Assembly (NCBI GenBank): GCA_011042225.1
Contig: DQXT01000052.1
Span: 1-52,151, forward strand
DNA from: Deltaproteobacteria bacterium
GTDB lineage: Bacteria > Desulfobacterota > Dissulfuribacteria > Dissulfuribacterales > UBA3076
Length of the DNA stretch: 52,151 nt
Direction of reading: 5' to 3'
Shown here: piece by piece, positions 1-52,151 of the stretch
Numbering within the stretch: the stretch's first letter is position 1
Layout of the letters: every line of letters begins with the position of its first letter
Position numbers and translations under genes: made by a program
Notes under the pieces: model-generated
Told to the model about the DNA's origin: nothing
Seen by the model: only the letters and a program-made list of their open reading frames with translations
The model's database searches: none

Positions 1-108
1 AGTGAGACGCCTGTACATCTCGCCTAGAGATGCGTTTTTCCCACCGACCAAAGGTACGTCTTTGATCGCAATTTCGTTAAACCAGAGAATAAATGGCCTA
101 TCATTCAT
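1..108 (-). CDS. ppsA: phosphoenolpyruvate synthase (pyruvate, water dikinase); first 36 codons only, the gene runs off the left edge
   Basis: The reverse complement of 1-108 reads MNDRPFILWFNEIAIKDVPLVGGKNASLGEMYRRLT with no stop. The VGGKNASLGEM block is the conserved PpsA N-terminus. GGAG (120-117, minus strand) lies 8 nt upstream of the ATG at 108-106. Confidence 0.75.
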   Translation of the reverse strand, partial: MNDRPFILWFNEIAIKDVPLVGGKNASLGEMYRRLT

Positions 109-1334
109 AATCAGTACTCCTTGTCTTTAACGTTAGTTTCGTCTCTATTTGTCATTCCGCCGTATTATAGGAGAGATTAACTCTCTCTTTTTATTATATA
201 AGCGATTTATGATAAGACGAATATTACAATTAGATTTGCCGGATCATAACCGTTCGCAGTTTTATGGCATGGCTTCTCTGTCTTTCTCCTTGTCTGCCTT
301 TGGCAGCCAGTTATTTTTTATAGAACCGATGCTTTTAAAGAAATTTTCTCTTCTTGTTGCTTTAGTAAAACAATATGATGTAAATGTTTTTATAATATCT
401 GCCAACATAACAGGCCTTCTGTCAACCCTTAGGGTATGGAAAATAACGACCTGGCACTTCTTTGCCCATCTTTATCACGTCTTTAATTGATATTTAATCG
501 CAAAATCTTTGAATTACACTGCTGGTCCTGCGGTTTTACTAAAACGGATAGACTAAATCTATAGCAAATTAGGGCGCATATTCTAACAATTTATTTTTTA
601 AAGGCCCTTAATAAAATCTTGCATTACAAACCGTTTACAAAAGGTGCGGAAGAGCGCTTTGGCTGCTTACCATTAAGTATTCCACTATACTGCAATTGAT
701 CAGAATTACCAAATGCTTACTACTGATTTTCGTTCCGGCCAACAGGTTATTACAAAAGCAATTGTCTAAAAAACATCGGCGTTTGGTTGATCCATACTCT
801 ACTATCAATTGAGAGTCTCAATAGATTTCAAATACTTATACAAAATGCGTTGCTTTTCAGTATATTTGATCATATAATCGTCTGTGAGGATAAAAATTCA
901 AAGAGGATGGCAAATCCATCAAGATGTCGGATGCTGAAATTGCCAGAAGACTTAGGGAAACCTTCCCTTAGGAACCTGACCGGACAGTAAAAACTGCTCC
1001 TGCAAAAAGGTTTTATACGGATAATCCTGCCTATACATTTCTGTTTCTGGTCGTCTCCATCCGGCTGCGAGCATAGAGAGACATCGCGGCCATGGTTTCC
1101 AGACTGGTGCCTTTAAATAGTCTATGCTTATGCTTCGCAGAAAACAGTAAAAGAAATGCATTCCATGTTTACTCAGGTTATCAGGATTTGACTTTTGAAG
1201 GAGAAAAAGATTAGAACTGGATCCTGTAATAAGGGCTGATGACATCCTGAAATTGTCTTTATCTTTAATAGCTTGAGTATTAGAGAGTAAAGATCATCTT
1301 TAATATAGATCTCAAAGAAAGGGGGAACAGCATT

Positions 1335-3077
1335 ATGGGAAAACTGGGCAAAATACTTGCGATGGTTTTAGTGTTCATCTGTGTAATATTGGCTGGGCTA
1401 TCGCTTTTTGTACATTTCTATCTGACTGAAGACCGTATAAAGGCACTGGTAATTCCCCGGGCGGAAAAGACCCTGGGCAGAACTGTTCAGATCGCCGGAA
1501 TCGACGTAGGCCTTTTCAGCGGCATTACTGTTAAAGACTTTAGCGTGAAGGAAGCGGACGGTCATACTGATTTTGTTAGTACAAAAAAATTTGTGCTGCG
1601 CTATGATTTTTTACCCCTGCTCCATAAAGAAATAGTAGTGAGTAAAATACGCCTTGATGCCCCGTATGTAAGGGTATGTCGCGACAAAGGCGGGTGTTTT
1701 AATTTTGAGACACTGGCGGTGTTAGCCGATGCTCAGCCCGAAAAACAGAAACCAGAGAACACCGGAAAGCCTTCATCAGCCTCCCTCCCCCTGGCACTCA
1801 CAGTGAATGAGGTAATTGTTGATAATGCGCAATTTGTTATCAGCGATGCGCTCAAGGAGATTCCCGATACAGACTTAAGGGCCGACCTCAAGGTCGCTTT
1901 AGATGTCGGCCGTGATCTGACATCGCTGCGATATCAGGGAGATCTGCGTTTTGACGCAGATACCGAATATGGAGAACTCAGGCCCCATATTTTTGGAAAG
2001 AGCGATTTTGATCAGGATCGGCTGGGCTACACGGTTGACGTCAACCTGGAAAAGGAGCAGATTCGCCTAAGCGGAGATGTGAAAAATTATGCAAAACAGC
2101 CTGAGGTCCGGTTAGACGTATCAAGCGATAGCATTAATATAGACTACCTTCTTGTCCTTGCAGCGGGTTTGCCTGCGAAAGCTCAAGATGGAGGAAAGGG
2201 GAATTCTAAAGATATAAAAATAAAAATAAATTCCACTGCCGCCCCTGGATCAGCTTTGCCCCTCGGTCTCAAGGCTGCAGGAGAGGTCAGGATTGGTCAG
2301 ATCCTGTATAGAGGGCTTGCGGCAAAGGATTTCTTGCTACAATACAGTCTTGATAAAGACATCTTAACTGTGAAGGATCTCTCCACCAAGGTGGCTGATG
2401 GACAGGTAAACAGCAAAATAAAGGTGGATATTAATAAGCCCGGCTTGGCGTATGATGGACAATTCGATATCAAATCCGTTAAGGTGGAGGGTTTACTGGC
2501 ATCTCTGGCACCTAAGGCCAAGGACATGATATCCGGTACATTGCAGTCCCATTTAACCTTTTCCGGAGCCGGTACCGAATGGCCCAAGCTCGGCGATGTC
2601 CTCATTCTTGACGGCACATATGGCCTTCACGACGGGCGGGTCAGCAATACTCCTGTTACCGTGGCAATAGCCAAACTACTCGGCCTTGATGAACTTAACA
2701 ACATGTCCTTTGAAGACCTTGATGGTTCGATCCATATTACTGATGGCCAGATGGATATTGAAACCCGAATGACGGGCAAGCATGTCAATGCCGAAGCCAA
2801 CGGGTCTGTTGGCCTTGACGGCAAGCTGAATCTGCCAGTCAGCCTGCATTTTTCTCCTGAGTTGAGTAAAAGGCTTAGAAAGCGTGCTTCAGTGACCAAA
2901 TACCTTGCGGACCAAACAGGTGAGATAGATATAAGCCTCAAACTTGCCGGCACTGTGACACGTCCGTACCCCACTCTGGATACAGCAGGGGTACAGAAAC
3001 AGATAAAAGAGACTATTCGTAAAAAGGCCATGGAGGAATTGGGAAGGGCATTTTCAGGAGAAAAAAAGGCCAGGTAA
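1335..3077 (+). CDS. AsmA-family outer-membrane biogenesis protein
   Basis: 580-aa ORF with a GGGGGA RBS and one N-terminal TM helix (ILAMVLVFICVILAGLSLFVHF). The rest is a long beta-rich periplasmic body. The N-terminal block (GRTVQIAGIDVGLFSGITVKDFSV...LRYDFLPLL) resembles the AsmA domain. Confidence 0.65.
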   Translation: MGKLGKILAMVLVFICVILAGLSLFVHFYLTEDRIKALVIPRAEKTLGRTVQIAGIDVGLFSGITVKDFSVKEADGHTDFVSTKKFVLRYDFLPLLHKEIVVSKIRLDAPYVRVCRDKGGCFNFETLAVLADAQPEKQKPENTGKPSSASLPLALTVNEVIVDNAQFVISDALKEIPDTDLRADLKVALDVGRDLTSLRYQGDLRFDADTEYGELRPHIFGKSDFDQDRLGYTVDVNLEKEQIRLSGDVKNYAKQPEVRLDVSSDSINIDYLLVLAAGLPAKAQDGGKGNSKDIKIKINSTAAPGSALPLGLKAAGEVRIGQILYRGLAAKDFLLQYSLDKDILTVKDLSTKVADGQVNSKIKVDINKPGLAYDGQFDIKSVKVEGLLASLAPKAKDMISGTLQSHLTFSGAGTEWPKLGDVLILDGTYGLHDGRVSNTPVTVAIAKLLGLDELNNMSFEDLDGSIHITDGQMDIETRMTGKHVNAEANGSVGLDGKLNLPVSLHFSPELSKRLRKRASVTKYLADQTGEIDISLKLAGTVTRPYPTLDTAGVQKQIKETIRKKAMEELGRAFSGEKKAR

Positions 3078-3346
3078 GGGAAGTGGCAGGAAGTCCCCTC
3101 AGAGATTTGATAGATACTTTATCTTTTTTATTTGGCTGACAATTTCCTGCAATTGAGGTCATAAGTTGTCTCCCTCGTTGCGGCACTGATTGAGGTGGTC
3201 CAGGTTTTCACGAGATATTGAAAATCCTGTGTCCTATTTTTTCGAATGGTGCTAAAAATTTTAGTGCGTGATGCCTGGGGCGGCGTTTAAGTCCGAATCG
3301 CAAAAAGCGATTTTATATCCGACGCTCAAGCACTCAATTTGTCTCT

Positions 3347-4131
3347 ATGCCTTTTTACAAAAACAAGGAGCAAAAAATGCAGGACGAAATAAAGACCGCA
3401 CAAAAACTGATCGAAGTAATTATTGATTTCTTTGTCAATTACAGTTTTCAAGTAATCGGTGCTATTTTTGTCCTTGTCATTGGTTTGCTGGTTGCAAGGT
3501 CAGTGGCTTCCTTTCTTTTACGGCTTTTTGAAAGAAAAAACATAGATGTTACCCTGTCAAAATTTATTGCCGCTACCTCCAAGGGTATCATAATCGGTTT
3601 TGCAATCGTTATCGCCATGGGCAAATTTGGAATAACCATAGCCCCCTTTATCGCTGCACTCGCTGCGATGGCCTTTGGGGCCAGCTTTGCGATTCAAGGG
3701 CCGGTGGCAAATTATGGCGCTGGCCTTGTGATTATCCTTACTCGACCATTCGTTGTCGGCAATACGATATCTGTTTCCGGGGTCAGCGGCATCGTGGATG
3801 AAGTCACTCTCGGAGCTACAATTTTAACAGACGAAGACGGAGTGAAAATAACTATTCCCAACAAATATATAGTGGGTGAAATTTTACATAACTCAAAAGA
3901 AAAAAGATCGTGGAGGAGATCGTCGGAATTCAGAAATTCAATGACTCATCAATCGACATCGGTTTGCGCTATTGGATACCCAGCCGAAAATATTTTAATA
4001 TACTCTATCAGGTAAACTTGGCAGTCTACAGACAGTTGAAAGCAGGTGATATAAAGATTCCTTTTCCTCAAAGAGACGTTCATATTGTTTCTCGATCTCA
4101 GGATGAACCGTCCACGACTTCACAGATTTGA
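3347..4131 (+). pseudogene. small-conductance mechanosensitive channel (MscS family), split by a frameshift in a poly-A run
   Basis: ORF 3347-4015 encodes the TM helices and beta domain (ISVSGVSGIVDEVTLGATILTDEDGVKITIPNKYIVGEILHNSKEK), then runs into nonsense. ORF 3910-4131, in another frame, continues the MscS C-terminal domain (IVEEIVGIQKFNDSSIDIGLRYWIP...IKIPFPQRDVHI). One extra A in the A6 run at 3900-3905 restores NSKEKKIVEEIVG. Confidence 0.8.
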
Positions 4132-4275
4132 AAAAATCGGCTCCCTGACGTTTCATAATGGATTTTCGGAAAGATCCGGATATGGGCAGCGAGAAGATAA
4201 TATGATGAAAAACGTATCATCGTTTCTATATAATAATGACCCTTAATTTGACAACTTGGCGCAGTCATCACTTGA

Positions 4276-4626
4276 TTAACTGTCAATACGTTCAGTTGCG
4301 CCTGGAGTGCTCTTGCCCGGACGGACTGAACGGTTATTACATATATAATTGCCTCCCTCTATACGCAGGCCTATACCCTTTACTATTGCAGTGGATACCG
4401 TTTTTCTGGCTGCTGCCAGAATTCGCCCAAAGGTCTGTCTGGAAATACCCATCCTTAAAGAAGCAGCGTCCTGATCCATGCCTTCCATATCACTCATACG
4501 CAATGCCTCAAAACCTTCAACAGTTAGAACAACTTCATCGAGACCGCGCAGCGGTATACCCCTTGGCTTGAAATAGGTTACCGCAGGTTCTTGATCAACT
4601 CTTCGCCATTTAGGGGGTCTAGCCAT
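4276..4626 (-). CDS. DUF134 (UPF0251) putative DNA-binding protein
   Basis: 116 aa. PPKWRRV...YFKPRGIPLRGLDEVVLTVEGFEALRMSDMEGMDQDAASLRMGISRQTFGRIL...RIEGG matches the DUF134 signature along its whole length. Confidence 0.8.
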   Translation of the reverse strand: MARPPKWRRVDQEPAVTYFKPRGIPLRGLDEVVLTVEGFEALRMSDMEGMDQDAASLRMGISRQTFGRILAAARKTVSTAIVKGIGLRIEGGNYICNNRSVRPGKSTPGATERIDS

Positions 4627-4641
4627 ATTTCCTCCTCTGAC

Positions 4642-5754
4642 TTAGGTGTTCAATACTTTATTCAGAGACTCGATACACCTTATATTTTCTTCAGGGAGAC
4701 CAACAGTAATCCGGATGTGATTTGGTAAACCATATGCCGTCATTGCCCGAACAATGACTCCTTCCCTGAGCATCTTCTCATAGACTGTTTCGGCATTCGT
4801 ACCTATATCCACAAGAACGAAATTGGCCTCACTGGGCATTACCCTGCATCCCAATTTCTCAAGTTTTTCCGTGAGAAAATTTATACCCTGCCAAACGGCA
4901 TCAACGGTTTTTTTAAGGTGTTGATGGTCATCCAGGGCTGCAACTGCCCCTATCTGGGCCAAGGTATTAACATTAAAGGGCTGCCGGACCCGTTCCAGAT
5001 ATTGGGCCACCTCTTTGTCCATAACCCCATAGCCCACTCGAAGTCCGGCCAGACCATAGGCCTTTGAAAAGGTCCGAAGGGCTACGACTCTCTTGTCCAG
5101 CTTCATACATTCCACTGCCTTTATTGTATGCTCGGCCTTCACAAATTCAATATAGGCCTCATCCAGAACTATTAGTAAATGATCAGGAAGATCTTTGAGA
5201 AATGCATCAAAGTCTTTGTGGTGAATGATTGTGCCCGTAGGATTATTGGGGTTATCCAGAAAGATCAGGCGGGTTTTGGGGGTAACTGCGCTTGCTATGT
5301 TCTCAAGGTCATGATGATAGTCTGAAAGGGGAAGGACTACATTGATCCCCCCCGCGGCCTGCACCATCTTATAATATACAAGAAAACTTGGATTACTACT
5401 TATTGCTTCGTAACCTGGTCTTATAAAAACCCTTATCAAAAAATCTATCAACTCATTGGATCCATTGCCAAGTACTATTTCCTCAGAAGATATTCCCAGC
5501 ATATCGGCAAGCTTTCCCTTGAGGTAGTAACCACTACCGTCGGGATAGCGGTGCAGAGAAGATACTGCATTACTTATGGCCTCCCGGGCCTTTGAAGACG
5601 GCCCCAATAAGTTTTCATTAGAGGCAAGTTTGATAGCATTCTTTATTCCATACTCTCTTTCGAGTTCTTCAAGGGGCTTACCTGGAGGATAAGGGATAAG
5701 GTCTAAGAGATATTGCGGGACTTCAAAGAATAAAGGTTTTGATTTATTAAACAT
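4642..5754 (-). CDS. hisC: histidinol-phosphate aminotransferase
   Basis: 370 aa. Carries LASNENLLGPS, YPDGSGYYLK and the PLP-lysine block TFSKAYGLAGLRVGY. Confidence 0.9.
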   Translation of the reverse strand: MFNKSKPLFFEVPQYLLDLIPYPPGKPLEELEREYGIKNAIKLASNENLLGPSSKAREAISNAVSSLHRYPDGSGYYLKGKLADMLGISSEEIVLGNGSNELIDFLIRVFIRPGYEAISSNPSFLVYYKMVQAAGGINVVLPLSDYHHDLENIASAVTPKTRLIFLDNPNNPTGTIIHHKDFDAFLKDLPDHLLIVLDEAYIEFVKAEHTIKAVECMKLDKRVVALRTFSKAYGLAGLRVGYGVMDKEVAQYLERVRQPFNVNTLAQIGAVAALDDHQHLKKTVDAVWQGINFLTEKLEKLGCRVMPSEANFVLVDIGTNAETVYEKMLREGVIVRAMTAYGLPNHIRITVGLPEENIRCIESLNKVLNT

Positions 5755-5816
5755 ATACTGATCCTTAATTTTCTGACATAATGAAACGATCTATTGGGCA
5801 TTTATGTTACACAAAC

Positions 5817-7328
5817 TTAACCGGTTTTTGCAGTTCTCGAATACAGCTTGTGTTCTTCCAGCCCGAGATTCGGATTAACATCCACCCTGATTTCGACATC
5901 AAAATTTTTTTCAAGGTTATAGAGTTCTAATCGTTTGCGATTGAGCAAGTATGATACGACCTGAGGAGAGGCCTCCAGCACAAGTTGTCCTGAATTCTTT
6001 TCATGAATACATGCCAAATGAGCACTGATTCGTCTTAAGTCTGCAAGCGCGAGGGCCTCAACGGACATAACCACCCCTCTTCCATTACAGTAAGGACAGG
6101 AGCAATAGCTGCCTAATTGCACGGGAGAGCGGATTTTCTGGCGCACCAGTTCGAGAACACCAAATCGCGAAATCCTCGCAATTTCCGTCCTGGCACGGTC
6201 CTTTTTAAGGCACTCCCTCATGTGTTTTTCCACCTGCTGCCTGTAGGACCTGTTACGCATATCAATAAAATCAACGACTATTATTCCGCCCAGGTCCCTG
6301 AGACGCAGTTGTCTTGCTATTTCCTCAGCAGCCTCCAAATTGGTCTTTAGCGCGGTCTCCTCAATATTTTTTTCTCTGACGTTTTTGCCGGAATTCACAT
6401 CTATAGATACCAGGGCCTCAGTTGGTTCTATAATAATAAACGCCCCTGAGGGCAGACTGACTCTGGGGTTATATACTTGATCTATCAGGGTCTCAAGATC
6501 GAAGTGTGAAAAAATGGGGACATCCCCTTGGTATAAACGTAAAGTAGCCAACTGTCTTGGGGCAATAATGCGAAGAAAGGCCTTGATATTATCATAGGCC
6601 TCCTGCCGGTCTACCAAAATTTCTCCAACATCGCTTGTAAGATAGTCCCTTAGAAACCGTTTTACGAGATCACGGTCTCTATAAATCAGGGTTGGGGCCT
6701 GAGCGGACTGGGCCTTTTTCCTCAAGTTGCTCCAGAGTCGAACCAAGTATCTGAGATCCTTAAGGATATCTGCTTTTGGAACGCCTTCAGCGACTGTACG
6801 GGCAATAAGCCCCACACCTTCAGGCAACTTGCATGCCTTTAAGATCTGCTTAAGCCTTTGGCGTTCCTCCTCATCCTCAATTTTTCTGGATACTCCTACT
6901 TGAGCAGTACCGGGCATCAGTACCAGGTACCTTGCCGGAATTGATAGATAGGTTGTTACCGCAGGACCTTTTAGGTGGGTTTCTTCCTTGACTATTTGAA
7001 CAAGAATGTCCTGATCCTTTTTTAAAAATTTCTGTATATGTCTTTTATTCTCAGCATATCCATAGTATTCGGGGTGTATATCAGCTAAGGGCAGATAGCC
7101 GTTTCTGAAAAGGCCGATATCGACAAAAGCCGCTTGCAGGCTCGGCTCTACTTTTATTATTCGACCCTTATAGAGATTACCCCTGGTCTGGGTATGGGAA
7201 AATGTTTCAATATCAAAGGCCTCAAGACGTCCATCCTCAAGAAGGCCAATTCTGCATTCCTCTGGCGCCTCCATGTTGATTACAATCTGGCAATTGCCGG
7301 CTTTGCTTGATTTTTTACTTGTTTTCAT
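5817..7328 (-). CDS. rng: ribonuclease G / Rne-Rng family endoribonuclease
   Basis: 503 aa. N-terminal S1 domain (GNLYKGRIIKVEPSLQAAFVDIG), catalytic block IDVNSG and a zinc-link CPYCNGRG. The size fits RNase G rather than RNase E. Confidence 0.85.
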   Translation of the reverse strand: MKTSKKSSKAGNCQIVINMEAPEECRIGLLEDGRLEAFDIETFSHTQTRGNLYKGRIIKVEPSLQAAFVDIGLFRNGYLPLADIHPEYYGYAENKRHIQKFLKKDQDILVQIVKEETHLKGPAVTTYLSIPARYLVLMPGTAQVGVSRKIEDEEERQRLKQILKACKLPEGVGLIARTVAEGVPKADILKDLRYLVRLWSNLRKKAQSAQAPTLIYRDRDLVKRFLRDYLTSDVGEILVDRQEAYDNIKAFLRIIAPRQLATLRLYQGDVPIFSHFDLETLIDQVYNPRVSLPSGAFIIIEPTEALVSIDVNSGKNVREKNIEETALKTNLEAAEEIARQLRLRDLGGIIVVDFIDMRNRSYRQQVEKHMRECLKKDRARTEIARISRFGVLELVRQKIRSPVQLGSYCSCPYCNGRGVVMSVEALALADLRRISAHLACIHEKNSGQLVLEASPQVVSYLLNRKRLELYNLEKNFDVEIRVDVNPNLGLEEHKLYSRTAKTG

Positions 7329-7627
7329 ATTAATTTTCGTCTACTCCTAAACACCGGCAGAATTTTAATTTATATTGCTTGAAAGACCTGTTTATCATAT
7401 CTAACTGATGGAGATTCCTAAATTATCAACTTACTTTATATTGAGCAAGTGCTCTGTCAAGCGTGTATTTCGCCTTTAAGCATATTGAGGGCTGTCCTCA
7501 TATCTGCCCGTGCATGTTATGCACCGCACACAGACAGGTATGGGCAACTGGCCTGCAAGCCGGCTCTCAAAGGTAATAAAGACATTACCCCGAATAGTGA
7601 ATTTTGAAACTGGGAACATATAAAAAT

Positions 7628-8587
7628 ATGTCGGAAAAAAATAAAATACAACTTGCACTCCTTTGTGGAGGACGTTCTGCGGAAAGGGATGTTTCCCTCG
7701 CAGGGGCAAAGGAGGTGAAAAAGGCCCTTGATCCAAGCCGCTATGATATCAGGTGCTATGATCCGGCCAAGGACCTTGCCCGACTTGTCAAAGATGCGCC
7801 GAGTCTTGATGTTGCTTTCATACTCCTCCACGGTCGTTACGGAGAAGATGGAACCATACAGGGTCTTCTGGATCTCATCGGTTTACCTTATCAGGGTTCG
7901 GGAGTCCTGGGCAGCGCCTTGGCCATGGACAAACTGCTTACCAAAATAATTTATCAAGAGGCCGGAATACCGACACCTCCGTGGATTAACCTCCTTCAAA
8001 GCGACAAAGTGTACATAAAGAAAATTGTGAATCACTTAGGTATTCCCCTCATAGTTAAACCCTGCAGCCAAGGATCAAGCGTTGGAATAAGAAAAGTGCT
8101 GGATGAAAACGAACTTTATCCCGCCATAAAAGAGGCCTTTCAATGGGACAACAGAGTTCTTGTTGAATCTTTCATAGAGGGAAAGGATATCACCGTGGGA
8201 ATTCTGGGTCTTGAGAAGCTTTTGCCGCTTCCCGCGGTTGAAATCATTCCTGGCTCGAGCTATTCATTTTTTGATTATAACGCAAAATACTTGCCCGGGG
8301 CCACCAAAGAGATCTGTCCGGCAAATATACCGAAGGAGGCATCAGAAACAGCCAAGGCCATGGCCGTTGCCGCTCATAAGGCCTTACAACTGCGGGCCTA
8401 TAGCCGTACAGACATGATTCTTTCAAACACCGGTACGATATTCGCCCTGGAAACTAATACAATTCCAGGGATGACTTCTACAAGCCTATTTCCCCAAGCC
8501 GCTGAAGCAGCTGGATTTTCCTTTAGCAAACTACTTGATAAACTCATTGATATGGCATTGTCTGAGACGGTTCAGTCATATCATTGA
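7628..8587 (+). CDS. ddl: D-alanine--D-alanine ligase
   Basis: MSEKNKIQLALLCGGRSAERDVSL..., HGRYGEDGTIQGLLD, ATP-grasp body and EINTIPGMT-like ETNTIPGMTSTSLFP. The ORF track starts at TTG 7604; ATG 7628 gives the usual N-terminus. Confidence 0.9.
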   Translation: MSEKNKIQLALLCGGRSAERDVSLAGAKEVKKALDPSRYDIRCYDPAKDLARLVKDAPSLDVAFILLHGRYGEDGTIQGLLDLIGLPYQGSGVLGSALAMDKLLTKIIYQEAGIPTPPWINLLQSDKVYIKKIVNHLGIPLIVKPCSQGSSVGIRKVLDENELYPAIKEAFQWDNRVLVESFIEGKDITVGILGLEKLLPLPAVEIIPGSSYSFFDYNAKYLPGATKEICPANIPKEASETAKAMAVAAHKALQLRAYSRTDMILSNTGTIFALETNTIPGMTSTSLFPQAAEAAGFSFSKLLDKLIDMALSETVQSYH

Positions 8588-8947
8588 AACAAAATTTCAA
8601 AAATGGCCTCAAAATATTGAACAAAACTTCTGAAAAAACCGACAGAGATAATAACTAAAGATTCATTCATAGACATAAATGCGTAAATACTCAAAAAAAG
8701 TGCCTTCGAACAGATATAAAATTGTAATGATCAGTTAATTGTTTCTCGATAACATACAAAAAAGACTGGCAATTTGAATGAAAAATTATATACTTAGGCA
8801 ATTTATACAGAAAAATGCTCACGATATGGAACACTATCGGATTTTTAGTAAATCCACCCTTGGCAAAAACAAAAATTCTGGATAATATCGACACGAAAAC
8901 ACCCAAGAGGTTGGCAATGTCGAATCAGCATATCTCAAGCAAGACCT

Positions 8948-10741
8948 ATGAATTTTTATTCTCTTAAAAAAGCAACCCTTCTTTTTGTTCTGTGTCTCAC
9001 CTTTGGCTGTTCCGCAGCCACGGTCAAAAACGTAAATCACAACGGATTTTCTGCCAATTGCACCTTCGAAGAAGAAACTAATATTCAGGATATCGCAGAA
9101 CAGTTAGATCGCATTCCTTTATCAGAACATGCAAAAGTAGCTACTATAGAACTTTTAGAGGATCCAGTGGATGGCATTAAAATCAAAGAAACGGATAGAG
9201 AACAAGATTTTTTAGACGCCGCCCTGGACTATTGCAAAATATCCAAGGAATTCTGGATTGAAGGTTACCTCAGTAAAGCCATCGATGCCCTGGATCAGGC
9301 GTATGAGTTCATCCTAAAGGTAGATCCGGGAAGTGATCCGGAATTTATCCAACAAAAGGAAGATCTGAGATTTATGATCTCCAAACGCATTTTGGAAATT
9401 CATGCATCGCGATATACCGCTGTAAACGGAAATCATAATGCCATACCACTGATCATGAACAGCTATGTAAAACAGGAAATTCAGAGTTTCCAGGGACGCG
9501 AAAAAAAGTTCTTTATAGAGTCCTATAAACGTTCAGGAAAGTACCGGGACAAAATCGTTAATTCCTTAAAGGAAGCAGGACTGCCGGAAGAACTCTCATG
9601 GCTGCCACTTATCGAGAGTGGATTCAAAGTAAAGGCATTATCCGGCGCCCGCGCCCTCGGGCTGTGGCAATTTATCCCCTCCACGGGCTATAAATTCGGT
9701 TTGAACAGGGATACCTGGATAGACGAAAGAATGGATCCTGCCAAATCCACTGATGCAGCCATTGCATATTTAAAGGAATTGCACCAGATATTTGGGGACT
9801 GGACCACTGTTCTTGCAGCATATAACTGCGGTGAAGGGACGGTCCTGCAAAAAATTCGCAGGCAGAAAATTAATTATCTTGACAATTTTTGGGATCTATA
9901 CGAGAAGCTTCCGAGGGAAACCGCTCGTTATGTTCCCAGATTCTTGGCTACGCTTCATATAATGAAAGATCCGGAAAAATATGGGATAACTCTTGATGAA
10001 CCAGATAAACCGATACCATATGAAGAGGTAACCATAGAAAAACAAATCCACATAAAAACACTTGCTAAAAACCTGGATATACCCGCTGAAGACCTGGCCG
10101 CATTGAACCCGGAGCTTCGCTATAATGTCACTCCAGGTACTCCCTATGCCATCAAAACTCCACTGGGAAAAGGCGAAAGTCTTCTTGCCAAAATTGCGGA
10201 CATTCAGGAGTGGTCTCCACCTGAAAGGGCTTATGTGTATCACAAGGTTAGAAAAGGAGAGACACTTTCTTTTATAGCCACTAAGTATCATACGAGCATT
10301 CGGAATATTATGTGGGCAAATAATATTCGTAAAAAACATTTTATAAAATCTGGACAAAAACTAAAGATACCCGTTGCAGGCAGAGGAACGTCAAAATTAT
10401 TGGCCAAAGGTGCTGCAAGTCTTCATAATGGGAAATATACAGTAAAAAAGGGAGACTCGCTGTGGCTTATCGCCAGAAATTTCAACACAACAACAAAAGA
10501 AATTTACAGGCTCAACAACTTGTCTTCAACCCGCCTTCATGTCGGCCAAAAGTTACAAATTGTAGAAGAAGAGTCCCAAACTAAAAGCAGCAAGAAAGAA
10601 ATATATTACGTTAAACATGGAGATACCCCTTCACAAATCGCTAGTAAGCACAGTATATCCCTGTCCCGATTGCTTCACATCAACAATCTGGATATGGGAT
10701 CTAAAATATATCCCGGACAGGTGCTTGTAGTCAGCAACTAG
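8948..10741 (+). CDS. mltD: lipoprotein lytic murein transglycosylase with three C-terminal LysM domains (MltD-type)
   Basis: Lipobox LTFGC. SLT catalytic block LPLIESGFKVKALSGARALGLWQFIPSTG...AAYNCGEG. Three LysM repeats (YHKVRKGETLSFIATKY, YTVKKGDSLWLIARNF, YYVKHGDTPSQIASKH). Confidence 0.75.
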   Translation: MNFYSLKKATLLFVLCLTFGCSAATVKNVNHNGFSANCTFEEETNIQDIAEQLDRIPLSEHAKVATIELLEDPVDGIKIKETDREQDFLDAALDYCKISKEFWIEGYLSKAIDALDQAYEFILKVDPGSDPEFIQQKEDLRFMISKRILEIHASRYTAVNGNHNAIPLIMNSYVKQEIQSFQGREKKFFIESYKRSGKYRDKIVNSLKEAGLPEELSWLPLIESGFKVKALSGARALGLWQFIPSTGYKFGLNRDTWIDERMDPAKSTDAAIAYLKELHQIFGDWTTVLAAYNCGEGTVLQKIRRQKINYLDNFWDLYEKLPRETARYVPRFLATLHIMKDPEKYGITLDEPDKPIPYEEVTIEKQIHIKTLAKNLDIPAEDLAALNPELRYNVTPGTPYAIKTPLGKGESLLAKIADIQEWSPPERAYVYHKVRKGETLSFIATKYHTSIRNIMWANNIRKKHFIKSGQKLKIPVAGRGTSKLLAKGAASLHNGKYTVKKGDSLWLIARNFNTTTKEIYRLNNLSSTRLHVGQKLQIVEEESQTKSSKKEIYYVKHGDTPSQIASKHSISLSRLLHINNLDMGSKIYPGQVLVVSN

Positions 10742-10981
10742 TCATAGAAAATCATACAGGTTATCCTTGCTTAAACTGCAAAAAGTCTGAAACATGGTCC
10801 CGTTTAAAAATCCTGAGACGCAAGGCGCTGAATCTTTCAGAAATGAGACATACTTATTGTACATCGCAGTGACTTGTTTACCGAAAGGCATAGACAGGCC
10901 GGGAAAACGATTTTATAAATAGTCGTCAAAATAACTCCAGGCAGGAAGTATCGGCATAAACAAAAGGAGAATATCGCAATT

Positions 10982-11185
10982 ATGGACGGTAGAGTAAAAT
11001 GGTTCAATGATAAGAAAGGTTATGGTTTTATCGAGACGGATAACGAAGGTGATGTCTTTGTACATTATAGTGCTATCCAGGGAGAAGGATTTCGTTCATT
11101 GCAAGAGGGAGAGAGAGTAACTTTTGATATAGAGCAGAGCCCCAGGGGCCCTCAAGCAACCGATGTTAGAAGGGTTTCAGGGTAA
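10982..11185 (+). CDS. cold-shock protein (CspA family)
   Basis: 67 aa. [15 protein letters not shown] (RNP1) and DVFVHYSAI (RNP2), with a GGAGAA RBS. It is preceded by about 240 nt of non-coding leader, as is typical for csp genes. Confidence 0.9.
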
Positions 11186-11198
11186 ATAAAATTTGAAG

Positions 11199-11238
11199 GC
11201 CGGGCGCTTTGAAAATTTATTCAAAATGCCCGGCTTTA
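11199..11238 (+). terminator. intrinsic terminator candidate downstream of the cold-shock gene
   Basis: GCCGGGC (11199-11205) pairs with GCCCGGC (11228-11234). An inner TTTGAA/TTCAAA helix lies between them, and TTTA follows. Confidence 0.55.
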
Positions 11239-11338
11239 CAAAGAGGTTGATTAGTAGCTGAGCAGAAGCCTCAATGGAATATTTGTTGAGTGAGGTTCGC
11301 GGATTTAAATATTTTTTGTAAGTTCTTGTTGTTGCCAG

Positions 11339-12367
11339 TTACTTCTCTAATACAAAAAATAGTCCCTTTGGAGAGTTGACGAGCGTACCTTCAAACGTGC
11401 TTTTCGTGACATAACGCACAGTAAATGTCGGTTTGAAGAGTTCTGCTATCTTTTTTTCGGTAAATCGATAAGGACCTCTGTCACCGGGCTCCTCATAACT
11501 GAATACTTTTATAAAAAGCCTGCCGCCAGGACGGATGACTTCTGCAACATGATGGATATAATGTCCACGTTCTTCAGGCGGAATACCGTGAAAACATCCA
11601 CGGTCAAAGGCATAATCAAAATTTCCGAAATAAGTCAAAGGCTGACATACGTCAGCTATTTCGTATATGAGATGCGGATTCAAATCGCCAAAGCGAAGGC
11701 GGGCTTGCTCAATTGCAGCAGTTGCTATATCAACGGCTACAACTTCATATCCCAGGGCTGCCAGCCGGGCCGCGGCTGTCCCCGGCCCGGATCCCAGCTC
11801 AAGCAAACGCCCGGGTAAGGGGGCATATTCCGATAGGGCTGTAACGAGATCTTCGTCAAGGCAATCAGTATACCAAGGCATATCTTCTAAAGAAACCGCT
11901 TTATAAAAATACTCCCAAGTTTGACCGCTGGGACCTCGAGCCCTTTTCCCCGATAACTCGATCCTTGACATGGTGAGATCTGAGAGACTGCCCCTTGCTA
12001 CCAGCTCAATGCTATGATTATCTGGGTCTTTGAGTGTAAGCATCTGTTCTGTTCCCAGCCGTTCTGACGGGCCGTTGACTTGTAATCCCAACGCTCTGAG
12101 CTTGTCACGAGCTTGCAGAAGCTCCCATATTGGTAACCAAAAGCTCACTGTTATCCTGTCTTTTTTTAAGGGGCGCTCTATGAGTCGCAGCGCAGCATGT
12201 CCAGTTGATACCTCCCATGTCCCATCCGGCAAAGCTCTTGCCATCATGCCGAGTTTATCTCTGTAAAATATCAAGGAGTTCGAACGGTCACTTACCGGTA
12301 AAATCACACAGCGCATGTCTCGCAACACGATTGGAATATCAAGACCTCGAGCAGTCATATCTTTCAT
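11339..12367 (-). CDS. fusion protein: N-terminal VOC/glyoxalase-like domain plus C-terminal SAM-dependent methyltransferase (TPMT/TehB-like)
   Basis: 342 aa. The N-terminal roughly 125 aa have the beta-alpha-beta-beta-beta VOC pattern (...LTLKDPDNHSIELV). The C-terminal half has W..(F)Y......PW then the SAM motif I LELGSGPGTAAARLAALGYEVVAVD and FDRGCFH. Confidence 0.7.
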   Translation of the reverse strand: MKDMTARGLDIPIVLRDMRCVILPVSDRSNSLIFYRDKLGMMARALPDGTWEVSTGHAALRLIERPLKKDRITVSFWLPIWELLQARDKLRALGLQVNGPSERLGTEQMLTLKDPDNHSIELVARGSLSDLTMSRIELSGKRARGPSGQTWEYFYKAVSLEDMPWYTDCLDEDLVTALSEYAPLPGRLLELGSGPGTAAARLAALGYEVVAVDIATAAIEQARLRFGDLNPHLIYEIADVCQPLTYFGNFDYAFDRGCFHGIPPEERGHYIHHVAEVIRPGGRLFIKVFSYEEPGDRGPYRFTEKKIAELFKPTFTVRYVTKSTFEGTLVNSPKGLFFVLEK

Positions 12368-12523
12368 GCCTCTTTTTTAATGCACATGTCACCCATAATT
12401 GTATGTCTTTTAATTTTATTTTCATTAAAGAGCAACTTGCAAAATCTCCATTACTTATTAAATTCCACACGATCAACAACAGGCGGATACTATACTGCAT
12501 AAATTGTTCTTGAGAAGAAAGTC

Positions 12524-12552
12524 TTGACAGTTTCAGGAACCATTTCTATTAT
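12524..12552 (+). promoter_or_regulatory. sigma-70 type promoter for tRNA-Gly
   Basis: TTGACA (12524-12529), a 17-nt spacer, then TATTAT (12547-12552). The -10 element ends 16 nt before the mature tRNA 5' end. Confidence 0.6.
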
Positions 12553-12568
12553 TCAGATTCGGTTTATT

Positions 12569-12643
12569 GCGGGAATAACTCAGTGGTAGAGTGTAACCTT
12601 GCCAAGGTTAAAGTCGCGGGTTCAAATCCCGTTTCCCGCTCCA
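12569..12643 (+). tRNA. tRNA-Gly (anticodon GCC), CCA encoded
   Basis: Folded by hand. Acceptor GCGGGAA/TTCCCGC, D arm ACTC-AGTGGTA-GAGT, anticodon arm TAACC-TTGCCAA-GGTTA, T arm GCGGG-TTCAAAT-CCCGT, discriminator T and CCA. Confidence 0.9.
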
Positions 12644-12658
12644 ATCATTAAAATAGCA

Positions 12659-12685
12659 GGGCAGCCATGGCTGCCCTTTTTATTT
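12659..12685 (+). terminator. intrinsic terminator after tRNA-Gly
   Basis: Perfect palindrome GGGCAGCCATGGCTGCCC (12659-12676) followed by TTTTTATTT. Confidence 0.7.
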
Positions 12686-12694
12686 CCGGCATTT

Positions 12695-14137
12695 ATGAAA
12701 AATTTTCCTCCGTGTCTAATAACCTGGTCTACTTTTCTAGTAATTTTTATACTGAACCTGGAAGTTTTTGCAGGGGCCAAACTGCAAAATCCCCAGGTAA
12801 AGCAGGTTACAACCACCGTAAGCGGCCAAGTGGATCTATGCCTTTCCTGCCACAAGGAAAAACCAGACCAAACTCACGGTAGAGAGGTCCTGGGGTGTGC
12901 TGTGTGTCATATGGGAAACCCGCTTTCCGGCGACAAACAACGGGCACATATGGGTATGGTTCTGAATCCCGGAGAACTTCGATTTGCAGATAAAACCTGC
13001 GGTCAGCTCGGCTGCCACCCGAATGAGGTCACTTGGGTCAAGAACTCACTTATGGCTACAAATCGCGGTATCATAAGCACCCTTCGTTTTTACTGGGAAG
13101 AGAGCCATGATCACAATGAAGACCTTTCAGTAAAAATGCTTAAAGATACGGGCATGAGTTCTCTTGCCCTTGACTACTACAGAAAATTGTGCGCGAGCTG
13201 CCATCTATGGGTTGAACGTGGGAGTCTTCCCGATTTTCTGGCACGCAAGGGCGGGGGTTGCACTGCCTGTCACTTTGTGAAAGACGAAGAAACAAAACTA
13301 AAAGACGAGAAACATCCAAGAATAATAAAGATTATTCCCATGGAAAATTGCGTATTATGTCACAACCGAAGTGGACGTATCGGGCTGTCCTATCAGGGAC
13401 TATTTGAGTCTGAGGGCTATGGCACCCCGTATGAAGAAGGCGACTTTTCTTCCCAAGAGTTAATTGATGGCCGTTTTTACCGAATATTTAAGGACGATAT
13501 TCATCACGAAAAAGGAATGACTTGTATTGACTGCCATACTCAAAAAGAAATCATGGGAGATGGAGAACGCCATGCCCATTTTGAAAACCAGCTGGAGGTT
13601 ACATGCAGGGATTGCCATGATATTTCTAAAACATTAGATATAGTTATTGCAGCCAAAAAAGCTGATAAAGGCACTTCTGTCACCTCTAAGTCCTCCTCGA
13701 ACCGCCTGGAAATACCAAAACAACAAATAGATCAATCACCAAATCCACCCAGTCCTCCCGAACTCAACATCCATCAGAAAAACGACTCATTTTTCCTTGA
13801 GAATAAACAAAATAAAAAAGTTCATCCGCTACACGCACCTGATCCGATCTCATGCATGCATCCAACTCATCGCCGTCTGTCTTGCCAGGCCTGTCATAGC
13901 AAGTGGGTGCCTCAGTGCTACGGCTGTCATATCCAGATGGATATGAGCAAGACCCAATTAGATAAGGTCTCAATAAATGAGACCCCAGGGCTCTGGAAAG
14001 AGTTTCGTTCATTCATACGCTACGAATGTCCACCTCTGGGAATACTTGAGCATGGAAAAAAAGAAGGGAAAAATCCTTCTGAAAAGACCGAGCTTCAAGC
14101 CAAGACTTCTGAGGTGGTTATTCTTGTTCCCGGGTGA
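12695..14137 (+). CDS. multiheme c-type cytochrome, N-terminal part (nine CxxCH plus one CxxxxCH), ending at an in-frame TGA
   Basis: The signal-anchor MKNFPPCLITWSTFLVIFILNLEVFAGA starts at ATG 12695; the ORF-track start at 12599 lies inside the tRNA. Heme motifs: CLSCH, CAVCH, CGQLGCH (12998-13018), CASCH, CTACH, CVLCH, CIDCH, CRDCH, CQACH, CYGCH. Confidence 0.85.
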   Translation: MKNFPPCLITWSTFLVIFILNLEVFAGAKLQNPQVKQVTTTVSGQVDLCLSCHKEKPDQTHGREVLGCAVCHMGNPLSGDKQRAHMGMVLNPGELRFADKTCGQLGCHPNEVTWVKNSLMATNRGIISTLRFYWEESHDHNEDLSVKMLKDTGMSSLALDYYRKLCASCHLWVERGSLPDFLARKGGGCTACHFVKDEETKLKDEKHPRIIKIIPMENCVLCHNRSGRIGLSYQGLFESEGYGTPYEEGDFSSQELIDGRFYRIFKDDIHHEKGMTCIDCHTQKEIMGDGERHAHFENQLEVTCRDCHDISKTLDIVIAAKKADKGTSVTSKSSSNRLEIPKQQIDQSPNPPSPPELNIHQKNDSFFLENKQNKKVHPLHAPDPISCMHPTHRRLSCQACHSKWVPQCYGCHIQMDMSKTQLDKVSINETPGLWKEFRSFIRYECPPLGILEHGKKEGKNPSEKTELQAKTSEVVILVPG

Positions 14138-14164
14138 CAGGATTTCATTACCGTCCTGGACGGG

Positions 14165-14602
14165 GTGGGCAAATGGAAACGTGATTTTAAGCGGCTCACA
14201 GTCTCATGGATGGACCCTCATACCACGCAGAAAGGTGGACGCTCCTGCAAGGAATGCCACCAAGATCCCAGGGCATTAGGGCTCGGTCAGGGCAACCTCT
14301 CCCTTGGATCTGTTGGGTGGAACTTCACATCCTCTCTTTCAGGTCTTTCTACCTCCCTGGGCATAGACCACCCACTGGACTCCTTCGTTGACATACAAGG
14401 CAGACCCTTAGTCCTTACATCAAGAACGGGACTAAGACCCTTTAATTCAAAAGAACTTAATAAAATCCTATATGTGGGGCTTTGTCTTCCATGCCACACA
14501 GATTTTGACGACCCTGTAATGAGAAGCTGGACTCCCGGAAAAGCACCTTCCCCTTGCCCCTGTGCCGACTTTTTTAACAGTCAGCATGCTCCGGAGAATT
14601 AG
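14165..14602 (+). CDS. multiheme cytochrome, C-terminal continuation (two more CxxCH), in frame with the previous ORF
   Basis: Same reading frame as 12695-14137, and the frame is open from 14138. Contains CKECH and CLPCH. There is no RBS or signal peptide of its own, so it is unlikely to be an independent gene. Confidence 0.7.
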   Translation: MGKWKRDFKRLTVSWMDPHTTQKGGRSCKECHQDPRALGLGQGNLSLGSVGWNFTSSLSGLSTSLGIDHPLDSFVDIQGRPLVLTSRTGLRPFNSKELNKILYVGLCLPCHTDFDDPVMRSWTPGKAPSPCPCADFFNSQHAPEN

Positions 14603-14743
14603 CCTTGAAACAGATCGCCTTTTTTGACTTAAATGGGATTTAATGGGAAACAGCCTGTTGATCATGGAACCGGGACTTTATAATCAAAATATGCTTAATT
14701 GACTGGCCAGGATTAAGCCAGCACAATTCGGGACAGAGCAGAG

Positions 14744-15349
14744 GTGTCAGTATTGAGCGATATTTGTCCAGGAGGACTAATTGAGTGGATTTCCGCGGTA
14801 GGAGCCACTTTTATTCTAATTTTCTTGTCTGAAATAGGTGACAAGAGCCAGCTTGTTTGTATGACTCTGGCCGCAAGATATCGAGCCCTTCCGATAGTCA
14901 TAGGAGCAACTTTTGCCTTTGCATTTCTTAATCTCTTGGCAGTTTTATTCGGGGCACTCCTGGCTAACCGGCTTTCAGAGAATATGATAAATATCGGCGT
15001 GGCAGTGCTTTTTGCAGTGTTTGGCATCCATGTCCTGCTTGCGAAAAAGAAAGACGGAGATAAAAACATATCCTGTAAGAGCGTTCACAGTATATTGATT
15101 ACAACCTTTCTGTTAATCTTTATGGCAGAATTAGGTGATAAGACCCAAATCGCCGTTGTTGGGCTGAGTAGTACTGCCGGTTCTATGCCGGTCTGGTTCG
15201 GCGCTACGCTGGCGCTGAGTCTTATATCCGGTATCGGAGTGCTGGTTGGAAGCAAACTATTCCAGCATATCCCCATGATATTGCTTTACCGTATGAGCGG
15301 CGGAGTCTTTTTGATCCTGGCTGCTTTTGCACTGAGCAGGGTATTTTAA
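14744..15349 (+). CDS. UPF0016 / GDT1-TMEM165 family cation (Mn2+/Ca2+) transporter
   Basis: 201 aa and six predicted TM helices. The family signature E-x-G-D-K-[ST] occurs twice (EIGDKSQ and ELGDKTQ), once per half. Confidence 0.8.
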   Translation: MSVLSDICPGGLIEWISAVGATFILIFLSEIGDKSQLVCMTLAARYRALPIVIGATFAFAFLNLLAVLFGALLANRLSENMINIGVAVLFAVFGIHVLLAKKKDGDKNISCKSVHSILITTFLLIFMAELGDKTQIAVVGLSSTAGSMPVWFGATLALSLISGIGVLVGSKLFQHIPMILLYRMSGGVFLILAAFALSRVF

Positions 15350-15490
15350 AGGAATATACTTGTAACGGATATATCCGAAAAGTCTATTACGCAGACCAGC
15401 ACATCTCGGAACTTTATTTATTTTGCCGGGTGTTTTACCCCTTAAGCGCGGGAAAAGTCATAGAACAGCATTTTTGGGGATATCGTCCTT

Positions 15491-16297
15491 TCATTTGCCC
15501 CCTTCTAATTCAGGTCCTGCAGGTTTATTTATGTCTTCCTGGGAGTTGAGTTTGTCGGCTATTTCAATGAAGGGCTTGAAAAGATCAATGGGAATCGGGA
15601 ACAGCGTAGTTGAATTATTTTCCGTGGCTACTTCCCTGAGGGTCTGGAGATACCGGAGTTGCAGGGCAGCAGGCGCCTTGTGTATGATATCGGCGGCATC
15701 GGCCAGCTTTTTTGCTGCCTGAAACTCACCTTCTGCATTAATAACCTTGGACCGGCGTTCCCGCTCGGCCTCGGCCTGTTTTGCCATAGCCCTTTTCATC
15801 TCTTGCGGGAGGTCTATCTCTTTTACTTCTACTTTACTGACCTTAATACCCCAGGGCTCGGTATCAAGGTCTAATATCTCCTGAATCTGGGCATTAATTT
15901 TATCTCTCTCTGACAGAAGTTCGTCCAGTTCGGCCTGTCCGCAGACACTCCGGAGGGTGGTCTGGGCCAATTGAGACGTGGCAAAAAGGAAGTTTTCCAC
16001 CTCAACCACCGCCCTTCTTGAATCCAGGACCCTGAAATAGACTACCGCACTCACCTTTACAGATACGTTATCCCTGGTAATGATATCCTGTGGTGGCACA
16101 TCAAGGGTAACTATCCTAAGATCGATTTTCCTCATCTTATCAATAACAGGAATGAGTATTATAAGACCCGGGCCCTTGGTCTTAATGACACGACCCAGCC
16201 TGAATATTACCCCACGTTCATACTCGTTGAGTATGCGAATGGCTGATATCAAAAAAGCAATGATCAAAAAAAGCAGAAAAGCGAGAGAGATTGTCAT
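15491..16297 (-). CDS. SPFH/band-7 stomatin-like protein (slipin)
   Basis: 268 aa. N-terminal TM helix, [16 protein letters not shown], and a long SPFH body with the Ala/Glu-rich coiled tail [15 protein letters not shown]. It overlaps the upstream nfeD by 4 nt. Confidence 0.9.
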
Positions 16298-17664
16298 ATC
16301 TTGCCTCCATGGATCATCGAGACCCTTAATTTAAGTCCATCAACACCTATAACTCTTACCTCAGTATCCACAGGTATGGTCTCCTCGCTTACAGCGGTCC
16401 ATAGTTCTCCGTGTAAAAAGACCTTACCACCCCTCATTCCTACTGTCTTTCGAACAATACCTTTTTCACCTATAAGGGCTTCTGCCCCGGATTTCGGACT
16501 GGATAAGGTAGCTCTGGTCACCAGATAAATAATAGCAGCCAGAAAAGAGCCGACTCCAAGCATAGTAGTCCAGAGCACATCCGTGTCAATGGAAACCCCT
16601 GTCTTTGAGGTGTCGAAGAGCATAATAGAACCCAGAAGGAGTGAAGCCAAACCCGCTGCCCCCAGTACGCCGTGGCTGGCAATTATCAGTTCCATGACGA
16701 ACAGAAGCGCCGCCAAGAGCAACAGGAGGAGACCAGCGGTATTTACAGGAAGGGCCTGTAGGGCAAATAGGCCCAAAAGCAGGCATATGGCCCCTATGGT
16801 CCCCGGGAAAATGGTCCCTGGATGGGCAAACTCAAAATATAACCCTGTCATGCCGATCATCATGAGGATATAGGCGATATTTGGATCTGCTATGGTCCTG
16901 AGTATTTTTTCCCTCAAACTCTCTTTTATTTGTATAATTTCAGGGTTAATAATTACTAGTTCGGCCGGACCATCAGGCAGACTCACTGCAATGCCATCGA
17001 GTTGATTAATCAGTTCACTGAGGTCTTTTGCCAGGACATCGATTACTTTCAGTTCCAAAGCCTCTCTTGCAGAGGCGGAAACGCTCTCCCTTACCGCTTT
17101 TTCTGCCCACTCCGCGTTCCGGCCACGCTCTGCTGCCATACTCCTGGCCATGGCGGCAAGGTCGTTTTCCGCCTTTTGTTTCATGGTCTCGTCTTTTTCT
17201 CCACCGGAACCCAGGTTTACCGGATGAGCGGCACCAATATTGGTACCGGGCGCCATGGCTGCAACATGGGCGGCAATAGTGAGTATGGCACCGGCCGATG
17301 CGGCCTGTGCGCCGGAGGGACTTACATAAACAACTGTTGGAATCGTTGATGCCATTATTTCCTGAATCATATCCCTAAGAGTAGATACAAGGCCGCCAGG
17401 TGTATCGAGCTCAATCACCAGACAATCGGCCTGACCCATGTCGGCCTCTTTAAGGGCCCTTTTTAAAAGCTCTGCTGAACCGGGATTTATGCTGCCTCTT
17501 AATTCGACAAGATAGATAAGGGAATGGCCTGCCGGATTCCGCGGTTTGTATTGCTGATCAGTTCCCCATAAGGATGGAGTTAACACAAATAAAAAAAGCG
17601 AAATTATAAATAATAGGACCGCTTGTAAAACTATGTATCTACCCAGCCTTGAAATCCACGACAT
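16294..17664 (-). CDS. nfeD: NfeD-family membrane-bound serine protease (ClpP-class domain, TM bundle and C-terminal OB fold)
   Basis: ClpP-like block [11 protein letters not shown]...[12 protein letters not shown], a multi-TM middle region and a C-terminal OB ([16 protein letters not shown]...[11 protein letters not shown]). The start is uncertain. ATG 17664 gives a signal-like N-terminus, while the ORF-track start at 17793 would overlap udg by 56 nt. Confidence 0.85.
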
Positions 17665-17737
17665 TGAATTAAGTGTTCCCCATCTTAGAAAAAGAATATC
17701 AGGCAGGATTTTTATTAAAGACTTCTGCATTGGTTTT

Positions 17738-18496
17738 TTAACGGTATTTGTCATACTCTTTTTCCAGTATTTGGAGGTCATGCCAAGCCACACGTTTGCA
17801 GTCCAGTTGTTGGCTTCCTTTTAATCTTAACAGATATGCCGGATGATAAATTACCATGACCTTGGCATTTCCCAACTGATGGAAGCGACCACGAAGAGAT
17901 TTCAAAGGGGCCTTTTCTTTAAGGAGGGTTTGGGCGGCCACAAGTCCTAAAGCAAGTATAAGAGACGGATTGATGAGACTCAACTGGTGTCTTAAGAAGG
18001 GAAAACAGGCGGCGATTTCTTCATGTCCGGGGGTACGGTTACGGGGAGGTCGACACTTGATTACACTGGTGATAAAGACGTCCTTTCTGAAAATATTTAT
18101 GGCATTTAACATATCTGTAAGGAGTTCTCCTGAAGGACCTACAAATGGCCTGCCCTGAATATCTTCTTCTTTACCCGGGGCCTCTCCTACCACCACCAGT
18201 TTCGCATCTTCAGGTCCCTCTCCGAAGACCGTATTCCGCCGTTTTTTATACAGCTCACACCTTTCACAATTCTCAACTATCTTGCGAAGCCGGACAAAAT
18301 CAGTTTCTGTAGGAATTTCATCCCTATATTCCCGGGTGGAACTGAGTTCCTGCGGGGATGCTTTACTTTGGACAGTATGATTCAGAAAGGATGAAGACAA
18401 TTCAGGACCTATGGAAATGCCCTCAACCCCCAACTGTTTCTGATAACGGAGCCAAGATGAAATATCGTTCATTATATTAACAATTTCTTTTTTCAT
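17738..18496 (-). CDS. udg: uracil-DNA glycosylase, family 4 (Fe-S type)
   Basis: CERCELYKKRRNTVFGEG...VVVGEAPGKEEDIQGRPFVGPSGELL...HPAYLLR is the family-4 UDG signature, including the cluster cysteines. Confidence 0.9.
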   Translation of the reverse strand: MKKEIVNIMNDISSWLRYQKQLGVEGISIGPELSSSFLNHTVQSKASPQELSSTREYRDEIPTETDFVRLRKIVENCERCELYKKRRNTVFGEGPEDAKLVVVGEAPGKEEDIQGRPFVGPSGELLTDMLNAINIFRKDVFITSVIKCRPPRNRTPGHEEIAACFPFLRHQLSLINPSLILALGLVAAQTLLKEKAPLKSLRGRFHQLGNAKVMVIYHPAYLLRLKGSQQLDCKRVAWHDLQILEKEYDKYR

Positions 18497-18605
18497 GTTA
18501 ATCTATCACGATTATATACCAGAATAATAACTACCGTCCAAAGCTAAAGTCCCATAGACCTTCCACATCAAGAGTTCGTCTTATATTCCAAGACCAGAGG
18601 CCCTT

Positions 18606-18974
18606 CTAAAAGGCAGACCGTTTTGAGAAAACCAAGAATAAAGCCAAAACTGCAATTGCGCCCACGGCAGAACCCATGGTGTCTGCCACCCAGTCAACCG
18701 GATCAGCATACCTATTGGGTACAAAATACTGATGAATTTCGTCGGCAAGTCCGTATAATGATCCAAGAAATATGGCCTGACACATTGCCACTGTTTTAGA
18801 AATCGAGGAGTTGTACAAGCGCCACCACATAAGCAACGCACCTAATGCAAAATACTCTAAAAAATGGACAAGATAGTCATTGCCCGATATGTTGGGAAGT
18901 CGATTCCCGGGGATGGAAGATGTTCCGAAAATGACTCCTGCATATGCTATGCACAAAGCTAAACGTATATTCAT
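18606..18974 (-). CDS. VanZ-like family membrane protein
   Basis: 122 aa and four TM helices. Conserved block GLADEIHQYFVPNRYADPVDWVADTMGSAVGA. Confidence 0.7.
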   Translation of the reverse strand: MNIRLALCIAYAGVIFGTSSIPGNRLPNISGNDYLVHFLEYFALGALLMWWRLYNSSISKTVAMCQAIFLGSLYGLADEIHQYFVPNRYADPVDWVADTMGSAVGAIAVLALFLVFSKRSAF

Positions 18975-19120
18975 GAAACAAGATTCCTTGATTCACTTGA
19001 CGGTATATATAGAGTAAACTATGAATGATTGTTTGTCAGCGGCTGTATTATCTTATAGACATGATCTGAATTCTTTATCATATTTTCCCCATGAATAATC
19101 ATGGCATTCTCCAATAAGGA

Positions 19121-20611
19121 GTGGACAACTTGAATGACGAAAGCCTAGTTATTAAGCAGCGCCGCGAAAAAGCGGAGCAACTGGAAAGTGATAATATATC
19201 TCTTTATCCCAACGACGTAAAGACGCCTGAAAGTACTTCGACAATAAGGCGTTTGTATGATTCGCATAGTGCGGAAGACCCGGGAAAGGTGCAGCGCAGC
19301 TTCAGGCTGGCCGGTCGTGTAATGAGTTTGCGCCGTTTTGGAAAGGCAGCCTTTTTACATATTCAGGACAGCTCCGGTCAACTGCAGATCCATGTAAGAA
19401 AAGACGTGGTTGGAAATGAGGTCTACAACCTATTCAAGAAATTCGACATTGGTGACCTGATTGAGGTTAGAGGTAAGCCTTTTAGGACCCGCGTAGGCGA
19501 ATTGACACTCTCAGCTGAGAGCATCGGCCTTGCGGCCAAGTCTTTGAGGCCCCTTCCTGAGAAGTACCACGGAGTAAAGGACAAGGAGATCAGATATCGC
19601 CAGCGATATGTCGATCTGATAATGAATCAGGAAGTAAGAGAGGTTTTCAGGACCAGGTCCCGTATTGTCCAGATATTGCGTGAGTACTTTACTTCCCATG
19701 GTTTCCTTGAGGTTGAGACCCCGATGATGCAGTCCATTGTGGGCGGCGCAACGGCCCGTCCCTTTACTACCCATCACAATGCCCTTGGTATGGACCTTTA
19801 CCTTCGGATAGCTCCTGAGCTGTATCTGAAGAGACTACTTGTAGGCGGTTTTGACAAAGTTTTTGAGCTTGGCCGGAATTTCAGGAACGAAGGAATTTCG
19901 ATACAGCATAATCCGGAGTTTACTATGCTGGAGTTCTATGAGGCCTATGTTACTTATGAAGATATGATGATGCGGACAGAGAAACTCTTTTCGCGGATAG
20001 CTGAAGAAATTAAGGGCGGAATGGTCTTCTCCTATCAGGGCTATACGATGGATCTCACTCCTCCCTGGCGCCGGATGACCCTTGAAGAGGCATTAATAGA
20101 GATTGGACAGGTTTCGAAAAAGGACCTTGGGAACAGAAAGGGTCTTGTTGAAAGATTGACGGCCCTTGGTGCTCCACTGAGGGGTAATGAGAAGACAGGT
20201 AAATTATGGACAAAGTTATTTGATTTACTTGTGGAGCCCAAGCTTATTCAGCCGACTTTTGTAAGTCACTACCCTATTGACGTCTCACCTCTGGCCCGGG
20301 AAAATCAGGAAAATCCTCAAGTTACAGACAGATTCGAACTTTTCATTGGCGGTCGCGAGATTGCGAACGCATTCTCAGAGCTCAATGACCCAAGAAAGCA
20401 GCGTCAGCGTTTCCAACGGCAGATAGCCGATAGAGGAGATGACGACGAGGTACCTCCTGAACTGGATGAAGACTTTATCCGGGCACTGGAAGTAGGTATG
20501 CCGCCCGCCGCCGGCGAAGGTATAGGTGTGGATCGTGTGGTAATGCTATTTACTGACTCCTCTTCTATCCGCGATGTTATCCTGTTTCCACAGCTGCGTC
20601 CGGAGAGTTGA
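19121..20611 (+). CDS. lysS: lysine--tRNA ligase (class II)
   Basis: 496 aa with an OB anticodon-binding domain. Motif 2 FRNEGISIQHNPEFTMLE and motif 3 GEGIGVDRVVMLFT. AAGGAG at 19113-19118; the start is GTG 19121 or TTG 19130. Confidence 0.95.
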   Translation: MDNLNDESLVIKQRREKAEQLESDNISLYPNDVKTPESTSTIRRLYDSHSAEDPGKVQRSFRLAGRVMSLRRFGKAAFLHIQDSSGQLQIHVRKDVVGNEVYNLFKKFDIGDLIEVRGKPFRTRVGELTLSAESIGLAAKSLRPLPEKYHGVKDKEIRYRQRYVDLIMNQEVREVFRTRSRIVQILREYFTSHGFLEVETPMMQSIVGGATARPFTTHHNALGMDLYLRIAPELYLKRLLVGGFDKVFELGRNFRNEGISIQHNPEFTMLEFYEAYVTYEDMMMRTEKLFSRIAEEIKGGMVFSYQGYTMDLTPPWRRMTLEEALIEIGQVSKKDLGNRKGLVERLTALGAPLRGNEKTGKLWTKLFDLLVEPKLIQPTFVSHYPIDVSPLARENQENPQVTDRFELFIGGREIANAFSELNDPRKQRQRFQRQIADRGDDDEVPPELDEDFIRALEVGMPPAAGEGIGVDRVVMLFTDSSSIRDVILFPQLRPES

Positions 20612-20619
20612 GTCTCGGA

Positions 20620-21900
20620 ATGAATTTCGAATGTTTTATTGCCCTGCGTTATCTAAGGGCAAAACGCAAACAGGCCTTCATTTCTCTTATTACCCTCATA
20701 TCTATAGCAGGCGTAGCAGTGGGTGTAATGGCCCTGATTGTTGTAATTGCTGTAATGACCGGTTTTGAAAATCATCTCCGCACCAAGATACTTGGCATAA
20801 ATTCACACATTTCGGTCAAAAACTATGAAGGTGCCTTTTGTAACATAGAGTCCATACGGCAAGATGTGCTTGGAGTTAGCGTCCCTCGTAATGACCTTTT
20901 TAGTATGATAAGGGGAAAACACGGTGATGCAAAGGTAACTGCAACGACCCCCCTGGTCTATATCCAGGCCCTTTTGAGTTCAGGAAGGGCTGTCAGTGGA
21001 GCAGCTATCCGGGGAATAGAACCTGACTCTATACAAAAGGTCTTCAGCGTGGGAAAGATTATCAGAGGAGAGGGACTTGAAGCATTTGAGAATTATAGTG
21101 AAAGCGGAATTCCTCCAATACTTCTGGGCAAGGAACTCGCGCGCAACTTGGGGGTTGCTGTCGGGCAGTCAATTCGGGTCATGCTGCCAAGCGGGACTAT
21201 TACACCTGTGGGGATGCTTCCCAAAATACGGACATTTAGGGTGACCGGTATTAATACGACCGGCATGTATGAGTATGATACCTCCCTTGCCTTTATTCCC
21301 ATTGAAGCGGCCCAGCGGCTTCTTGGTTTAGGTGAGAAGGTTCATGGCCTGGAGATAAAAGTTTCGGATATCTATGCCACGGACGGCCTTGCACTGGCCA
21401 TACAAAAAAGACTTGGATTTCCTTTCTGGGCAATAGACTGGCAACAGATGAGCCGAAATCTTTTTTCGGCCCTGAAGCTGGAAAAATTGGCCATGTTTAT
21501 CATTCTTACCCTGATAGTCCTGGTGGCTGCATTTAACATTGTAAGCACCCTTATCATGATGGTCATGGAAAAGAATCAGGATATAGCAATACTTAAGACA
21601 CTTGGTGCAATGGACAAAAATATTTTACGGATTTTTATTTATAATGGATTACTCGTAGGTTTTATAGGGACCATTCTCGGCGTTTCAGGCGGGGTAAGTC
21701 TCTGTTTCCTTCTTAGCCGCTACAAGTTCATTAAGATACCGAGTGAGGTATATTACACCGACACACTTCCCATACTGCTACACACAAGTGATGTGGCTAT
21801 AATTTCGATCTCTGCTATCTTAATATGTTTTTTTGCCACCATATATCCAGCCAGACAAGCGGCCAAGGTCAATCCGTCCGAGGCATTGAGGACAGGGTGA
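20620..21900 (+). CDS. lolC: lipoprotein-releasing ABC transporter permease (LolC/LolE family)
   Basis: MNFECFIALRYLRAKRKQAFISLITLISIAGVAVGV..., a large periplasmic MacB-like loop and a C-terminal FtsX 3-TM domain ending YPARQAAKVNPSEALR. No lolD ATPase gene follows. Confidence 0.85.
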   Translation: MNFECFIALRYLRAKRKQAFISLITLISIAGVAVGVMALIVVIAVMTGFENHLRTKILGINSHISVKNYEGAFCNIESIRQDVLGVSVPRNDLFSMIRGKHGDAKVTATTPLVYIQALLSSGRAVSGAAIRGIEPDSIQKVFSVGKIIRGEGLEAFENYSESGIPPILLGKELARNLGVAVGQSIRVMLPSGTITPVGMLPKIRTFRVTGINTTGMYEYDTSLAFIPIEAAQRLLGLGEKVHGLEIKVSDIYATDGLALAIQKRLGFPFWAIDWQQMSRNLFSALKLEKLAMFIILTLIVLVAAFNIVSTLIMMVMEKNQDIAILKTLGAMDKNILRIFIYNGLLVGFIGTILGVSGGVSLCFLLSRYKFIKIPSEVYYTDTLPILLHTSDVAIISISAILICFFATIYPARQAAKVNPSEALRTG

Positions 21901-21967
21901 TTGGCATGTAGTATATTTATGTTTAAATTGTTAGTTAATGCCGGGCAGGAGTCAGGAGGAAGCAAAA

Positions 21968-22144
21968 ATGAGCAGTGACCATTTGTTACCCGAGGGTGAG
22001 AGCATCCGAAAGGCTGTAAAATGGATATCGGAGGTTACAAAGGAGTATCCTGAAAAAAGCCGCAAGGAAATCATACACGAGGCGGAATTACGGTTTGACC
22101 TTTCCCCAAAGGAATGCGATTTCCTTTACAGGAAATTTGTTTGA
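21968..22144 (+). CDS. small hypothetical protein (58 aa)
   Basis: AGGAGG (21954-21959) lies 8 nt upstream of ATG 21968. The product is a charged helical peptide, MSSDHLLPEGESIRKAVKWISEVTKEYPEKSRKEIIHEAELRFDLSPKECDFLYRKFV. I do not recognise a family. Confidence 0.4.
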   Translation: MSSDHLLPEGESIRKAVKWISEVTKEYPEKSRKEIIHEAELRFDLSPKECDFLYRKFV

Positions 22145-22510
22145 AACCGGCCAGTGAGGATGCACGCCTTACTCAAACTAAAGACGAAGAACACAATGCT
22201 CCCGTACGCCACACCATAGCGATCCTTCTAATAACCGATGCCGATATTGTCAGAAATCGATAAAAAACGTGTACGCCGTGCAGTTAATGATCCTAAGATA
22301 AAGGCGGGACCTGCCTTTCATTATCGTCTGCCAAATTGCAAACATTGAAAATAAGGACTGGTCACTGGCCTTATCCTGGAACAACTGGTGGGTAGTTGAG
22401 GAGTTGTCTCATCGACCGGATGAACTTGATGAACTGAGCGCCGCATTTCTTGAAGCCGACCAACCAATTATCGGAGTTAACCGTAGTAAATGGATAGAGT
22501 TTATTGATCA

Positions 22511-23188
22511 ATGGTTAAGAAACCACGGATTGGTGTAACCGGCAGCGATAGGCGATGGTCACCAAGCTGGTGGTGTACAGCCTTTGCACTAAGACTGGCT
22601 GGCGCGACGCCGGAGCGGATCAGTATCCGCCATTCTCCCAGCGGAAAACCGCTGAATGCATTGATCATCAGTGGTGGTGGTGGTGATGATGATATTAGCC
22701 CGGAGCATTACAATTCAGACCTTGATGCCAAGGTCAAGACCGACCCGGAACGTGACCATCTGGAAATAGAATGGATTCAAAGGGCACTGAAAATGAATAT
22801 TCCCTTATTGGGAATCTGCCGTGGTGCGCAACTGATCAATGTTGTACGTGGCGGAACCTTGTATCAGGACATTCGGGTATTGCGCAAACCTACCTATAAT
22901 CGGCCCGGTTTGTTGCCGACTAAACAGGTTCGTCTATCACCCGGTTCGAAATTGGCCGAGATCTGCAACAAAATGCATCTAAGGGTGAACAGTCTTCATC
23001 ATCAAGCAATCAAGGACATCGGCACTGATCTTCAGGCAGTAGGCTGGGACCTGGATGACATTATCCAAGCGTTGGAGCGGGGAAAAGGCAGGATCATCGG
23101 CTTGCAATGGCATCCCGAATACCTCATATATCTGCCGTCACAATTTGCGTTATTTCGCTGGCTGGCAAAAACAGCACGAGAGCATTAA
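22511..23188 (+). CDS. class I glutamine amidotransferase / gamma-glutamyl-GABA hydrolase-like (peptidase C26)
   Basis: 225 aa. Nucleophile elbow LLGICRGAQLINVVRGGTLYQDI and a His block LQWHPEY. Confidence 0.8.
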   Translation: MVKKPRIGVTGSDRRWSPSWWCTAFALRLAGATPERISIRHSPSGKPLNALIISGGGGDDDISPEHYNSDLDAKVKTDPERDHLEIEWIQRALKMNIPLLGICRGAQLINVVRGGTLYQDIRVLRKPTYNRPGLLPTKQVRLSPGSKLAEICNKMHLRVNSLHHQAIKDIGTDLQAVGWDLDDIIQALERGKGRIIGLQWHPEYLIYLPSQFALFRWLAKTAREH

Positions 23189-23460
23189 TGTATTCGGTTT
23201 TATCATATTGAATTTTCGATTTATTAGACTGAGTAAGACCGGGAAAACGACTGAAAGAGGGCGAGATATGATGGCACAAGTTCGTTCGGCTGAGTAAAAA
23301 GAGACGGTTCGTTTAGTAATATGCGATTATATATTGGATATCTTGGTGAATTATTTGTCTCCCTATTATAAGTACGGTTTGTAATATAGCGCCTGAAGTT
23401 TATTTCAAAAGCCGACGGCATGTAGTGGATTAAAATTAACAGTATGGAGAAAAAGTAGAT

Positions 23461-24687
23461 TTGAGGTTGTCATTGAAAAGGTTGTACAGAATTTTGGCCC
23501 TTATATTGCCGTTAATCTCGGCTGTTCCGGTTTATGCCGTTGGCCTAAATAATCTAAACGAATCAGTTATTAAAGACAGTACTGACATCGCACTGTTGAT
23601 TACTTATGTGGTGCTGGCATTGGGTGTTTCATTTCTCTGTTCAATCGCGGAAGCGGTGCTCTTAAGCGTTACACCTTCGTATATCGAAGGGCAGAAAGAA
23701 AAGCGGCCCGGGCGTGCCGCCCTTTTAAAACGATTGAAGCTTGATCACCTGGATCGAGCACTTGCGGCCATTTTAACTTTAAACACTACGGCACATACAG
23801 TTGGGGCGATTGGTGCCGGAGCCAAGGCTGCAGTCATATTTGGAAGCACTTGGTTCGGCGTGTTCTCAGCTGTCATGACGATTATGATCCTTTTTCTTTC
23901 CGAAATAGTTCCTAAAACCATAGGCGCCACCTACTGGTCAAAACTCGTAGGACCTATGGCGCTTTTTGTTAATGCACTGATTGTGATCCTTTACCCAATC
24001 GTGTGGATCTCGGAGAGGCTGACAAAATATATTTCGCGCGGGAAGGATGTACATATTTTCAGTCGTGACGAGTTCATCGCCATGGCATCGGTCGGTGTAG
24101 AGACAGGACAGATCCATAGCAAGGAATCCAGGATGATCCAAAATCTGTTACGCTTTGAGTCACTGAATGTGGCCGATATCATGACACCACGTACTGTAAT
24201 ATTGGCACTGGCTGAAGACATAAAAATAATTGATTCATTAAAAAAAATAACCCAAAATCCATTCTCACGCATACCTTTATATAGGTCAAATATTGATGAT
24301 ATAACCGGCTTTGTCCTTAAAGATGATGTCTTGATTTTCACTGCACAGAAACGAGGTGATGAAAAATTAAAAACATTGAGACGTGAAATAATAGCAATTC
24401 CGATGTCAGTGTCGTTGACAGCTTTGTTGGAACGCTTTCTCAATGATCGCCAGCATATTGCCATAGTAGTTAATGAATACGGGGAAACGTCCGGACTGGT
24501 GACACTGGAAGATTTAATTGAAACTATTATGGGTATGGAAATCATGGATGAAACAGACGATGTTGAAGATATGCGAGCCCTGGCACGTAAACAATGGATT
24601 AAACGTAGCAAGGCTATGGGCCTTGATGCCGACATCTTGGATCGAAATAGGCCAGAATCAGAAAATAGCCCGCACCCCCGGCATTGA
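23461..24687 (+). CDS. CNNM/CorC-family transporter (DUF21 membrane domain plus CBS pair)
   Basis: 408 aa. Four-TM DUF21 with SEIVPKTIG, then a CBS pair (VADIMTPRT...IPLYRSNIDDITGFV...HIAIVVNEYGETSGLVTLEDLIETIMG). It lacks the usual CorC_HlyC C-terminal domain. GGAGAA RBS and TTG start. Confidence 0.8.
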   Translation: MRLSLKRLYRILALILPLISAVPVYAVGLNNLNESVIKDSTDIALLITYVVLALGVSFLCSIAEAVLLSVTPSYIEGQKEKRPGRAALLKRLKLDHLDRALAAILTLNTTAHTVGAIGAGAKAAVIFGSTWFGVFSAVMTIMILFLSEIVPKTIGATYWSKLVGPMALFVNALIVILYPIVWISERLTKYISRGKDVHIFSRDEFIAMASVGVETGQIHSKESRMIQNLLRFESLNVADIMTPRTVILALAEDIKIIDSLKKITQNPFSRIPLYRSNIDDITGFVLKDDVLIFTAQKRGDEKLKTLRREIIAIPMSVSLTALLERFLNDRQHIAIVVNEYGETSGLVTLEDLIETIMGMEIMDETDDVEDMRALARKQWIKRSKAMGLDADILDRNRPESENSPHPRH

Positions 24688-24866
24688 GGGGCACGTTGCG
24701 ATTCTTATTAAGGCCTATTGGATAATAAAATGCTTATCCACAGCTCATTAATAGAGACAGGGCCTAAAGGGCCGAAACAGCGATTTTGTTAATATCTATA
24801 ATTTCCCCTCGCGTAAACGCGGTATGAGATACACTGCCTGGCATTATAACATGGAACTCTGAGTCG

Positions 24867-26168
24867 CTATCTTTGTCGCATTCTTATGGATTCGGCATGG
24901 GCGGTAAGGCCTTCTATTTCCGCCAGACGGATTACGTCATCAGCATCTCTTTGGAAGGCCTCACGGGAATAGGAAATCAGGCTTGAATGCTTCATGAAGG
25001 TCTCCACTCCAAGGGCCGAAGAAAAGCGGGCCGTACCCATAGTGGGAAGTACGTGATTAGGCCCGGCAATATAATCGCCTATTGGCTCCGGCGTGACGTT
25101 TCCCATGAATATTGCTCCAGCATGGCGGATCTTTGGGAGAAGCCCCCAGGGATCTGATACCAGCAATTCCAAGTGCTCAGGCCCGATCCTGTTTGCTATC
25201 CCGGTAGCCGTCTCCAGATCATCGACTTTAAGTAATAGGCCGTTTGTCTTCAAAGCCTCGATTGCGATTTCCCGCCTTGCCAATTTTTCAAGCTGGCCAT
25301 CCAACTCTGCAGGCACCTCTTCAGAAAGCCTCGTCGATGTAGTAATCAGTATGGATGTCGCCATAGGATCGTGCTCTGCCTGAGACAGGAGATCAGCCGC
25401 CACAAACTCTGACTGTGCGCTCTCATCTGCTATTACAAGTACCTCACTCGGTCCTGCCACCATATCGATTCCAACAAAACCCGCCAGCATCTTCTTCGCC
25501 AGAGTCACATAGACGTTACCTGGTCCCACTATTACGTCTACAGAAGGCACTGTCTCTGTTCCGAAGGCCAAAGCACCGATGGCCCAAGCACTTCCCGTTT
25601 TATATATTTCACTTACACCTGCTTCTGAGGCCGCTACGAGCAGGTAAGGATTAATAGCCCCATATTTGTCGGGCGGAGTGGTGATTACAATCCTTTTGAC
25701 TCCTGCAATTTTGGCGGGGATTGAATTCATAAGGACAGAAGAAACCAGCGGAGTTTCACCCCCCTTGCCCCCTGGGGCATACAATCCGGCGGCATCCACG
25801 GGCCGTATCATTTGTCCCAATACAGATCCGTCTTCCCTTGTCATTATCCATGACTTTGGCCTCTGATGAATGTGGAATTCTTCAATATGGGAGATGGCCT
25901 TTTTGATGCTCAGCAGAAAATTGTTATTTACCTTTGAATAGGCTGCTTTTAACTCTTGCTCGGATACTGCCAGGTTCTTGACCTCAAAATCAGGAGCGTC
26001 GTACTGTCTTGTGTATTGGACTAAAGCCTGATCTCCTTTATCTCTTACCTGTTTGAGTATCTCCCTTACCTCGCCCTCGTGCTGTAAAGAGATTTCAAAT
26101 CGGCGGCTGGCTAAAGAATCCACCCTGTTTTTTCCTTCAGCAGTATTGTAAGAAACAGGTTTCAGCAT
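24867..26168 (-). CDS. hisD: histidinol dehydrogenase
   Basis: 433 aa. Carries GPGNVYVTLAKK, VAGPSEVLVIADE, LLSQAEHDP and GDYIAGPNHVLPT. Confidence 0.95.
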   Translation of the reverse strand: MLKPVSYNTAEGKNRVDSLASRRFEISLQHEGEVREILKQVRDKGDQALVQYTRQYDAPDFEVKNLAVSEQELKAAYSKVNNNFLLSIKKAISHIEEFHIHQRPKSWIMTREDGSVLGQMIRPVDAAGLYAPGGKGGETPLVSSVLMNSIPAKIAGVKRIVITTPPDKYGAINPYLLVAASEAGVSEIYKTGSAWAIGALAFGTETVPSVDVIVGPGNVYVTLAKKMLAGFVGIDMVAGPSEVLVIADESAQSEFVAADLLSQAEHDPMATSILITTSTRLSEEVPAELDGQLEKLARREIAIEALKTNGLLLKVDDLETATGIANRIGPEHLELLVSDPWGLLPKIRHAGAIFMGNVTPEPIGDYIAGPNHVLPTMGTARFSSALGVETFMKHSSLISYSREAFQRDADDVIRLAEIEGLTAHAESIRMRQR

Positions 26169-26181
26169 CTTGTCTTCTCCC

Positions 26182-26916
26182 TTAGGCCAAAAGTACAGCT
26201 ATAATACCGGTAAGAAAGATTCCATCGAATGTACCGGCCCCTCCTATGGATACAACCGGTGCATTTATTTGTTCTATGTCTTTATAGTGCAGGAGATCGG
26301 CCCCTATCAAAGTACCTAGAGTTCCGGAAATATATGCCACAACCGGGGCATGATCTTCGGCGGAGATTAAAATGGCTAGCAAAGCAGCAAGAAAAGGGGG
26401 AATGAACATAGGCAGAGCTATACCAAGCCCGGGCACAGGCCTGGCCATCCAGTAGGTTAAGGCTGCAATTATGGCTATACCTATCAAGGGATCGAAGAAG
26501 ATTCGCCATTTCAGCATCAGGTAAACGGAAAGAAACAGGGGCACAAGCGCCCCGCCTAAATTAACCGTCACTACTGTGCCGGGAAATGAACTTGCGTGAA
26601 TTCTGTACGTAATGCCAAAGGATCTGACTTTGGAGGGGATATTTACGATCTTGTTTTTTATCCGCTTGACAGGGATATTTATGTGACTACCCAAGAGAGA
26701 TGCCAGTAAAAAGACAAAAACCTGCCATGGACCAAAGCCTATCTTCTCAAATGCTATGGTCATAATTCCCACGTGTATGAGGGCAAAAAGGAATATCAGC
26801 CCCAATAGAAACAGCAGAAATATAAGAATGGCAAAGGGGTTGTACAACATTGAAAAGACCTTTAGCAGTACGAATTTAGAAAGACCCGAGGCCGGATTTA
26901 CTTGGCCTCGGGACAT
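26182..26916 (-). CDS. polytopic membrane protein, DUF1614-like
   Basis: About 6 TM helices. Blocks VNLGGALVPL and SIGGAGTFDGIFLTGIIAVLLA resemble DUF1614 as I remember it; this is not verified. The likely start is internal (MLYNPF..., 26850). Confidence 0.5.
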   Translation of the reverse strand: MSRGQVNPASGLSKFVLLKVFSMLYNPFAILIFLLFLLGLIFLFALIHVGIMTIAFEKIGFGPWQVFVFLLASLLGSHINIPVKRIKNKIVNIPSKVRSFGITYRIHASSFPGTVVTVNLGGALVPLFLSVYLMLKWRIFFDPLIGIAIIAALTYWMARPVPGLGIALPMFIPPFLAALLAILISAEDHAPVVAYISGTLGTLIGADLLHYKDIEQINAPVVSIGGAGTFDGIFLTGIIAVLLA

Positions 26917-26939
26917 TTGCGTCTTATTTTTTAGAAGTC

Positions 26940-28418
26940 CTAATCTATACGTATAGCCACGTAACGGCTGAACTCTCCGTCACGGATTCTGAAAAGGACG
27001 CTTTTAGCCTGTTCTGATTGGGCCAAGACCTCTAAAAAATCATCCATACTGTGAACGCGCTTGCGGTTCACCTCTTCTATAAGGTGTCCAGAGCGAATAC
27101 CCACACGGGCTGCCGGACTTCCCTGCTCCACTTCTGCCACCAGAACACCCTGAAACTCACGATATCCTAATCGTTCCGCCAGTTCCGGTGTCAGATCCTG
27201 CACGACAAGGCCAAGCTTCTCCAAGATCCTGTTCTGGGCCATAGCCATAGTCTTCCTGCCGATAGGCTGTTCACCAATAGTAACCTGTAGGGTCTTGTGC
27301 TTATTGTCTCTCAAGACCTCCATCTTTACCTTGGTCCCTGGTGAAGTCATTGCTATTTTGTTTCTGAGTTCTCCCAGTTTCTCAACCTTTTTGCCGTTCA
27401 GACCAAGTATGATATCACCCTGTTTCAGACCTGCTTTTTCTGCAGGAGAGCCCTCTGAAACTTCAGCCACCAGCACTCCTTCGGTCTTTTTCAGACCAAA
27501 GGATTTGGCGAGTTCCTTGTCTATATCCTGTATGATTACTCCTAGCCACCCCCTGGTAACTTTACCTTTTTCCAGGAGTTGCTTCACGATGGCCTTTGCC
27601 ATATTTATGGGTATGGCAAAACCTATACCCATATAGCCGCCGCTCCTGGAGAATATAGCGGTATTCATGCCGATGGCTTCTCCGTGGATGTTAACAAGTG
27701 GTCCGCCTGAATTCCCAGGGTTTATGGCAGCGTCAGTCTGTATAAAGTCTTCATAGTCATTGATGCCTATGCGACTTCTTCCCTTGGCACTGACCACGCC
27801 TACAGTGACGGTCTGGCTGAGACCAAATGGATTGCCTATGGCTATGACCCACTCTCCCACATCAAGCTTGTCCGAATCCCCCAGACTGAGTACAGGTAAA
27901 TCTGTTGCATCTATTTTTATTACTGCCACATCGGACTGTGGATCCGTCCCTATTACCCGGGCTTTAAACTCCCTGCCGTCGGCCAGTTTTACCCTGATAA
28001 TGTCAGCGTCTCCCACAACATGATTGTTAATAAGTATGTAGCCGTCTTTATTTATAATAAAGCCTGATCCCTGCCCTCTCTGATTGAATTTTTTTGGTGT
28101 TCTAGGTCTTGGCTGAAAGTGGGGGCCGAAAAAACGTTCAAAAAAGGGATCGCTAAAGAGGTCAGAGGGGCCCTGAAAGGGTGACAGTGTGCCACTTCTT
28201 TCCACTGTCTTCTCGACTTGGACAAAGACCACCGCCGGCATGGCCTTTTTAACTACAGCTGCAAAGGCCTTGGCCGTCTTGTCTAACAGTGCTATGTTCT
28301 GGTCATCGATATCTGAGGCAAAACTGTTTATAGCACAATTCAATATCAACAGTACTGTTAACAACATTCGTATAAGCTTGAACTGTATAATTGTTTTTAT
28401 ATTGCTCTTTAGGTGCAT
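26940..28418 (-). CDS. periplasmic serine endoprotease DegP/DegQ/HtrA with two PDZ domains
   Basis: 492 aa with a signal peptide. Catalytic triad context NNHVV, SDVAVIKI and GNSGGPLVN. Two PDZ blocks (GVLVAEVSEGSPAEKAGLKQGDIIL and GVLVAEVEQGSPAARVGIRSGHLI). Confidence 0.9.
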   Translation of the reverse strand: MHLKSNIKTIIQFKLIRMLLTVLLILNCAINSFASDIDDQNIALLDKTAKAFAAVVKKAMPAVVFVQVEKTVERSGTLSPFQGPSDLFSDPFFERFFGPHFQPRPRTPKKFNQRGQGSGFIINKDGYILINNHVVGDADIIRVKLADGREFKARVIGTDPQSDVAVIKIDATDLPVLSLGDSDKLDVGEWVIAIGNPFGLSQTVTVGVVSAKGRSRIGINDYEDFIQTDAAINPGNSGGPLVNIHGEAIGMNTAIFSRSGGYMGIGFAIPINMAKAIVKQLLEKGKVTRGWLGVIIQDIDKELAKSFGLKKTEGVLVAEVSEGSPAEKAGLKQGDIILGLNGKKVEKLGELRNKIAMTSPGTKVKMEVLRDNKHKTLQVTIGEQPIGRKTMAMAQNRILEKLGLVVQDLTPELAERLGYREFQGVLVAEVEQGSPAARVGIRSGHLIEEVNRKRVHSMDDFLEVLAQSEQAKSVLFRIRDGEFSRYVAIRID

Positions 28419-28589
28419 TCTGTTTTTCTCCTTATTTATCCCGCTGGAAAGGTCTAAGCTATTAGGTTATTTCAACTTTCCAGCCTGCCCTGCCTGAGTG
28501 CATTTCAGGCATACAGGTCACTGCGTTTTACATTAAAATGCGTCTAATTCATGGGAAATTGCGCCTTGCATCCGGCCTTTTGAATAAAA

Positions 28590-30581
28590 TTATGTTTCAG
28601 ACTTTATTACATTGTAATCCTCGCTCTTTTTTTCTATTTCACCTGCAATTTTACTAAACTCGTCTTTGCTCATTATCTCTTCTACGAGTAGACGCTCTAC
28701 CATTTTTTCAAGAGAGTCCAGGTGTCCTTCTATGATCTTTTGTGCCCTGGCACTCTGTTCGCTCAGCAGTTGTCGTACCTGCTTATCCACTTCTGAAGCA
28801 AGTTCAGAGCTCAAAGGCTCCGTAGTCTGTGAAGTGCCAGGCACCCTAAGGAAGGGACTGGTTTCCCTGAAAAGGGCCACCGGCCCAATCTTTTCATTCA
28901 TTCCAAAGCGGCATATCATGCTTCTGGCTATTTCCGTAGCCATTTCCAAGTCATTCTGTGCCCCGGAACTCACCTCTCCCATAATTATTGTTTCAGCGGC
29001 CCGCCCTCCAAGAGATACGCAGATCTTGTCCAGGAGTTCGCTTTTGGTTACAAGGTAACGCTCTTCCTCGGGTAGCTGAAGTGTATAGCCAAGAGCCGCC
29101 TTTCCACGGGGTATAATGGAAATCTTGGCGACCGGCGGGGCATTGGGGCAATGAAATGCCACCAGGGCATGGCCGGCCTCATGATAGGCTACGCGTTTGC
29201 GATCCTTTTCTCCAAGACGCCTGCTCTTCCGCTCAGGGCCGGCAAACACCTTTTCAACTGCCTCTTCAAGGTGGGCATGGGTGATCTGTTTTGAGCCATG
29301 TCTTGCTGCAGTAAGGGCCGCCTCATTCATGATATTTGCAAGATCCGCTCCAGAGAACCCAGGGGTCCTCAAGGCAATGTTTTTAAGGTCTATCTCGGGG
29401 GCAAGGGGTTTATTACGGGAGTGGACCTTGAGTATCGCCTCCCGGCCTCGCACGTCCGGGGCATCAAGTATTACCTGGCGATCGAACCTGCCGGGGCGCA
29501 ACAGGGCCGGATCAAGGACCTCTGGCCGGTTGGTTGCAGCAAGCAGTATTACCCCCAGGTTAGGTTCAAATCCGTCCATCTCCACCAGGAGCTGGTTAAG
29601 GGTCTGCTCTCTTTCCTCATGGCCGCCTCCCATCATTCCTCCGCCACGGAATTTTCCTATGGCGTCAAGCTCATCGACAAAAATTATGCAGGGCGTGTTC
29701 TCCTTGGCTTGGTTAAAGAGGTCCCTTACCCTTGCGGCCCCGACACCTACAAACATTTCGATGAATTCAGAGCCGGATATGCTGTAAAAGGGGACACCTG
29801 CCTCACCTGCCAGGGCCCTTGCAAGGAGGGTCTTTCCTGTACCCGGAGGACCAAGAAGGAGCACCCCTTTGGGTATTTTGGCCCCTAACTCCTCGAATTT
29901 CTTGGGCTCTTTCAAAAATTCCACCACTTCTTTCAACTCTTCTTTGGACTCATCACATCCTGCCACATCGTCGAACCGTACGCCGGTATCTTTCTCCATG
30001 GCAATTTTGGCCTTTGATTTGCCAAATGATAGAAGCCCTGCTCCAGGCCTTCCCATGCCCCTGATGAGCAAAAACCAAAGTCCGACCCAAAAAAGTATCG
30101 GCAGGATTGTGCCCCAGAAAAGCTGGTCAAAAACACCCTTCTGTACCCCTGAATAATCAACCCCATTGGCATCCAGTTCTTCTACAAGCTTGGAATCATC
30201 AACTCTTATAGTACGAAAAAGCATCAGATTGTCTTTTTGATCAATCAGTTTTCGGAGCTGGGTAAAAAGCTCCTGGAGGGAAAGCTGTTTCTCCTTTCCC
30301 GGCAGGGCATTATCTGTCGCCTTTTCCTGCTTTAGTTTCTGCAACTTCTCCTGCACTCTCTGAAGGCCGCCCACACGACCTGTATAAAGTATCCCCCTGA
30401 TTTCTTCCTCATCCATGCGGACTTCAAAGATTCTTCCTTCCCTTAACATCTGCTTGAACCGGGTATAGGAAATCTCTTTTGTCTGCATGTGAATCCACAG
30501 ATTAGGCAGACTAAAAATAAGGATCAGCCCTACTATCCAATAGATAGCGGAAAATATTAGTTTACGGCGTCCTTTATCCAT
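28590..30581 (-). CDS. ftsH: ATP-dependent zinc metalloprotease FtsH
   Basis: 663 aa. Walker A GPPGTGKT, Walker B IIFVDELD, an SRH region and the zinc site HEAGHAL. The segment between TM1 and TM2 is longer than usual and rich in coiled-coil sequence. Confidence 0.95.
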
Positions 30582-30805
30582 TAGCTATGGTCCGGAACCG
30601 GTCAAAGAGATGTCAAAAAAAGGTGAATTCAATGGCTTTTGCTAACCCATGTCTTTTTTGTCCGATTATGGCGTTACCCGTAGTCAAAATGCCTAACGTG
30701 CCCAGGTACGCTCCCGCATTCTTTCCTACTCGAACCTTGCCCTCAGACAAAATCTATTGGTTTTGCGATAAACTCTTAAAAAAGTAGTATAAAATAGCAC
30801 AAACA

Positions 30806-30845
30806 TAGTTCAGGCAGCCACTTTTAATCATCGCTACCTGAACTA
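30806..30845 (-). terminator. strong hairpin between ppiC-like gene and ftsH (terminator or processing-site candidate)
   Basis: TAGTTCAGG-C-AGC pairs with GCT-A-CCTGAACTA, giving 12 bp with one mismatch and a 14-nt loop. On the minus strand it is followed by T-rich sequence (TGTTTGTGCTATTTTATACTACTTTTTT). Confidence 0.3.
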
Positions 30846-30909
30846 TCATCAGTGCCCTTTAGCCGTTCACAAAAATCAAACTAAAAATCGCTGCTTGCAA
30901 AAGGCCCCT

Positions 30910-31854
30910 TTATTTTGCCGGAGGTGCTGCGTCTTCTTCTGGTTTATCCTCATCAAGGAGATCTTTGTTGATCTTTACCGGATATTTTGCCTTTAGCCTT
31001 TCAATGAGTGCATTTTGTAACTGTTGCTGTTTTTCTGTTTGAAGAGTCTGTCTTATCTGGGCCTGCACCTCCGCCAATGTTTTAATGTTGGCCGCCTTTT
31101 TCTCTTGAACTTCAATAATATGATATCCGAAGTTGGTCTTTACGGGATCACTCAATTCACCCTCTTTTAGAGAAAAGGCTACGGACTCGAATTCAGGCAC
31201 CATGCGCCCTTTGCTAAAAAATCCCAGATCGCCACCCCTGTTTTTGGAACCCGGGTCATCTGAATGCTTCTTTGCAAGCTCGGCAAAGTCTTCGCCATTT
31301 TTTAGTTTTTCTTTAATGTCCTTGGCCCTTGATTCGGCTTCTTCCCATGCCTTCTTATCTGCCCCTTCCGGGACCTTAAGTAAAATATGACGGGCTTTAA
31401 CTGACTCAGGTTCTATAAATTCATCCTTATGATCTTTATAATAAGTCTCAATCTCGTCGTCAGTGGTATCTACTTCGCCCTCTAATTCCCTCTGCAAAAG
31501 TTCCTGAGCTAGAACAGCGTTCATGATATCTTCAATCTTGGACTTAACTGCAGGATCCTGGTCCAGCTTTTGATTCCTGGCTTCCTGGGCTATGAGAGTG
31601 ATATCGACCCATCTGTCCAGAAATTGCTCTTTCAACTCAGGATTTCTGAGCAAGGCCATCTGTAATTGCGGTGGTAAAGACTGGATCTGGGCCTCAAATT
31701 CTTCAAGCGTGAGCTTATAAGATCCTACCTGTGCGAGAATATTTCCCTTTTCATCAGAGGCAAAAACATTGCCGCAATGTCCAAAAATGAAGGAAAACCC
31801 CACCAATGCCAGGAACATTTTAACAATAAAGCTGCGTGCACTAAGTCGTCTCAT
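30910..31854 (-). CDS. peptidylprolyl isomerase, parvulin type with SurA/PrsA-like N-terminal chaperone region
   Basis: 314 aa with a signal peptide. PpiC domain ARHILLKV...GGDLGFFSKGRMVPEFESVAF...TNFGYHIIEV. Confidence 0.85.
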   Translation of the reverse strand: MRRLSARSFIVKMFLALVGFSFIFGHCGNVFASDEKGNILAQVGSYKLTLEEFEAQIQSLPPQLQMALLRNPELKEQFLDRWVDITLIAQEARNQKLDQDPAVKSKIEDIMNAVLAQELLQRELEGEVDTTDDEIETYYKDHKDEFIEPESVKARHILLKVPEGADKKAWEEAESRAKDIKEKLKNGEDFAELAKKHSDDPGSKNRGGDLGFFSKGRMVPEFESVAFSLKEGELSDPVKTNFGYHIIEVQEKKAANIKTLAEVQAQIRQTLQTEKQQQLQNALIERLKAKYPVKINKDLLDEDKPEEDAAPPAK

Positions 31855-31931
31855 TTATTTCTCCTTTATATGTGAATTCTTACATGCAATAAAAACAAGA
31901 AAATCGTTAGCAAGACTCAAAAGACAGCAAT

Positions 31932-32753
31932 CTAACGGATCACAGAACAAGGTGCATAAAGACCGGGCCTCACTGTGGTATTAGGGGCTATTATTGAGTC
32001 CAAGGCAACAAGTGTGCCTGGATTTGTAACCGAATTACATCCGGTTTGTGCATTGTCTCCAAGTAAAGCCCCGAGCTTACGCCTTCCGGTGTCAATCAGG
32101 CTCCCTTCAATTTTAATGGACACGGTTCCGGATATAAAGCGCAAATTAGCAAGTTTCGTGCCTGCCCCAAGATTGACGCCTCTGCCCAGGATACTGTCGC
32201 CTATATAAGCAAAATGTCCAGCCCTTGATCCATTTAAAAACACAGAGTGTTTAACTTCAGTAGTATGTCCGATTACACAATTTTTTCCTATAAGGCAATC
32301 TCCGCGCACATAAGCCCCCTGTCTGATCTCCGTGTAATCTCCAATAATGCTTGGGCCCTTTATCATTGCGCCTGACTCGATAAAAACCCCTTTTCCTATC
32401 TGTATCCGGTCATCTGTAAATACTGCACCGGCGCAGACAAGTGAGGCTTGTGGAACAAATTCTCCATTAATACATATTTCAAATTTCCCTTTGCCCGAGT
32501 CATTACATACTACCTCAAAGCCATCACGCATCCACCCACTTGGCATCATAACGAGATGTTTAGACAGTGGAATCCCGGGCCTTATCGTTTCTTCAAGGTT
32601 TGGTCTGATGATCTTTTGGATATATTCCCTGAGTAAGTCAAGGGGTTTCCACACTTCGGAATTTTCAATAAAGAGATCTTTATAATCTTCTGAAATTCCA
32701 GGAAAGAACCAATCAAGATTGCGAACAGAAGATATATTAATGCGATTTGTCAA
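31932..32753 (-). CDS. left-handed beta-helix (hexapeptide-repeat) transferase-family protein
   Basis: 273 aa. The C-terminal about 170 aa are consecutive hexapeptide repeats (IGKGVFIESGAMIKGPSIIGDYTEIRQGAYVRGDCLIGKNCVIGH...). The N-terminal about 100 aa are not recognised. Confidence 0.6.
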   Translation of the reverse strand: MTNRINISSVRNLDWFFPGISEDYKDLFIENSEVWKPLDLLREYIQKIIRPNLEETIRPGIPLSKHLVMMPSGWMRDGFEVVCNDSGKGKFEICINGEFVPQASLVCAGAVFTDDRIQIGKGVFIESGAMIKGPSIIGDYTEIRQGAYVRGDCLIGKNCVIGHTTEVKHSVFLNGSRAGHFAYIGDSILGRGVNLGAGTKLANLRFISGTVSIKIEGSLIDTGRRKLGALLGDNAQTGCNSVTNPGTLVALDSIIAPNTTVRPGLYAPCSVIR

Positions 32754-32818
32754 TTTCTAAGTCCTATTTAAATTTTAAAGCCAATAAGTTGTGGTTTCAT
32801 GGATTTGCAGGTTTAGAG

Positions 32819-33163
32819 TTACTTAAATAATAAACTATCTTTCAGCAAGCGTTTAGCTATTTCAACATCATATAGATGAAGCGGGGGTCTTCCCCTTCCT
32901 TCTTCTCTATAAAGATCGGCTGCCTGCTTGATTGCAGACCATTCAACCCACCCATGGTCCTCCCACATGCCGGGATCATCGGCATTCCACATCCTGAATT
33001 CTATTTCGTCGGTTCCGCTTCTAACGTACATACGGATCTTTTTATTCTCCAGGATTGGATTGTAGTATAGTCCTAATTCATCCTGCACGGCTTTCTCCTG
33101 AAAATGTTTATTTGTTAACGGAATATAACAAAATATATACGCATAAAAAATGATTTTGCTCAA
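32819..33163 (-). CDS. hypothetical protein
   Basis: The only long ORF in this gap. The C-terminal two thirds look protein-like (YYNPILENKKIRMYVRSGTDEIEFRMWNADDPGMWEDHGWVEWSAIKQAADLYREEG). The start is uncertain (TTG 33163 or ATG 33031) and I do not recognise a family. Confidence 0.35.
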   Translation of the reverse strand: MSKIIFYAYIFCYIPLTNKHFQEKAVQDELGLYYNPILENKKIRMYVRSGTDEIEFRMWNADDPGMWEDHGWVEWSAIKQAADLYREEGRGRPPLHLYDVEIAKRLLKDSLLFK

Positions 33164-33436
33164 AACGCCCTTAGTGCAAACGGGAAATTTCCAAAAAGCA
33201 AGAAGGACATACTAAAAATAGGCCGCCATGAGTGGAAAATCAAGACAACGCCGCAAACCGGGTGTTTTAAGCAGAGTCATGTGTTAAGCTAAACTTTTGT
33301 ATCACGGTGGTCAATACTTGATATTAGTGAAGCAAAAAAATTTGTTGGTATTCAACGAGACATCATGTTTTGCTGAAGGTTCTTAATATTACAAAGGCGA
33401 TATATAAAAATTTTGGGGATTGAGGGAATATTTAAA

Positions 33437-34750
33437 ATGGCCAATTCGTTTTTTCCATCTATACAGGGTATTTTTCTCGCTGATTTTCACATTCATTCCC
33501 ACTTCAGCAGGGCCACAAGTCCTGACATGCATCCAGCTATTATAAATCGTTTTGCTAAACAGAAAGGATTATCCGTTGTCGGTACCGGTGATTTTACTCA
33601 TCCAGGCTATCTTGAGGAATTAAGAAAGGAACTGGAACCTGATGAGGATACAGGACTTTATGTCTGCAAAGACGACCCTGAGGGAACAAAATTCATCCTC
33701 ACCTCTGAGGTGTCAAATATCTTTACCCAAGGTGGAAAAAGTCGAAGGATACATACGGTTTTCTTTAGTCCTGATTTCCAGGTAGTAGAAGAGATCCAAA
33801 ACCGTGTTGGCTCAATAGGCAACATCTCTTCGGATGGCCGCCCGATCCTCGGCTTTCCGGTAAAGGATCTCGTTAGAATAATAATGGAAGTATCGTCTGA
33901 TTGCTTTGTGCTGCCCGCCCATATCTGGACTCCATGGTTTTCTCTGTTTGGTGCAAAATCCGGCTTTGACACACTGGAAGAGTGTTTTGAGGAACAAAGC
34001 AATCACATTTACGCATTGGAGACCGGACTCTCTTCAGATCCTCAAATGAACTGGCGGCTATCCGCCCTGGATCAATACACTCTGCTTTCAAACTCTGATG
34101 CCCATTCCCCCTCCAAGTTGGCGAGAGAAGCGAATGTCTTTTCCTGCAAGCTCACCTATGAAGCTATTACTGGCGCCATCAAGGACCCGGATAGCGGTTT
34201 CGAGGGGACCATCGAGTTTTTTCCGGAAGAAGGGAAATATCACTATGATGGTCACAGGGCCTGCAACATCTGCATGAAACCACAGGAGACTATTGATCAC
34301 AGAGGTAAGTGTCCAGTATGCGGTCAGGATCTCACAGTAGGTGTTTTGCATCGAATAGAGGAGCTTTCTGACAGAAATGAGGGCTTTATTCCTAAAACAG
34401 CAAAGCCCTGTGTGCATCTTGTACCCCTTGAGGAAATTATCGCTGAGGCATTTGGTGTGCGGACCATTACGAGTAGAGTAAAAAAAGAATACCAGAGACT
34501 GATCCAGCACGGAGAATCTGAAATGAATATACTCCTCTGGAAGAGTGAGAAGGAGCTTCAGTATTTTGTGCCGGACAGGATAAGGGAGGGAATACTGCGT
34601 ATGAGAAAGGGTGATTTAAAGATAAATCCCGGTTACGACGGGCTCTACGGAAAGATCAATATCTTTTCCAAAAAGGAGAGGGAAGAGCTGCAGGCTTCAA
34701 GGGCAAAGGCCTGCTCAAGAGAAAAGGCGCTGCAAATGGATTTGTTTTAA
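33437..34750 (+). CDS. EndoQ-like PHP-domain endonuclease (TIGR00375-type)
   Basis: N-terminal PHP metal motif ADFHIHSHFSRATS, then GTGDFTHP and further His/Asp blocks (PAHIWTPWFS, SNSDAHSP). A C-terminal zinc finger CNIC...CPVCGQDLTVGVLHRIEEL is present, and the length of about 437 aa fits. ATG 33437 is the likely start. Confidence 0.7.
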   Translation: MANSFFPSIQGIFLADFHIHSHFSRATSPDMHPAIINRFAKQKGLSVVGTGDFTHPGYLEELRKELEPDEDTGLYVCKDDPEGTKFILTSEVSNIFTQGGKSRRIHTVFFSPDFQVVEEIQNRVGSIGNISSDGRPILGFPVKDLVRIIMEVSSDCFVLPAHIWTPWFSLFGAKSGFDTLEECFEEQSNHIYALETGLSSDPQMNWRLSALDQYTLLSNSDAHSPSKLAREANVFSCKLTYEAITGAIKDPDSGFEGTIEFFPEEGKYHYDGHRACNICMKPQETIDHRGKCPVCGQDLTVGVLHRIEELSDRNEGFIPKTAKPCVHLVPLEEIIAEAFGVRTITSRVKKEYQRLIQHGESEMNILLWKSEKELQYFVPDRIREGILRMRKGDLKINPGYDGLYGKINIFSKKEREELQASRAKACSREKALQMDLF

Positions 34751-35014
34751 TGTAAAAATTTTTAAATCAGCTTTTCCTTATTTTCTCTCAAGATAAACCC
34801 TGTTTTGTCCGTAAAGGAAATAGCTTTACTTGTGCTGAAAATAAACTTATCTAAGGTATTGCTCCATTTTCTCATTAGTAGAAAAACCAAATTACTCCTA
34901 ATTCCATGCAAATTCGCTTATTTTTTAAGTTCTATTAAAAAACCGTTTTGCGATCTAATTATTTTTGACTTTTCACCGCTGTACCTGAGGGGTTATTAAA
35001 TTGCTGATTCCGGC

Positions 35015-36794
35015 ATGGAGGACATAAATGGGTACAAACAATGTCATTTTTTTAGAAGTACTGGATCTGAAAGATTGACAAAAGACCTGGCCCTCTTCGG
35101 TCTTGCTCTCAGAGATCTATATCCAAACGCAGTCACCCCTCCAGCGGAAGTTCAGCAGGCCATAGACGATCGGAGCAGACTCGGAATATTGGGAAAAGCT
35201 TAAAGACCTCATGAAGATGAAGGCCGCCATGGCTCTGGAAAAGGCCGCTGAGGGTGAAAGCTCTGCCCAAGGGGGGATAGGCATGGGATTTGGTTTAATG
35301 ATTCCAGGCCTTCTTGCGGGCCTTCAGACAGGATCTGAAACTATCCAGATACAGAATGCCAATAAAAATTTCTGCCCCATTGCGGGCACCAGATCCTCGT
35401 CCTTCGGCAGTGTGGTGTCTGCGGAAAAAACCTGAGCCCCAAGGCCAAATTCTGCCCTGCATGCGGGGCCCCGGCGGGTCAAACCCAAGCCCCCAAAATC
35501 TGTAGAGAATGTGAATATAAAAATCGTCCTGAGGCAGTATATTGTAATCAGTGTGGCGGGCCAGTAAATTTTGAAGCAGGAGATCCTCTACTATCGTGCT
35601 CCTTTTGCAAAACCAGCCTTTATATGGTCCCCAAAGGACCGCTCAGGTACACGTTGCCCGTCAAAGACGGATTGGCAAAACAGCGTAAAGCAAAATTGCT
35701 ATATCTTCCATACTGGAGATTTAAAGGACTAAGCTATAAGGTCCTTGATCAAAGACAGTTTAAAAGCTCCCTGCTGGATACTACAGTATCAGCCTTTACA
35801 GGCATCGATACTGTTTCAAGCCTTGGAATCCGCCCACAAGTTGCGACACTGAACCTGGCAGTAAATGGAAACCACCTTATTCCAGCACAGAGAAATGCGA
35901 AAGAGGCATTAAGATATTGCAGAAAAGAGATTGCTGCAATTCGAGAAAAATACGGTCCTTTTTGAAAGATTTATTGGTGAGACCCAATGCCTGATCTACG
36001 CCCCTTTTATCCTGACTGAATTTCCAAAAAGAGGAACATATGTATTAAAGGGCATATGGGGAAGATGCCCTGGTCAAGAGATTGACAAATCAAAAATCAC
36101 GGCCCTGTTAAAATCATTGGATGGGTCATCTCAACATAACTATTTACACTTTTTGCCCCTAATATGTCCTGAGTGTGGGTACAACCTGCCTGCCGTATCC
36201 GGAGCGGTGGCCCTCCTGTGCCAGAACTGTTCCAGGGCCTGGTGGGTGAAACGAAATCAATTTTCTCCTCTTGCATATAAGGCCTTTAAAATACCATCAT
36301 CCAGCAAAGACTCCAGATTCTTGCCCTTTTGGCATCTGACCCTTGAGCTTTCCGGGCTGCCGATAAAGAGTAGATATGACATGCGGCTTTTGGCAATGTC
36401 ATACCGGAAGCTACCTGAAGCCTGGAGCCGGGAAGCTGTGCAGCTCCTGATCCCCGCATTCAAGCTCGGACCAAAGCTCTTTCTCAGGGTAGCCAGAAAT
36501 ATGAGTCTGGCACCCATTGATATGTCACGAAAAGACCAGGGCCTGAAAACAGGACAGAGGACTGAGCCGGTCAGGTTTCCACTTGAAGAAGCAGCCCGGG
36601 CTGCAAAGGTTGTCCTGTCAGATCTGCTGAAAAAACACAGTAAACTATATTCCCTTATTCCAAAAACCCGCCTTACTCTAAAACATACTGGTCTAATCTA
36701 TCTTCCCTTCAAATTTCAAGGCCGTGAATTTGTTGGCCTGCATTCCGGTCAGGCTATACCTGCAGATTCCATAGAACGTGGAAGAGTCATTTAG
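35015..36794 (+). pseudogene. 5'-truncated and triply frameshifted locus: SPFH (COG4260/YdjI-like) C-terminal tail, zinc ribbons and a YdjG-like double zinc-ribbon protein
   Basis: Four ORF pieces alternate between two frames: 35015-35203, 35211-35435, 35624-35965 and 35931-36794. Removing one A from 35194-35197, adding one C to 35375-35378 and removing one T from 35959-35963 gives one open frame of 593 codons. It reads ...PPAEVQQAIDDRSRLGILGKLKDLMKMKAAMALEKAAEG...GGIGMGFGLM...KFCPHCGHQI...CGVCG...FCPACG...CRECE...CNQCG...CSFCKTSLY...LLYLPYWRF...LICPECGYNLP...LLCQNCS...FLPFWHL... Confidence 0.6.
35931..36794 (+). CDS. largest intact segment of the locus above: zinc-ribbon (CPECG...CQNC) hypothetical protein
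   Basis: 287-codon ORF from TTG 35931, with no obvious RBS. It contains a CxxC...CxxC ribbon and repeated h-h-P-F/Y-W/K motifs (FLPFWHL, LLIPAFKL, LIYLPFKF). It may be annotated as a stand-alone hypothetical protein. Confidence 0.45.
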   Translation: MLQFEKNTVLFERFIGETQCLIYAPFILTEFPKRGTYVLKGIWGRCPGQEIDKSKITALLKSLDGSSQHNYLHFLPLICPECGYNLPAVSGAVALLCQNCSRAWWVKRNQFSPLAYKAFKIPSSSKDSRFLPFWHLTLELSGLPIKSRYDMRLLAMSYRKLPEAWSREAVQLLIPAFKLGPKLFLRVARNMSLAPIDMSRKDQGLKTGQRTEPVRFPLEEAARAAKVVLSDLLKKHSKLYSLIPKTRLTLKHTGLIYLPFKFQGREFVGLHSGQAIPADSIERGRVI

Positions 36795-37082
36795 TATAAC
36801 CTCCTTTTAAAAAGCTGCCGGACTATGGAATAATAAATAAACACGAAATCGTGAAAGATGAGAAATGCCCGTTTCTTGCAATTTGCCCGCAGAAACTAAT
36901 TAGAGTAATGGTAATACAGTCATATTTTGAGTATACAATATCTTAAATTTGAATGAGTTCGAGCTATGTCTAGAAAATTATAGGCCGCACGATGTCATCT
37001 GAATTAATGGAGGCGAGTATCACGGCGCACAAGTCAATAAAGAAACAGCCTGACAGGGGCAATATGTTAGAGGAATATTACG

Positions 37083-38027
37083 ATGAAAAAAAATAACCGG
37101 AAGAAGAAACTAAGTATCATAGGTGCAGGGGCAGTGGGGACAGCCGCTGCTCAGTGGGCTGTGTCCAGATCTATTGCAGACAGCATAGTGCTATTAGACG
37201 TAGTAGCAGGTCTCCCCCATGGTAAGTCTCTGGATCTCATGCAGACATCTCCATTATATGGATATGCCGGAAATATTGTCGGTACTGATGATTATGCTGA
37301 TACCGCCCAGTCAGACGTAATCATTATAACCGCCGGGCTCGCGCGGAAGCCCGGGATGAGCAGGGATGACCTTTTAGAGAAAAACGTCCTTATCATTCGA
37401 ATGATTACTGAGGAAATCGTCAAATATTCTCCCGATGCGTGCCTGGTGGTTGTCACAAATCCTATTGATGCCATGGTTTATACGGTTTTTAAGGTATCTG
37501 GATTTCCAAAACGCCGGGTTGTTGGTATGGCAGGTGTACTGGATTCTGCAAGGTACCGCACATTTATCGCCCAGGCTTTGGCCGTAGCTCCTACAGATGT
37601 GACTGCCCTTGTAATGGGCGTACACGGGGACCATATGCTCCCATTGGTCAGGCTTGCAAGTGTTGGAGGTGTACCTATAAAAGAGCTTTTGTCCAGTGAT
37701 GAAATTGAGAATATAGTAACTCGCACTCGACATGGAGGGGCGGAGATAGTGCAGCACCTCAAGACGGGAAGTGCATTCTCCGCTCCTGGTCTTGCTGCAG
37801 TAGAAATGGCCCAATCCATCCTGAAAGACGAAAAAAGAGTGGTACCCTGTGCAGCCTATCTGGAGGGAGAATTCGGTATCAGCGGCGTATTTCTTGGTGT
37901 GCCGGTGGTGCTTGGAGCAAACGGTGTAGAACGTATCCTGGAATTTTCCCTTACGCAGGATGAGCGTAAAGCATTAGAAAAATCTGTGAAAGAGGTAGAG
38001 AAACAGGTTGCAGCTACAGGCTTATGA
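37083..38027 (+). CDS. mdh: malate dehydrogenase (LDH-like, NAD-dependent)
   Basis: 314 aa. Carries IIGAGAVGTAAA, ITAGLARKPGMSRDDLL (the Arg typical of MDH substrate specificity), VVTNPIDAM and GVHGDHMLP. Confidence 0.9.
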   Translation: MKKNNRKKKLSIIGAGAVGTAAAQWAVSRSIADSIVLLDVVAGLPHGKSLDLMQTSPLYGYAGNIVGTDDYADTAQSDVIIITAGLARKPGMSRDDLLEKNVLIIRMITEEIVKYSPDACLVVVTNPIDAMVYTVFKVSGFPKRRVVGMAGVLDSARYRTFIAQALAVAPTDVTALVMGVHGDHMLPLVRLASVGGVPIKELLSSDEIENIVTRTRHGGAEIVQHLKTGSAFSAPGLAAVEMAQSILKDEKRVVPCAAYLEGEFGISGVFLGVPVVLGANGVERILEFSLTQDERKALEKSVKEVEKQVAATGL

Positions 38028-38030
38028 ATC

Positions 38031-39287
38031 ATGATAATCCACCGGAATATTGTATTATGGATCTTTCTGCTCGGGCTGATTGGTGCCCTAAGTGGCCTGG
38101 TTGTATTGTATAGACTCTTCTGGCCGTCCCCTGCCACTACTTTGCATGTGCCTTTATTAGAACAGGTCCCGATTGAACAACTTCCAGACTTTGAGGATAT
38201 AGAGGACAAAGAGGGACTGCAAAAGTCTATTTCAGCCAGTCTGGAATACCTTGAACGGCATAATGATGACAAGCAAACTGCCTGGGGCAATGAATCAATA
38301 AACATAGGCACATTAAAAAAGACATTAAAATCGTTTTCCGAACTACTTGACCAAAATTTACCCCAGCAGGATCTTCAGTCGGAAATCCGCCGCCGGTTTA
38401 TAGTTTACAGGACAACAGGGGATGAAAATCGGGAAAGGCCTGCGGGGCCGGTTCTCGTGACAGGATATTTCCAGCCCGAGATGCCTGCGTCTCTCGAGTC
38501 AGACGAAGAATTCTCCTATCCGCTTTATGAAACTCCCAAAGACCTCATTCGAATAACTCTAAATGATTTTGATTCCTCACTTCCGCGCAAGACCCTCTGG
38601 GGAAGGATATCAGGGCAAAGCCTGATCCCTTATTATACACGCGCTGACATTGATAATGGCAGAAAGCTCGAATGTGCCCGTGCCCTTGCATGGCTGCATT
38701 CACCAGTGGATGGGCTTTTGCTCCATATACAAGGTTCAGGGGCACTCCGGTTTCAAGACGAAAGTAAGAGATATATCCATTACGCCTCCAGCAATGGTCA
38801 TCCCTACTATAGTATTGGCCAATGGCTTATAGAAAAGGGACTGTTGCGTAAGGATCAGGCCGACTGGCCCGGTATCCGCGCTTGGGCACAAAAAAATCCG
38901 GAGGAATTCAGAAAGGCCTTTGATGCCAATCCCAGATATATCTTTTTCAGATGGGAAAGAGAAGGGCCAATAGGAACCCTGGGAAAAGTGCTGACACCCA
39001 TGAGATCAGTAGCCCTTGACAATAAGTTTTATCCGCTTGGTGCCCTGTGCTTTTTAAAAATGCAGATACCTGTGAACATGTCGATCCGCGGAGATACAGG
39101 CACTTTTCAGGGCTTCGTTTGCAATCAGGACAGCGGCGCTGCCATCAAAGGACCACACAGACTAGACCTCTATTGCGGGACAGGCGATATAGCCGGCAAT
39201 CTTGCAGGAAGCCTAAAGACATCAGGATCTCTCTATCTGTTGTTGCTCAAAGATGCTGTTCAGGGAACACGGCTCGGTCAACCCTGA
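38031..39287 (+). CDS. mltA: membrane-bound lytic murein transglycosylase A
   Basis: 418 aa. MltA domain (LLHIQGSGALRFQDESKRYIHYASSNGHPYYSIGQWL) and a 3D domain (VALDNKFYPLGA...CNQDSGAAIKGPHRLDLYCGTG). Confidence 0.85.
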   Translation: MIIHRNIVLWIFLLGLIGALSGLVVLYRLFWPSPATTLHVPLLEQVPIEQLPDFEDIEDKEGLQKSISASLEYLERHNDDKQTAWGNESINIGTLKKTLKSFSELLDQNLPQQDLQSEIRRRFIVYRTTGDENRERPAGPVLVTGYFQPEMPASLESDEEFSYPLYETPKDLIRITLNDFDSSLPRKTLWGRISGQSLIPYYTRADIDNGRKLECARALAWLHSPVDGLLLHIQGSGALRFQDESKRYIHYASSNGHPYYSIGQWLIEKGLLRKDQADWPGIRAWAQKNPEEFRKAFDANPRYIFFRWEREGPIGTLGKVLTPMRSVALDNKFYPLGALCFLKMQIPVNMSIRGDTGTFQGFVCNQDSGAAIKGPHRLDLYCGTGDIAGNLAGSLKTSGSLYLLLLKDAVQGTRLGQP

Positions 39288-39515
39288 AAGCATCTTGCTT
39301 TTCCATAACCGACTCATTAAGCTTATAAAATCATAATAAGCTCATGGCAGCTTTCAAAATTCCATCTCTGGTCTGATGGTTTGCGTTGCCCGTTAGCCAA
39401 AATACTCATATACTCTATCTTAAAAGCAGGTATTCAACAGCCCATGAATATGAGCTATGAGCCGACTTTCATTTGCATTGTTACTAGGGCCTTAACATGA
39501 ATTTTTAAGTATATT

Positions 39516-40172
39516 TTGAGTATAGCTCAACCTAATTACAATTGTAAAAAATTGCCAAACTACCGAGTGACCTCGTCAAAATCTACCCTCATTATCGCGT
39601 TTCTTATCTTGTTTGTTTTGATCCTGACACCCTGTTCTTTATTCCCAATAACTGGAACTACTCTATCATTAGCAGAGGACCGGCCTGAACCAAAAATCTC
39701 TGAACTCACTGTATCAAGTTCCAGAGGTAAGCTCATGGCTTACTTTTCCCTCAAGAACGGATGTCCTAAATATGTACAAATTGCTTTAGAAAGCGGTATT
39801 ATAATACGTTATATCTATGAAATAGAGCTGCAAACACCCCGTTTTCTGATAGAAAAAAGGCTCTCCCGAATTTTCATATTAAGGACCCTTACCCATGACA
39901 ATCTCAAAGGGGAATACAGAGTTTCATTTGGTCCTGATTTCCCCAAAGTAGTCAGTGTAAGAACCTTGGAAGAAGCAAAAAAACTTGCTTTTGAAATTAA
40001 CGACATCTCGGTAATTTCTTTGTCCGAATTACCTCGGGGAAAGACATATACATTAAGCGTACGGGCAAGGATGGAAGAGGCGGGATCTTCCTTGCCCTTT
40101 AAAGGCCTTTTGGACTTTTTTTCAAAGTGGGGTTTTCAGACTAAATGGTATGAAGTCCGATTTAACTACTAG
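39516..40172 (+). CDS. DUF4390-like periplasmic protein preceding NtrY
   Basis: 218 aa with a signal-anchor and a beta-rich body. Its position immediately upstream of, and overlapping, an NtrY-type kinase is typical for DUF4390. TTG start. The family call is from memory. Confidence 0.6.
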   Translation: MSIAQPNYNCKKLPNYRVTSSKSTLIIAFLILFVLILTPCSLFPITGTTLSLAEDRPEPKISELTVSSSRGKLMAYFSLKNGCPKYVQIALESGIIIRYIYEIELQTPRFLIEKRLSRIFILRTLTHDNLKGEYRVSFGPDFPKVVSVRTLEEAKKLAFEINDISVISLSELPRGKTYTLSVRARMEEAGSSLPFKGLLDFFSKWGFQTKWYEVRFNY

Positions 40173-42396
40173 CGAAGCTAAAAAACGAAGAATAGAACGA
40201 ATCATTATGATGGCAGCAGTGGTTTTTATTGCCCTGCTGTCCTTAGCAGAGTATTATTTGATTTCGCACTCCAGTCCGCTATCGACAAGTAGCAATGTAC
40301 TGATCTTCGCAGTAATTAACCTTGATATCTTCCTCATCCTGCTCCTGGGTTTCCTCGTAGTACGGAATCTGACTAAACTCGTATTCGAAGACAAAAAACA
40401 CTTATTAGGGGCTAAACTCAGGACTAAACTCGTAATAGCCTTTATTTCTATATCCCTTATTCCTACAATACTGCTCTTCTTGGTCTCCTTCCAGTTTCTC
40501 AGAACCAGTATCGGATACTGGTTCAATATAAAGGTGGAAAAGTCCCTTGATAATGCTATGACAATAGGTAAAACATATTATGAAGGCCGGGTTACCGGAT
40601 TAGAACACCTGTCCCAAGAGACAGGGAGGCTCCTAAGCCTGAGATGTATCGAAGAAGACGGTACCATAAACAGGGTATGCATAGAACAACTGGTAAATCC
40701 AACACCGCTATCGTCAGGTGTTCAAGGCTACTGCAAAACGATTTCCTTAAATTCTATAGAGGTTATAAATTCGTTTCACAAAAAGCTTTTTGTTAAGATA
40801 TGGCTACCACTTGCAGATATGCCGCCAGATATTCCACATTCTGTGCTTAATCAGATTTTTGAAGGCAAGGATTCATTAGTACATAGTGTCACTTTAGAAG
40901 GCGGCGAGCTTATCCGGATATTAAGTCCTTTAAAAAATGCAGATAACGAGATTCTGGCCGTGTTAATTTTGGGCCACTTGATGCCCCGGGATATGAGTTA
41001 CCTGCTCGATGATATTCGTTCAGGTTATGATGACTATAGACAGTTACGGCTGTTTCAAAATCCAATAAAAGGCTCTCTGTTAATCACCCTTTGCCTGATT
41101 ACTTTGCTGATTATTTTTGTTTCCATATGGTTCGGATTCCGTCTTGCCAAAAGCATTACAGAGCCTGTTAAAATGCTTGCTGAAGCTACCAACCGTGTAG
41201 CAATGGGAGACCTGGATTTTAGCCTTGAATCTCAAGGTAAGGATGAACTAAGTTCTCTGGTGCAGGCATTTAATATAATGACCCAGGATATTAAGGAAGC
41301 AAGACGGAGGACTGAAGAGACTTCAAGACAGTTACGAAAGAGCTACGGCGAACTGGAACATCGCCGACGTTATATTGAGATCATCCTTCAAAACGTAACA
41401 GCAGGAGTAATATCTGTAGATAGACAGGGCTTTGTTACTCTAATGAATAAATCAGCTGAGAGCATTCTGAATATATCATCAGATCAGGTAATCGGTAAGC
41501 CTTATTCTCAACTCCTGACAAAGGATCATGCCAAGGAATTTGAGGAAATCAGACAGGAACTCAGCCGTTCTCCAAAAGGTACACTTCAACGTTCGATTCG
41601 TATGGAAATAAGAGAAAAGACCCTCTCTCTACTAGCAAACTTTACCATATTGAGAGACCAGGACGAGAGATCTCTTGGAGTAGTGATAGTCTTTGATGAT
41701 CTGACAGAGCTTGAGAAAATTCAGCGTCTCGCTGCTTGGCGCGAGGTAGCCAGACGCATCGCACATGAGGTCAAAAATCCTTTAACCCCCATACAGCTCT
41801 CAGCGCAAAGGCTACGCAAGAAATATCTTGATAAATTTGATAATGAAACCAGAGTTGTTTTTGATAAATGTACAAATACCATCATAGGTCAGGCCAAAGA
41901 ACTTAAACACCTTGTAGACGAATTTTCCAATTTTGCCAGAATGCCGTCCATCAGGCTCCGGCCTACGAAACTTGATGATTTGGTAGATGACGTACTTGCA
42001 ATTTACAGGGCCGGACATCCAAAAATCGAATTTAAATTGGATGTACAGGAAGGCCTGCCGAATGCATTGTTGGATTCTGACCAGATAAAGAGGGCACTTA
42101 TCAATCTCCTTGACAATGCGGTAGCCTCTATGACTGATGGTGGTAAAATAAATATTCTGATAACATATAACACCGCCGGGAATGAAATATGCCTCAGTAT
42201 TTCAGATACAGGAACAGGTATTTCCCCTGAGGACCTTCCAAGGCTCTTTGAACCCTATTTCTCTAAAAGAAGAGGAGGTACAGGCCTTGGGCTTGCCATT
42301 GTAAATTCTATTGTAGCGGACCATAATGGACACATATTGGTGAAGGACAATACCCCCCACGGGACTAAATTTATATTGATTTTTCCTATTAACTAA
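40150..42396 (+). CDS. ntrY: NtrY-like sensor histidine kinase (multi-TM, HAMP, PAS, HisKA, HATPase_c)
   Basis: 748 aa. N-terminal TM bundle, a HAMP after the last TM helix (ITEPVKMLAEATNRVAMGDLDF) and a PAS domain. H-box IAHEVKNPLTPIQLSAQ, N-box LLDNAVASM and G-boxes DTGTGI / GGTGLGLAIV. Confidence 0.8.
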   Translation: MKSDLTTSEAKKRRIERIIMMAAVVFIALLSLAEYYLISHSSPLSTSSNVLIFAVINLDIFLILLLGFLVVRNLTKLVFEDKKHLLGAKLRTKLVIAFISISLIPTILLFLVSFQFLRTSIGYWFNIKVEKSLDNAMTIGKTYYEGRVTGLEHLSQETGRLLSLRCIEEDGTINRVCIEQLVNPTPLSSGVQGYCKTISLNSIEVINSFHKKLFVKIWLPLADMPPDIPHSVLNQIFEGKDSLVHSVTLEGGELIRILSPLKNADNEILAVLILGHLMPRDMSYLLDDIRSGYDDYRQLRLFQNPIKGSLLITLCLITLLIIFVSIWFGFRLAKSITEPVKMLAEATNRVAMGDLDFSLESQGKDELSSLVQAFNIMTQDIKEARRRTEETSRQLRKSYGELEHRRRYIEIILQNVTAGVISVDRQGFVTLMNKSAESILNISSDQVIGKPYSQLLTKDHAKEFEEIRQELSRSPKGTLQRSIRMEIREKTLSLLANFTILRDQDERSLGVVIVFDDLTELEKIQRLAAWREVARRIAHEVKNPLTPIQLSAQRLRKKYLDKFDNETRVVFDKCTNTIIGQAKELKHLVDEFSNFARMPSIRLRPTKLDDLVDDVLAIYRAGHPKIEFKLDVQEGLPNALLDSDQIKRALINLLDNAVASMTDGGKINILITYNTAGNEICLSISDTGTGISPEDLPRLFEPYFSKRRGGTGLGLAIVNSIVADHNGHILVKDNTPHGTKFILIFPIN

Positions 42397-42444
42397 AAAC
42401 AGTCGGACTGCTTGTAATAATGCACTGAAATTAGAACTAATTAA

Positions 42445-43833
42445 ATGGTAAAGAAAAAGATACTTGTAGTAGACGACGAAGAGTCAATCCTTCAATCTGT
42501 GACTGATATCCTGGAAGACGAGGGATTTGACGTCCAGACCTCACCGGACGGAAAGACTTCACTTGGAATCATGGGAGAAGATCTTCCGGATCTTGTCCTG
42601 TTGGATATCTGGATGCCGGGTATGGATGGCCTGGAATTATTGAAACGGATAAAGGCCGAGTGGCCGTTTATACCGGCGGTAATCATGTCCGGCCACGGAA
42701 CTATTGAAACGGCTGTAAAGGCTACCAGGCTGGGGGCCTATGATTTTATAGAAAAACCCCTTTCTTATGAACATCTGGTTCTTACGATCCAAAATGCCCT
42801 CAAATATCATAAACTTCGGGAAGAAAATGTCTTTTTAAGACAAAAAACCGGAGAAACGCGAGAACTTATCGGTGAAAGCCATGCTATGCGAAGGCTCAAG
42901 CAACAGATCGCTATCGTTGCCCCTACTGATGCGTGGGTACTGATCCAGGGGGAAAACGGAACGGGCAAGGAACTTGTAGCTCAAACCATTCACCGTATGA
43001 GCAAGCGAAGACGGAAACCACTCATAGAAGTCAACTGCGCTGCAATACCGGAAGAACTTATTGAGAGCGAGCTGTTTGGACATGAAAAGGGGGCCTTCAC
43101 CGGTGCAACTACCATGAAAAGGGGAAAATTTGACCTTGCAAATGAAGGTACCTTGTTCCTTGATGAAATCACCGATATGAGCCTTAAGACCCAGGCAAAA
43201 GTCCTGCGAATACTCCAGGAACAGAGATTCGAGCGGGTCGGCGGAAACAAGACCATAACCATAGATGTGCGCATCATAGCCGCCACAAACAAAGATCTTG
43301 AAAAAGAGATACGGAAAGGGCACTTCCGAGAAGACCTTTACTACAGGCTGAACGTGATACCAATAGAGGTCTCGCCTCTCAGAGAGCGCAAAGATGACAT
43401 CTTTCTTCTTGTAAAAGGTTTTCTGAGCGAATTTACAGGAAACACTACTCATGGTCCCAAAAAAAAGGCGAGCCGTGAAGTAATTGAGGCATTCATGGCA
43501 TATGATTGGCCAGGGAATGTAAGAGAGTTGCGTAATATGATAGAAAGGCTTGTGATTCTATCAAGAGAGCCGGAGATTACAACAAATGACCTACCTCCAT
43601 CTCTTCGTAAGGGCATCAGGACAGCTGCGGAGGCACAACAGACTAGTTCGCCTGGCGAGCCTGCTTGGCTGAGATGTCATGACTTCAGGGAGGCAAAAAC
43701 CTTGTTTGAACGGGAATATCTTGAAAAAAAACTTGCCGAACACCAGGGTAATGTTAAAAAAACCGCACTAGCTATTGGTATTGAAAGAAGGCACCTACAC
43801 AGGAAAATTAAGGCATTGGGACTGGAAACATGA
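42445..43833 (+). CDS. ntrX: sigma-54-dependent response regulator (REC, AAA+ and HTH; NtrX/NtrC class)
   Basis: 462 aa. REC domain with DLVLLDIWMPGMDG, Walker A GENGTGKE, the GAFTGA loop (EKGAFTGA), RERKDDI and a C-terminal Fis-type HTH. Confidence 0.85.
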   Translation: MVKKKILVVDDEESILQSVTDILEDEGFDVQTSPDGKTSLGIMGEDLPDLVLLDIWMPGMDGLELLKRIKAEWPFIPAVIMSGHGTIETAVKATRLGAYDFIEKPLSYEHLVLTIQNALKYHKLREENVFLRQKTGETRELIGESHAMRRLKQQIAIVAPTDAWVLIQGENGTGKELVAQTIHRMSKRRRKPLIEVNCAAIPEELIESELFGHEKGAFTGATTMKRGKFDLANEGTLFLDEITDMSLKTQAKVLRILQEQRFERVGGNKTITIDVRIIAATNKDLEKEIRKGHFREDLYYRLNVIPIEVSPLRERKDDIFLLVKGFLSEFTGNTTHGPKKKASREVIEAFMAYDWPGNVRELRNMIERLVILSREPEITTNDLPPSLRKGIRTAAEAQQTSSPGEPAWLRCHDFREAKTLFEREYLEKKLAEHQGNVKKTALAIGIERRHLHRKIKALGLET

Positions 43834-43838
43834 ATATA

Positions 43839-44465
43839 CTAATGAGAATTTGAAACCCGGCTTTCCCTCTTCCAGTCCTTTTCTTTCCCCTCTATCAATC
43901 TCTTGATGTTATCCCTGTGCCTTATCCAAATAACAAAGGTAATCCCCCAAGCCATAAGTTCAAGTTCATATGCCGGACAGAAAAAATGCATCAAAATGGG
44001 CATAAATAATGCCACTGAAAGAGATCCGACCGATACATAACCCCACTTCTTTAGTACTACTATAAACGTAAATACGGCAACGCCGACAGCAAAAGGACAC
44101 ACTCCGAGGAAGACTCCTGATGCAGTAGCGACGCCTTTCCCACCGCGGAACCTGAAAAATATTGAATAGCAATGGCCCATTACAGCACCGAGGCCTGTAA
44201 ACGCAATCCACAAATCGATATCTGCCGCTCCGGCCATTACCCAGATGCACCCAAGGACCGGCAAAAGGCCTTTCGCAAGATCTGCTGCCAGTGTAAGAAG
44301 TCCCCAGCCCTTACCCATCACCCTGGCTACGTTGGTAGCCCCTATATTCCCACTGCCATGTTTTCGAAGCGCTATGCCTTTGCAATGGGCTAAGAGCAGA
44401 CCGAAAGGTATTGACCCTAGAAGATAAGATCCGATCGGCCAAATTATTTGGGGCAAAAGACTCAT
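43839..44465 (-). CDS. plsY: glycerol-3-phosphate acyltransferase PlsY
   Basis: 208 aa, multi-TM. Carries GSGNIGATNVARV and FRGGKGVAT. Its ATG overlaps the stop of the upstream gene (ATGA). Confidence 0.9.
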   Translation of the reverse strand: MSLLPQIIWPIGSYLLGSIPFGLLLAHCKGIALRKHGSGNIGATNVARVMGKGWGLLTLAADLAKGLLPVLGCIWVMAGAADIDLWIAFTGLGAVMGHCYSIFFRFRGGKGVATASGVFLGVCPFAVGVAVFTFIVVLKKWGYVSVGSLSVALFMPILMHFFCPAYELELMAWGITFVIWIRHRDNIKRLIEGKEKDWKRESRVSNSH

Positions 44466-45418
44466 TTCTCAGGGCAGGTTAAGAGACGGCCTTTCATCAA
44501 GGCCTTTTTAAATTCTTCAAGCAGTCTGCTGTAAGAGTTCTGTTTTTTCTTTGCAATGTCCAATGATCCGGTCTGTTTATCTCCAAATCCCAGTTTCCCA
44601 TCGGCATTACGATCAAAAACCATATAACTGGGAGGCCTCGAAATCCCGTCTCCAAAGAGCAAGATTTCAATAGACCTGCTGTAATCAGTTCCCTCTTTTA
44701 ATCTCAAAATTGCCTGACCGAAAACTGTAACCAAGCTAAGTTCAGAAATATATCTTTTGCCCTTTCGTCCCCGCTCCGAAATCTGGTCTATGTACAAAGG
44801 ATTTGCAAAGGGACGCATCATGTCAAAAAAGTGGTGTCTACTATTTAAAATAATTACTATGTCGCCGACATCATTGAAAGAGTAAATAATATCCATATCC
44901 TGATTATTAACGGCTATACAGCCTTCGGTCCAGTCCCTCATCATGCTTTTTCCTCTTTTACGGTATACCCCTCCTCCATGTATACCAATACCACTGCCCA
45001 GAGACGTGCAGACAGATGGCAAATCCCTTGTTGATATGGCATTTACAATTATACGATATTCACTCAAAGAAATAAGCCCTTTTCTTAATCCCAGCCATGC
45101 ATCTACTTTATTGGGGTACGAAAGCCCCAAAAATTTATAGAATCTGCTATTATTCTTTTTGTAGATCACATAATAACAGCCCTCGGGGGTCGCCTTGTCT
45201 CCCCTGCGACTCTTGGGCGATATGGAATCTACTCCGAGAGAAACAGCAAAGCTTTCTACAACTTTACCATCTCTATAGAGATATAGGCGATGTAGTCCCT
45301 TATCGATAACCACATATTTTGAGGAGACTGTTTCGGCATTAACGCACCCAAGCAGAAGGGTCAAAAATGCTAAAAACGAAGCCAATACAGTAAAAAGCTT
45401 TAATAAATTGTCCTTCAT
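44462..45418 (-). CDS. YafK/DpaA-like L,D-transpeptidase-fold protein with a C-terminal extension of about 120 aa
   Basis: 318 aa with a signal peptide. Order of blocks: HRLYLYRDGKVV...GDKATPEGCYYV...LSYPNKVD...GIGIHGGG...TEGCIAVNNQDMDIIY. This is the COG3034/YafK pattern, with the YkuD catalytic Cys in the context EGC. Confidence 0.75.
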   Translation of the reverse strand: MKDNLLKLFTVLASFLAFLTLLLGCVNAETVSSKYVVIDKGLHRLYLYRDGKVVESFAVSLGVDSISPKSRRGDKATPEGCYYVIYKKNNSRFYKFLGLSYPNKVDAWLGLRKGLISLSEYRIIVNAISTRDLPSVCTSLGSGIGIHGGGVYRKRGKSMMRDWTEGCIAVNNQDMDIIYSFNDVGDIVIILNSRHHFFDMMRPFANPLYIDQISERGRKGKRYISELSLVTVFGQAILRLKEGTDYSRSIEILLFGDGISRPPSYMVFDRNADGKLGFGDKQTGSLDIAKKKQNSYSRLLEEFKKALMKGRLLTCPEK

Positions 45419-45612
45419 AACCTTTATAAATCAAAATTTATATGCTTGCCTACAAGCAAACTATCCTGTTATATTTTCAATATATCTGCCCTGTCTTGAA
45501 AGGCCACCCTCTCACAGGTGTTGATATTTCAGAACGGTTGAATATGCATAAAAATTTTCTATTGAATTATCTGTAAAACAAAACCTTAATATAATAGTTT
45601 TAAGGAGAAGTC

Positions 45613-45987
45613 ATGACACAAAAAGTTCCTGAAAAAAAATGGGCGATTATGAGAACGGCTTTAAGTTTGTTGCTTACACTAGGCCTGTTCATCTTGCCGG
45701 GCTGCGGTCTCAGTGAAGAAGATAAGGCCGTAATAAAGCAGGGCGTAAAGGCTGCCGAAGAATCTAAAGCAGCCGCGTCCAGGGCGGAAGCCGCCACCAA
45801 ACGATTAGAAGACTTGGCTTCCCGGCTAGAATCATCTGCACGAAAGGCTGAAGAAGCCGCGGCGGCGGCTGCCATGGCTGCCGACCGGGCGGATGCAGCG
45901 ACAAACAGGGCCTCTGAAGCGGCCAGCAGTGCTGAAACTACAGCTAAAAAGACGGAAAGAATTTTTGAAAAGAGTCTTCTTAAATAA
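45613..45987 (+). CDS. alanine-rich coiled-coil lipoprotein ending in Lys (Braun-lipoprotein-like)
   Basis: AAGGAG lies 5 nt upstream of the ATG. Signal peptide with lipobox LFILPG|C. The mature part, about 95 aa, is almost only A/E/K/S/R/T (AAEESKAAASRAEAATKRLEDLASRLESSARKAEEAAAAAAMAADRADAATNRASEAASSAETTAKK). The C-terminus is ...EKSLLK. Confidence 0.6.
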   Translation: MTQKVPEKKWAIMRTALSLLLTLGLFILPGCGLSEEDKAVIKQGVKAAEESKAAASRAEAATKRLEDLASRLESSARKAEEAAAAAAMAADRADAATNRASEAASSAETTAKKTERIFEKSLLK

Positions 45988-46078
45988 TTGAGGGCTACGT
46001 CTCTGTTTACTAAATCCGGCATCCCGCTTAAAGTGCAAAAAGTGTAAATCGAGACATGAGAGACGCCCATCAAATTTT

Positions 46079-47014
46079 CTATTCTTTGTCTGCCTGTGCT
46101 ACAGGCACCGGAATACCGGATTGTTCCTTGATGGCCCTCTGGATTTTTTTAAAATCGATTTCAAGGGGGCCTATTACCTGTTCGCAGGCAGAAATACCGG
46201 ATAAGACTACTGACAAAGGGTCATCAATATTATTTTCATAGTCTTGATATACCTGTAACCAGCACTTACCTTCTGCCCATCCAACCTTTATTGGTTCATA
46301 GATGATATGGACCAGTGTTCCCACTGGCACCAGCGGAAACAAAGAGGCTATATCTTCAGAATAAAGTCTTATACATCCATGACTAACTCGACGTCCCACA
46401 CCCCAAGGACGATTTGTGCCGTGAATACCATATGAAAGCCTAGAAAAACGCAAAATGTATTTTCCCAGAGGATTTTCAGGCCCGGGAAGTACCCGTTGGG
46501 GCAATTCAGGATCTTCCTTAAGAACAGAGGGTGGTACAACCCATATTGGATCCTTGGCCTTACTGAGCACTGTATAAACGCTCAGTTTTGTGGAGTAACC
46601 CTCTTTGCCAACACCTACAGGACATGTCCAAAAACGGGATTTCCCCTCTTTAGCAAACATGAAATGGTACAGACGCATCTCAGCAAGATTTACTACTATT
46701 CCAAACGGCGGACGTATTTTAGGCAAAACAAATACAGTAGGTACTATTACGCTGGCCCCTTCAAAAGGTACCCAAGGGTCTATGCCGGGGTTTGCTGCTG
46801 CTATCTGATTGTAACCTAGGTTATAGTCCTTTGCTATGTCGAGCAGGGTTTGTTTGCGCTCGGCCTTTACTGTTTTCATTTCCCCATAAACAGTTCTTCC
46901 CTCTTTAAGATCAAACATGTTGAAAGCATCGGCCGCTGGAAGTGCCGGAATAATTATTAAAAAAATGAGGTTTTGTATTAGCAGAACAGCTTTAAGAGAA
47001 AAAAAATTAAACAT
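46079..47014 (-). CDS. L,D-transpeptidase (ErfK/YbiS/YcfS/YnhG class) with an N-terminal LysM-like domain
   Basis: 311 aa with a signal peptide. LysM-like TLLDIAKDYNLGYNQIAAANPG. YkuD catalytic block YGIHGTNRPWGVGRRVSHGCIRLYSEDIASLF. Confidence 0.85.
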   Translation of the reverse strand: MFNFFSLKAVLLIQNLIFLIIIPALPAADAFNMFDLKEGRTVYGEMKTVKAERKQTLLDIAKDYNLGYNQIAAANPGIDPWVPFEGASVIVPTVFVLPKIRPPFGIVVNLAEMRLYHFMFAKEGKSRFWTCPVGVGKEGYSTKLSVYTVLSKAKDPIWVVPPSVLKEDPELPQRVLPGPENPLGKYILRFSRLSYGIHGTNRPWGVGRRVSHGCIRLYSEDIASLFPLVPVGTLVHIIYEPIKVGWAEGKCWLQVYQDYENNIDDPLSVVLSGISACEQVIGPLEIDFKKIQRAIKEQSGIPVPVAQADKE

Positions 47015-47333
47015 ATTGATTAGATAAAACCTTGTGAGCCAAACTAGTTGGCGAAATTAGATTGAATATTGTATTATAATCTGTATTTTAATACATGATC
47101 CTGTTTGTAAAAGGCATTATGGCAAATTGCTGAAAATATGCTTTAATTTTATCAGGTGGGCAACGGAAGTCACGACAGGTTTCCTGGACATTCTATCTCA
47201 AGCCAAACCCAAAATCACGAATCTGGGATTTGGCCCTCCTTCCTATGTATGGCCTATCCAGCACATGCGGTCAAGAATAGGCTGGTGAATGGGATCTATA
47301 GAACTGTGACGAAAATATCGGACGGAGGTCAAT

Positions 47334-49004
47334 ATGAAAAACTATTTTAAAAAGGCAGCAATAAAAATATATGAAGATGCAAAAGAAGAAAACCGACTTA
47401 TTGAAGGCCTTACCCTTGACAGATTCAAGGAACTTGCCATAAGACAGGAGGGGGTAATCCGGACACAAATGGGTTCAGTGGCGGCTGATTCCGAGCCTAT
47501 GTCCCGTTCGGCCCCCCACACCGCTAATAATATTGATCACCCCTTTGGGGAAGAAGAAGAGCAGTTGGCCCTGGAGGCAACGGAGTATCTGAGCAGGGAA
47601 AGAATAATTTCCCTTGACACCTTAGTAGGGGACGGCCGGGATGGAGTTACGGTCCGCTTTATAATTCCAGAAGTCTATGCCCAGCTGGCTTATGCTCTGA
47701 AGCTGCTTATGGACTATCCGGCGGCCAGAGTAGTGGAAGATCCCACTTACACCATTATTTTCTTTACAGATGAGGCATTCGAAAACAACAAGCACAAAAA
47801 GCTTATAGATAAAGATATCACCATCCGCCTCTGGATGGGCGAAAAAAGAGGCGAGCAGGTAAAGATATGCAGAAACAGTCTATATGTTGGTGAAGGGAAA
47901 AAAGGTGTTTTCCAGTTTGAGGACTGGAGGGTAAAAACCATTGACAAGACCGGCATCTTTCTGCACTCAGGTGCCAGAAGGGACAGGCTGTGGATATATG
48001 ATCTTGAAGCCGAAAGACCAGAGCTAAAGGAAATTGTTACAGGCGTCTCCGGTCTCACCGCAACCGGTAAAACAACAACACTTTGTAGAAAGTTTGCCAA
48101 GCTTCCACAAGAAAGTTCCGAGATGATAGGAGACGATGGTGGCACTCTGGGCTTTGACGGGAGTTATACCGCCTTTGAAGTAGGAGGTTTATATGTAAAG
48201 ACAGAGGGACTGGATGAAAATCAGCCTGAAATACTCCGTGCGGCAGACTCCCGTGATGCCTTTCTGGAAAATGTCGCTATTAGCAAATACCCCTATATAC
48301 CCGATTTTAAAAATATTTCCAAAACAGCAAACGGCCGGGCCGTCATTTCAAGAGAAAATCTTGAAATAGCAAATCCGTCCTTAAGGGCGGATAACCTGGA
48401 TTATATAATCATCCTTACAAGAAATCCCATGATCAATGCCATAAACAAGTTGACTCCTGAACAGGCTACCATGCAGTTTATCTACGGCGAATCAATTGAG
48501 AGTTCCGGAGGCAATCCAGAAGAGGCGGGCAAGTTCAAGCGCGTCTTCTTCCTTGATCCTTTTGTCTGTGGGAATCTGCTGGAGCATGCAATGATTTTCT
48601 ATAATATTATCAAAGGGAACCGCATAAAGTGCTATCTTTCCAATACAGGTACTATAGGCGCAAACGATACAAAAGTAAATCTGCGTCAGTCTCTTGCGAT
48701 TTACAATGATCTCAGTCGTATAGAGTTGAGGTTCAGCTCCGAACCCGATTTGTTGGGCTATCATTACCCTATTCAATGCGACCGGGCCAACCTCTCTCTA
48801 ATGAATGCCCACTCTCTTTTCCCTGACAAGGAAATCCTCAGAAAGAAAATAAAGGATTTTCTTAAGGGCAGGACAGAATATCTTGAAAATTTTGAGGCTA
48901 AGTTCGGTACAATTCCTGAACACCTTAAGGAATCATTGCCCTATCGTGAAAATCACGCCTATAAAATAACTGAAAACAATAAAGCTATGGGCATTGAAGA
49001 ATAG
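47334..49004 (+). CDS. divergent ATP-dependent phosphoenolpyruvate carboxykinase-like protein
   Basis: 556 aa; GGAGG lies 5 nt upstream of the ATG. The order of PEPCK(ATP) blocks is recognisable but each is diverged. SRSAPH stands for GRSPKD, GEGKKG for GEMKKG and LHSGA for MHCSAN. The P-loop is GLTATGKTT; IGDDGG stands for IGDDEHGW, NGRAV for NTRA and SNTGTIG for NTGWTGG. Confidence 0.6.
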   Translation: MKNYFKKAAIKIYEDAKEENRLIEGLTLDRFKELAIRQEGVIRTQMGSVAADSEPMSRSAPHTANNIDHPFGEEEEQLALEATEYLSRERIISLDTLVGDGRDGVTVRFIIPEVYAQLAYALKLLMDYPAARVVEDPTYTIIFFTDEAFENNKHKKLIDKDITIRLWMGEKRGEQVKICRNSLYVGEGKKGVFQFEDWRVKTIDKTGIFLHSGARRDRLWIYDLEAERPELKEIVTGVSGLTATGKTTTLCRKFAKLPQESSEMIGDDGGTLGFDGSYTAFEVGGLYVKTEGLDENQPEILRAADSRDAFLENVAISKYPYIPDFKNISKTANGRAVISRENLEIANPSLRADNLDYIIILTRNPMINAINKLTPEQATMQFIYGESIESSGGNPEEAGKFKRVFFLDPFVCGNLLEHAMIFYNIIKGNRIKCYLSNTGTIGANDTKVNLRQSLAIYNDLSRIELRFSSEPDLLGYHYPIQCDRANLSLMNAHSLFPDKEILRKKIKDFLKGRTEYLENFEAKFGTIPEHLKESLPYRENHAYKITENNKAMGIEE

Positions 49005-49335
49005 GCTTTATTACTTAAGACTTATGGTACACAATTGCTGGAAAGATATAGATCAAGCCAGAAAGTTACTCAAGCTTCCCGAACAGGTAACCAGGATAGA
49101 GATACAGGAGGCGTACAGGTGTCGCTGCAGAAATCTTCATCCCGACAAAAATGCATGTATAGATACATCGGAAAAGATGGCTAAACTGAATGCAGCTTAT
49201 AAAATTCTGATGGAATATGTGGATAGATATGAAATAAAACTCAATCCAAATCAAGATGGCATGACCGAGGGAGAATGGTGGATGCATCACTTCGGACAGG
49301 ACCCTATCTGGACTAAAAACTATGGGGACAAATAG
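48994..49335 (+). CDS. small stand-alone J-domain protein
   Basis: 113 aa. J-domain helices with an HPD loop (IQEAYRCRCRNLHPDKN...KMAKLNAAYKILMEYV). No G/F or zinc-finger region. The start is ambiguous: TTG 48994 overlaps the upstream gene by 11 nt, and ATG 49021 is the alternative. Confidence 0.7.
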   Translation: MKNRLYYLRLMVHNCWKDIDQARKLLKLPEQVTRIEIQEAYRCRCRNLHPDKNACIDTSEKMAKLNAAYKILMEYVDRYEIKLNPNQDGMTEGEWWMHHFGQDPIWTKNYGDK

Positions 49336-49337
49336 CT

Positions 49338-50555
49338 ATGGCTCTAATCGTTCAGAAATACGGCGGTTCTTCAGTAGCTAACTGTGATCTAATTAAAAGG
49401 GTTGCAGATCATGTAATCGCCTGCAAAAGGCAAGGGGATGATATAGTTGTAGTCCTCTCCGCCATGTCAGGGGAGACCGACAGGTTTATTGACATGGCAA
49501 AGCAAGTCCAGCCAAAATCCGATCCTAGAGAACTTGACGTATTGATGGCCGCTGGAGAGCAGATAACCATCTCTCTCTTTGCCATGGCAGTCAGAGATAA
49601 AGGTTTTGAGGCCACGTCTTTTCTGGGTTATCAGATTCCGATAGACACCGATTCAGCCCACGGGAAGGCCAGAATCCTGGACATATCAACTAAAAAACTC
49701 GATGCAGCTATCAAATCAGGGCATATTCCTGTTGTGGCAGGATTTCAAGGTGTTACGCCCAGAGGTAATATAACCACCCTCGGAAGGGGCGGCTCAGACA
49801 CAACTGCAGTGGCTGTGGCGGTAGTCCTTAATGCTGATATCTGCGAAATATATACAGATGTAGACGGAGTTTACACAACAGATCCCCATATATGTCCAAA
49901 TGCCAAAAAGATAGACAGAATCTCCTATGATGAGATGATGGAAATGGCCAGCCTCGGTGCGAAGGTCCTCGATATCCGGTCGGTGGAGTTTGCGATGCGA
50001 TACGGAATGCCTATCCATGTGAGATCGAGCTTCGTTTACAACACAGGGACTCATGTAGTTAAGGAGGATGAAATTATGGAACAGGTCTTGGTTTCAGGCG
50101 TTACTTACAGCCGAAATGAAGCACGCATTACCATCACCAAGGTCCCTGACAATCCGGGCATAGCTGCCAGCATATTTAATCCGATCTCGGATGCAAACAT
50201 TGTGGTTGATATGATCATCCAGAATACCCGGGCCAGTGACCTCACTGATATGACCTTTACTATTCCTCGGGCAGATTACGATCAGGCCATGGAGATCGTA
50301 AAAAAAGTGGCTGACCAGATCGGCGCGGAGACTGTGGCCGGAGACTGCTGCATTGCCAAAGTTTCTATAGTGGGAGTGGGCATGAGAAACCACGCAGGTG
50401 TAGCCAGTAAGATGTTCGACATCTTGTCCAGGCATGGAATCAATATTCTTATGATTAGTACTTCTGAGATCAAGATATCCTGCGTTATTGAGGAAAAATA
50501 TACTGAACTGGCTGTTCGTGCACTGCACGAGGAGTTTGGCCTGGATAATGGATAA
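49338..50555 (+). CDS. lysC: aspartate kinase
   Basis: 405 aa. Carries MALIVQKYGGSSVA, TLGRGGSDTTAVAVA and two C-terminal ACT domains. Confidence 0.95.
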   Translation: MALIVQKYGGSSVANCDLIKRVADHVIACKRQGDDIVVVLSAMSGETDRFIDMAKQVQPKSDPRELDVLMAAGEQITISLFAMAVRDKGFEATSFLGYQIPIDTDSAHGKARILDISTKKLDAAIKSGHIPVVAGFQGVTPRGNITTLGRGGSDTTAVAVAVVLNADICEIYTDVDGVYTTDPHICPNAKKIDRISYDEMMEMASLGAKVLDIRSVEFAMRYGMPIHVRSSFVYNTGTHVVKEDEIMEQVLVSGVTYSRNEARITITKVPDNPGIAASIFNPISDANIVVDMIIQNTRASDLTDMTFTIPRADYDQAMEIVKKVADQIGAETVAGDCCIAKVSIVGVGMRNHAGVASKMFDILSRHGINILMISTSEIKISCVIEEKYTELAVRALHEEFGLDNG

Positions 50556-52128
50556 AAAAATCAAAATATATGACACAACCCTCAGAGATGGGACTCAGGC
50601 CGAGGATTTTAACCTCTCTGTTGCGGATAAGGTCAGGATAACATTAAAACTTGATGATCTCGGCATCGATTACATCGAAGGGGGCTGGCCCGGCTCGAAT
50701 CCAAAAGACGAACAATATTTTCGCGAAATTCAACATTATTCGCTAAAACACGGCAGGATAGCCGCCTTTGGCAGCACCCATCACGCCAGACATCATGCCC
50801 ATGAAGATCAAAACCTACAGGCCCTCGTGGCAGCCAAGACCCCGGTTGTCATAATTTTTGGCAAGACATGGGAAATACATGTTAAAGACGTATTGAGAAT
50901 CTCCCCAGAGAGAAATCTGGAACTTATAGAGGATTCCCTATCCTGGCTTAGGCCCCAGGTCCAGACACTGTTCTACGACGCTGAACACTTTTTTGACGGA
51001 TATAAGACCGATCGGGCCTACGCCCTTGAGACCCTGCGCCGGGCATTGGCCGGAGGGACGGATTGTCTTGTGCTTTGTGATACCAATGGCGGAACTATGC
51101 CCCATGAAGTTACAGAGATCATTCGGGATGTCAGGAAAACATTGGGAGACGATGTTCAAATAGGTATCCATTGTCATAATGATGCCGAAGTTGCTGTAGC
51201 CAACTCTCTGGCAGCGGTAAGTGCTGGAGTGACACATATCCAGGGAACCATAAATGGTTTTGGCGAAAGGTGTGGAAACGCCAATCTCTGCTCCATAATT
51301 CCGGGCCTGGTGATCAAAATGGGTTATGAATGCACAGCAGGCAAAAATATCGATAAACTCACCACTGTGTCGAGGTTTGTCAGTGAAATCGCAAACCTCT
51401 CCCACAATAAGTACCAACCGTATGTGGGAGAAAGTGCCTTTGCTCACAAGGGCGGTATACATGTCAGTGCTGTCCAGCGCAACCCAGAATCATATGAACA
51501 CATAAGACCTGAACTGGTTGGAAATATACAGCGCATACTGGTCTCAGATCTTTCCGGGAAAAGCAACATCCTTGCCAAGGCCAAGCAGTTTGGCCTCGAC
51601 CTAGACAGCCACGATCCAATTGTGCTCGACATTGTGGCCCAGCTAAAGGAACTGGAATCCCAAGGCTTCCAGTTTGAAGGTGCGGAGGCGTCCTTTGAAC
51701 TGCTCATGAGAAAGGCCCTGGGCACACGGCGCAAGTACTTTGATCTCCTTGCCTTTAGGGTTATAGACCAGAAGTACAAAGATAATGAACCTGCCCAGGC
51801 AGAAGCTACTATTAAGGTGCGCGTAGGCGGCCATACAGAACACACTGCTGCAGTAGGCAATGGACCGGTGAATGCCCTGGATAATGCCATTAGGAAGGCC
51901 CTTGAAAAATTCTACCCGCAGCTCAAAGAAATGACACTGCAGGACTATAAGGTCAGGGTGCTTCCAGGAAGTCCCGGGACAGAAGCCAAGGTCAGGGTGC
52001 TGATAGAATCAAGGGATCAACACGACAAGTGGGGCACAGTCGGGCTTTCCAACGATATCATCGAGGCCAGTTGGCAGGCCCTTGTGGATGCTATTTGCTA
52101 TAAGTTACTCAAGTCAGAAAAAGAGTAA
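50548..52128 (+). CDS. cimA: (R)-citramalate synthase (LeuA-family, long CimA type)
   Basis: MDKKIKIYDTTLRDGTQ starts at ATG 50548, overlapping the lysC stop in ATGGATAA. Carries HCHNDAEVAVANSLAAV and HKGGIHV, with a C-terminal LeuA-dimer-like regulatory domain. The length of 526 aa and the adjacency to lysC fit the Geobacter-type cimA. CimA versus LeuA cannot be settled from sequence reading alone. Confidence 0.8.
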   Translation: MDKKIKIYDTTLRDGTQAEDFNLSVADKVRITLKLDDLGIDYIEGGWPGSNPKDEQYFREIQHYSLKHGRIAAFGSTHHARHHAHEDQNLQALVAAKTPVVIIFGKTWEIHVKDVLRISPERNLELIEDSLSWLRPQVQTLFYDAEHFFDGYKTDRAYALETLRRALAGGTDCLVLCDTNGGTMPHEVTEIIRDVRKTLGDDVQIGIHCHNDAEVAVANSLAAVSAGVTHIQGTINGFGERCGNANLCSIIPGLVIKMGYECTAGKNIDKLTTVSRFVSEIANLSHNKYQPYVGESAFAHKGGIHVSAVQRNPESYEHIRPELVGNIQRILVSDLSGKSNILAKAKQFGLDLDSHDPIVLDIVAQLKELESQGFQFEGAEASFELLMRKALGTRRKYFDLLAFRVIDQKYKDNEPAQAEATIKVRVGGHTEHTAAVGNGPVNALDNAIRKALEKFYPQLKEMTLQDYKVRVLPGSPGTEAKVRVLIESRDQHDKWGTVGLSNDIIEASWQALVDAICYKLLKSEKE

Positions 52129-52151
52129 GCGTTTACAGGGCACCGCATCTG

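Follow-up and report, generated by a model that had tools for sequence, protein, structure and literature searches.

A multiheme cytochrome gene from a bacterium of the Dissulfuribacterales (contig DQXT01000052.1) is interrupted by one in-frame UGA, and the question is whether this codon breaks the gene, separates two genes, or specifies selenocysteine (Sec). The window, that is, the whole stretch of 52,151 nt that was analysed, had received a first-pass annotation made from the sequence letters, in which the locus was described as a candidate selenoprotein or else a fresh nonsense mutation or sequencing error. On sequence comparison we conclude, with a probability of about 0.88, that 12695-14602 is one gene, that its product is an ExtM-like periplasmic cytochrome c carrying twelve heme motifs, and that the UGA at 14135-14137 would specify selenocysteine U481 in this product. 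It looks like a selenoprotein family absent from the current catalogue, not a broken gene.

One reading frame with twelve heme motifs

By translation, the frame runs on the forward strand from ATG 12695 to TAG 14600-14602 and comprises 636 codons, with the TGA at 14135-14137 as its sole internal stop. The joined product of 12695-14602 has 635 residues and 12 heme motifs, with nine CxxCH and one Cx4CH (C102...C107-H108, encoded at 12998-13018) 5′ of the TGA, and CKECH and CLPCH 3′ of it. This agrees with the first-pass annotation, which had described a cytochrome of about 635 residues split by a single UGA and had listed the same motifs. The protein context at the UGA is ...EVVILVPG-*-QDFITVLDGVGKWKRD... 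and the N-terminus (MKNFPPCLITWSTFLVIFILNLEVFAGA|K), read by eye, resembles a Sec-type (export) signal peptide. Pfam multiheme cytochrome domains are matched by the N-terminal part, and protein database searches found homologues of the cytochrome down to 45% identity. The gene is made up of the following parts:

12695..14134, forward strand: N-terminal 480 codons, with the signal-peptide-like start and heme motifs 1-10 (translation, Pfam, NCBIfam, homologues)
14135..14137, forward strand: in-frame UGA, read as putative Sec, residue 481, motif VPG-U-QD (aligned Cys, TGA conservation)
14138..14602, forward strand: C-terminal 154 codons and TAG, with heme motifs 11 (CKECH) and 12 (CLPCH) and the invariant C621 (frame open and protein conserved in all TGA loci)

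The closest named family is ExtM. The NCBIfam ExtM model (NF040943) is covered almost end to end, residues 42-610 of the cytochrome matching model positions 15-585 of 599, at a score of 283 bits, below the equivalog cut-off of 800. Since all relatives examined, of both the Sec and the Cys type, score 250-310 bits against this cut-off, the scores place the protein in a sister family, not in ExtM proper.

Cysteine opposite the UGA and conservation among relatives

In one alignment (A1), the seven close homologues all stop at ...VPG, a point at which 13 full-length homologues have VPG-C-QD; none of P479, G480, C481, Q482 and D483 varies among 47 full-length homologues. Over 93 sources, codon 481 is TGA in 39 loci (30 distinct sequences) and TGC or TGT in 52 loci. 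The first-pass annotation had pointed to the aligned residue in homologues as a check on its proposal, and the residue is indeed Cys in full-length homologues, while close and distant orthologues all carry TGA followed by the downstream frame. TGA is present in each of twelve species-representative MAGs with 77-92% identity, and 152-167 conserved codons continue the frame behind it; complete TGA loci have 142-185 in-frame codons 3′ of the TGA. The Sec forms make up a deep clade with internal protein identities down to about 50%, and relatives with the TGA gene include Seep-SRB2. Independent short-read assemblies, four of four, have TGA at 14135-14137.

The first three codons after the UGA change almost only synonymously (CAG/CAA, GAT/GAC, TTC/TTT). 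Leu codon +7 is CTG in 30/30 TGA sequences, and CTG accounts for 24% of Leu codons in the window; the dip in synonymous-site variation at codons +7 to +9 ranks only about 13th lowest among such intervals in the gene. Both features expected of a bacterial selenoprotein at this level, a UGA aligned with Cys in homologues and conservation of the UGA and the downstream frame among orthologues, were found, and the alignments show the UGA/Cys pairing to be accompanied by deep conservation of both the UGA and the predicted reading frame behind it.

A SECIS-like hairpin restricted to the UGA forms

Directly downstream of the UGA, the RNA is predicted to fold into a hairpin:

14143..14178, forward strand: SECIS-like hairpin (ViennaRNA fold and family comparison)

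Its lower stem pairs 14143-14149 with 14172-14178, its upper stem of 7 bp pairs 14151-14157 with 14162-14168, and the apical loop GGAC (14158-14161) lies 20 nt after the UGA, with a minimum free energy (MFE) of about -10.1 to -10.2 kcal/mol. The outer helix drawn in the first-pass annotation, there with a bulged G, recurs in the ViennaRNA fold as seven contiguous pairs. Its inner helix (CCGUC/GACGG around a CUG loop) is possible but weaker (-6.9 vs. -10.1 kcal/mol), its pairs having probabilities of about 0.23 against 0.53-0.72 for the preferred upper stem; this register is not conserved in relatives, which favour the one with a (U)GGA(Y) loop.

The bacterial SECIS (bSECIS) constraints used here are a loop of 3-9 nt with G in its first two positions, an upper stem of 4-16 bp, a distance of 16-37 nt from the UGA, and an MFE of at most -7.5 kcal/mol (PMC13188914). 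The element in the window fits this model. Among the 30 distinct TGA sequences, 28 satisfy the geometric constraints, with a spacing that is always 19-20 nt, and in four the MFE of the 48-nt segment is weaker than -7.5 kcal/mol. When a stability of dG ≤ -3 kcal/mol is added to the geometry, the hairpin is found in 23 of the 30 TGA sequences but in only one of the 50 Cys sequences; shuffles yield it in 8% of cases. Family-wide, it has a stem of 5-9 bp and a loop of 4-5 nt, (U)GGA(Y), and U20, C22, U23, G24, G25 and A26 are invariant in all TGA sequences. One pair of the consensus 5-bp stem is compensatory (18 sequences have C-G, 11 have U-A), and pair 14153:14166 is G.U in the window, U.G in the related locus L001 and G-C in three other assemblies. 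The covariation is thus limited in essence to that compensatory pair and to a second pair whose differences occur among near-identical strains, and few evolutionary events may account for it.

Taken alone, the 66 nt after the UGA in the window fold no better than shuffles (z = -0.56), and therefore structure beyond chance is seen only in the comparative data. The first-pass annotation had also suggested a covariance-model scan; Rfam gave no SECIS family either at gathering thresholds over the whole window or at E ≤ 10 over 14080-14260; the hits of the two scans were limited to the tRNA described below and one chance lncRNA match. Hairpin conservation, a further check that it had named, held in the TGA forms only, and the comparison shows the predicted SECIS-like hairpin to be specific to them.

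Decoding of the UGA

From the aligned Cys, the conserved frame and the hairpin, we infer that the UGA is decoded by the Sec machinery. In the proposed mechanism, a ribosome arriving at the UGA would meet a hairpin that starts a few nt downstream and presents a G-G apical loop 20 nt from the UGA, and this hairpin would recruit SelB carrying Sec-tRNA(Sec). Insertion of Sec would let translation continue through the last two heme motifs. If the ribosome stopped at the UGA, as it might when selenium is scarce, the product would be shortened and carry 10 hemes.

The UGA might instead be recoded without Sec, through hairpin-aided near-cognate read-through (Trp, Cys or Arg) or a lineage-wide use of UGA as a sense codon, which we regard as improbable. 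A UGA followed by C, as here, is a leaky stop context, and no Sec machinery was found: selA, selB, selC and selD are absent from the window and about 500 kb of related loci, and ARAGORN detected no tRNA-Sec in the window and all 92 loci. Pfam searches of the 36 remaining long, non-overlapping ORFs in the window returned housekeeping genes only, with nothing related to selenium. Against such recoding, every non-TGA homologue has Cys at the aligned position, the signature of Sec, and the hairpin geometry and G-G loop agree with the bSECIS model. General reassignment of UGA is contradicted because 10 of 35 long ORFs end normally at TGA and the window has no second credible TGA-interrupted gene; a scan there for further TGA-joined ORFs gave adjacent-gene artefacts only. 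The same scan of GC-rich related loci produced uninterpretable noise. Furthermore, Seep-SRB2 has been assigned to the Dissulfuribacterales (PMC10553843), an order in which a cultured member has a tRNA-Sec (PMC7463578).

Another explanation is that the UGA is a true, lineage-conserved stop and that an ancestral gene has been split in two, giving an exported 10-heme cytochrome of 480 residues and a di-heme protein of about 145 residues with its own start at GTG 14165. Gene callers and public annotation read the locus in this way, all close database homologues are entries of 410-480 residues ending at VPG, and GTG 14165 does open an ORF. The break, however, coincides exactly with the invariant Cys codon, and over the nine codons between TGA and GTG the protein sequence is kept while the codons vary synonymously. 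Nor is the GTG (Val) at 14165 conserved, its place being taken in relatives by GGC, GGG, GGA or AGG. Attachment of heme to CxxCH motifs requires periplasmic maturation, yet the second part has no signal peptide, as the first-pass annotation had stated and the translation bears out. Together with a SECIS-type hairpin restricted to TGA forms, these points make a split gene very unlikely.

A pseudogene, or a TGA arising from a recent nonsense substitution, a miscalled base or an assembly error, is refuted despite the homopolymer-indel breaks that the first-pass annotation reported in other genes of the window, because the aligned residue is Cys, the TGA is common to 30 distinct sequences from many samples (the 12 species-level MAGs included), the downstream frame is under purifying selection, the hairpin is confined to TGA forms and the four assemblies agree; of the two options left by that annotation, the selenoprotein is the one that stands.

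Genomic context

Upstream of the cytochrome gene lie a tRNA gene and two elements recognised by pattern:

12524..12552, forward strand: near-consensus sigma-70-like promoter, TTGACA-17-TATTAT, upstream of the tRNA (consensus scan, 11/12 matches; pattern match only)
12569..12643, forward strand: tRNA-Gly(GCC), directly upstream of the cytochrome gene (ARAGORN, Rfam)
12658..12685, forward strand: terminator-like hairpin and T-run between the tRNA and ATG 12695 (consensus scan; pattern match only)

The arrangement of tRNA-Gly and cytochrome gene was found in 29 Sec-type loci and in none of the Cys-type loci. In the consensus scan, the candidate at 12524..12552 is the only strong putative promoter ahead of the cytochrome gene, and the terminator-like element consists of 8 pairs (6 G-C) followed by TTTTTATTT. 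The neighbouring genes encode Ddl, LysM/SLT, CspA, glyoxalase-TPMT, tRNA-Gly, a GDT1 transporter, Band7, NfeD and UDG. The glyoxalase-TPMT gene is conserved upstream of the cytochrome gene. As a partner in selenium or tellurium methylation it was considered and set aside, its synteny being limited to the close clade and its orientation being on the opposite strand.

A possible role of residue 481

Sec/Cys pairs are typically redox-active catalytic residues, and Sec almost always marks such a residue. The family keeps only about seven non-motif His for 12 hemes, and two more non-motif Cys, C387 and C621, are invariant. From these features, and by analogy, the protein would be an oxidoreductase that does more than carry electrons.

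The AlphaFold model built for a Cys homologue (P0013), heme-free and with a mean pLDDT of 67, places the homologous Cys at the tip of a beta-hairpin in a beta-rich C-terminal domain, where it occupies the 4-residue turn that joins strands 444-450 and 455-459 (local pLDDT about 82-85). Since Foldseek found no match to this model in the PDB at E ≤ 0.001, the fold gave no functional lead; sequence and profile searches of the PDB returned only weak local similarity to NrfA-like heme motifs. By analogy, U481 would have a catalytic or heme-proximal chalcogen role, acting beside, or on, a heme without bis-His ligation in sulfur or selenium chemistry.

A wider proposal is tentative, and we think it rather less likely than not. 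ExtM-like dodecahemes might be enzymes in which the PG-C/U-QD residue serves as a catalytic chalcogen nucleophile next to a non-bis-His heme, or as an axial ligand; the Sec form in Seep-SRB2-type partners of methane-oxidising archaea and their relatives would then be a second, independently evolved multiheme selenoenzyme working on periplasmic polysulfide, zero-valent sulfur or selenium species. If so, these syntrophs would possess a chemistry of sulfur intermediates that is missing from models based on direct electron transfer.

Consequences for annotation

In every public record examined, the gene is split or shortened, under labels such as a 472-aa "hypothetical protein" or a spurious "RNase P subunit". 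Cytochrome inventories of Seep-SRB2-type bacteria therefore count a 10-heme protein, with a possible small fragment, where one 12-heme selenoprotein is predicted. The apparent presence of Sec at an invariant Cys argues for an active site in the large and widespread ExtM-like family, because of the near-constant association of Sec with redox catalysis.

Comparison with known systems

As in E. coli fdhF and the bSECIS consensus, the hairpin lies within the coding region directly 3′ of the UGA, and the family's spacing (19-20 nt; model 16-37), loop (4-5 nt; 3-9) and upper stem (5-9 bp; 4-16) fall within the model. The fdhF loop carries G23-U24, whereas the G-G of the present element stands at +24/+25. 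Beyond the loop G, the fdhF element and the present one have unrelated primary sequences, and no bulged U was identified here.

ExtM (GSU2935 of the Geobacter extHIJKLMNOPQS cluster) is likewise a periplasmic c-type cytochrome with 12 heme motifs and about 600 residues, matched here by the 12 motifs, 635 residues and signal-peptide-like N-terminus; the Geobacter protein has been described as a 12-heme protein of 68 kDa (PMC5877670). The Cys-type relatives share the PGCQD motif, and the present protein differs in its predicted Sec where the family has Cys. The gene also lies outside any ext operon (porin, ExtKL, ExtN, Rieske protein, cytochrome b). The ExtM-like family comprises more than 1300 database clusters, and its homologues have been discussed for cable bacteria (PMC11976967).

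A 2026 review catalogues more than 110 prokaryotic selenoprotein families without an ExtM-like cytochrome of this kind (PMC13188914). It includes two other heme-related families, recognised through UGA/Cys pairing or GenBank annotation (PMC13188914), namely the tetrathionate-reductase-family octaheme cytochrome (TIGR04315) and the GSU2204-family CXXCH protein (NF041027). These are likewise c-type heme proteins of anaerobes with a Sec codon; they differ in heme count and architecture, and neither model matched the cytochrome in NCBIfam at E ≤ 0.01.

To our knowledge, the sole multiheme cytochrome selenoenzyme characterised so far is MccSep. The first-pass annotation treated Sec-containing multiheme cytochromes of this type as uncharacterised, and this no longer holds for Sec-containing multiheme cytochromes in general: MccSep/ExtKL (GSU2937-2936), a multiheme cytochrome c selenoprotein with polysulfide reductase activity, was characterised in 2026 (PMC13510729; PDB 9wt8, 9wt9). 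It has 5 hemes and about 450 residues, compared with 12 heme motifs and 635 residues in the present protein, which is known from its sequence. The ExtKL model (NF040886) gave no NCBIfam match at E ≤ 0.01, and the 9wt8/9wt9 chains in the searched PDB library gave no hit at E ≤ 10, either with the single sequence by phmmer or with a profile. On the other hand, both are periplasmic multiheme cytochromes c of Desulfobacterota that have homologues of the Cys type and a gene in which a single in-frame UGA is closely followed by a hairpin, both are divided into two ORFs by public annotation, and in both the Sec, proven or predicted, sits within a short loop that contains Gly and belongs to a beta-rich C-terminal region (D-G-U-P in MccSep, P-G-U-Q-D here). 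In Geobacter, extM adjoins mccsep. The Sec of MccSep works beside a His/Cys-ligated heme, which offers a conceptual parallel for U481. An unrelated second family of multiheme selenoenzymes would show selenium-heme chemistry to be recurrent, and would offer, in position U/C481, a concrete handle on the function of ExtM-type proteins.

Reading frame and heme motifs

The cytochrome gene at 12695-14602 (+) is one reading frame of 636 codons, with TGA 14135-14137 (residue 481) as its sole internal stop and TAG as its terminal one. Ten heme motifs, nine CxxCH and CGQLGCH at 12998-13018, precede the TGA, and two, CKECH and CLPCH, follow it; the second part opens only at GTG 14165 in the ORF list. Translation and ORF listing recovered all that the first-pass annotation had described in the sequence, namely the frame, the single TGA, the heme motifs and the ORF from GTG 14165. 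The N-terminus, MKNFPPCLITWSTFLVIFILNLEVFAGA followed by K, looks like a signal peptide. The window and its close Sec-type relatives carry two long low-complexity insertions, at about 13625-13800 (SKTLDIVIAAKKADKGTSVTSKSSSNRLEIPKQQIDQSPNPPSPPE) and 14048-14113 (HGKKEGKNPSEKTELQAKTSE), which full-length Cys-type homologues lack or have in much shorter form. The second directly precedes the VVILVPG-U strand.

Cysteine/selenocysteine pairing and conservation of the UGA

All close relatives in the protein search (55-84% identity) are entries of 410-480 aa that cover only about three quarters of the query; full-length relatives come at 45-56% identity. The reason lies in the alignment, where the short entries all stop at ...VPG and the full-length ones go on as VPG-C-QD. 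P479, G480, C481, Q482 and D483 are invariant in the 47-sequence family alignment. U481 therefore stands in place of a family-invariant Cys, which answers the question raised in the first-pass annotation of what full-length homologues carry at the UGA. Public annotation truncates the Sec-type protein, for example as 'hypothetical protein JRI40_06130' of 472 aa.

A scan of species-representative genomes yielded 12 MAGs at 77-92% identity, one named 'E20SeepSRB2' and others from hydrothermal and seep sites. TGA occupies the same codon in 12/12, followed by 152-167 conserved in-frame codons with both heme motifs. With 80 metagenome loci added to the MAG set, a motif scan placed TGA at this codon in 39 sources, amounting to 30 distinct sequences, while 52 had TGC or TGT. 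Moreover, 14135-14137 is identical in contigs of four independent public runs from marine, hydrothermal-vent and oil-field metagenomes. Such conservation across MAGs, metagenome loci and independent assemblies rules out a sequencing error or recent mutation, and the selenoprotein reading proposed at first pass is upheld over the pseudogene or error set beside it.

In a neighbour-joining tree, all TGA forms fall into one deep clade with internal identities down to about 50%, sister to a large Cys-only clade. Nested inside the TGA clade is the Cys lineage L038; together with L065 it represents a Cys type (VDIVPGCQDFVSF) without the hairpin described below, an apparent return from Sec to Cys in which the SECIS was lost. 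One metagenome contig (L024:1285-1345) contains N and a duplicated ...VVVLVPG-TGA-CA segment directly after the TGA, which is probably an assembly artefact; L024 was left out of the analyses.

Translation past the UGA

Among the 30 TGA sequences, codon +1 is CAG in 19, CAA in nine and GAA in two; codon +2 is GAT (22) or GAC (8); and codon +3 is TTC (15), TTT (14) or CTG (1). Such almost purely synonymous variation, ahead of every codon at which translation could restart, shows that the sequence following the UGA is translated. GTG 14165 is itself not conserved, being replaced by Gly or Arg codons in relatives, and a conserved split into two genes is thereby excluded. Nor is UGA reassigned across the genome, since TGA is the ordinary stop of 10/35 long ORFs in the window, and a scan for TGA-joined ORFs found no other interrupted gene there.

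SECIS-like hairpin

Folding of the 48 nt from the UGA in the window with ViennaRNA gave a structure of -10.2 kcal/mol.

Predicted hairpin in the window (ViennaRNA)
14143-14149 / 14172-14178 (+): SECIS-like lower stem
14151-14157 / 14162-14168 (+): SECIS-like upper stem
14158-14161 (+): apical loop GGAC

The lower stem recovers the outer helix drawn earlier from 14143-14149, whereas the inner helix then proposed (CCGUC/GACGG, loop CUG) belongs to a competing fold of -6.9 kcal/mol, whose pairs have probabilities of about 0.23 versus 0.53-0.72 in the preferred one. On its own, the window stretch is no more stable than its shuffles, and Rfam holds no family matching the region.

When the 48 nt were aligned ungapped across the TGA sequences, U20, C22, U23, G24, G25 and A26 proved invariant. 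RNAalifold returned a 5-bp stem (18-22/28-32) closing the loop UGGAY, in which pair 21:29 is compensatory (C-G in 18 sequences, U-A in 11). Bacterial SECIS (bSECIS) constraints call for a loop of 3-9 nt with G in its two leading positions, then G or U, and a spacing of 16-37 nt (PMC13188914). A scan coded on these constraints, with an uninterrupted stem of 5 bp or more, separated the two types.

Qualifying hairpins
TGA sequences: 28/30, spacing always 19-20 nt; 23/30 with dG <= -3 kcal/mol
Cys-type sequences: 1/50 with dG <= -3 kcal/mol
Shuffles: 8% with dG <= -3 kcal/mol

The two exceptions, L018 and L026, can be paired by hand into a 5-bp stem with a 9-nt loop round the same CUGGAU. The Leu codon in the hairpin loop is CTG in 30/30, against 24% of Leu codons in the window. 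Codons +7 to +9 show a dip in synonymous diversity, which ranks only about 13th from the lowest among the gene's windows and is therefore a supporting rather than a decisive sign.

Within the upper stem, 14153 has changed from U to G in the window relative to most relatives (Phe to Val), and its partner 14166 is U, so that the two form G.U (Gly to Val). Elsewhere the pair reads U.G (the Sec-type locus L001), G-C (three other assemblies) or G.G (a fourth); G-C stabilises the fold to -15.0 kcal/mol. At 14166 the window thus has T, three independent assemblies have C and the fourth has G, the residue being Val, Ala or Gly. Given this variation, pairing appears to be kept at an amino-acid cost, with RNA selection overriding the protein at this codon.

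Proposed decoding

On the pattern of Sec insertion standard in bacteria, SelB and Sec-tRNA(Sec) would be brought to the UGA by the hairpin 20 nt downstream, and failure of decoding would release a 10-heme truncated protein. None of selA, selB, selC and selD lies in the window, whose other genes are housekeeping, or in the fetched flanks of related loci. There is indirect support: Seep-SRB2 has been placed in Dissulfuribacterales (PMC10553843), and a cultured member of that order, Dissulfurirhabdus thermomarina, has tRNA-Sec (PMC7463578).

Gene neighbourhood

Features upstream of the cytochrome
11339-12367 (-): glyoxalase-fold and TPMT-type methyltransferase fusion, divergent neighbour
12524-12552 (+): candidate near-consensus sigma-70 promoter preceding the tRNA
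12569-12643 (+): tRNA-Gly(GCC), about 50 nt before the cytochrome ATG 12695
12658-12685 (+): terminator-like hairpin and T-run between the tRNA and ATG 12695

The gap between tRNA and ATG is too short to house a separate promoter and contains no obvious Shine-Dalgarno sequence; the cytochrome may be expressed through transcription that continues past the tRNA. On the same strand, about 1.4-1.66 kb upstream of the TGA, tRNA-Gly(GCC) is found in 29 Sec-type loci, some of them encoding proteins only about 50% identical, and no Cys-type locus has this arrangement. Either the simple synteny of a single lineage or a functional link could account for it. The glyoxalase-TPMT fusion is kept as divergent neighbour in the Seep-SRB2-like close clade (77-90% identity). 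TPMT enzymes of bacteria methylate compounds of selenium and tellurium, which makes the fusion an intriguing gene to find beside a selenoprotein whose relative is a 'selenite/tellurite reduction' cytochrome. In 16 Cys-type loci, a gene with a cold-shock domain lies about 2 kb upstream of the cytochrome and shares about 55% identity with the CspA-like gene of the window at 10982-11185; its upstream position in both settings hints at an old syntenic locus, with the Sec and Cys genes as orthologues.

Protein family and the role of residue 481

Pfam recognises multiheme cytochrome domains in the window protein, and a database search returned 1320 clusters at E <= 0.001. The best NCBIfam model is that of ExtM, a cytochrome with 12 hemes from the ext cluster of Geobacter (selenite/tellurite reduction); the alignment spans almost the whole length, but its 283 bits fall short of the cut-off of 800. 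Since the Cys-type relatives P0103, P0013, P0028 and P0017 also score below the cut-off (253-309 bits), the whole group, Sec and Cys types together, is by these scores a sister family that resembles ExtM but is distinct from ExtM proper. Public names in the family are inconsistent or spurious (P0103, P0028, P0044, P0010, P0082), including 'amino acid ABC transporter substrate-binding protein', 'RNase P subunit RPR2' and 'AN1-type Zn finger protein'; a member publicly named 'ExtM' scores just 300 bits against the same 800. Sequence and profile searches of PDB chains found nothing related beyond local NrfA-like heme-motif similarity, and Foldseek found no structural relative of the P0013 model in the PDB.

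In the AlphaFold model of P0013, a Cys homologue (mean pLDDT 67; 75-94 over most of the C-terminal half), the Cys corresponding to U481 sits in a beta-rich domain, in the turn of 4 residues that joins strands 444-450 and 455-459. Across the 47 homologues, two more non-motif Cys, C387 (13853-13855) and C621 (14555-14557), are invariant. Because just about seven non-motif His are conserved for twelve hemes, not all hemes can be bis-His ligated; with the invariant Cys, this suggests unusual axial ligation or open coordination sites at some of them. By analogy, our best guess is that U481 would act as a chalcogen nucleophile beside an unusual heme, comparable to MccSep.

Comparison with known selenoproteins

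Sec multiheme cytochromes are already known: MccSep/ExtKL was characterised in 2026 (PMC13510729), and a review of May 2026 covers more than 110 prokaryotic selenoprotein families, including a GSU2204-family CXXCH protein and an OTR-family octaheme cytochrome (PMC13188914). Neither ExtM nor an ExtM-like cytochrome appears in that review, from which the terms 'ExtM' and 'NF040943' are absent (PMC13188914). The main interest of the window protein lies in the catalysis implied in the ExtM-like family and in its presence in partners of methane-oxidising archaea. By NCBIfam and by PDB sequence and profile searches, it matches none of the three, MccSep/ExtKL, the GSU2204 family and the OTR-family octaheme cytochromes, and we rate the ExtM-like Sec cytochrome, on its ordinary Cys/Sec and SECIS signature, as a further bacterial selenoprotein family.

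Follow-up and report, generated by a model that had tools for sequence, protein, structure and literature searches.

The window, the whole 52,151-nucleotide stretch of Desulfobacterota DNA that was analysed, encodes a small lipoprotein that is, judged from its sequence, a long relative of the Braun and OprI lipoproteins in a genome of the sulfate-reducer type. The lipoprotein probably fastens the cell wall and outer membrane together, attached by an ErfK-like L,D-transpeptidase and detached by a DpaA-like enzyme, which are encoded on either side of it (Table 1). Desulfobacterota are usually said to lack an Lpp-type system, and a tether lipoprotein is unexpected in this lineage. In the proposed mechanism, the precursor of this outer-membrane protein of the Lpp/OprI alanine-zipper family would be exported by the Sec pathway, lipidated at Cys31 and freed of its signal peptide. 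The ErfK/LdtA-C-type enzyme would then take a peptidoglycan tetrapeptide stem as the donor, and the ε-amino group of Lys124 is predicted to become linked to meso-DAP, by analogy with E. coli Lpp and P. aeruginosa OprI (PMC8263019, PMC10434034). The DpaA/YafK-type enzyme, which carries Ala where transpeptidases carry Arg, would hydrolyse the DAP-Lys amide and free the tether, and the number of links would therefore be tunable. We infer the outer-membrane localisation and the oligomeric state of the lipoprotein, as well as its covalent bond to peptidoglycan and the assignment of the attaching and detaching steps to the two enzymes.

Table 1 Features of the lipoprotein locus, in coordinates of the window.
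Feature	Position	Strand	Evidence
plsY (glycerol-3-phosphate acyltransferase), context, variable in its linkage to the module	43839..44465	-	TIGR00023, 154 bits (cut-off 137)
DpaA/YafK-like YkuD protein, 318 aa, predicted detaching amidase	44462..45418	-	Pfam YkuD, PDB and E. coli matches
EF-hand-like loop D269-R-N-A-D-G-K-L-G-F-G-D280, C-terminal domain	44579..44614	-	Conservation in homologues
Catalytic motif T164-E-G-C167-I-A169	44912..44929	-	T-x-G-C-[IV]-A conserved in all relatives
Shine-Dalgarno AGGAG, 5 nt before ATG	45603..45607	+	Direct sequence reading
Lipoprotein precursor gene, 124 aa (mature 94 aa)	45613..45987	+	ORF, PF11839 score and pN/pS
Signal peptide, residues 1-30	45613..45702	+	Sequence
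Lipobox L-P-G-C (...FILPG|C)	45694-45705	+	Sequence
Cys31 codon, predicted lipidated first residue of the mature lipoprotein	45703-45705	+	Invariant across relatives
Helix, residues 35-123, A-x-R/K-A-E-x-A heptads	45715..45981	+	AlphaFold2, heptad register and lengths of relatives
C-terminal Lys124, predicted meso-DAP acceptor (ε-amino)	45982..45984	+	Invariant in alignments A3 and A5
ErfK/YbiS/YcfS-type (LdtA-C-like) L,D-transpeptidase, 311 aa, predicted attaching enzyme	46079..47014	-	Pfam, NCBIfam, BLASTP, PDB
Catalytic motif S211-H-G-C214-I-R216, transpeptidase type	46367..46384	-	Invariant in neighbouring ErfK-like genes of related loci

The earlier note suggested that the lipoprotein could be a functional analogue of Lpp. 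The architecture behind this proposal holds; however, the restriction to an analogue does not, and the profile score makes the protein recognisable as belonging to the OprI/alanine-zipper family. In the Pfam scan it matches PF11839 (Alanine_zipper, OprI family) at 26.8 bits, where the gathering score is 23.1, and profile and protein are aligned right up to their last residues. Reversing the sequence lowers the score to 13.2 bits, and none of nine shuffled sequences match; by these controls, about half of the score is compositional. Because of this share and the low complexity of the helix, homology is not rigorously separable from convergence. PF11839 is matched by 14 of 16 relatives, and all 16 match the NCBIfam model NF040598 (Lpp/OprI) at E <= 0.01, while the lipoprotein itself scores 21.1 there, below the cut-off of 43. 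The Pfam scan gave no match to PF04728, the family of E. coli Lpp, and the coiled coil could be aligned with neither E. coli Lpp nor OprI, whether sequence to sequence or profile to sequence. The surveys that confine Lpp to some Gammaproteobacteria used PF04728 as their sole model. The statement that Lpp is essentially gamma-proteobacterial, repeated in the earlier note, rests on such searches, whereas the lipoprotein described here matches PF11839.

The mature lipoprotein is rich in Ala, Glu, Lys and Ser and ends in ...ERIFEKSLLK; its 94 residues agree with the approximately 95-residue, Lys-terminated helix that had been read from the DNA. AlphaFold2 predicts one continuous α-helix of 89 residues (mean pLDDT 89.9), which would be ~13 nm long if fully extended. 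From the Cys onwards the heptad register continues without a break to the C-terminus, and Ala fills three columns of each heptad. These a/d/g-like positions differ from the a/d pattern of Lpp, and the oligomer may therefore not be a trimer. The mature lengths of relatives increase in steps of seven (67/74/81/88/95 residues, and 73/80/87 in a sister group), as expected if both ends of the coiled coil must hold register. Conservation of the C-terminal Lys, which the earlier note proposed to check among orthologues, was found in 40 of 41 full-length relatives collected, in all 35 metagenome loci found via the lipoprotein, and in 127 of 140 further relatives that represent clusters at 50% identity. 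The penultimate residue varies among relatives while the terminal Lys stays; Desulfomicrobium sp. ZS1, for example, ends in ...SLKK.

Both flanking proteins match the Pfam YkuD profile (cut-off 23.4 bits), the DpaA-like protein with 78.5 and the ErfK-like protein with 74.3 bits, and both have Lpp-type relatives in E. coli. The ErfK-like protein, with weak additional matches to LysM and Ldt_C, contains the catalytic block IHGTN...GRRVSHGCIRL that had been ascribed to the ErfK/YbiS/YcfS class. Its full-length matches to the NCBIfam models PRK10190, PRK10260 and LdtE reach 140-154 bits, under the equivalog cut-offs of ~500, and its PDB matches are 9tyw (213 bits) and 4lzh (141 bits). The BLASTP scores against E. 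coli paralogues (LdtA 154, LdtC 145, LdtB 144 and LdtE 120 bits) place it nearer to the Lpp-attaching LdtA/C/B than to LdtE, although the function of L,D-transpeptidases is not assignable from lineage (PMC10434034).

The DpaA-like protein consists of an N-terminal signal or anchor helix, the YkuD domain (residues 34-190) and a beta-rich C-terminal domain (~205-310); its AF2 model has a pLDDT of 82.7. The blocks GDKATPEGCYY...SYPN...IHGGGV...DWTEGCIAV bear out the YafK-class pattern noticed earlier, and the closest E. coli paralogue is DpaA (E 1.6e-7; others 0.006 or weaker). Ala169 occupies the position of Arg in transpeptidases. The motif S-x-G-C-h-A is a mark of the amidases and S-x-G-C-h-R of the transpeptidases (PMC8263019, PMC10434034). 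In the C-terminal domain, all of 40 homologues keep D269, N271, D273, G274 and D280, and the EF-hand-like motif suggests that the loop may bind calcium.

It is possible, if unlikely, that only the attachment half of the mechanism is right, and that the upstream YkuD protein, instead of releasing the lipoprotein, works as an L,D-carboxypeptidase or endopeptidase of the Csd6/Pgp2 kind, or by another chemistry, and governs how many tetrapeptide donors are available. The Arg of the catalytic site is missing from L,D-carboxypeptidases as well (PMC8263019), the score of 28.7 bits in the NCBIfam model LdtF_DpaA_YafK is far under the equivalog cut-off of 365, and the protein carries two insertions and an extra C-terminal domain, neither of which is present in E. 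coli DpaA. A Legionella protein of the YafK family reportedly differs in activity (PMC13400389). By contrast, the sole PDB sequence match of the protein is E. coli DpaA (8ikr), and no other gene accompanies the lipoprotein as constantly as the one for this protein, which is adjacent in all eight full-length DpaA-like loci from reference genomes; DpaA-like genes also adjoin Lpp/OprI-like genes in Alphaproteobacteria.

The linkage of the three genes is conserved across orders. With this, all the in silico tests by which the earlier note could have been refuted, on the terminal Lys, the gene linkage and the relatives of the flanking proteins, came out in its favour. The order DpaA-like(-)/lipoprotein(+)/ErfK-like(-) recurs in Desulfobacterales, Desulfomicrobium, Desulfococcus, Desulfatirhabdium and Thermodesulfobacteriaceae, and all three genes are present in Desulfomicrobium sp. 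ZS1, Desulfatirhabdium butyrativorans and a Thermodesulfobacteriaceae MAG. The ErfK-like gene is also present in six of the seven assessable DpaA-like reference loci, and both enzymes are encoded in the same orientation in ~24 of the 35 metagenome loci, which were found through the lipoprotein alone. The outer neighbours differ: plsY with an NtrYX-like system; MarC, ApbA and rubredoxin; an RND pump; or a lactate permease. The 4-nt ATGA overlap of the plsY start with the DpaA-like stop, reported before, was read directly on the minus strand; linkage to plsY is kept in five loci (L005, L009, L011, L093 and L094) and missing from three (L001, L091 and L092). The proposal of a self-contained attach/detach module stands in that the three genes recur together; however, the set is not always complete. 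The ErfK-like gene is missing from the locus in some close relatives (L009, L011 and L104/L105), and L094 has the DpaA-like gene and plsY without the lipoprotein.

In a reading that we consider improbable, the lipoprotein would form a coiled coil of the Lpp/OprI kind without ever being joined covalently to peptidoglycan, and would be a free periplasmic spacer or surface-exposed. The YkuD enzymes would act solely on peptidoglycan by 3-3 cross-linking and trimming, and the genes would be linked because they share envelope regulation. L,D-transpeptidase genes are not found next to the lipoprotein gene in some relatives, and neither enzyme is encoded within 3 kb of it in L121, L122, L125 and L129. 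Furthermore, phylogeny does not reveal L,D-transpeptidase function (PMC10434034), and LdtE, the neighbour of E. coli lpp, is a 3-3 cross-linker (PMC8263019). However, the near-invariant terminal Lys beside a drifting penultimate residue is unexplained if the Lys has no role, the three genes remain together while their outer neighbours change, and the ErfK-like enzyme resembles LdtA/B/C more than LdtE.

It is highly improbable that the lipoprotein remains an inner-membrane protein bound to peptidoglycan from there, like OutB of Dickeya, which would leave no outer-membrane tether. Inner-membrane proteins can be L,D-transpeptidase substrates, according to one report (PMC12274547). By contrast, Lpp and OprI, relatives within the family, reside in the outer membrane. 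Asp after the lipidated Cys retains lipoproteins in the inner membrane under the E. coli sorting rules, which may not apply to Desulfobacterota, and the residue at this position is Gly or Ala.

The 124-aa ORF is a real gene under purifying selection, as the substitution pattern in the + frame shows: pN/pS is 0.05-0.28 against 11 orthologues, and close orthologue pairs have 21-29 synonymous and 3-8 non-synonymous differences. Every sequence feature given in the earlier note was borne out, among them the ribosome-binding site, the signal peptide and the lipobox. An antisense ORF of 157 aa (45600-46073) overlaps the gene on the opposite strand and is a by-product of Ala-rich codons. That the small ORF itself stays open by chance, in DNA that is Ala-rich and of low complexity, as the open opposite strand might suggest, is refuted by the substitution pattern and has a negligible probability, given also the RBS, signal peptide and lipobox and a position and orientation kept in dozens of loci.

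The OprI lipoprotein of P. aeruginosa is anchored via its terminal Lys by the ErfK-type LdtPae2, and LdtPae3 is YafK-like (PMC10434034), the counterpart for release. The lipoprotein described here belongs to the same Pfam family at gathering score, and shares with OprI the small size, the Ala-rich heptad helix and a similar C-terminal motif (...E-K-x-x-x-K); in both systems an ErfK-type L,D-transpeptidase, here the putative attaching enzyme, has a YafK-type partner. The mature chain of OprI is ~64 aa long, as opposed to 94 aa here. The penultimate residue is Leu, in place of Arg in OprI and of Arg or Lys among Lpp, OprI and Dickeya Lpp, and the NF040598 cut-off is not reached. Unlike in P. aeruginosa, both enzymes are encoded directly beside their putative substrate, the YafK-like enzyme has the extra domain with the EF-hand-like loop, and the host belongs to Desulfobacterota.

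Lipobox, coiled coil and C-terminal Lys, the acceptor in Lpp and the predicted one here, are common to the lipoprotein and E. coli Lpp. The pairing of an S-x-G-C-h-R transpeptidase motif with an S/T-x-G-C-h-A amidase motif resembles that of LdtA/B/C, which attach Lpp, and DpaA/LdtF, which detaches it. Like lpp(+) and ldtE(-) in E. coli, the lipoprotein gene and its ErfK-type ldt neighbour converge, with a gap of 91 nt compared to 63 nt in E. coli. However, the adjacent LdtE is a cross-linker, whereas the adjacent enzyme here is nearest to LdtA/C/B, and dpaA and ldtA-C are scattered on the E. coli chromosome, whereas both enzymes flank the lipoprotein here. The lipoprotein also differs from Lpp in giving no PF04728 match or BLASTP alignment, in having Ala at three heptad positions where Lpp has Leu/Val/Ala at a/d, and in a helix ~1.6 times longer. 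Some bacteria that are reported to be without Lpp have DpaA-like genes (PMC8263019, PMC12729407). In the tethers of Coxiella (LimB and beta-barrel proteins), Brucella (OMPs) and Dickeya (OutB), envelope proteins are joined to meso-DAP by YkuD enzymes, as is predicted here. Those substrates are beta-barrels linked via an N-terminal Gly or Ala or proteins linked via an internal Lys, and none of them is a coiled-coil lipoprotein linked via its terminal Lys, the arrangement predicted for this locus.

The lipoprotein gene of the window probably encodes an outer-membrane tether of the OprI/Lpp type. The ErfK-type transpeptidase encoded next to it would attach the protein through Lys124, its last residue, and the neighboring DpaA-type amidase would release it. 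We infer the bond, the localization, the oligomeric state, and the division of labor between the enzymes. The three reading frames are positioned as the earlier note had claimed, and the ATGA overlap that it had described between plsY and the DpaA-like gene is legible directly in the sequence. Its account of the small gene holds as well: an AGGAG motif lies 5 nucleotides 5′ of the ATG, the signal peptide leads to FILPG/C, and the protein ends in ERIFEKSLLK. The small reading frame is a real gene, because its differences from 11 orthologues are mostly synonymous, with pN/pS values of 0.05–0.28. The antisense reading frame has been ruled out as coding, since the substitution pattern shows that the plus-strand frame codes; it stays open in orthologues solely because Ala, Glu, and Lys codons seldom yield stops on the reverse strand.

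Coordinates of the features of the window and of related loci (L numbers) and proteins (P numbers) elsewhere
Sequence	Feature	Position	Strand	Length
Window	MltA lytic transglycosylase gene	38031–39287
Window	DUF4390 protein gene	39516–40172
Window	NtrY-like histidine kinase gene	40150–42396
Window	Sigma-54 response regulator gene	42445–43833
Window	plsY	43839–44465	−
Window	DpaA-like (YafK-type) gene	44462–45418	−	318 aa
Window	EF-hand-like loop of DpaA-like protein	44579–44614	−
Window	Promoter-like candidate, extended −10	45446–45475
Window	TATAAT hexamer	45590–45595	+
Window	Antisense ORF (rejected)	45600–46073	−	157 aa
Window	Lipoprotein gene	45613–45987	+	124 aa
Window	ErfK-like gene	46079–47014	−	311 aa
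L009	PhdYeFM/ParE toxin-antitoxin pair	6804–7360
L011	Unrelated ORFs	1–1096
L028	Alphaproteobacterial lipoprotein gene	5605–6021
L065	Alphaproteobacterial lipoprotein gene	5461–5850
L072	Alphaproteobacterial lipoprotein gene	2717–3145
L079	Alphaproteobacterial lipoprotein gene	6073–6420
L027, L029, L034, L036, L039, L040, L044, L046, L049, L053, L055, L059, L060, L081, L084, L086, L087, L088	Long helical lipoprotein gene	about 3.3–4.3 kb in most		~176–185 aa
P0012, P0161, P0169, P0173, P0216, P0223, P0258, P0281	Family members with extended tails

The perfect TATAAT hexamer is located 17 nucleotides 5′ of the lipoprotein ATG and 7 nucleotides 5′ of the Shine–Dalgarno sequence, and the second promoter-like candidate is also positioned 5′ of the gene. 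Scans for promoters and terminators gave scores near background, and the hairpin between the convergent lipoprotein and ErfK-like genes, evaluated as an intrinsic terminator, is no better than shuffled sequences (z = −1.65). Rfam has no match in positions 43500–47500 of the window.

The lipoprotein reaches the gathering score of the OprI/Alanine_zipper family PF11839 (26.8 versus 23.1 bits, E = 6.4e-6), with residues 69–124 aligned to positions 14–69 of the 69-position profile, and both reaching their last residue. The reversed lipoprotein scores 13.2 bits, and five heptad-preserving and four full shuffles give no match; therefore, approximately half of the PF11839 score is compositional and the remainder is sequence-specific. 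The family is also matched by 14 of 16 relatives of the lipoprotein. The score of 21.1 bits with the NCBIfam Lpp/OprI model NF040598 is significant (E = 3.3e-4), yet it is below the curated cut-off of 43 bits, and relatives are therefore labeled "hypothetical protein" in databases. The family of E. coli Lpp, PF04728, does not match the lipoprotein at E ≤ 0.1. The remark of the earlier note that the protein cannot be aligned to Lpp by eye extends to BLASTP, which finds no alignment with E. coli Lpp, and to hhalign, in which the Desulfobacterota profile aligns with single sequences of Lpp and OprI in the signal peptide and lipobox only. Matches of the lipoprotein to PDB sequences are limited to de novo designed coiled coils (E ≥ 0.013) and have been rejected as a compositional effect.

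The mature protein, which had been described as a helix of about 95 residues ending in Lys, is 94 residues long, and AlphaFold2 predicts one unbroken helix for residues 35–123 (pLDDT 89.9), with Lys124 last. An A-x-R/K-A-E-x-A repeat, counted in sevens from the C-terminus, continues regularly from the lipidated Cys31 to the last Lys. In the CAxLSKEDR group of relatives, the mature chains measure 67, 74, 81, 88, or 95 residues; the CGLS form, to which the window protein belongs, has 94, and the lengths in a sister group are 73, 80, and 87. Only two positions, the Cys of the lipobox and the Lys at the end, are invariant across 41 full-length relatives; the Lys is terminal in 40 of them and one ends in KKR. 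All 35 metagenome loci located through the lipoprotein alone encode the terminal Lys, as do 127 of the 140 representatives that were new among the top 150 hits of an exhaustive profile search, which yielded 847 representatives (50% identity, E ≤ 0.001). A minority of the family continues 1–6 residues past ...SL[RK]K (KKR, RKR, HKTAPPAQ, RKTSP), and the Lys is not terminal. In these extended forms, either the tail is trimmed, an internal Lys is used, or the protein is unattached.

The genomes nearest to that of the window are Deltaproteobacteria metagenome-assembled genomes (MAGs), including the E20 Seep-SRB2 bin, which places its source among Desulfobacterota, as a Seep-SRB2-like bacterium. 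The trio of genes in the window is flanked by plsY and PEP carboxykinase. In reference genomes, a divergent lipoprotein of the same family adjoins the DpaA-like gene in all eight full-length relatives, which include Desulfobacterales, two Desulfomicrobium, Desulfobacteraceae, and Desulfococcus, and the ErfK-like gene is located on the far side of the lipoprotein in six of the eight loci. The triad is also present in Desulfomicrobium sp. ZS1, Desulfatirhabdium butyrativorans, and a Thermodesulfobacteriaceae MAG, and approximately 24 of the 35 metagenome loci carry both enzymes in unchanged orientation. The outer neighbors vary (plsY with an NtrYX-like system; MarC, ApbA, and rubredoxin; an RND pump; lactate permease), which argues that the linkage of the triad is selected and not merely inherited. 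The terminal Lys, the lipoprotein, and the flanking genes, whose joint conservation the earlier note had proposed as a check, are mostly kept together, with exceptions. The ErfK-like gene is missing from L009, L011, and L104/L105, the DpaA-like gene from L110, and both from the vicinity of the lipoprotein in L121, L122, L125, and L129. In L094, plsY and the DpaA-like gene are present and the lipoprotein gene is missing.

The place of the ErfK-like gene is occupied by a toxin-antitoxin pair in L009 and by unrelated reading frames in L011, which belongs to the E20 Seep-SRB2 bin; both loci keep the lipoprotein and DpaA-like genes. The segment of the window from the MltA gene to the response regulator is positioned just upstream of the plsY/DpaA-like pair, and the NtrY-like kinase/sigma-54 regulator system also adjoins this pair in L005, L009, and L093. 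A close, frameshifted homologue of the lipoprotein (P0002) and a close homologue of the DpaA-like protein (P0046) have been deposited on a 1630-nucleotide contig of a "Methanosarcinaceae archaeon" MAG. The contig is probably DNA of a bacterial partner mis-binned into an ANME genome, because the closest genomes are those of Seep-SRB2-type bacteria.

Both flanking proteins score as YkuD (Pfam) and contain the catalytic blocks that the earlier note had quoted. The ErfK-like protein carries the SHGCIR motif (S-x-G-C-h-R) and, over its full length, scores 154 bits with LdtA, 145 with LdtC, and 144 with LdtB, to each of which it is 36% identical over ~280 residues; the score with LdtE is lower, at 120 bits. 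The Ldt equivalog cut-offs of ~500 bits are not reached. The LysM (15.4 bits) and Ldt_C (14.6 bits) scores are below the gathering scores, and the LdtA/LdtE alignment spans both regions. Ldts that anchor and Ldts that make 3-3 cross-links do not form separate lineages (PMC10434034).

The DpaA-like protein scores 78.5 bits with YkuD, and all its relatives keep the TEGCIA motif, with Ala two residues past the catalytic Cys. The Arg that transpeptidases carry at this position is reported to be Ala or Asn in DpaA-like amidases (PMC8263019; PMC10434034). The sole PDB sequence match is E. coli DpaA (8ikr), and DpaA also ranks first among the E. coli paralogues (E = 1.6e-7; others 0.006 or weaker). 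The equivalog cut-off of the DpaA/LdtF/YafK model NF040599 is not reached (28.7 versus 365 bits), and the protein has insertions and an additional β-rich C-terminal domain. Foldseek matched the predicted model to generic YkuD structures only (TMq ~0.29), which does not discriminate DpaA from transpeptidases, and the C-terminal domain had no fold match. This domain contains an EF-hand-like loop, D269-R-N-A-D-G-K-L-G-F-G-D280, in which the Asp, Asn, and Gly positions of the pattern D-x-N-x-D-G...D are invariant in 40 homologues. The LLGC sequence in the N-terminus has been rejected as a lipoprotein signal, as its Cys is not conserved in orthologues.

In the proposed mechanism, the ErfK-type transpeptidase would link Lys124 to meso-DAP of peptidoglycan, and the DpaA-type amidase would hydrolyze the meso-DAP–Lys amide and free the tether. 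The assignment of the amidase is the weakest step, because its motif also occurs in L,D-carboxypeptidases.

The view of the earlier note that Lpp is essentially gammaproteobacterial agrees with published surveys, which confine Lpp to four gammaproteobacterial orders (10.1101/2021.05.31.446380) and report DpaA from many bacteria without Lpp, including Deltaproteobacteria (PMC8263019); however, both defined Lpp by PF04728 alone, which misses the lipoprotein. For Desulfobacterota and some Alphaproteobacteria, the presence of an OprI-type, Lys-terminated coiled-coil lipoprotein beside the DpaA-like gene suggests a simpler explanation. A literature search found no paper on the lipoprotein family or on the cassette in Desulfobacterota.

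Alphaproteobacteria (Defluviicoccus, Rhodospirillales) encode Lpp/OprI-like lipoproteins of 68–80 mature residues. In L028, L065, and L072, the protein ends in ...ERMFQxxLRK and its gene is directly downstream of a short DpaA-like gene; in L079, it ends in ...MHSSGLRK and the DpaA-like gene is ~0.6 kb upstream. All four pass PF11839 (27.8–48.5 bits). Against the PF04728 cut-off of 29.1, L028 scores 17.6 and L065 28.2, and L072 and L079 have no match; therefore, surveys based on PF04728 only would miss all four. Bacteroidota, Zixibacteria, Acidobacteriota, and Ignavibacteria have a conserved long helical lipoprotein encoded on the same strand directly upstream of a DpaA-like (T-x-G-C-x-A) gene. 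Its mature N-terminus is C-x-K-x-P-Q-A-E-[IM]-D-A, its DUF4398 matches are weak, and its C-termini are rich in Lys and Arg, with the terminal Lys not uniform. Possibly, this lipoprotein is another substrate that is tethered to peptidoglycan.

It is conceivable, although we consider it rather doubtful, that the tether is an old cassette, made up of a lipoprotein, a convergent ErfK-type transpeptidase, and also a DpaA-type amidase, and not a recent gammaproteobacterial invention. The cassette would be common to Desulfobacterota, some Alphaproteobacteria, and Gammaproteobacteria and would have been missed by PF04728-only surveys, and release of the tether would perhaps be calcium-controlled through the EF-hand-like domain of the amidase. 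If the lipoprotein is covalently attached, the textbook tether has a wider phylogenetic range and a greater age than had been assumed, orphan amidases acquire a substrate, and the heptad series of 67, 74, 81, 88, and 95 residues is a natural test of tether length versus periplasm width. The occurrence of the triad in the cultured Desulfomicrobium sp. ZS1 and Desulfatirhabdium butyrativorans makes the idea directly testable.

In Pseudomonas aeruginosa, LdtPae2 anchors OprI via the Arg-Lys terminus of the lipoprotein, and LdtPae3 is YafK-like (PMC10434034). In E. coli K-12, lpp on the plus strand is followed by the convergent ldtE on the minus strand, the same layout as that of the lipoprotein and ErfK-like genes of the window. 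An ldt gene presumably adjoins oprI in Pseudomonas, and this is not counted here as evidence. The ldtA–C and dpaA genes of E. coli are scattered on the chromosome, whereas the enzyme genes of the window are located beside that of the lipoprotein. What is new is a tether-type lipoprotein in a lineage thought to be without one; its rod is longer, and its gene cassette is unusually complete.
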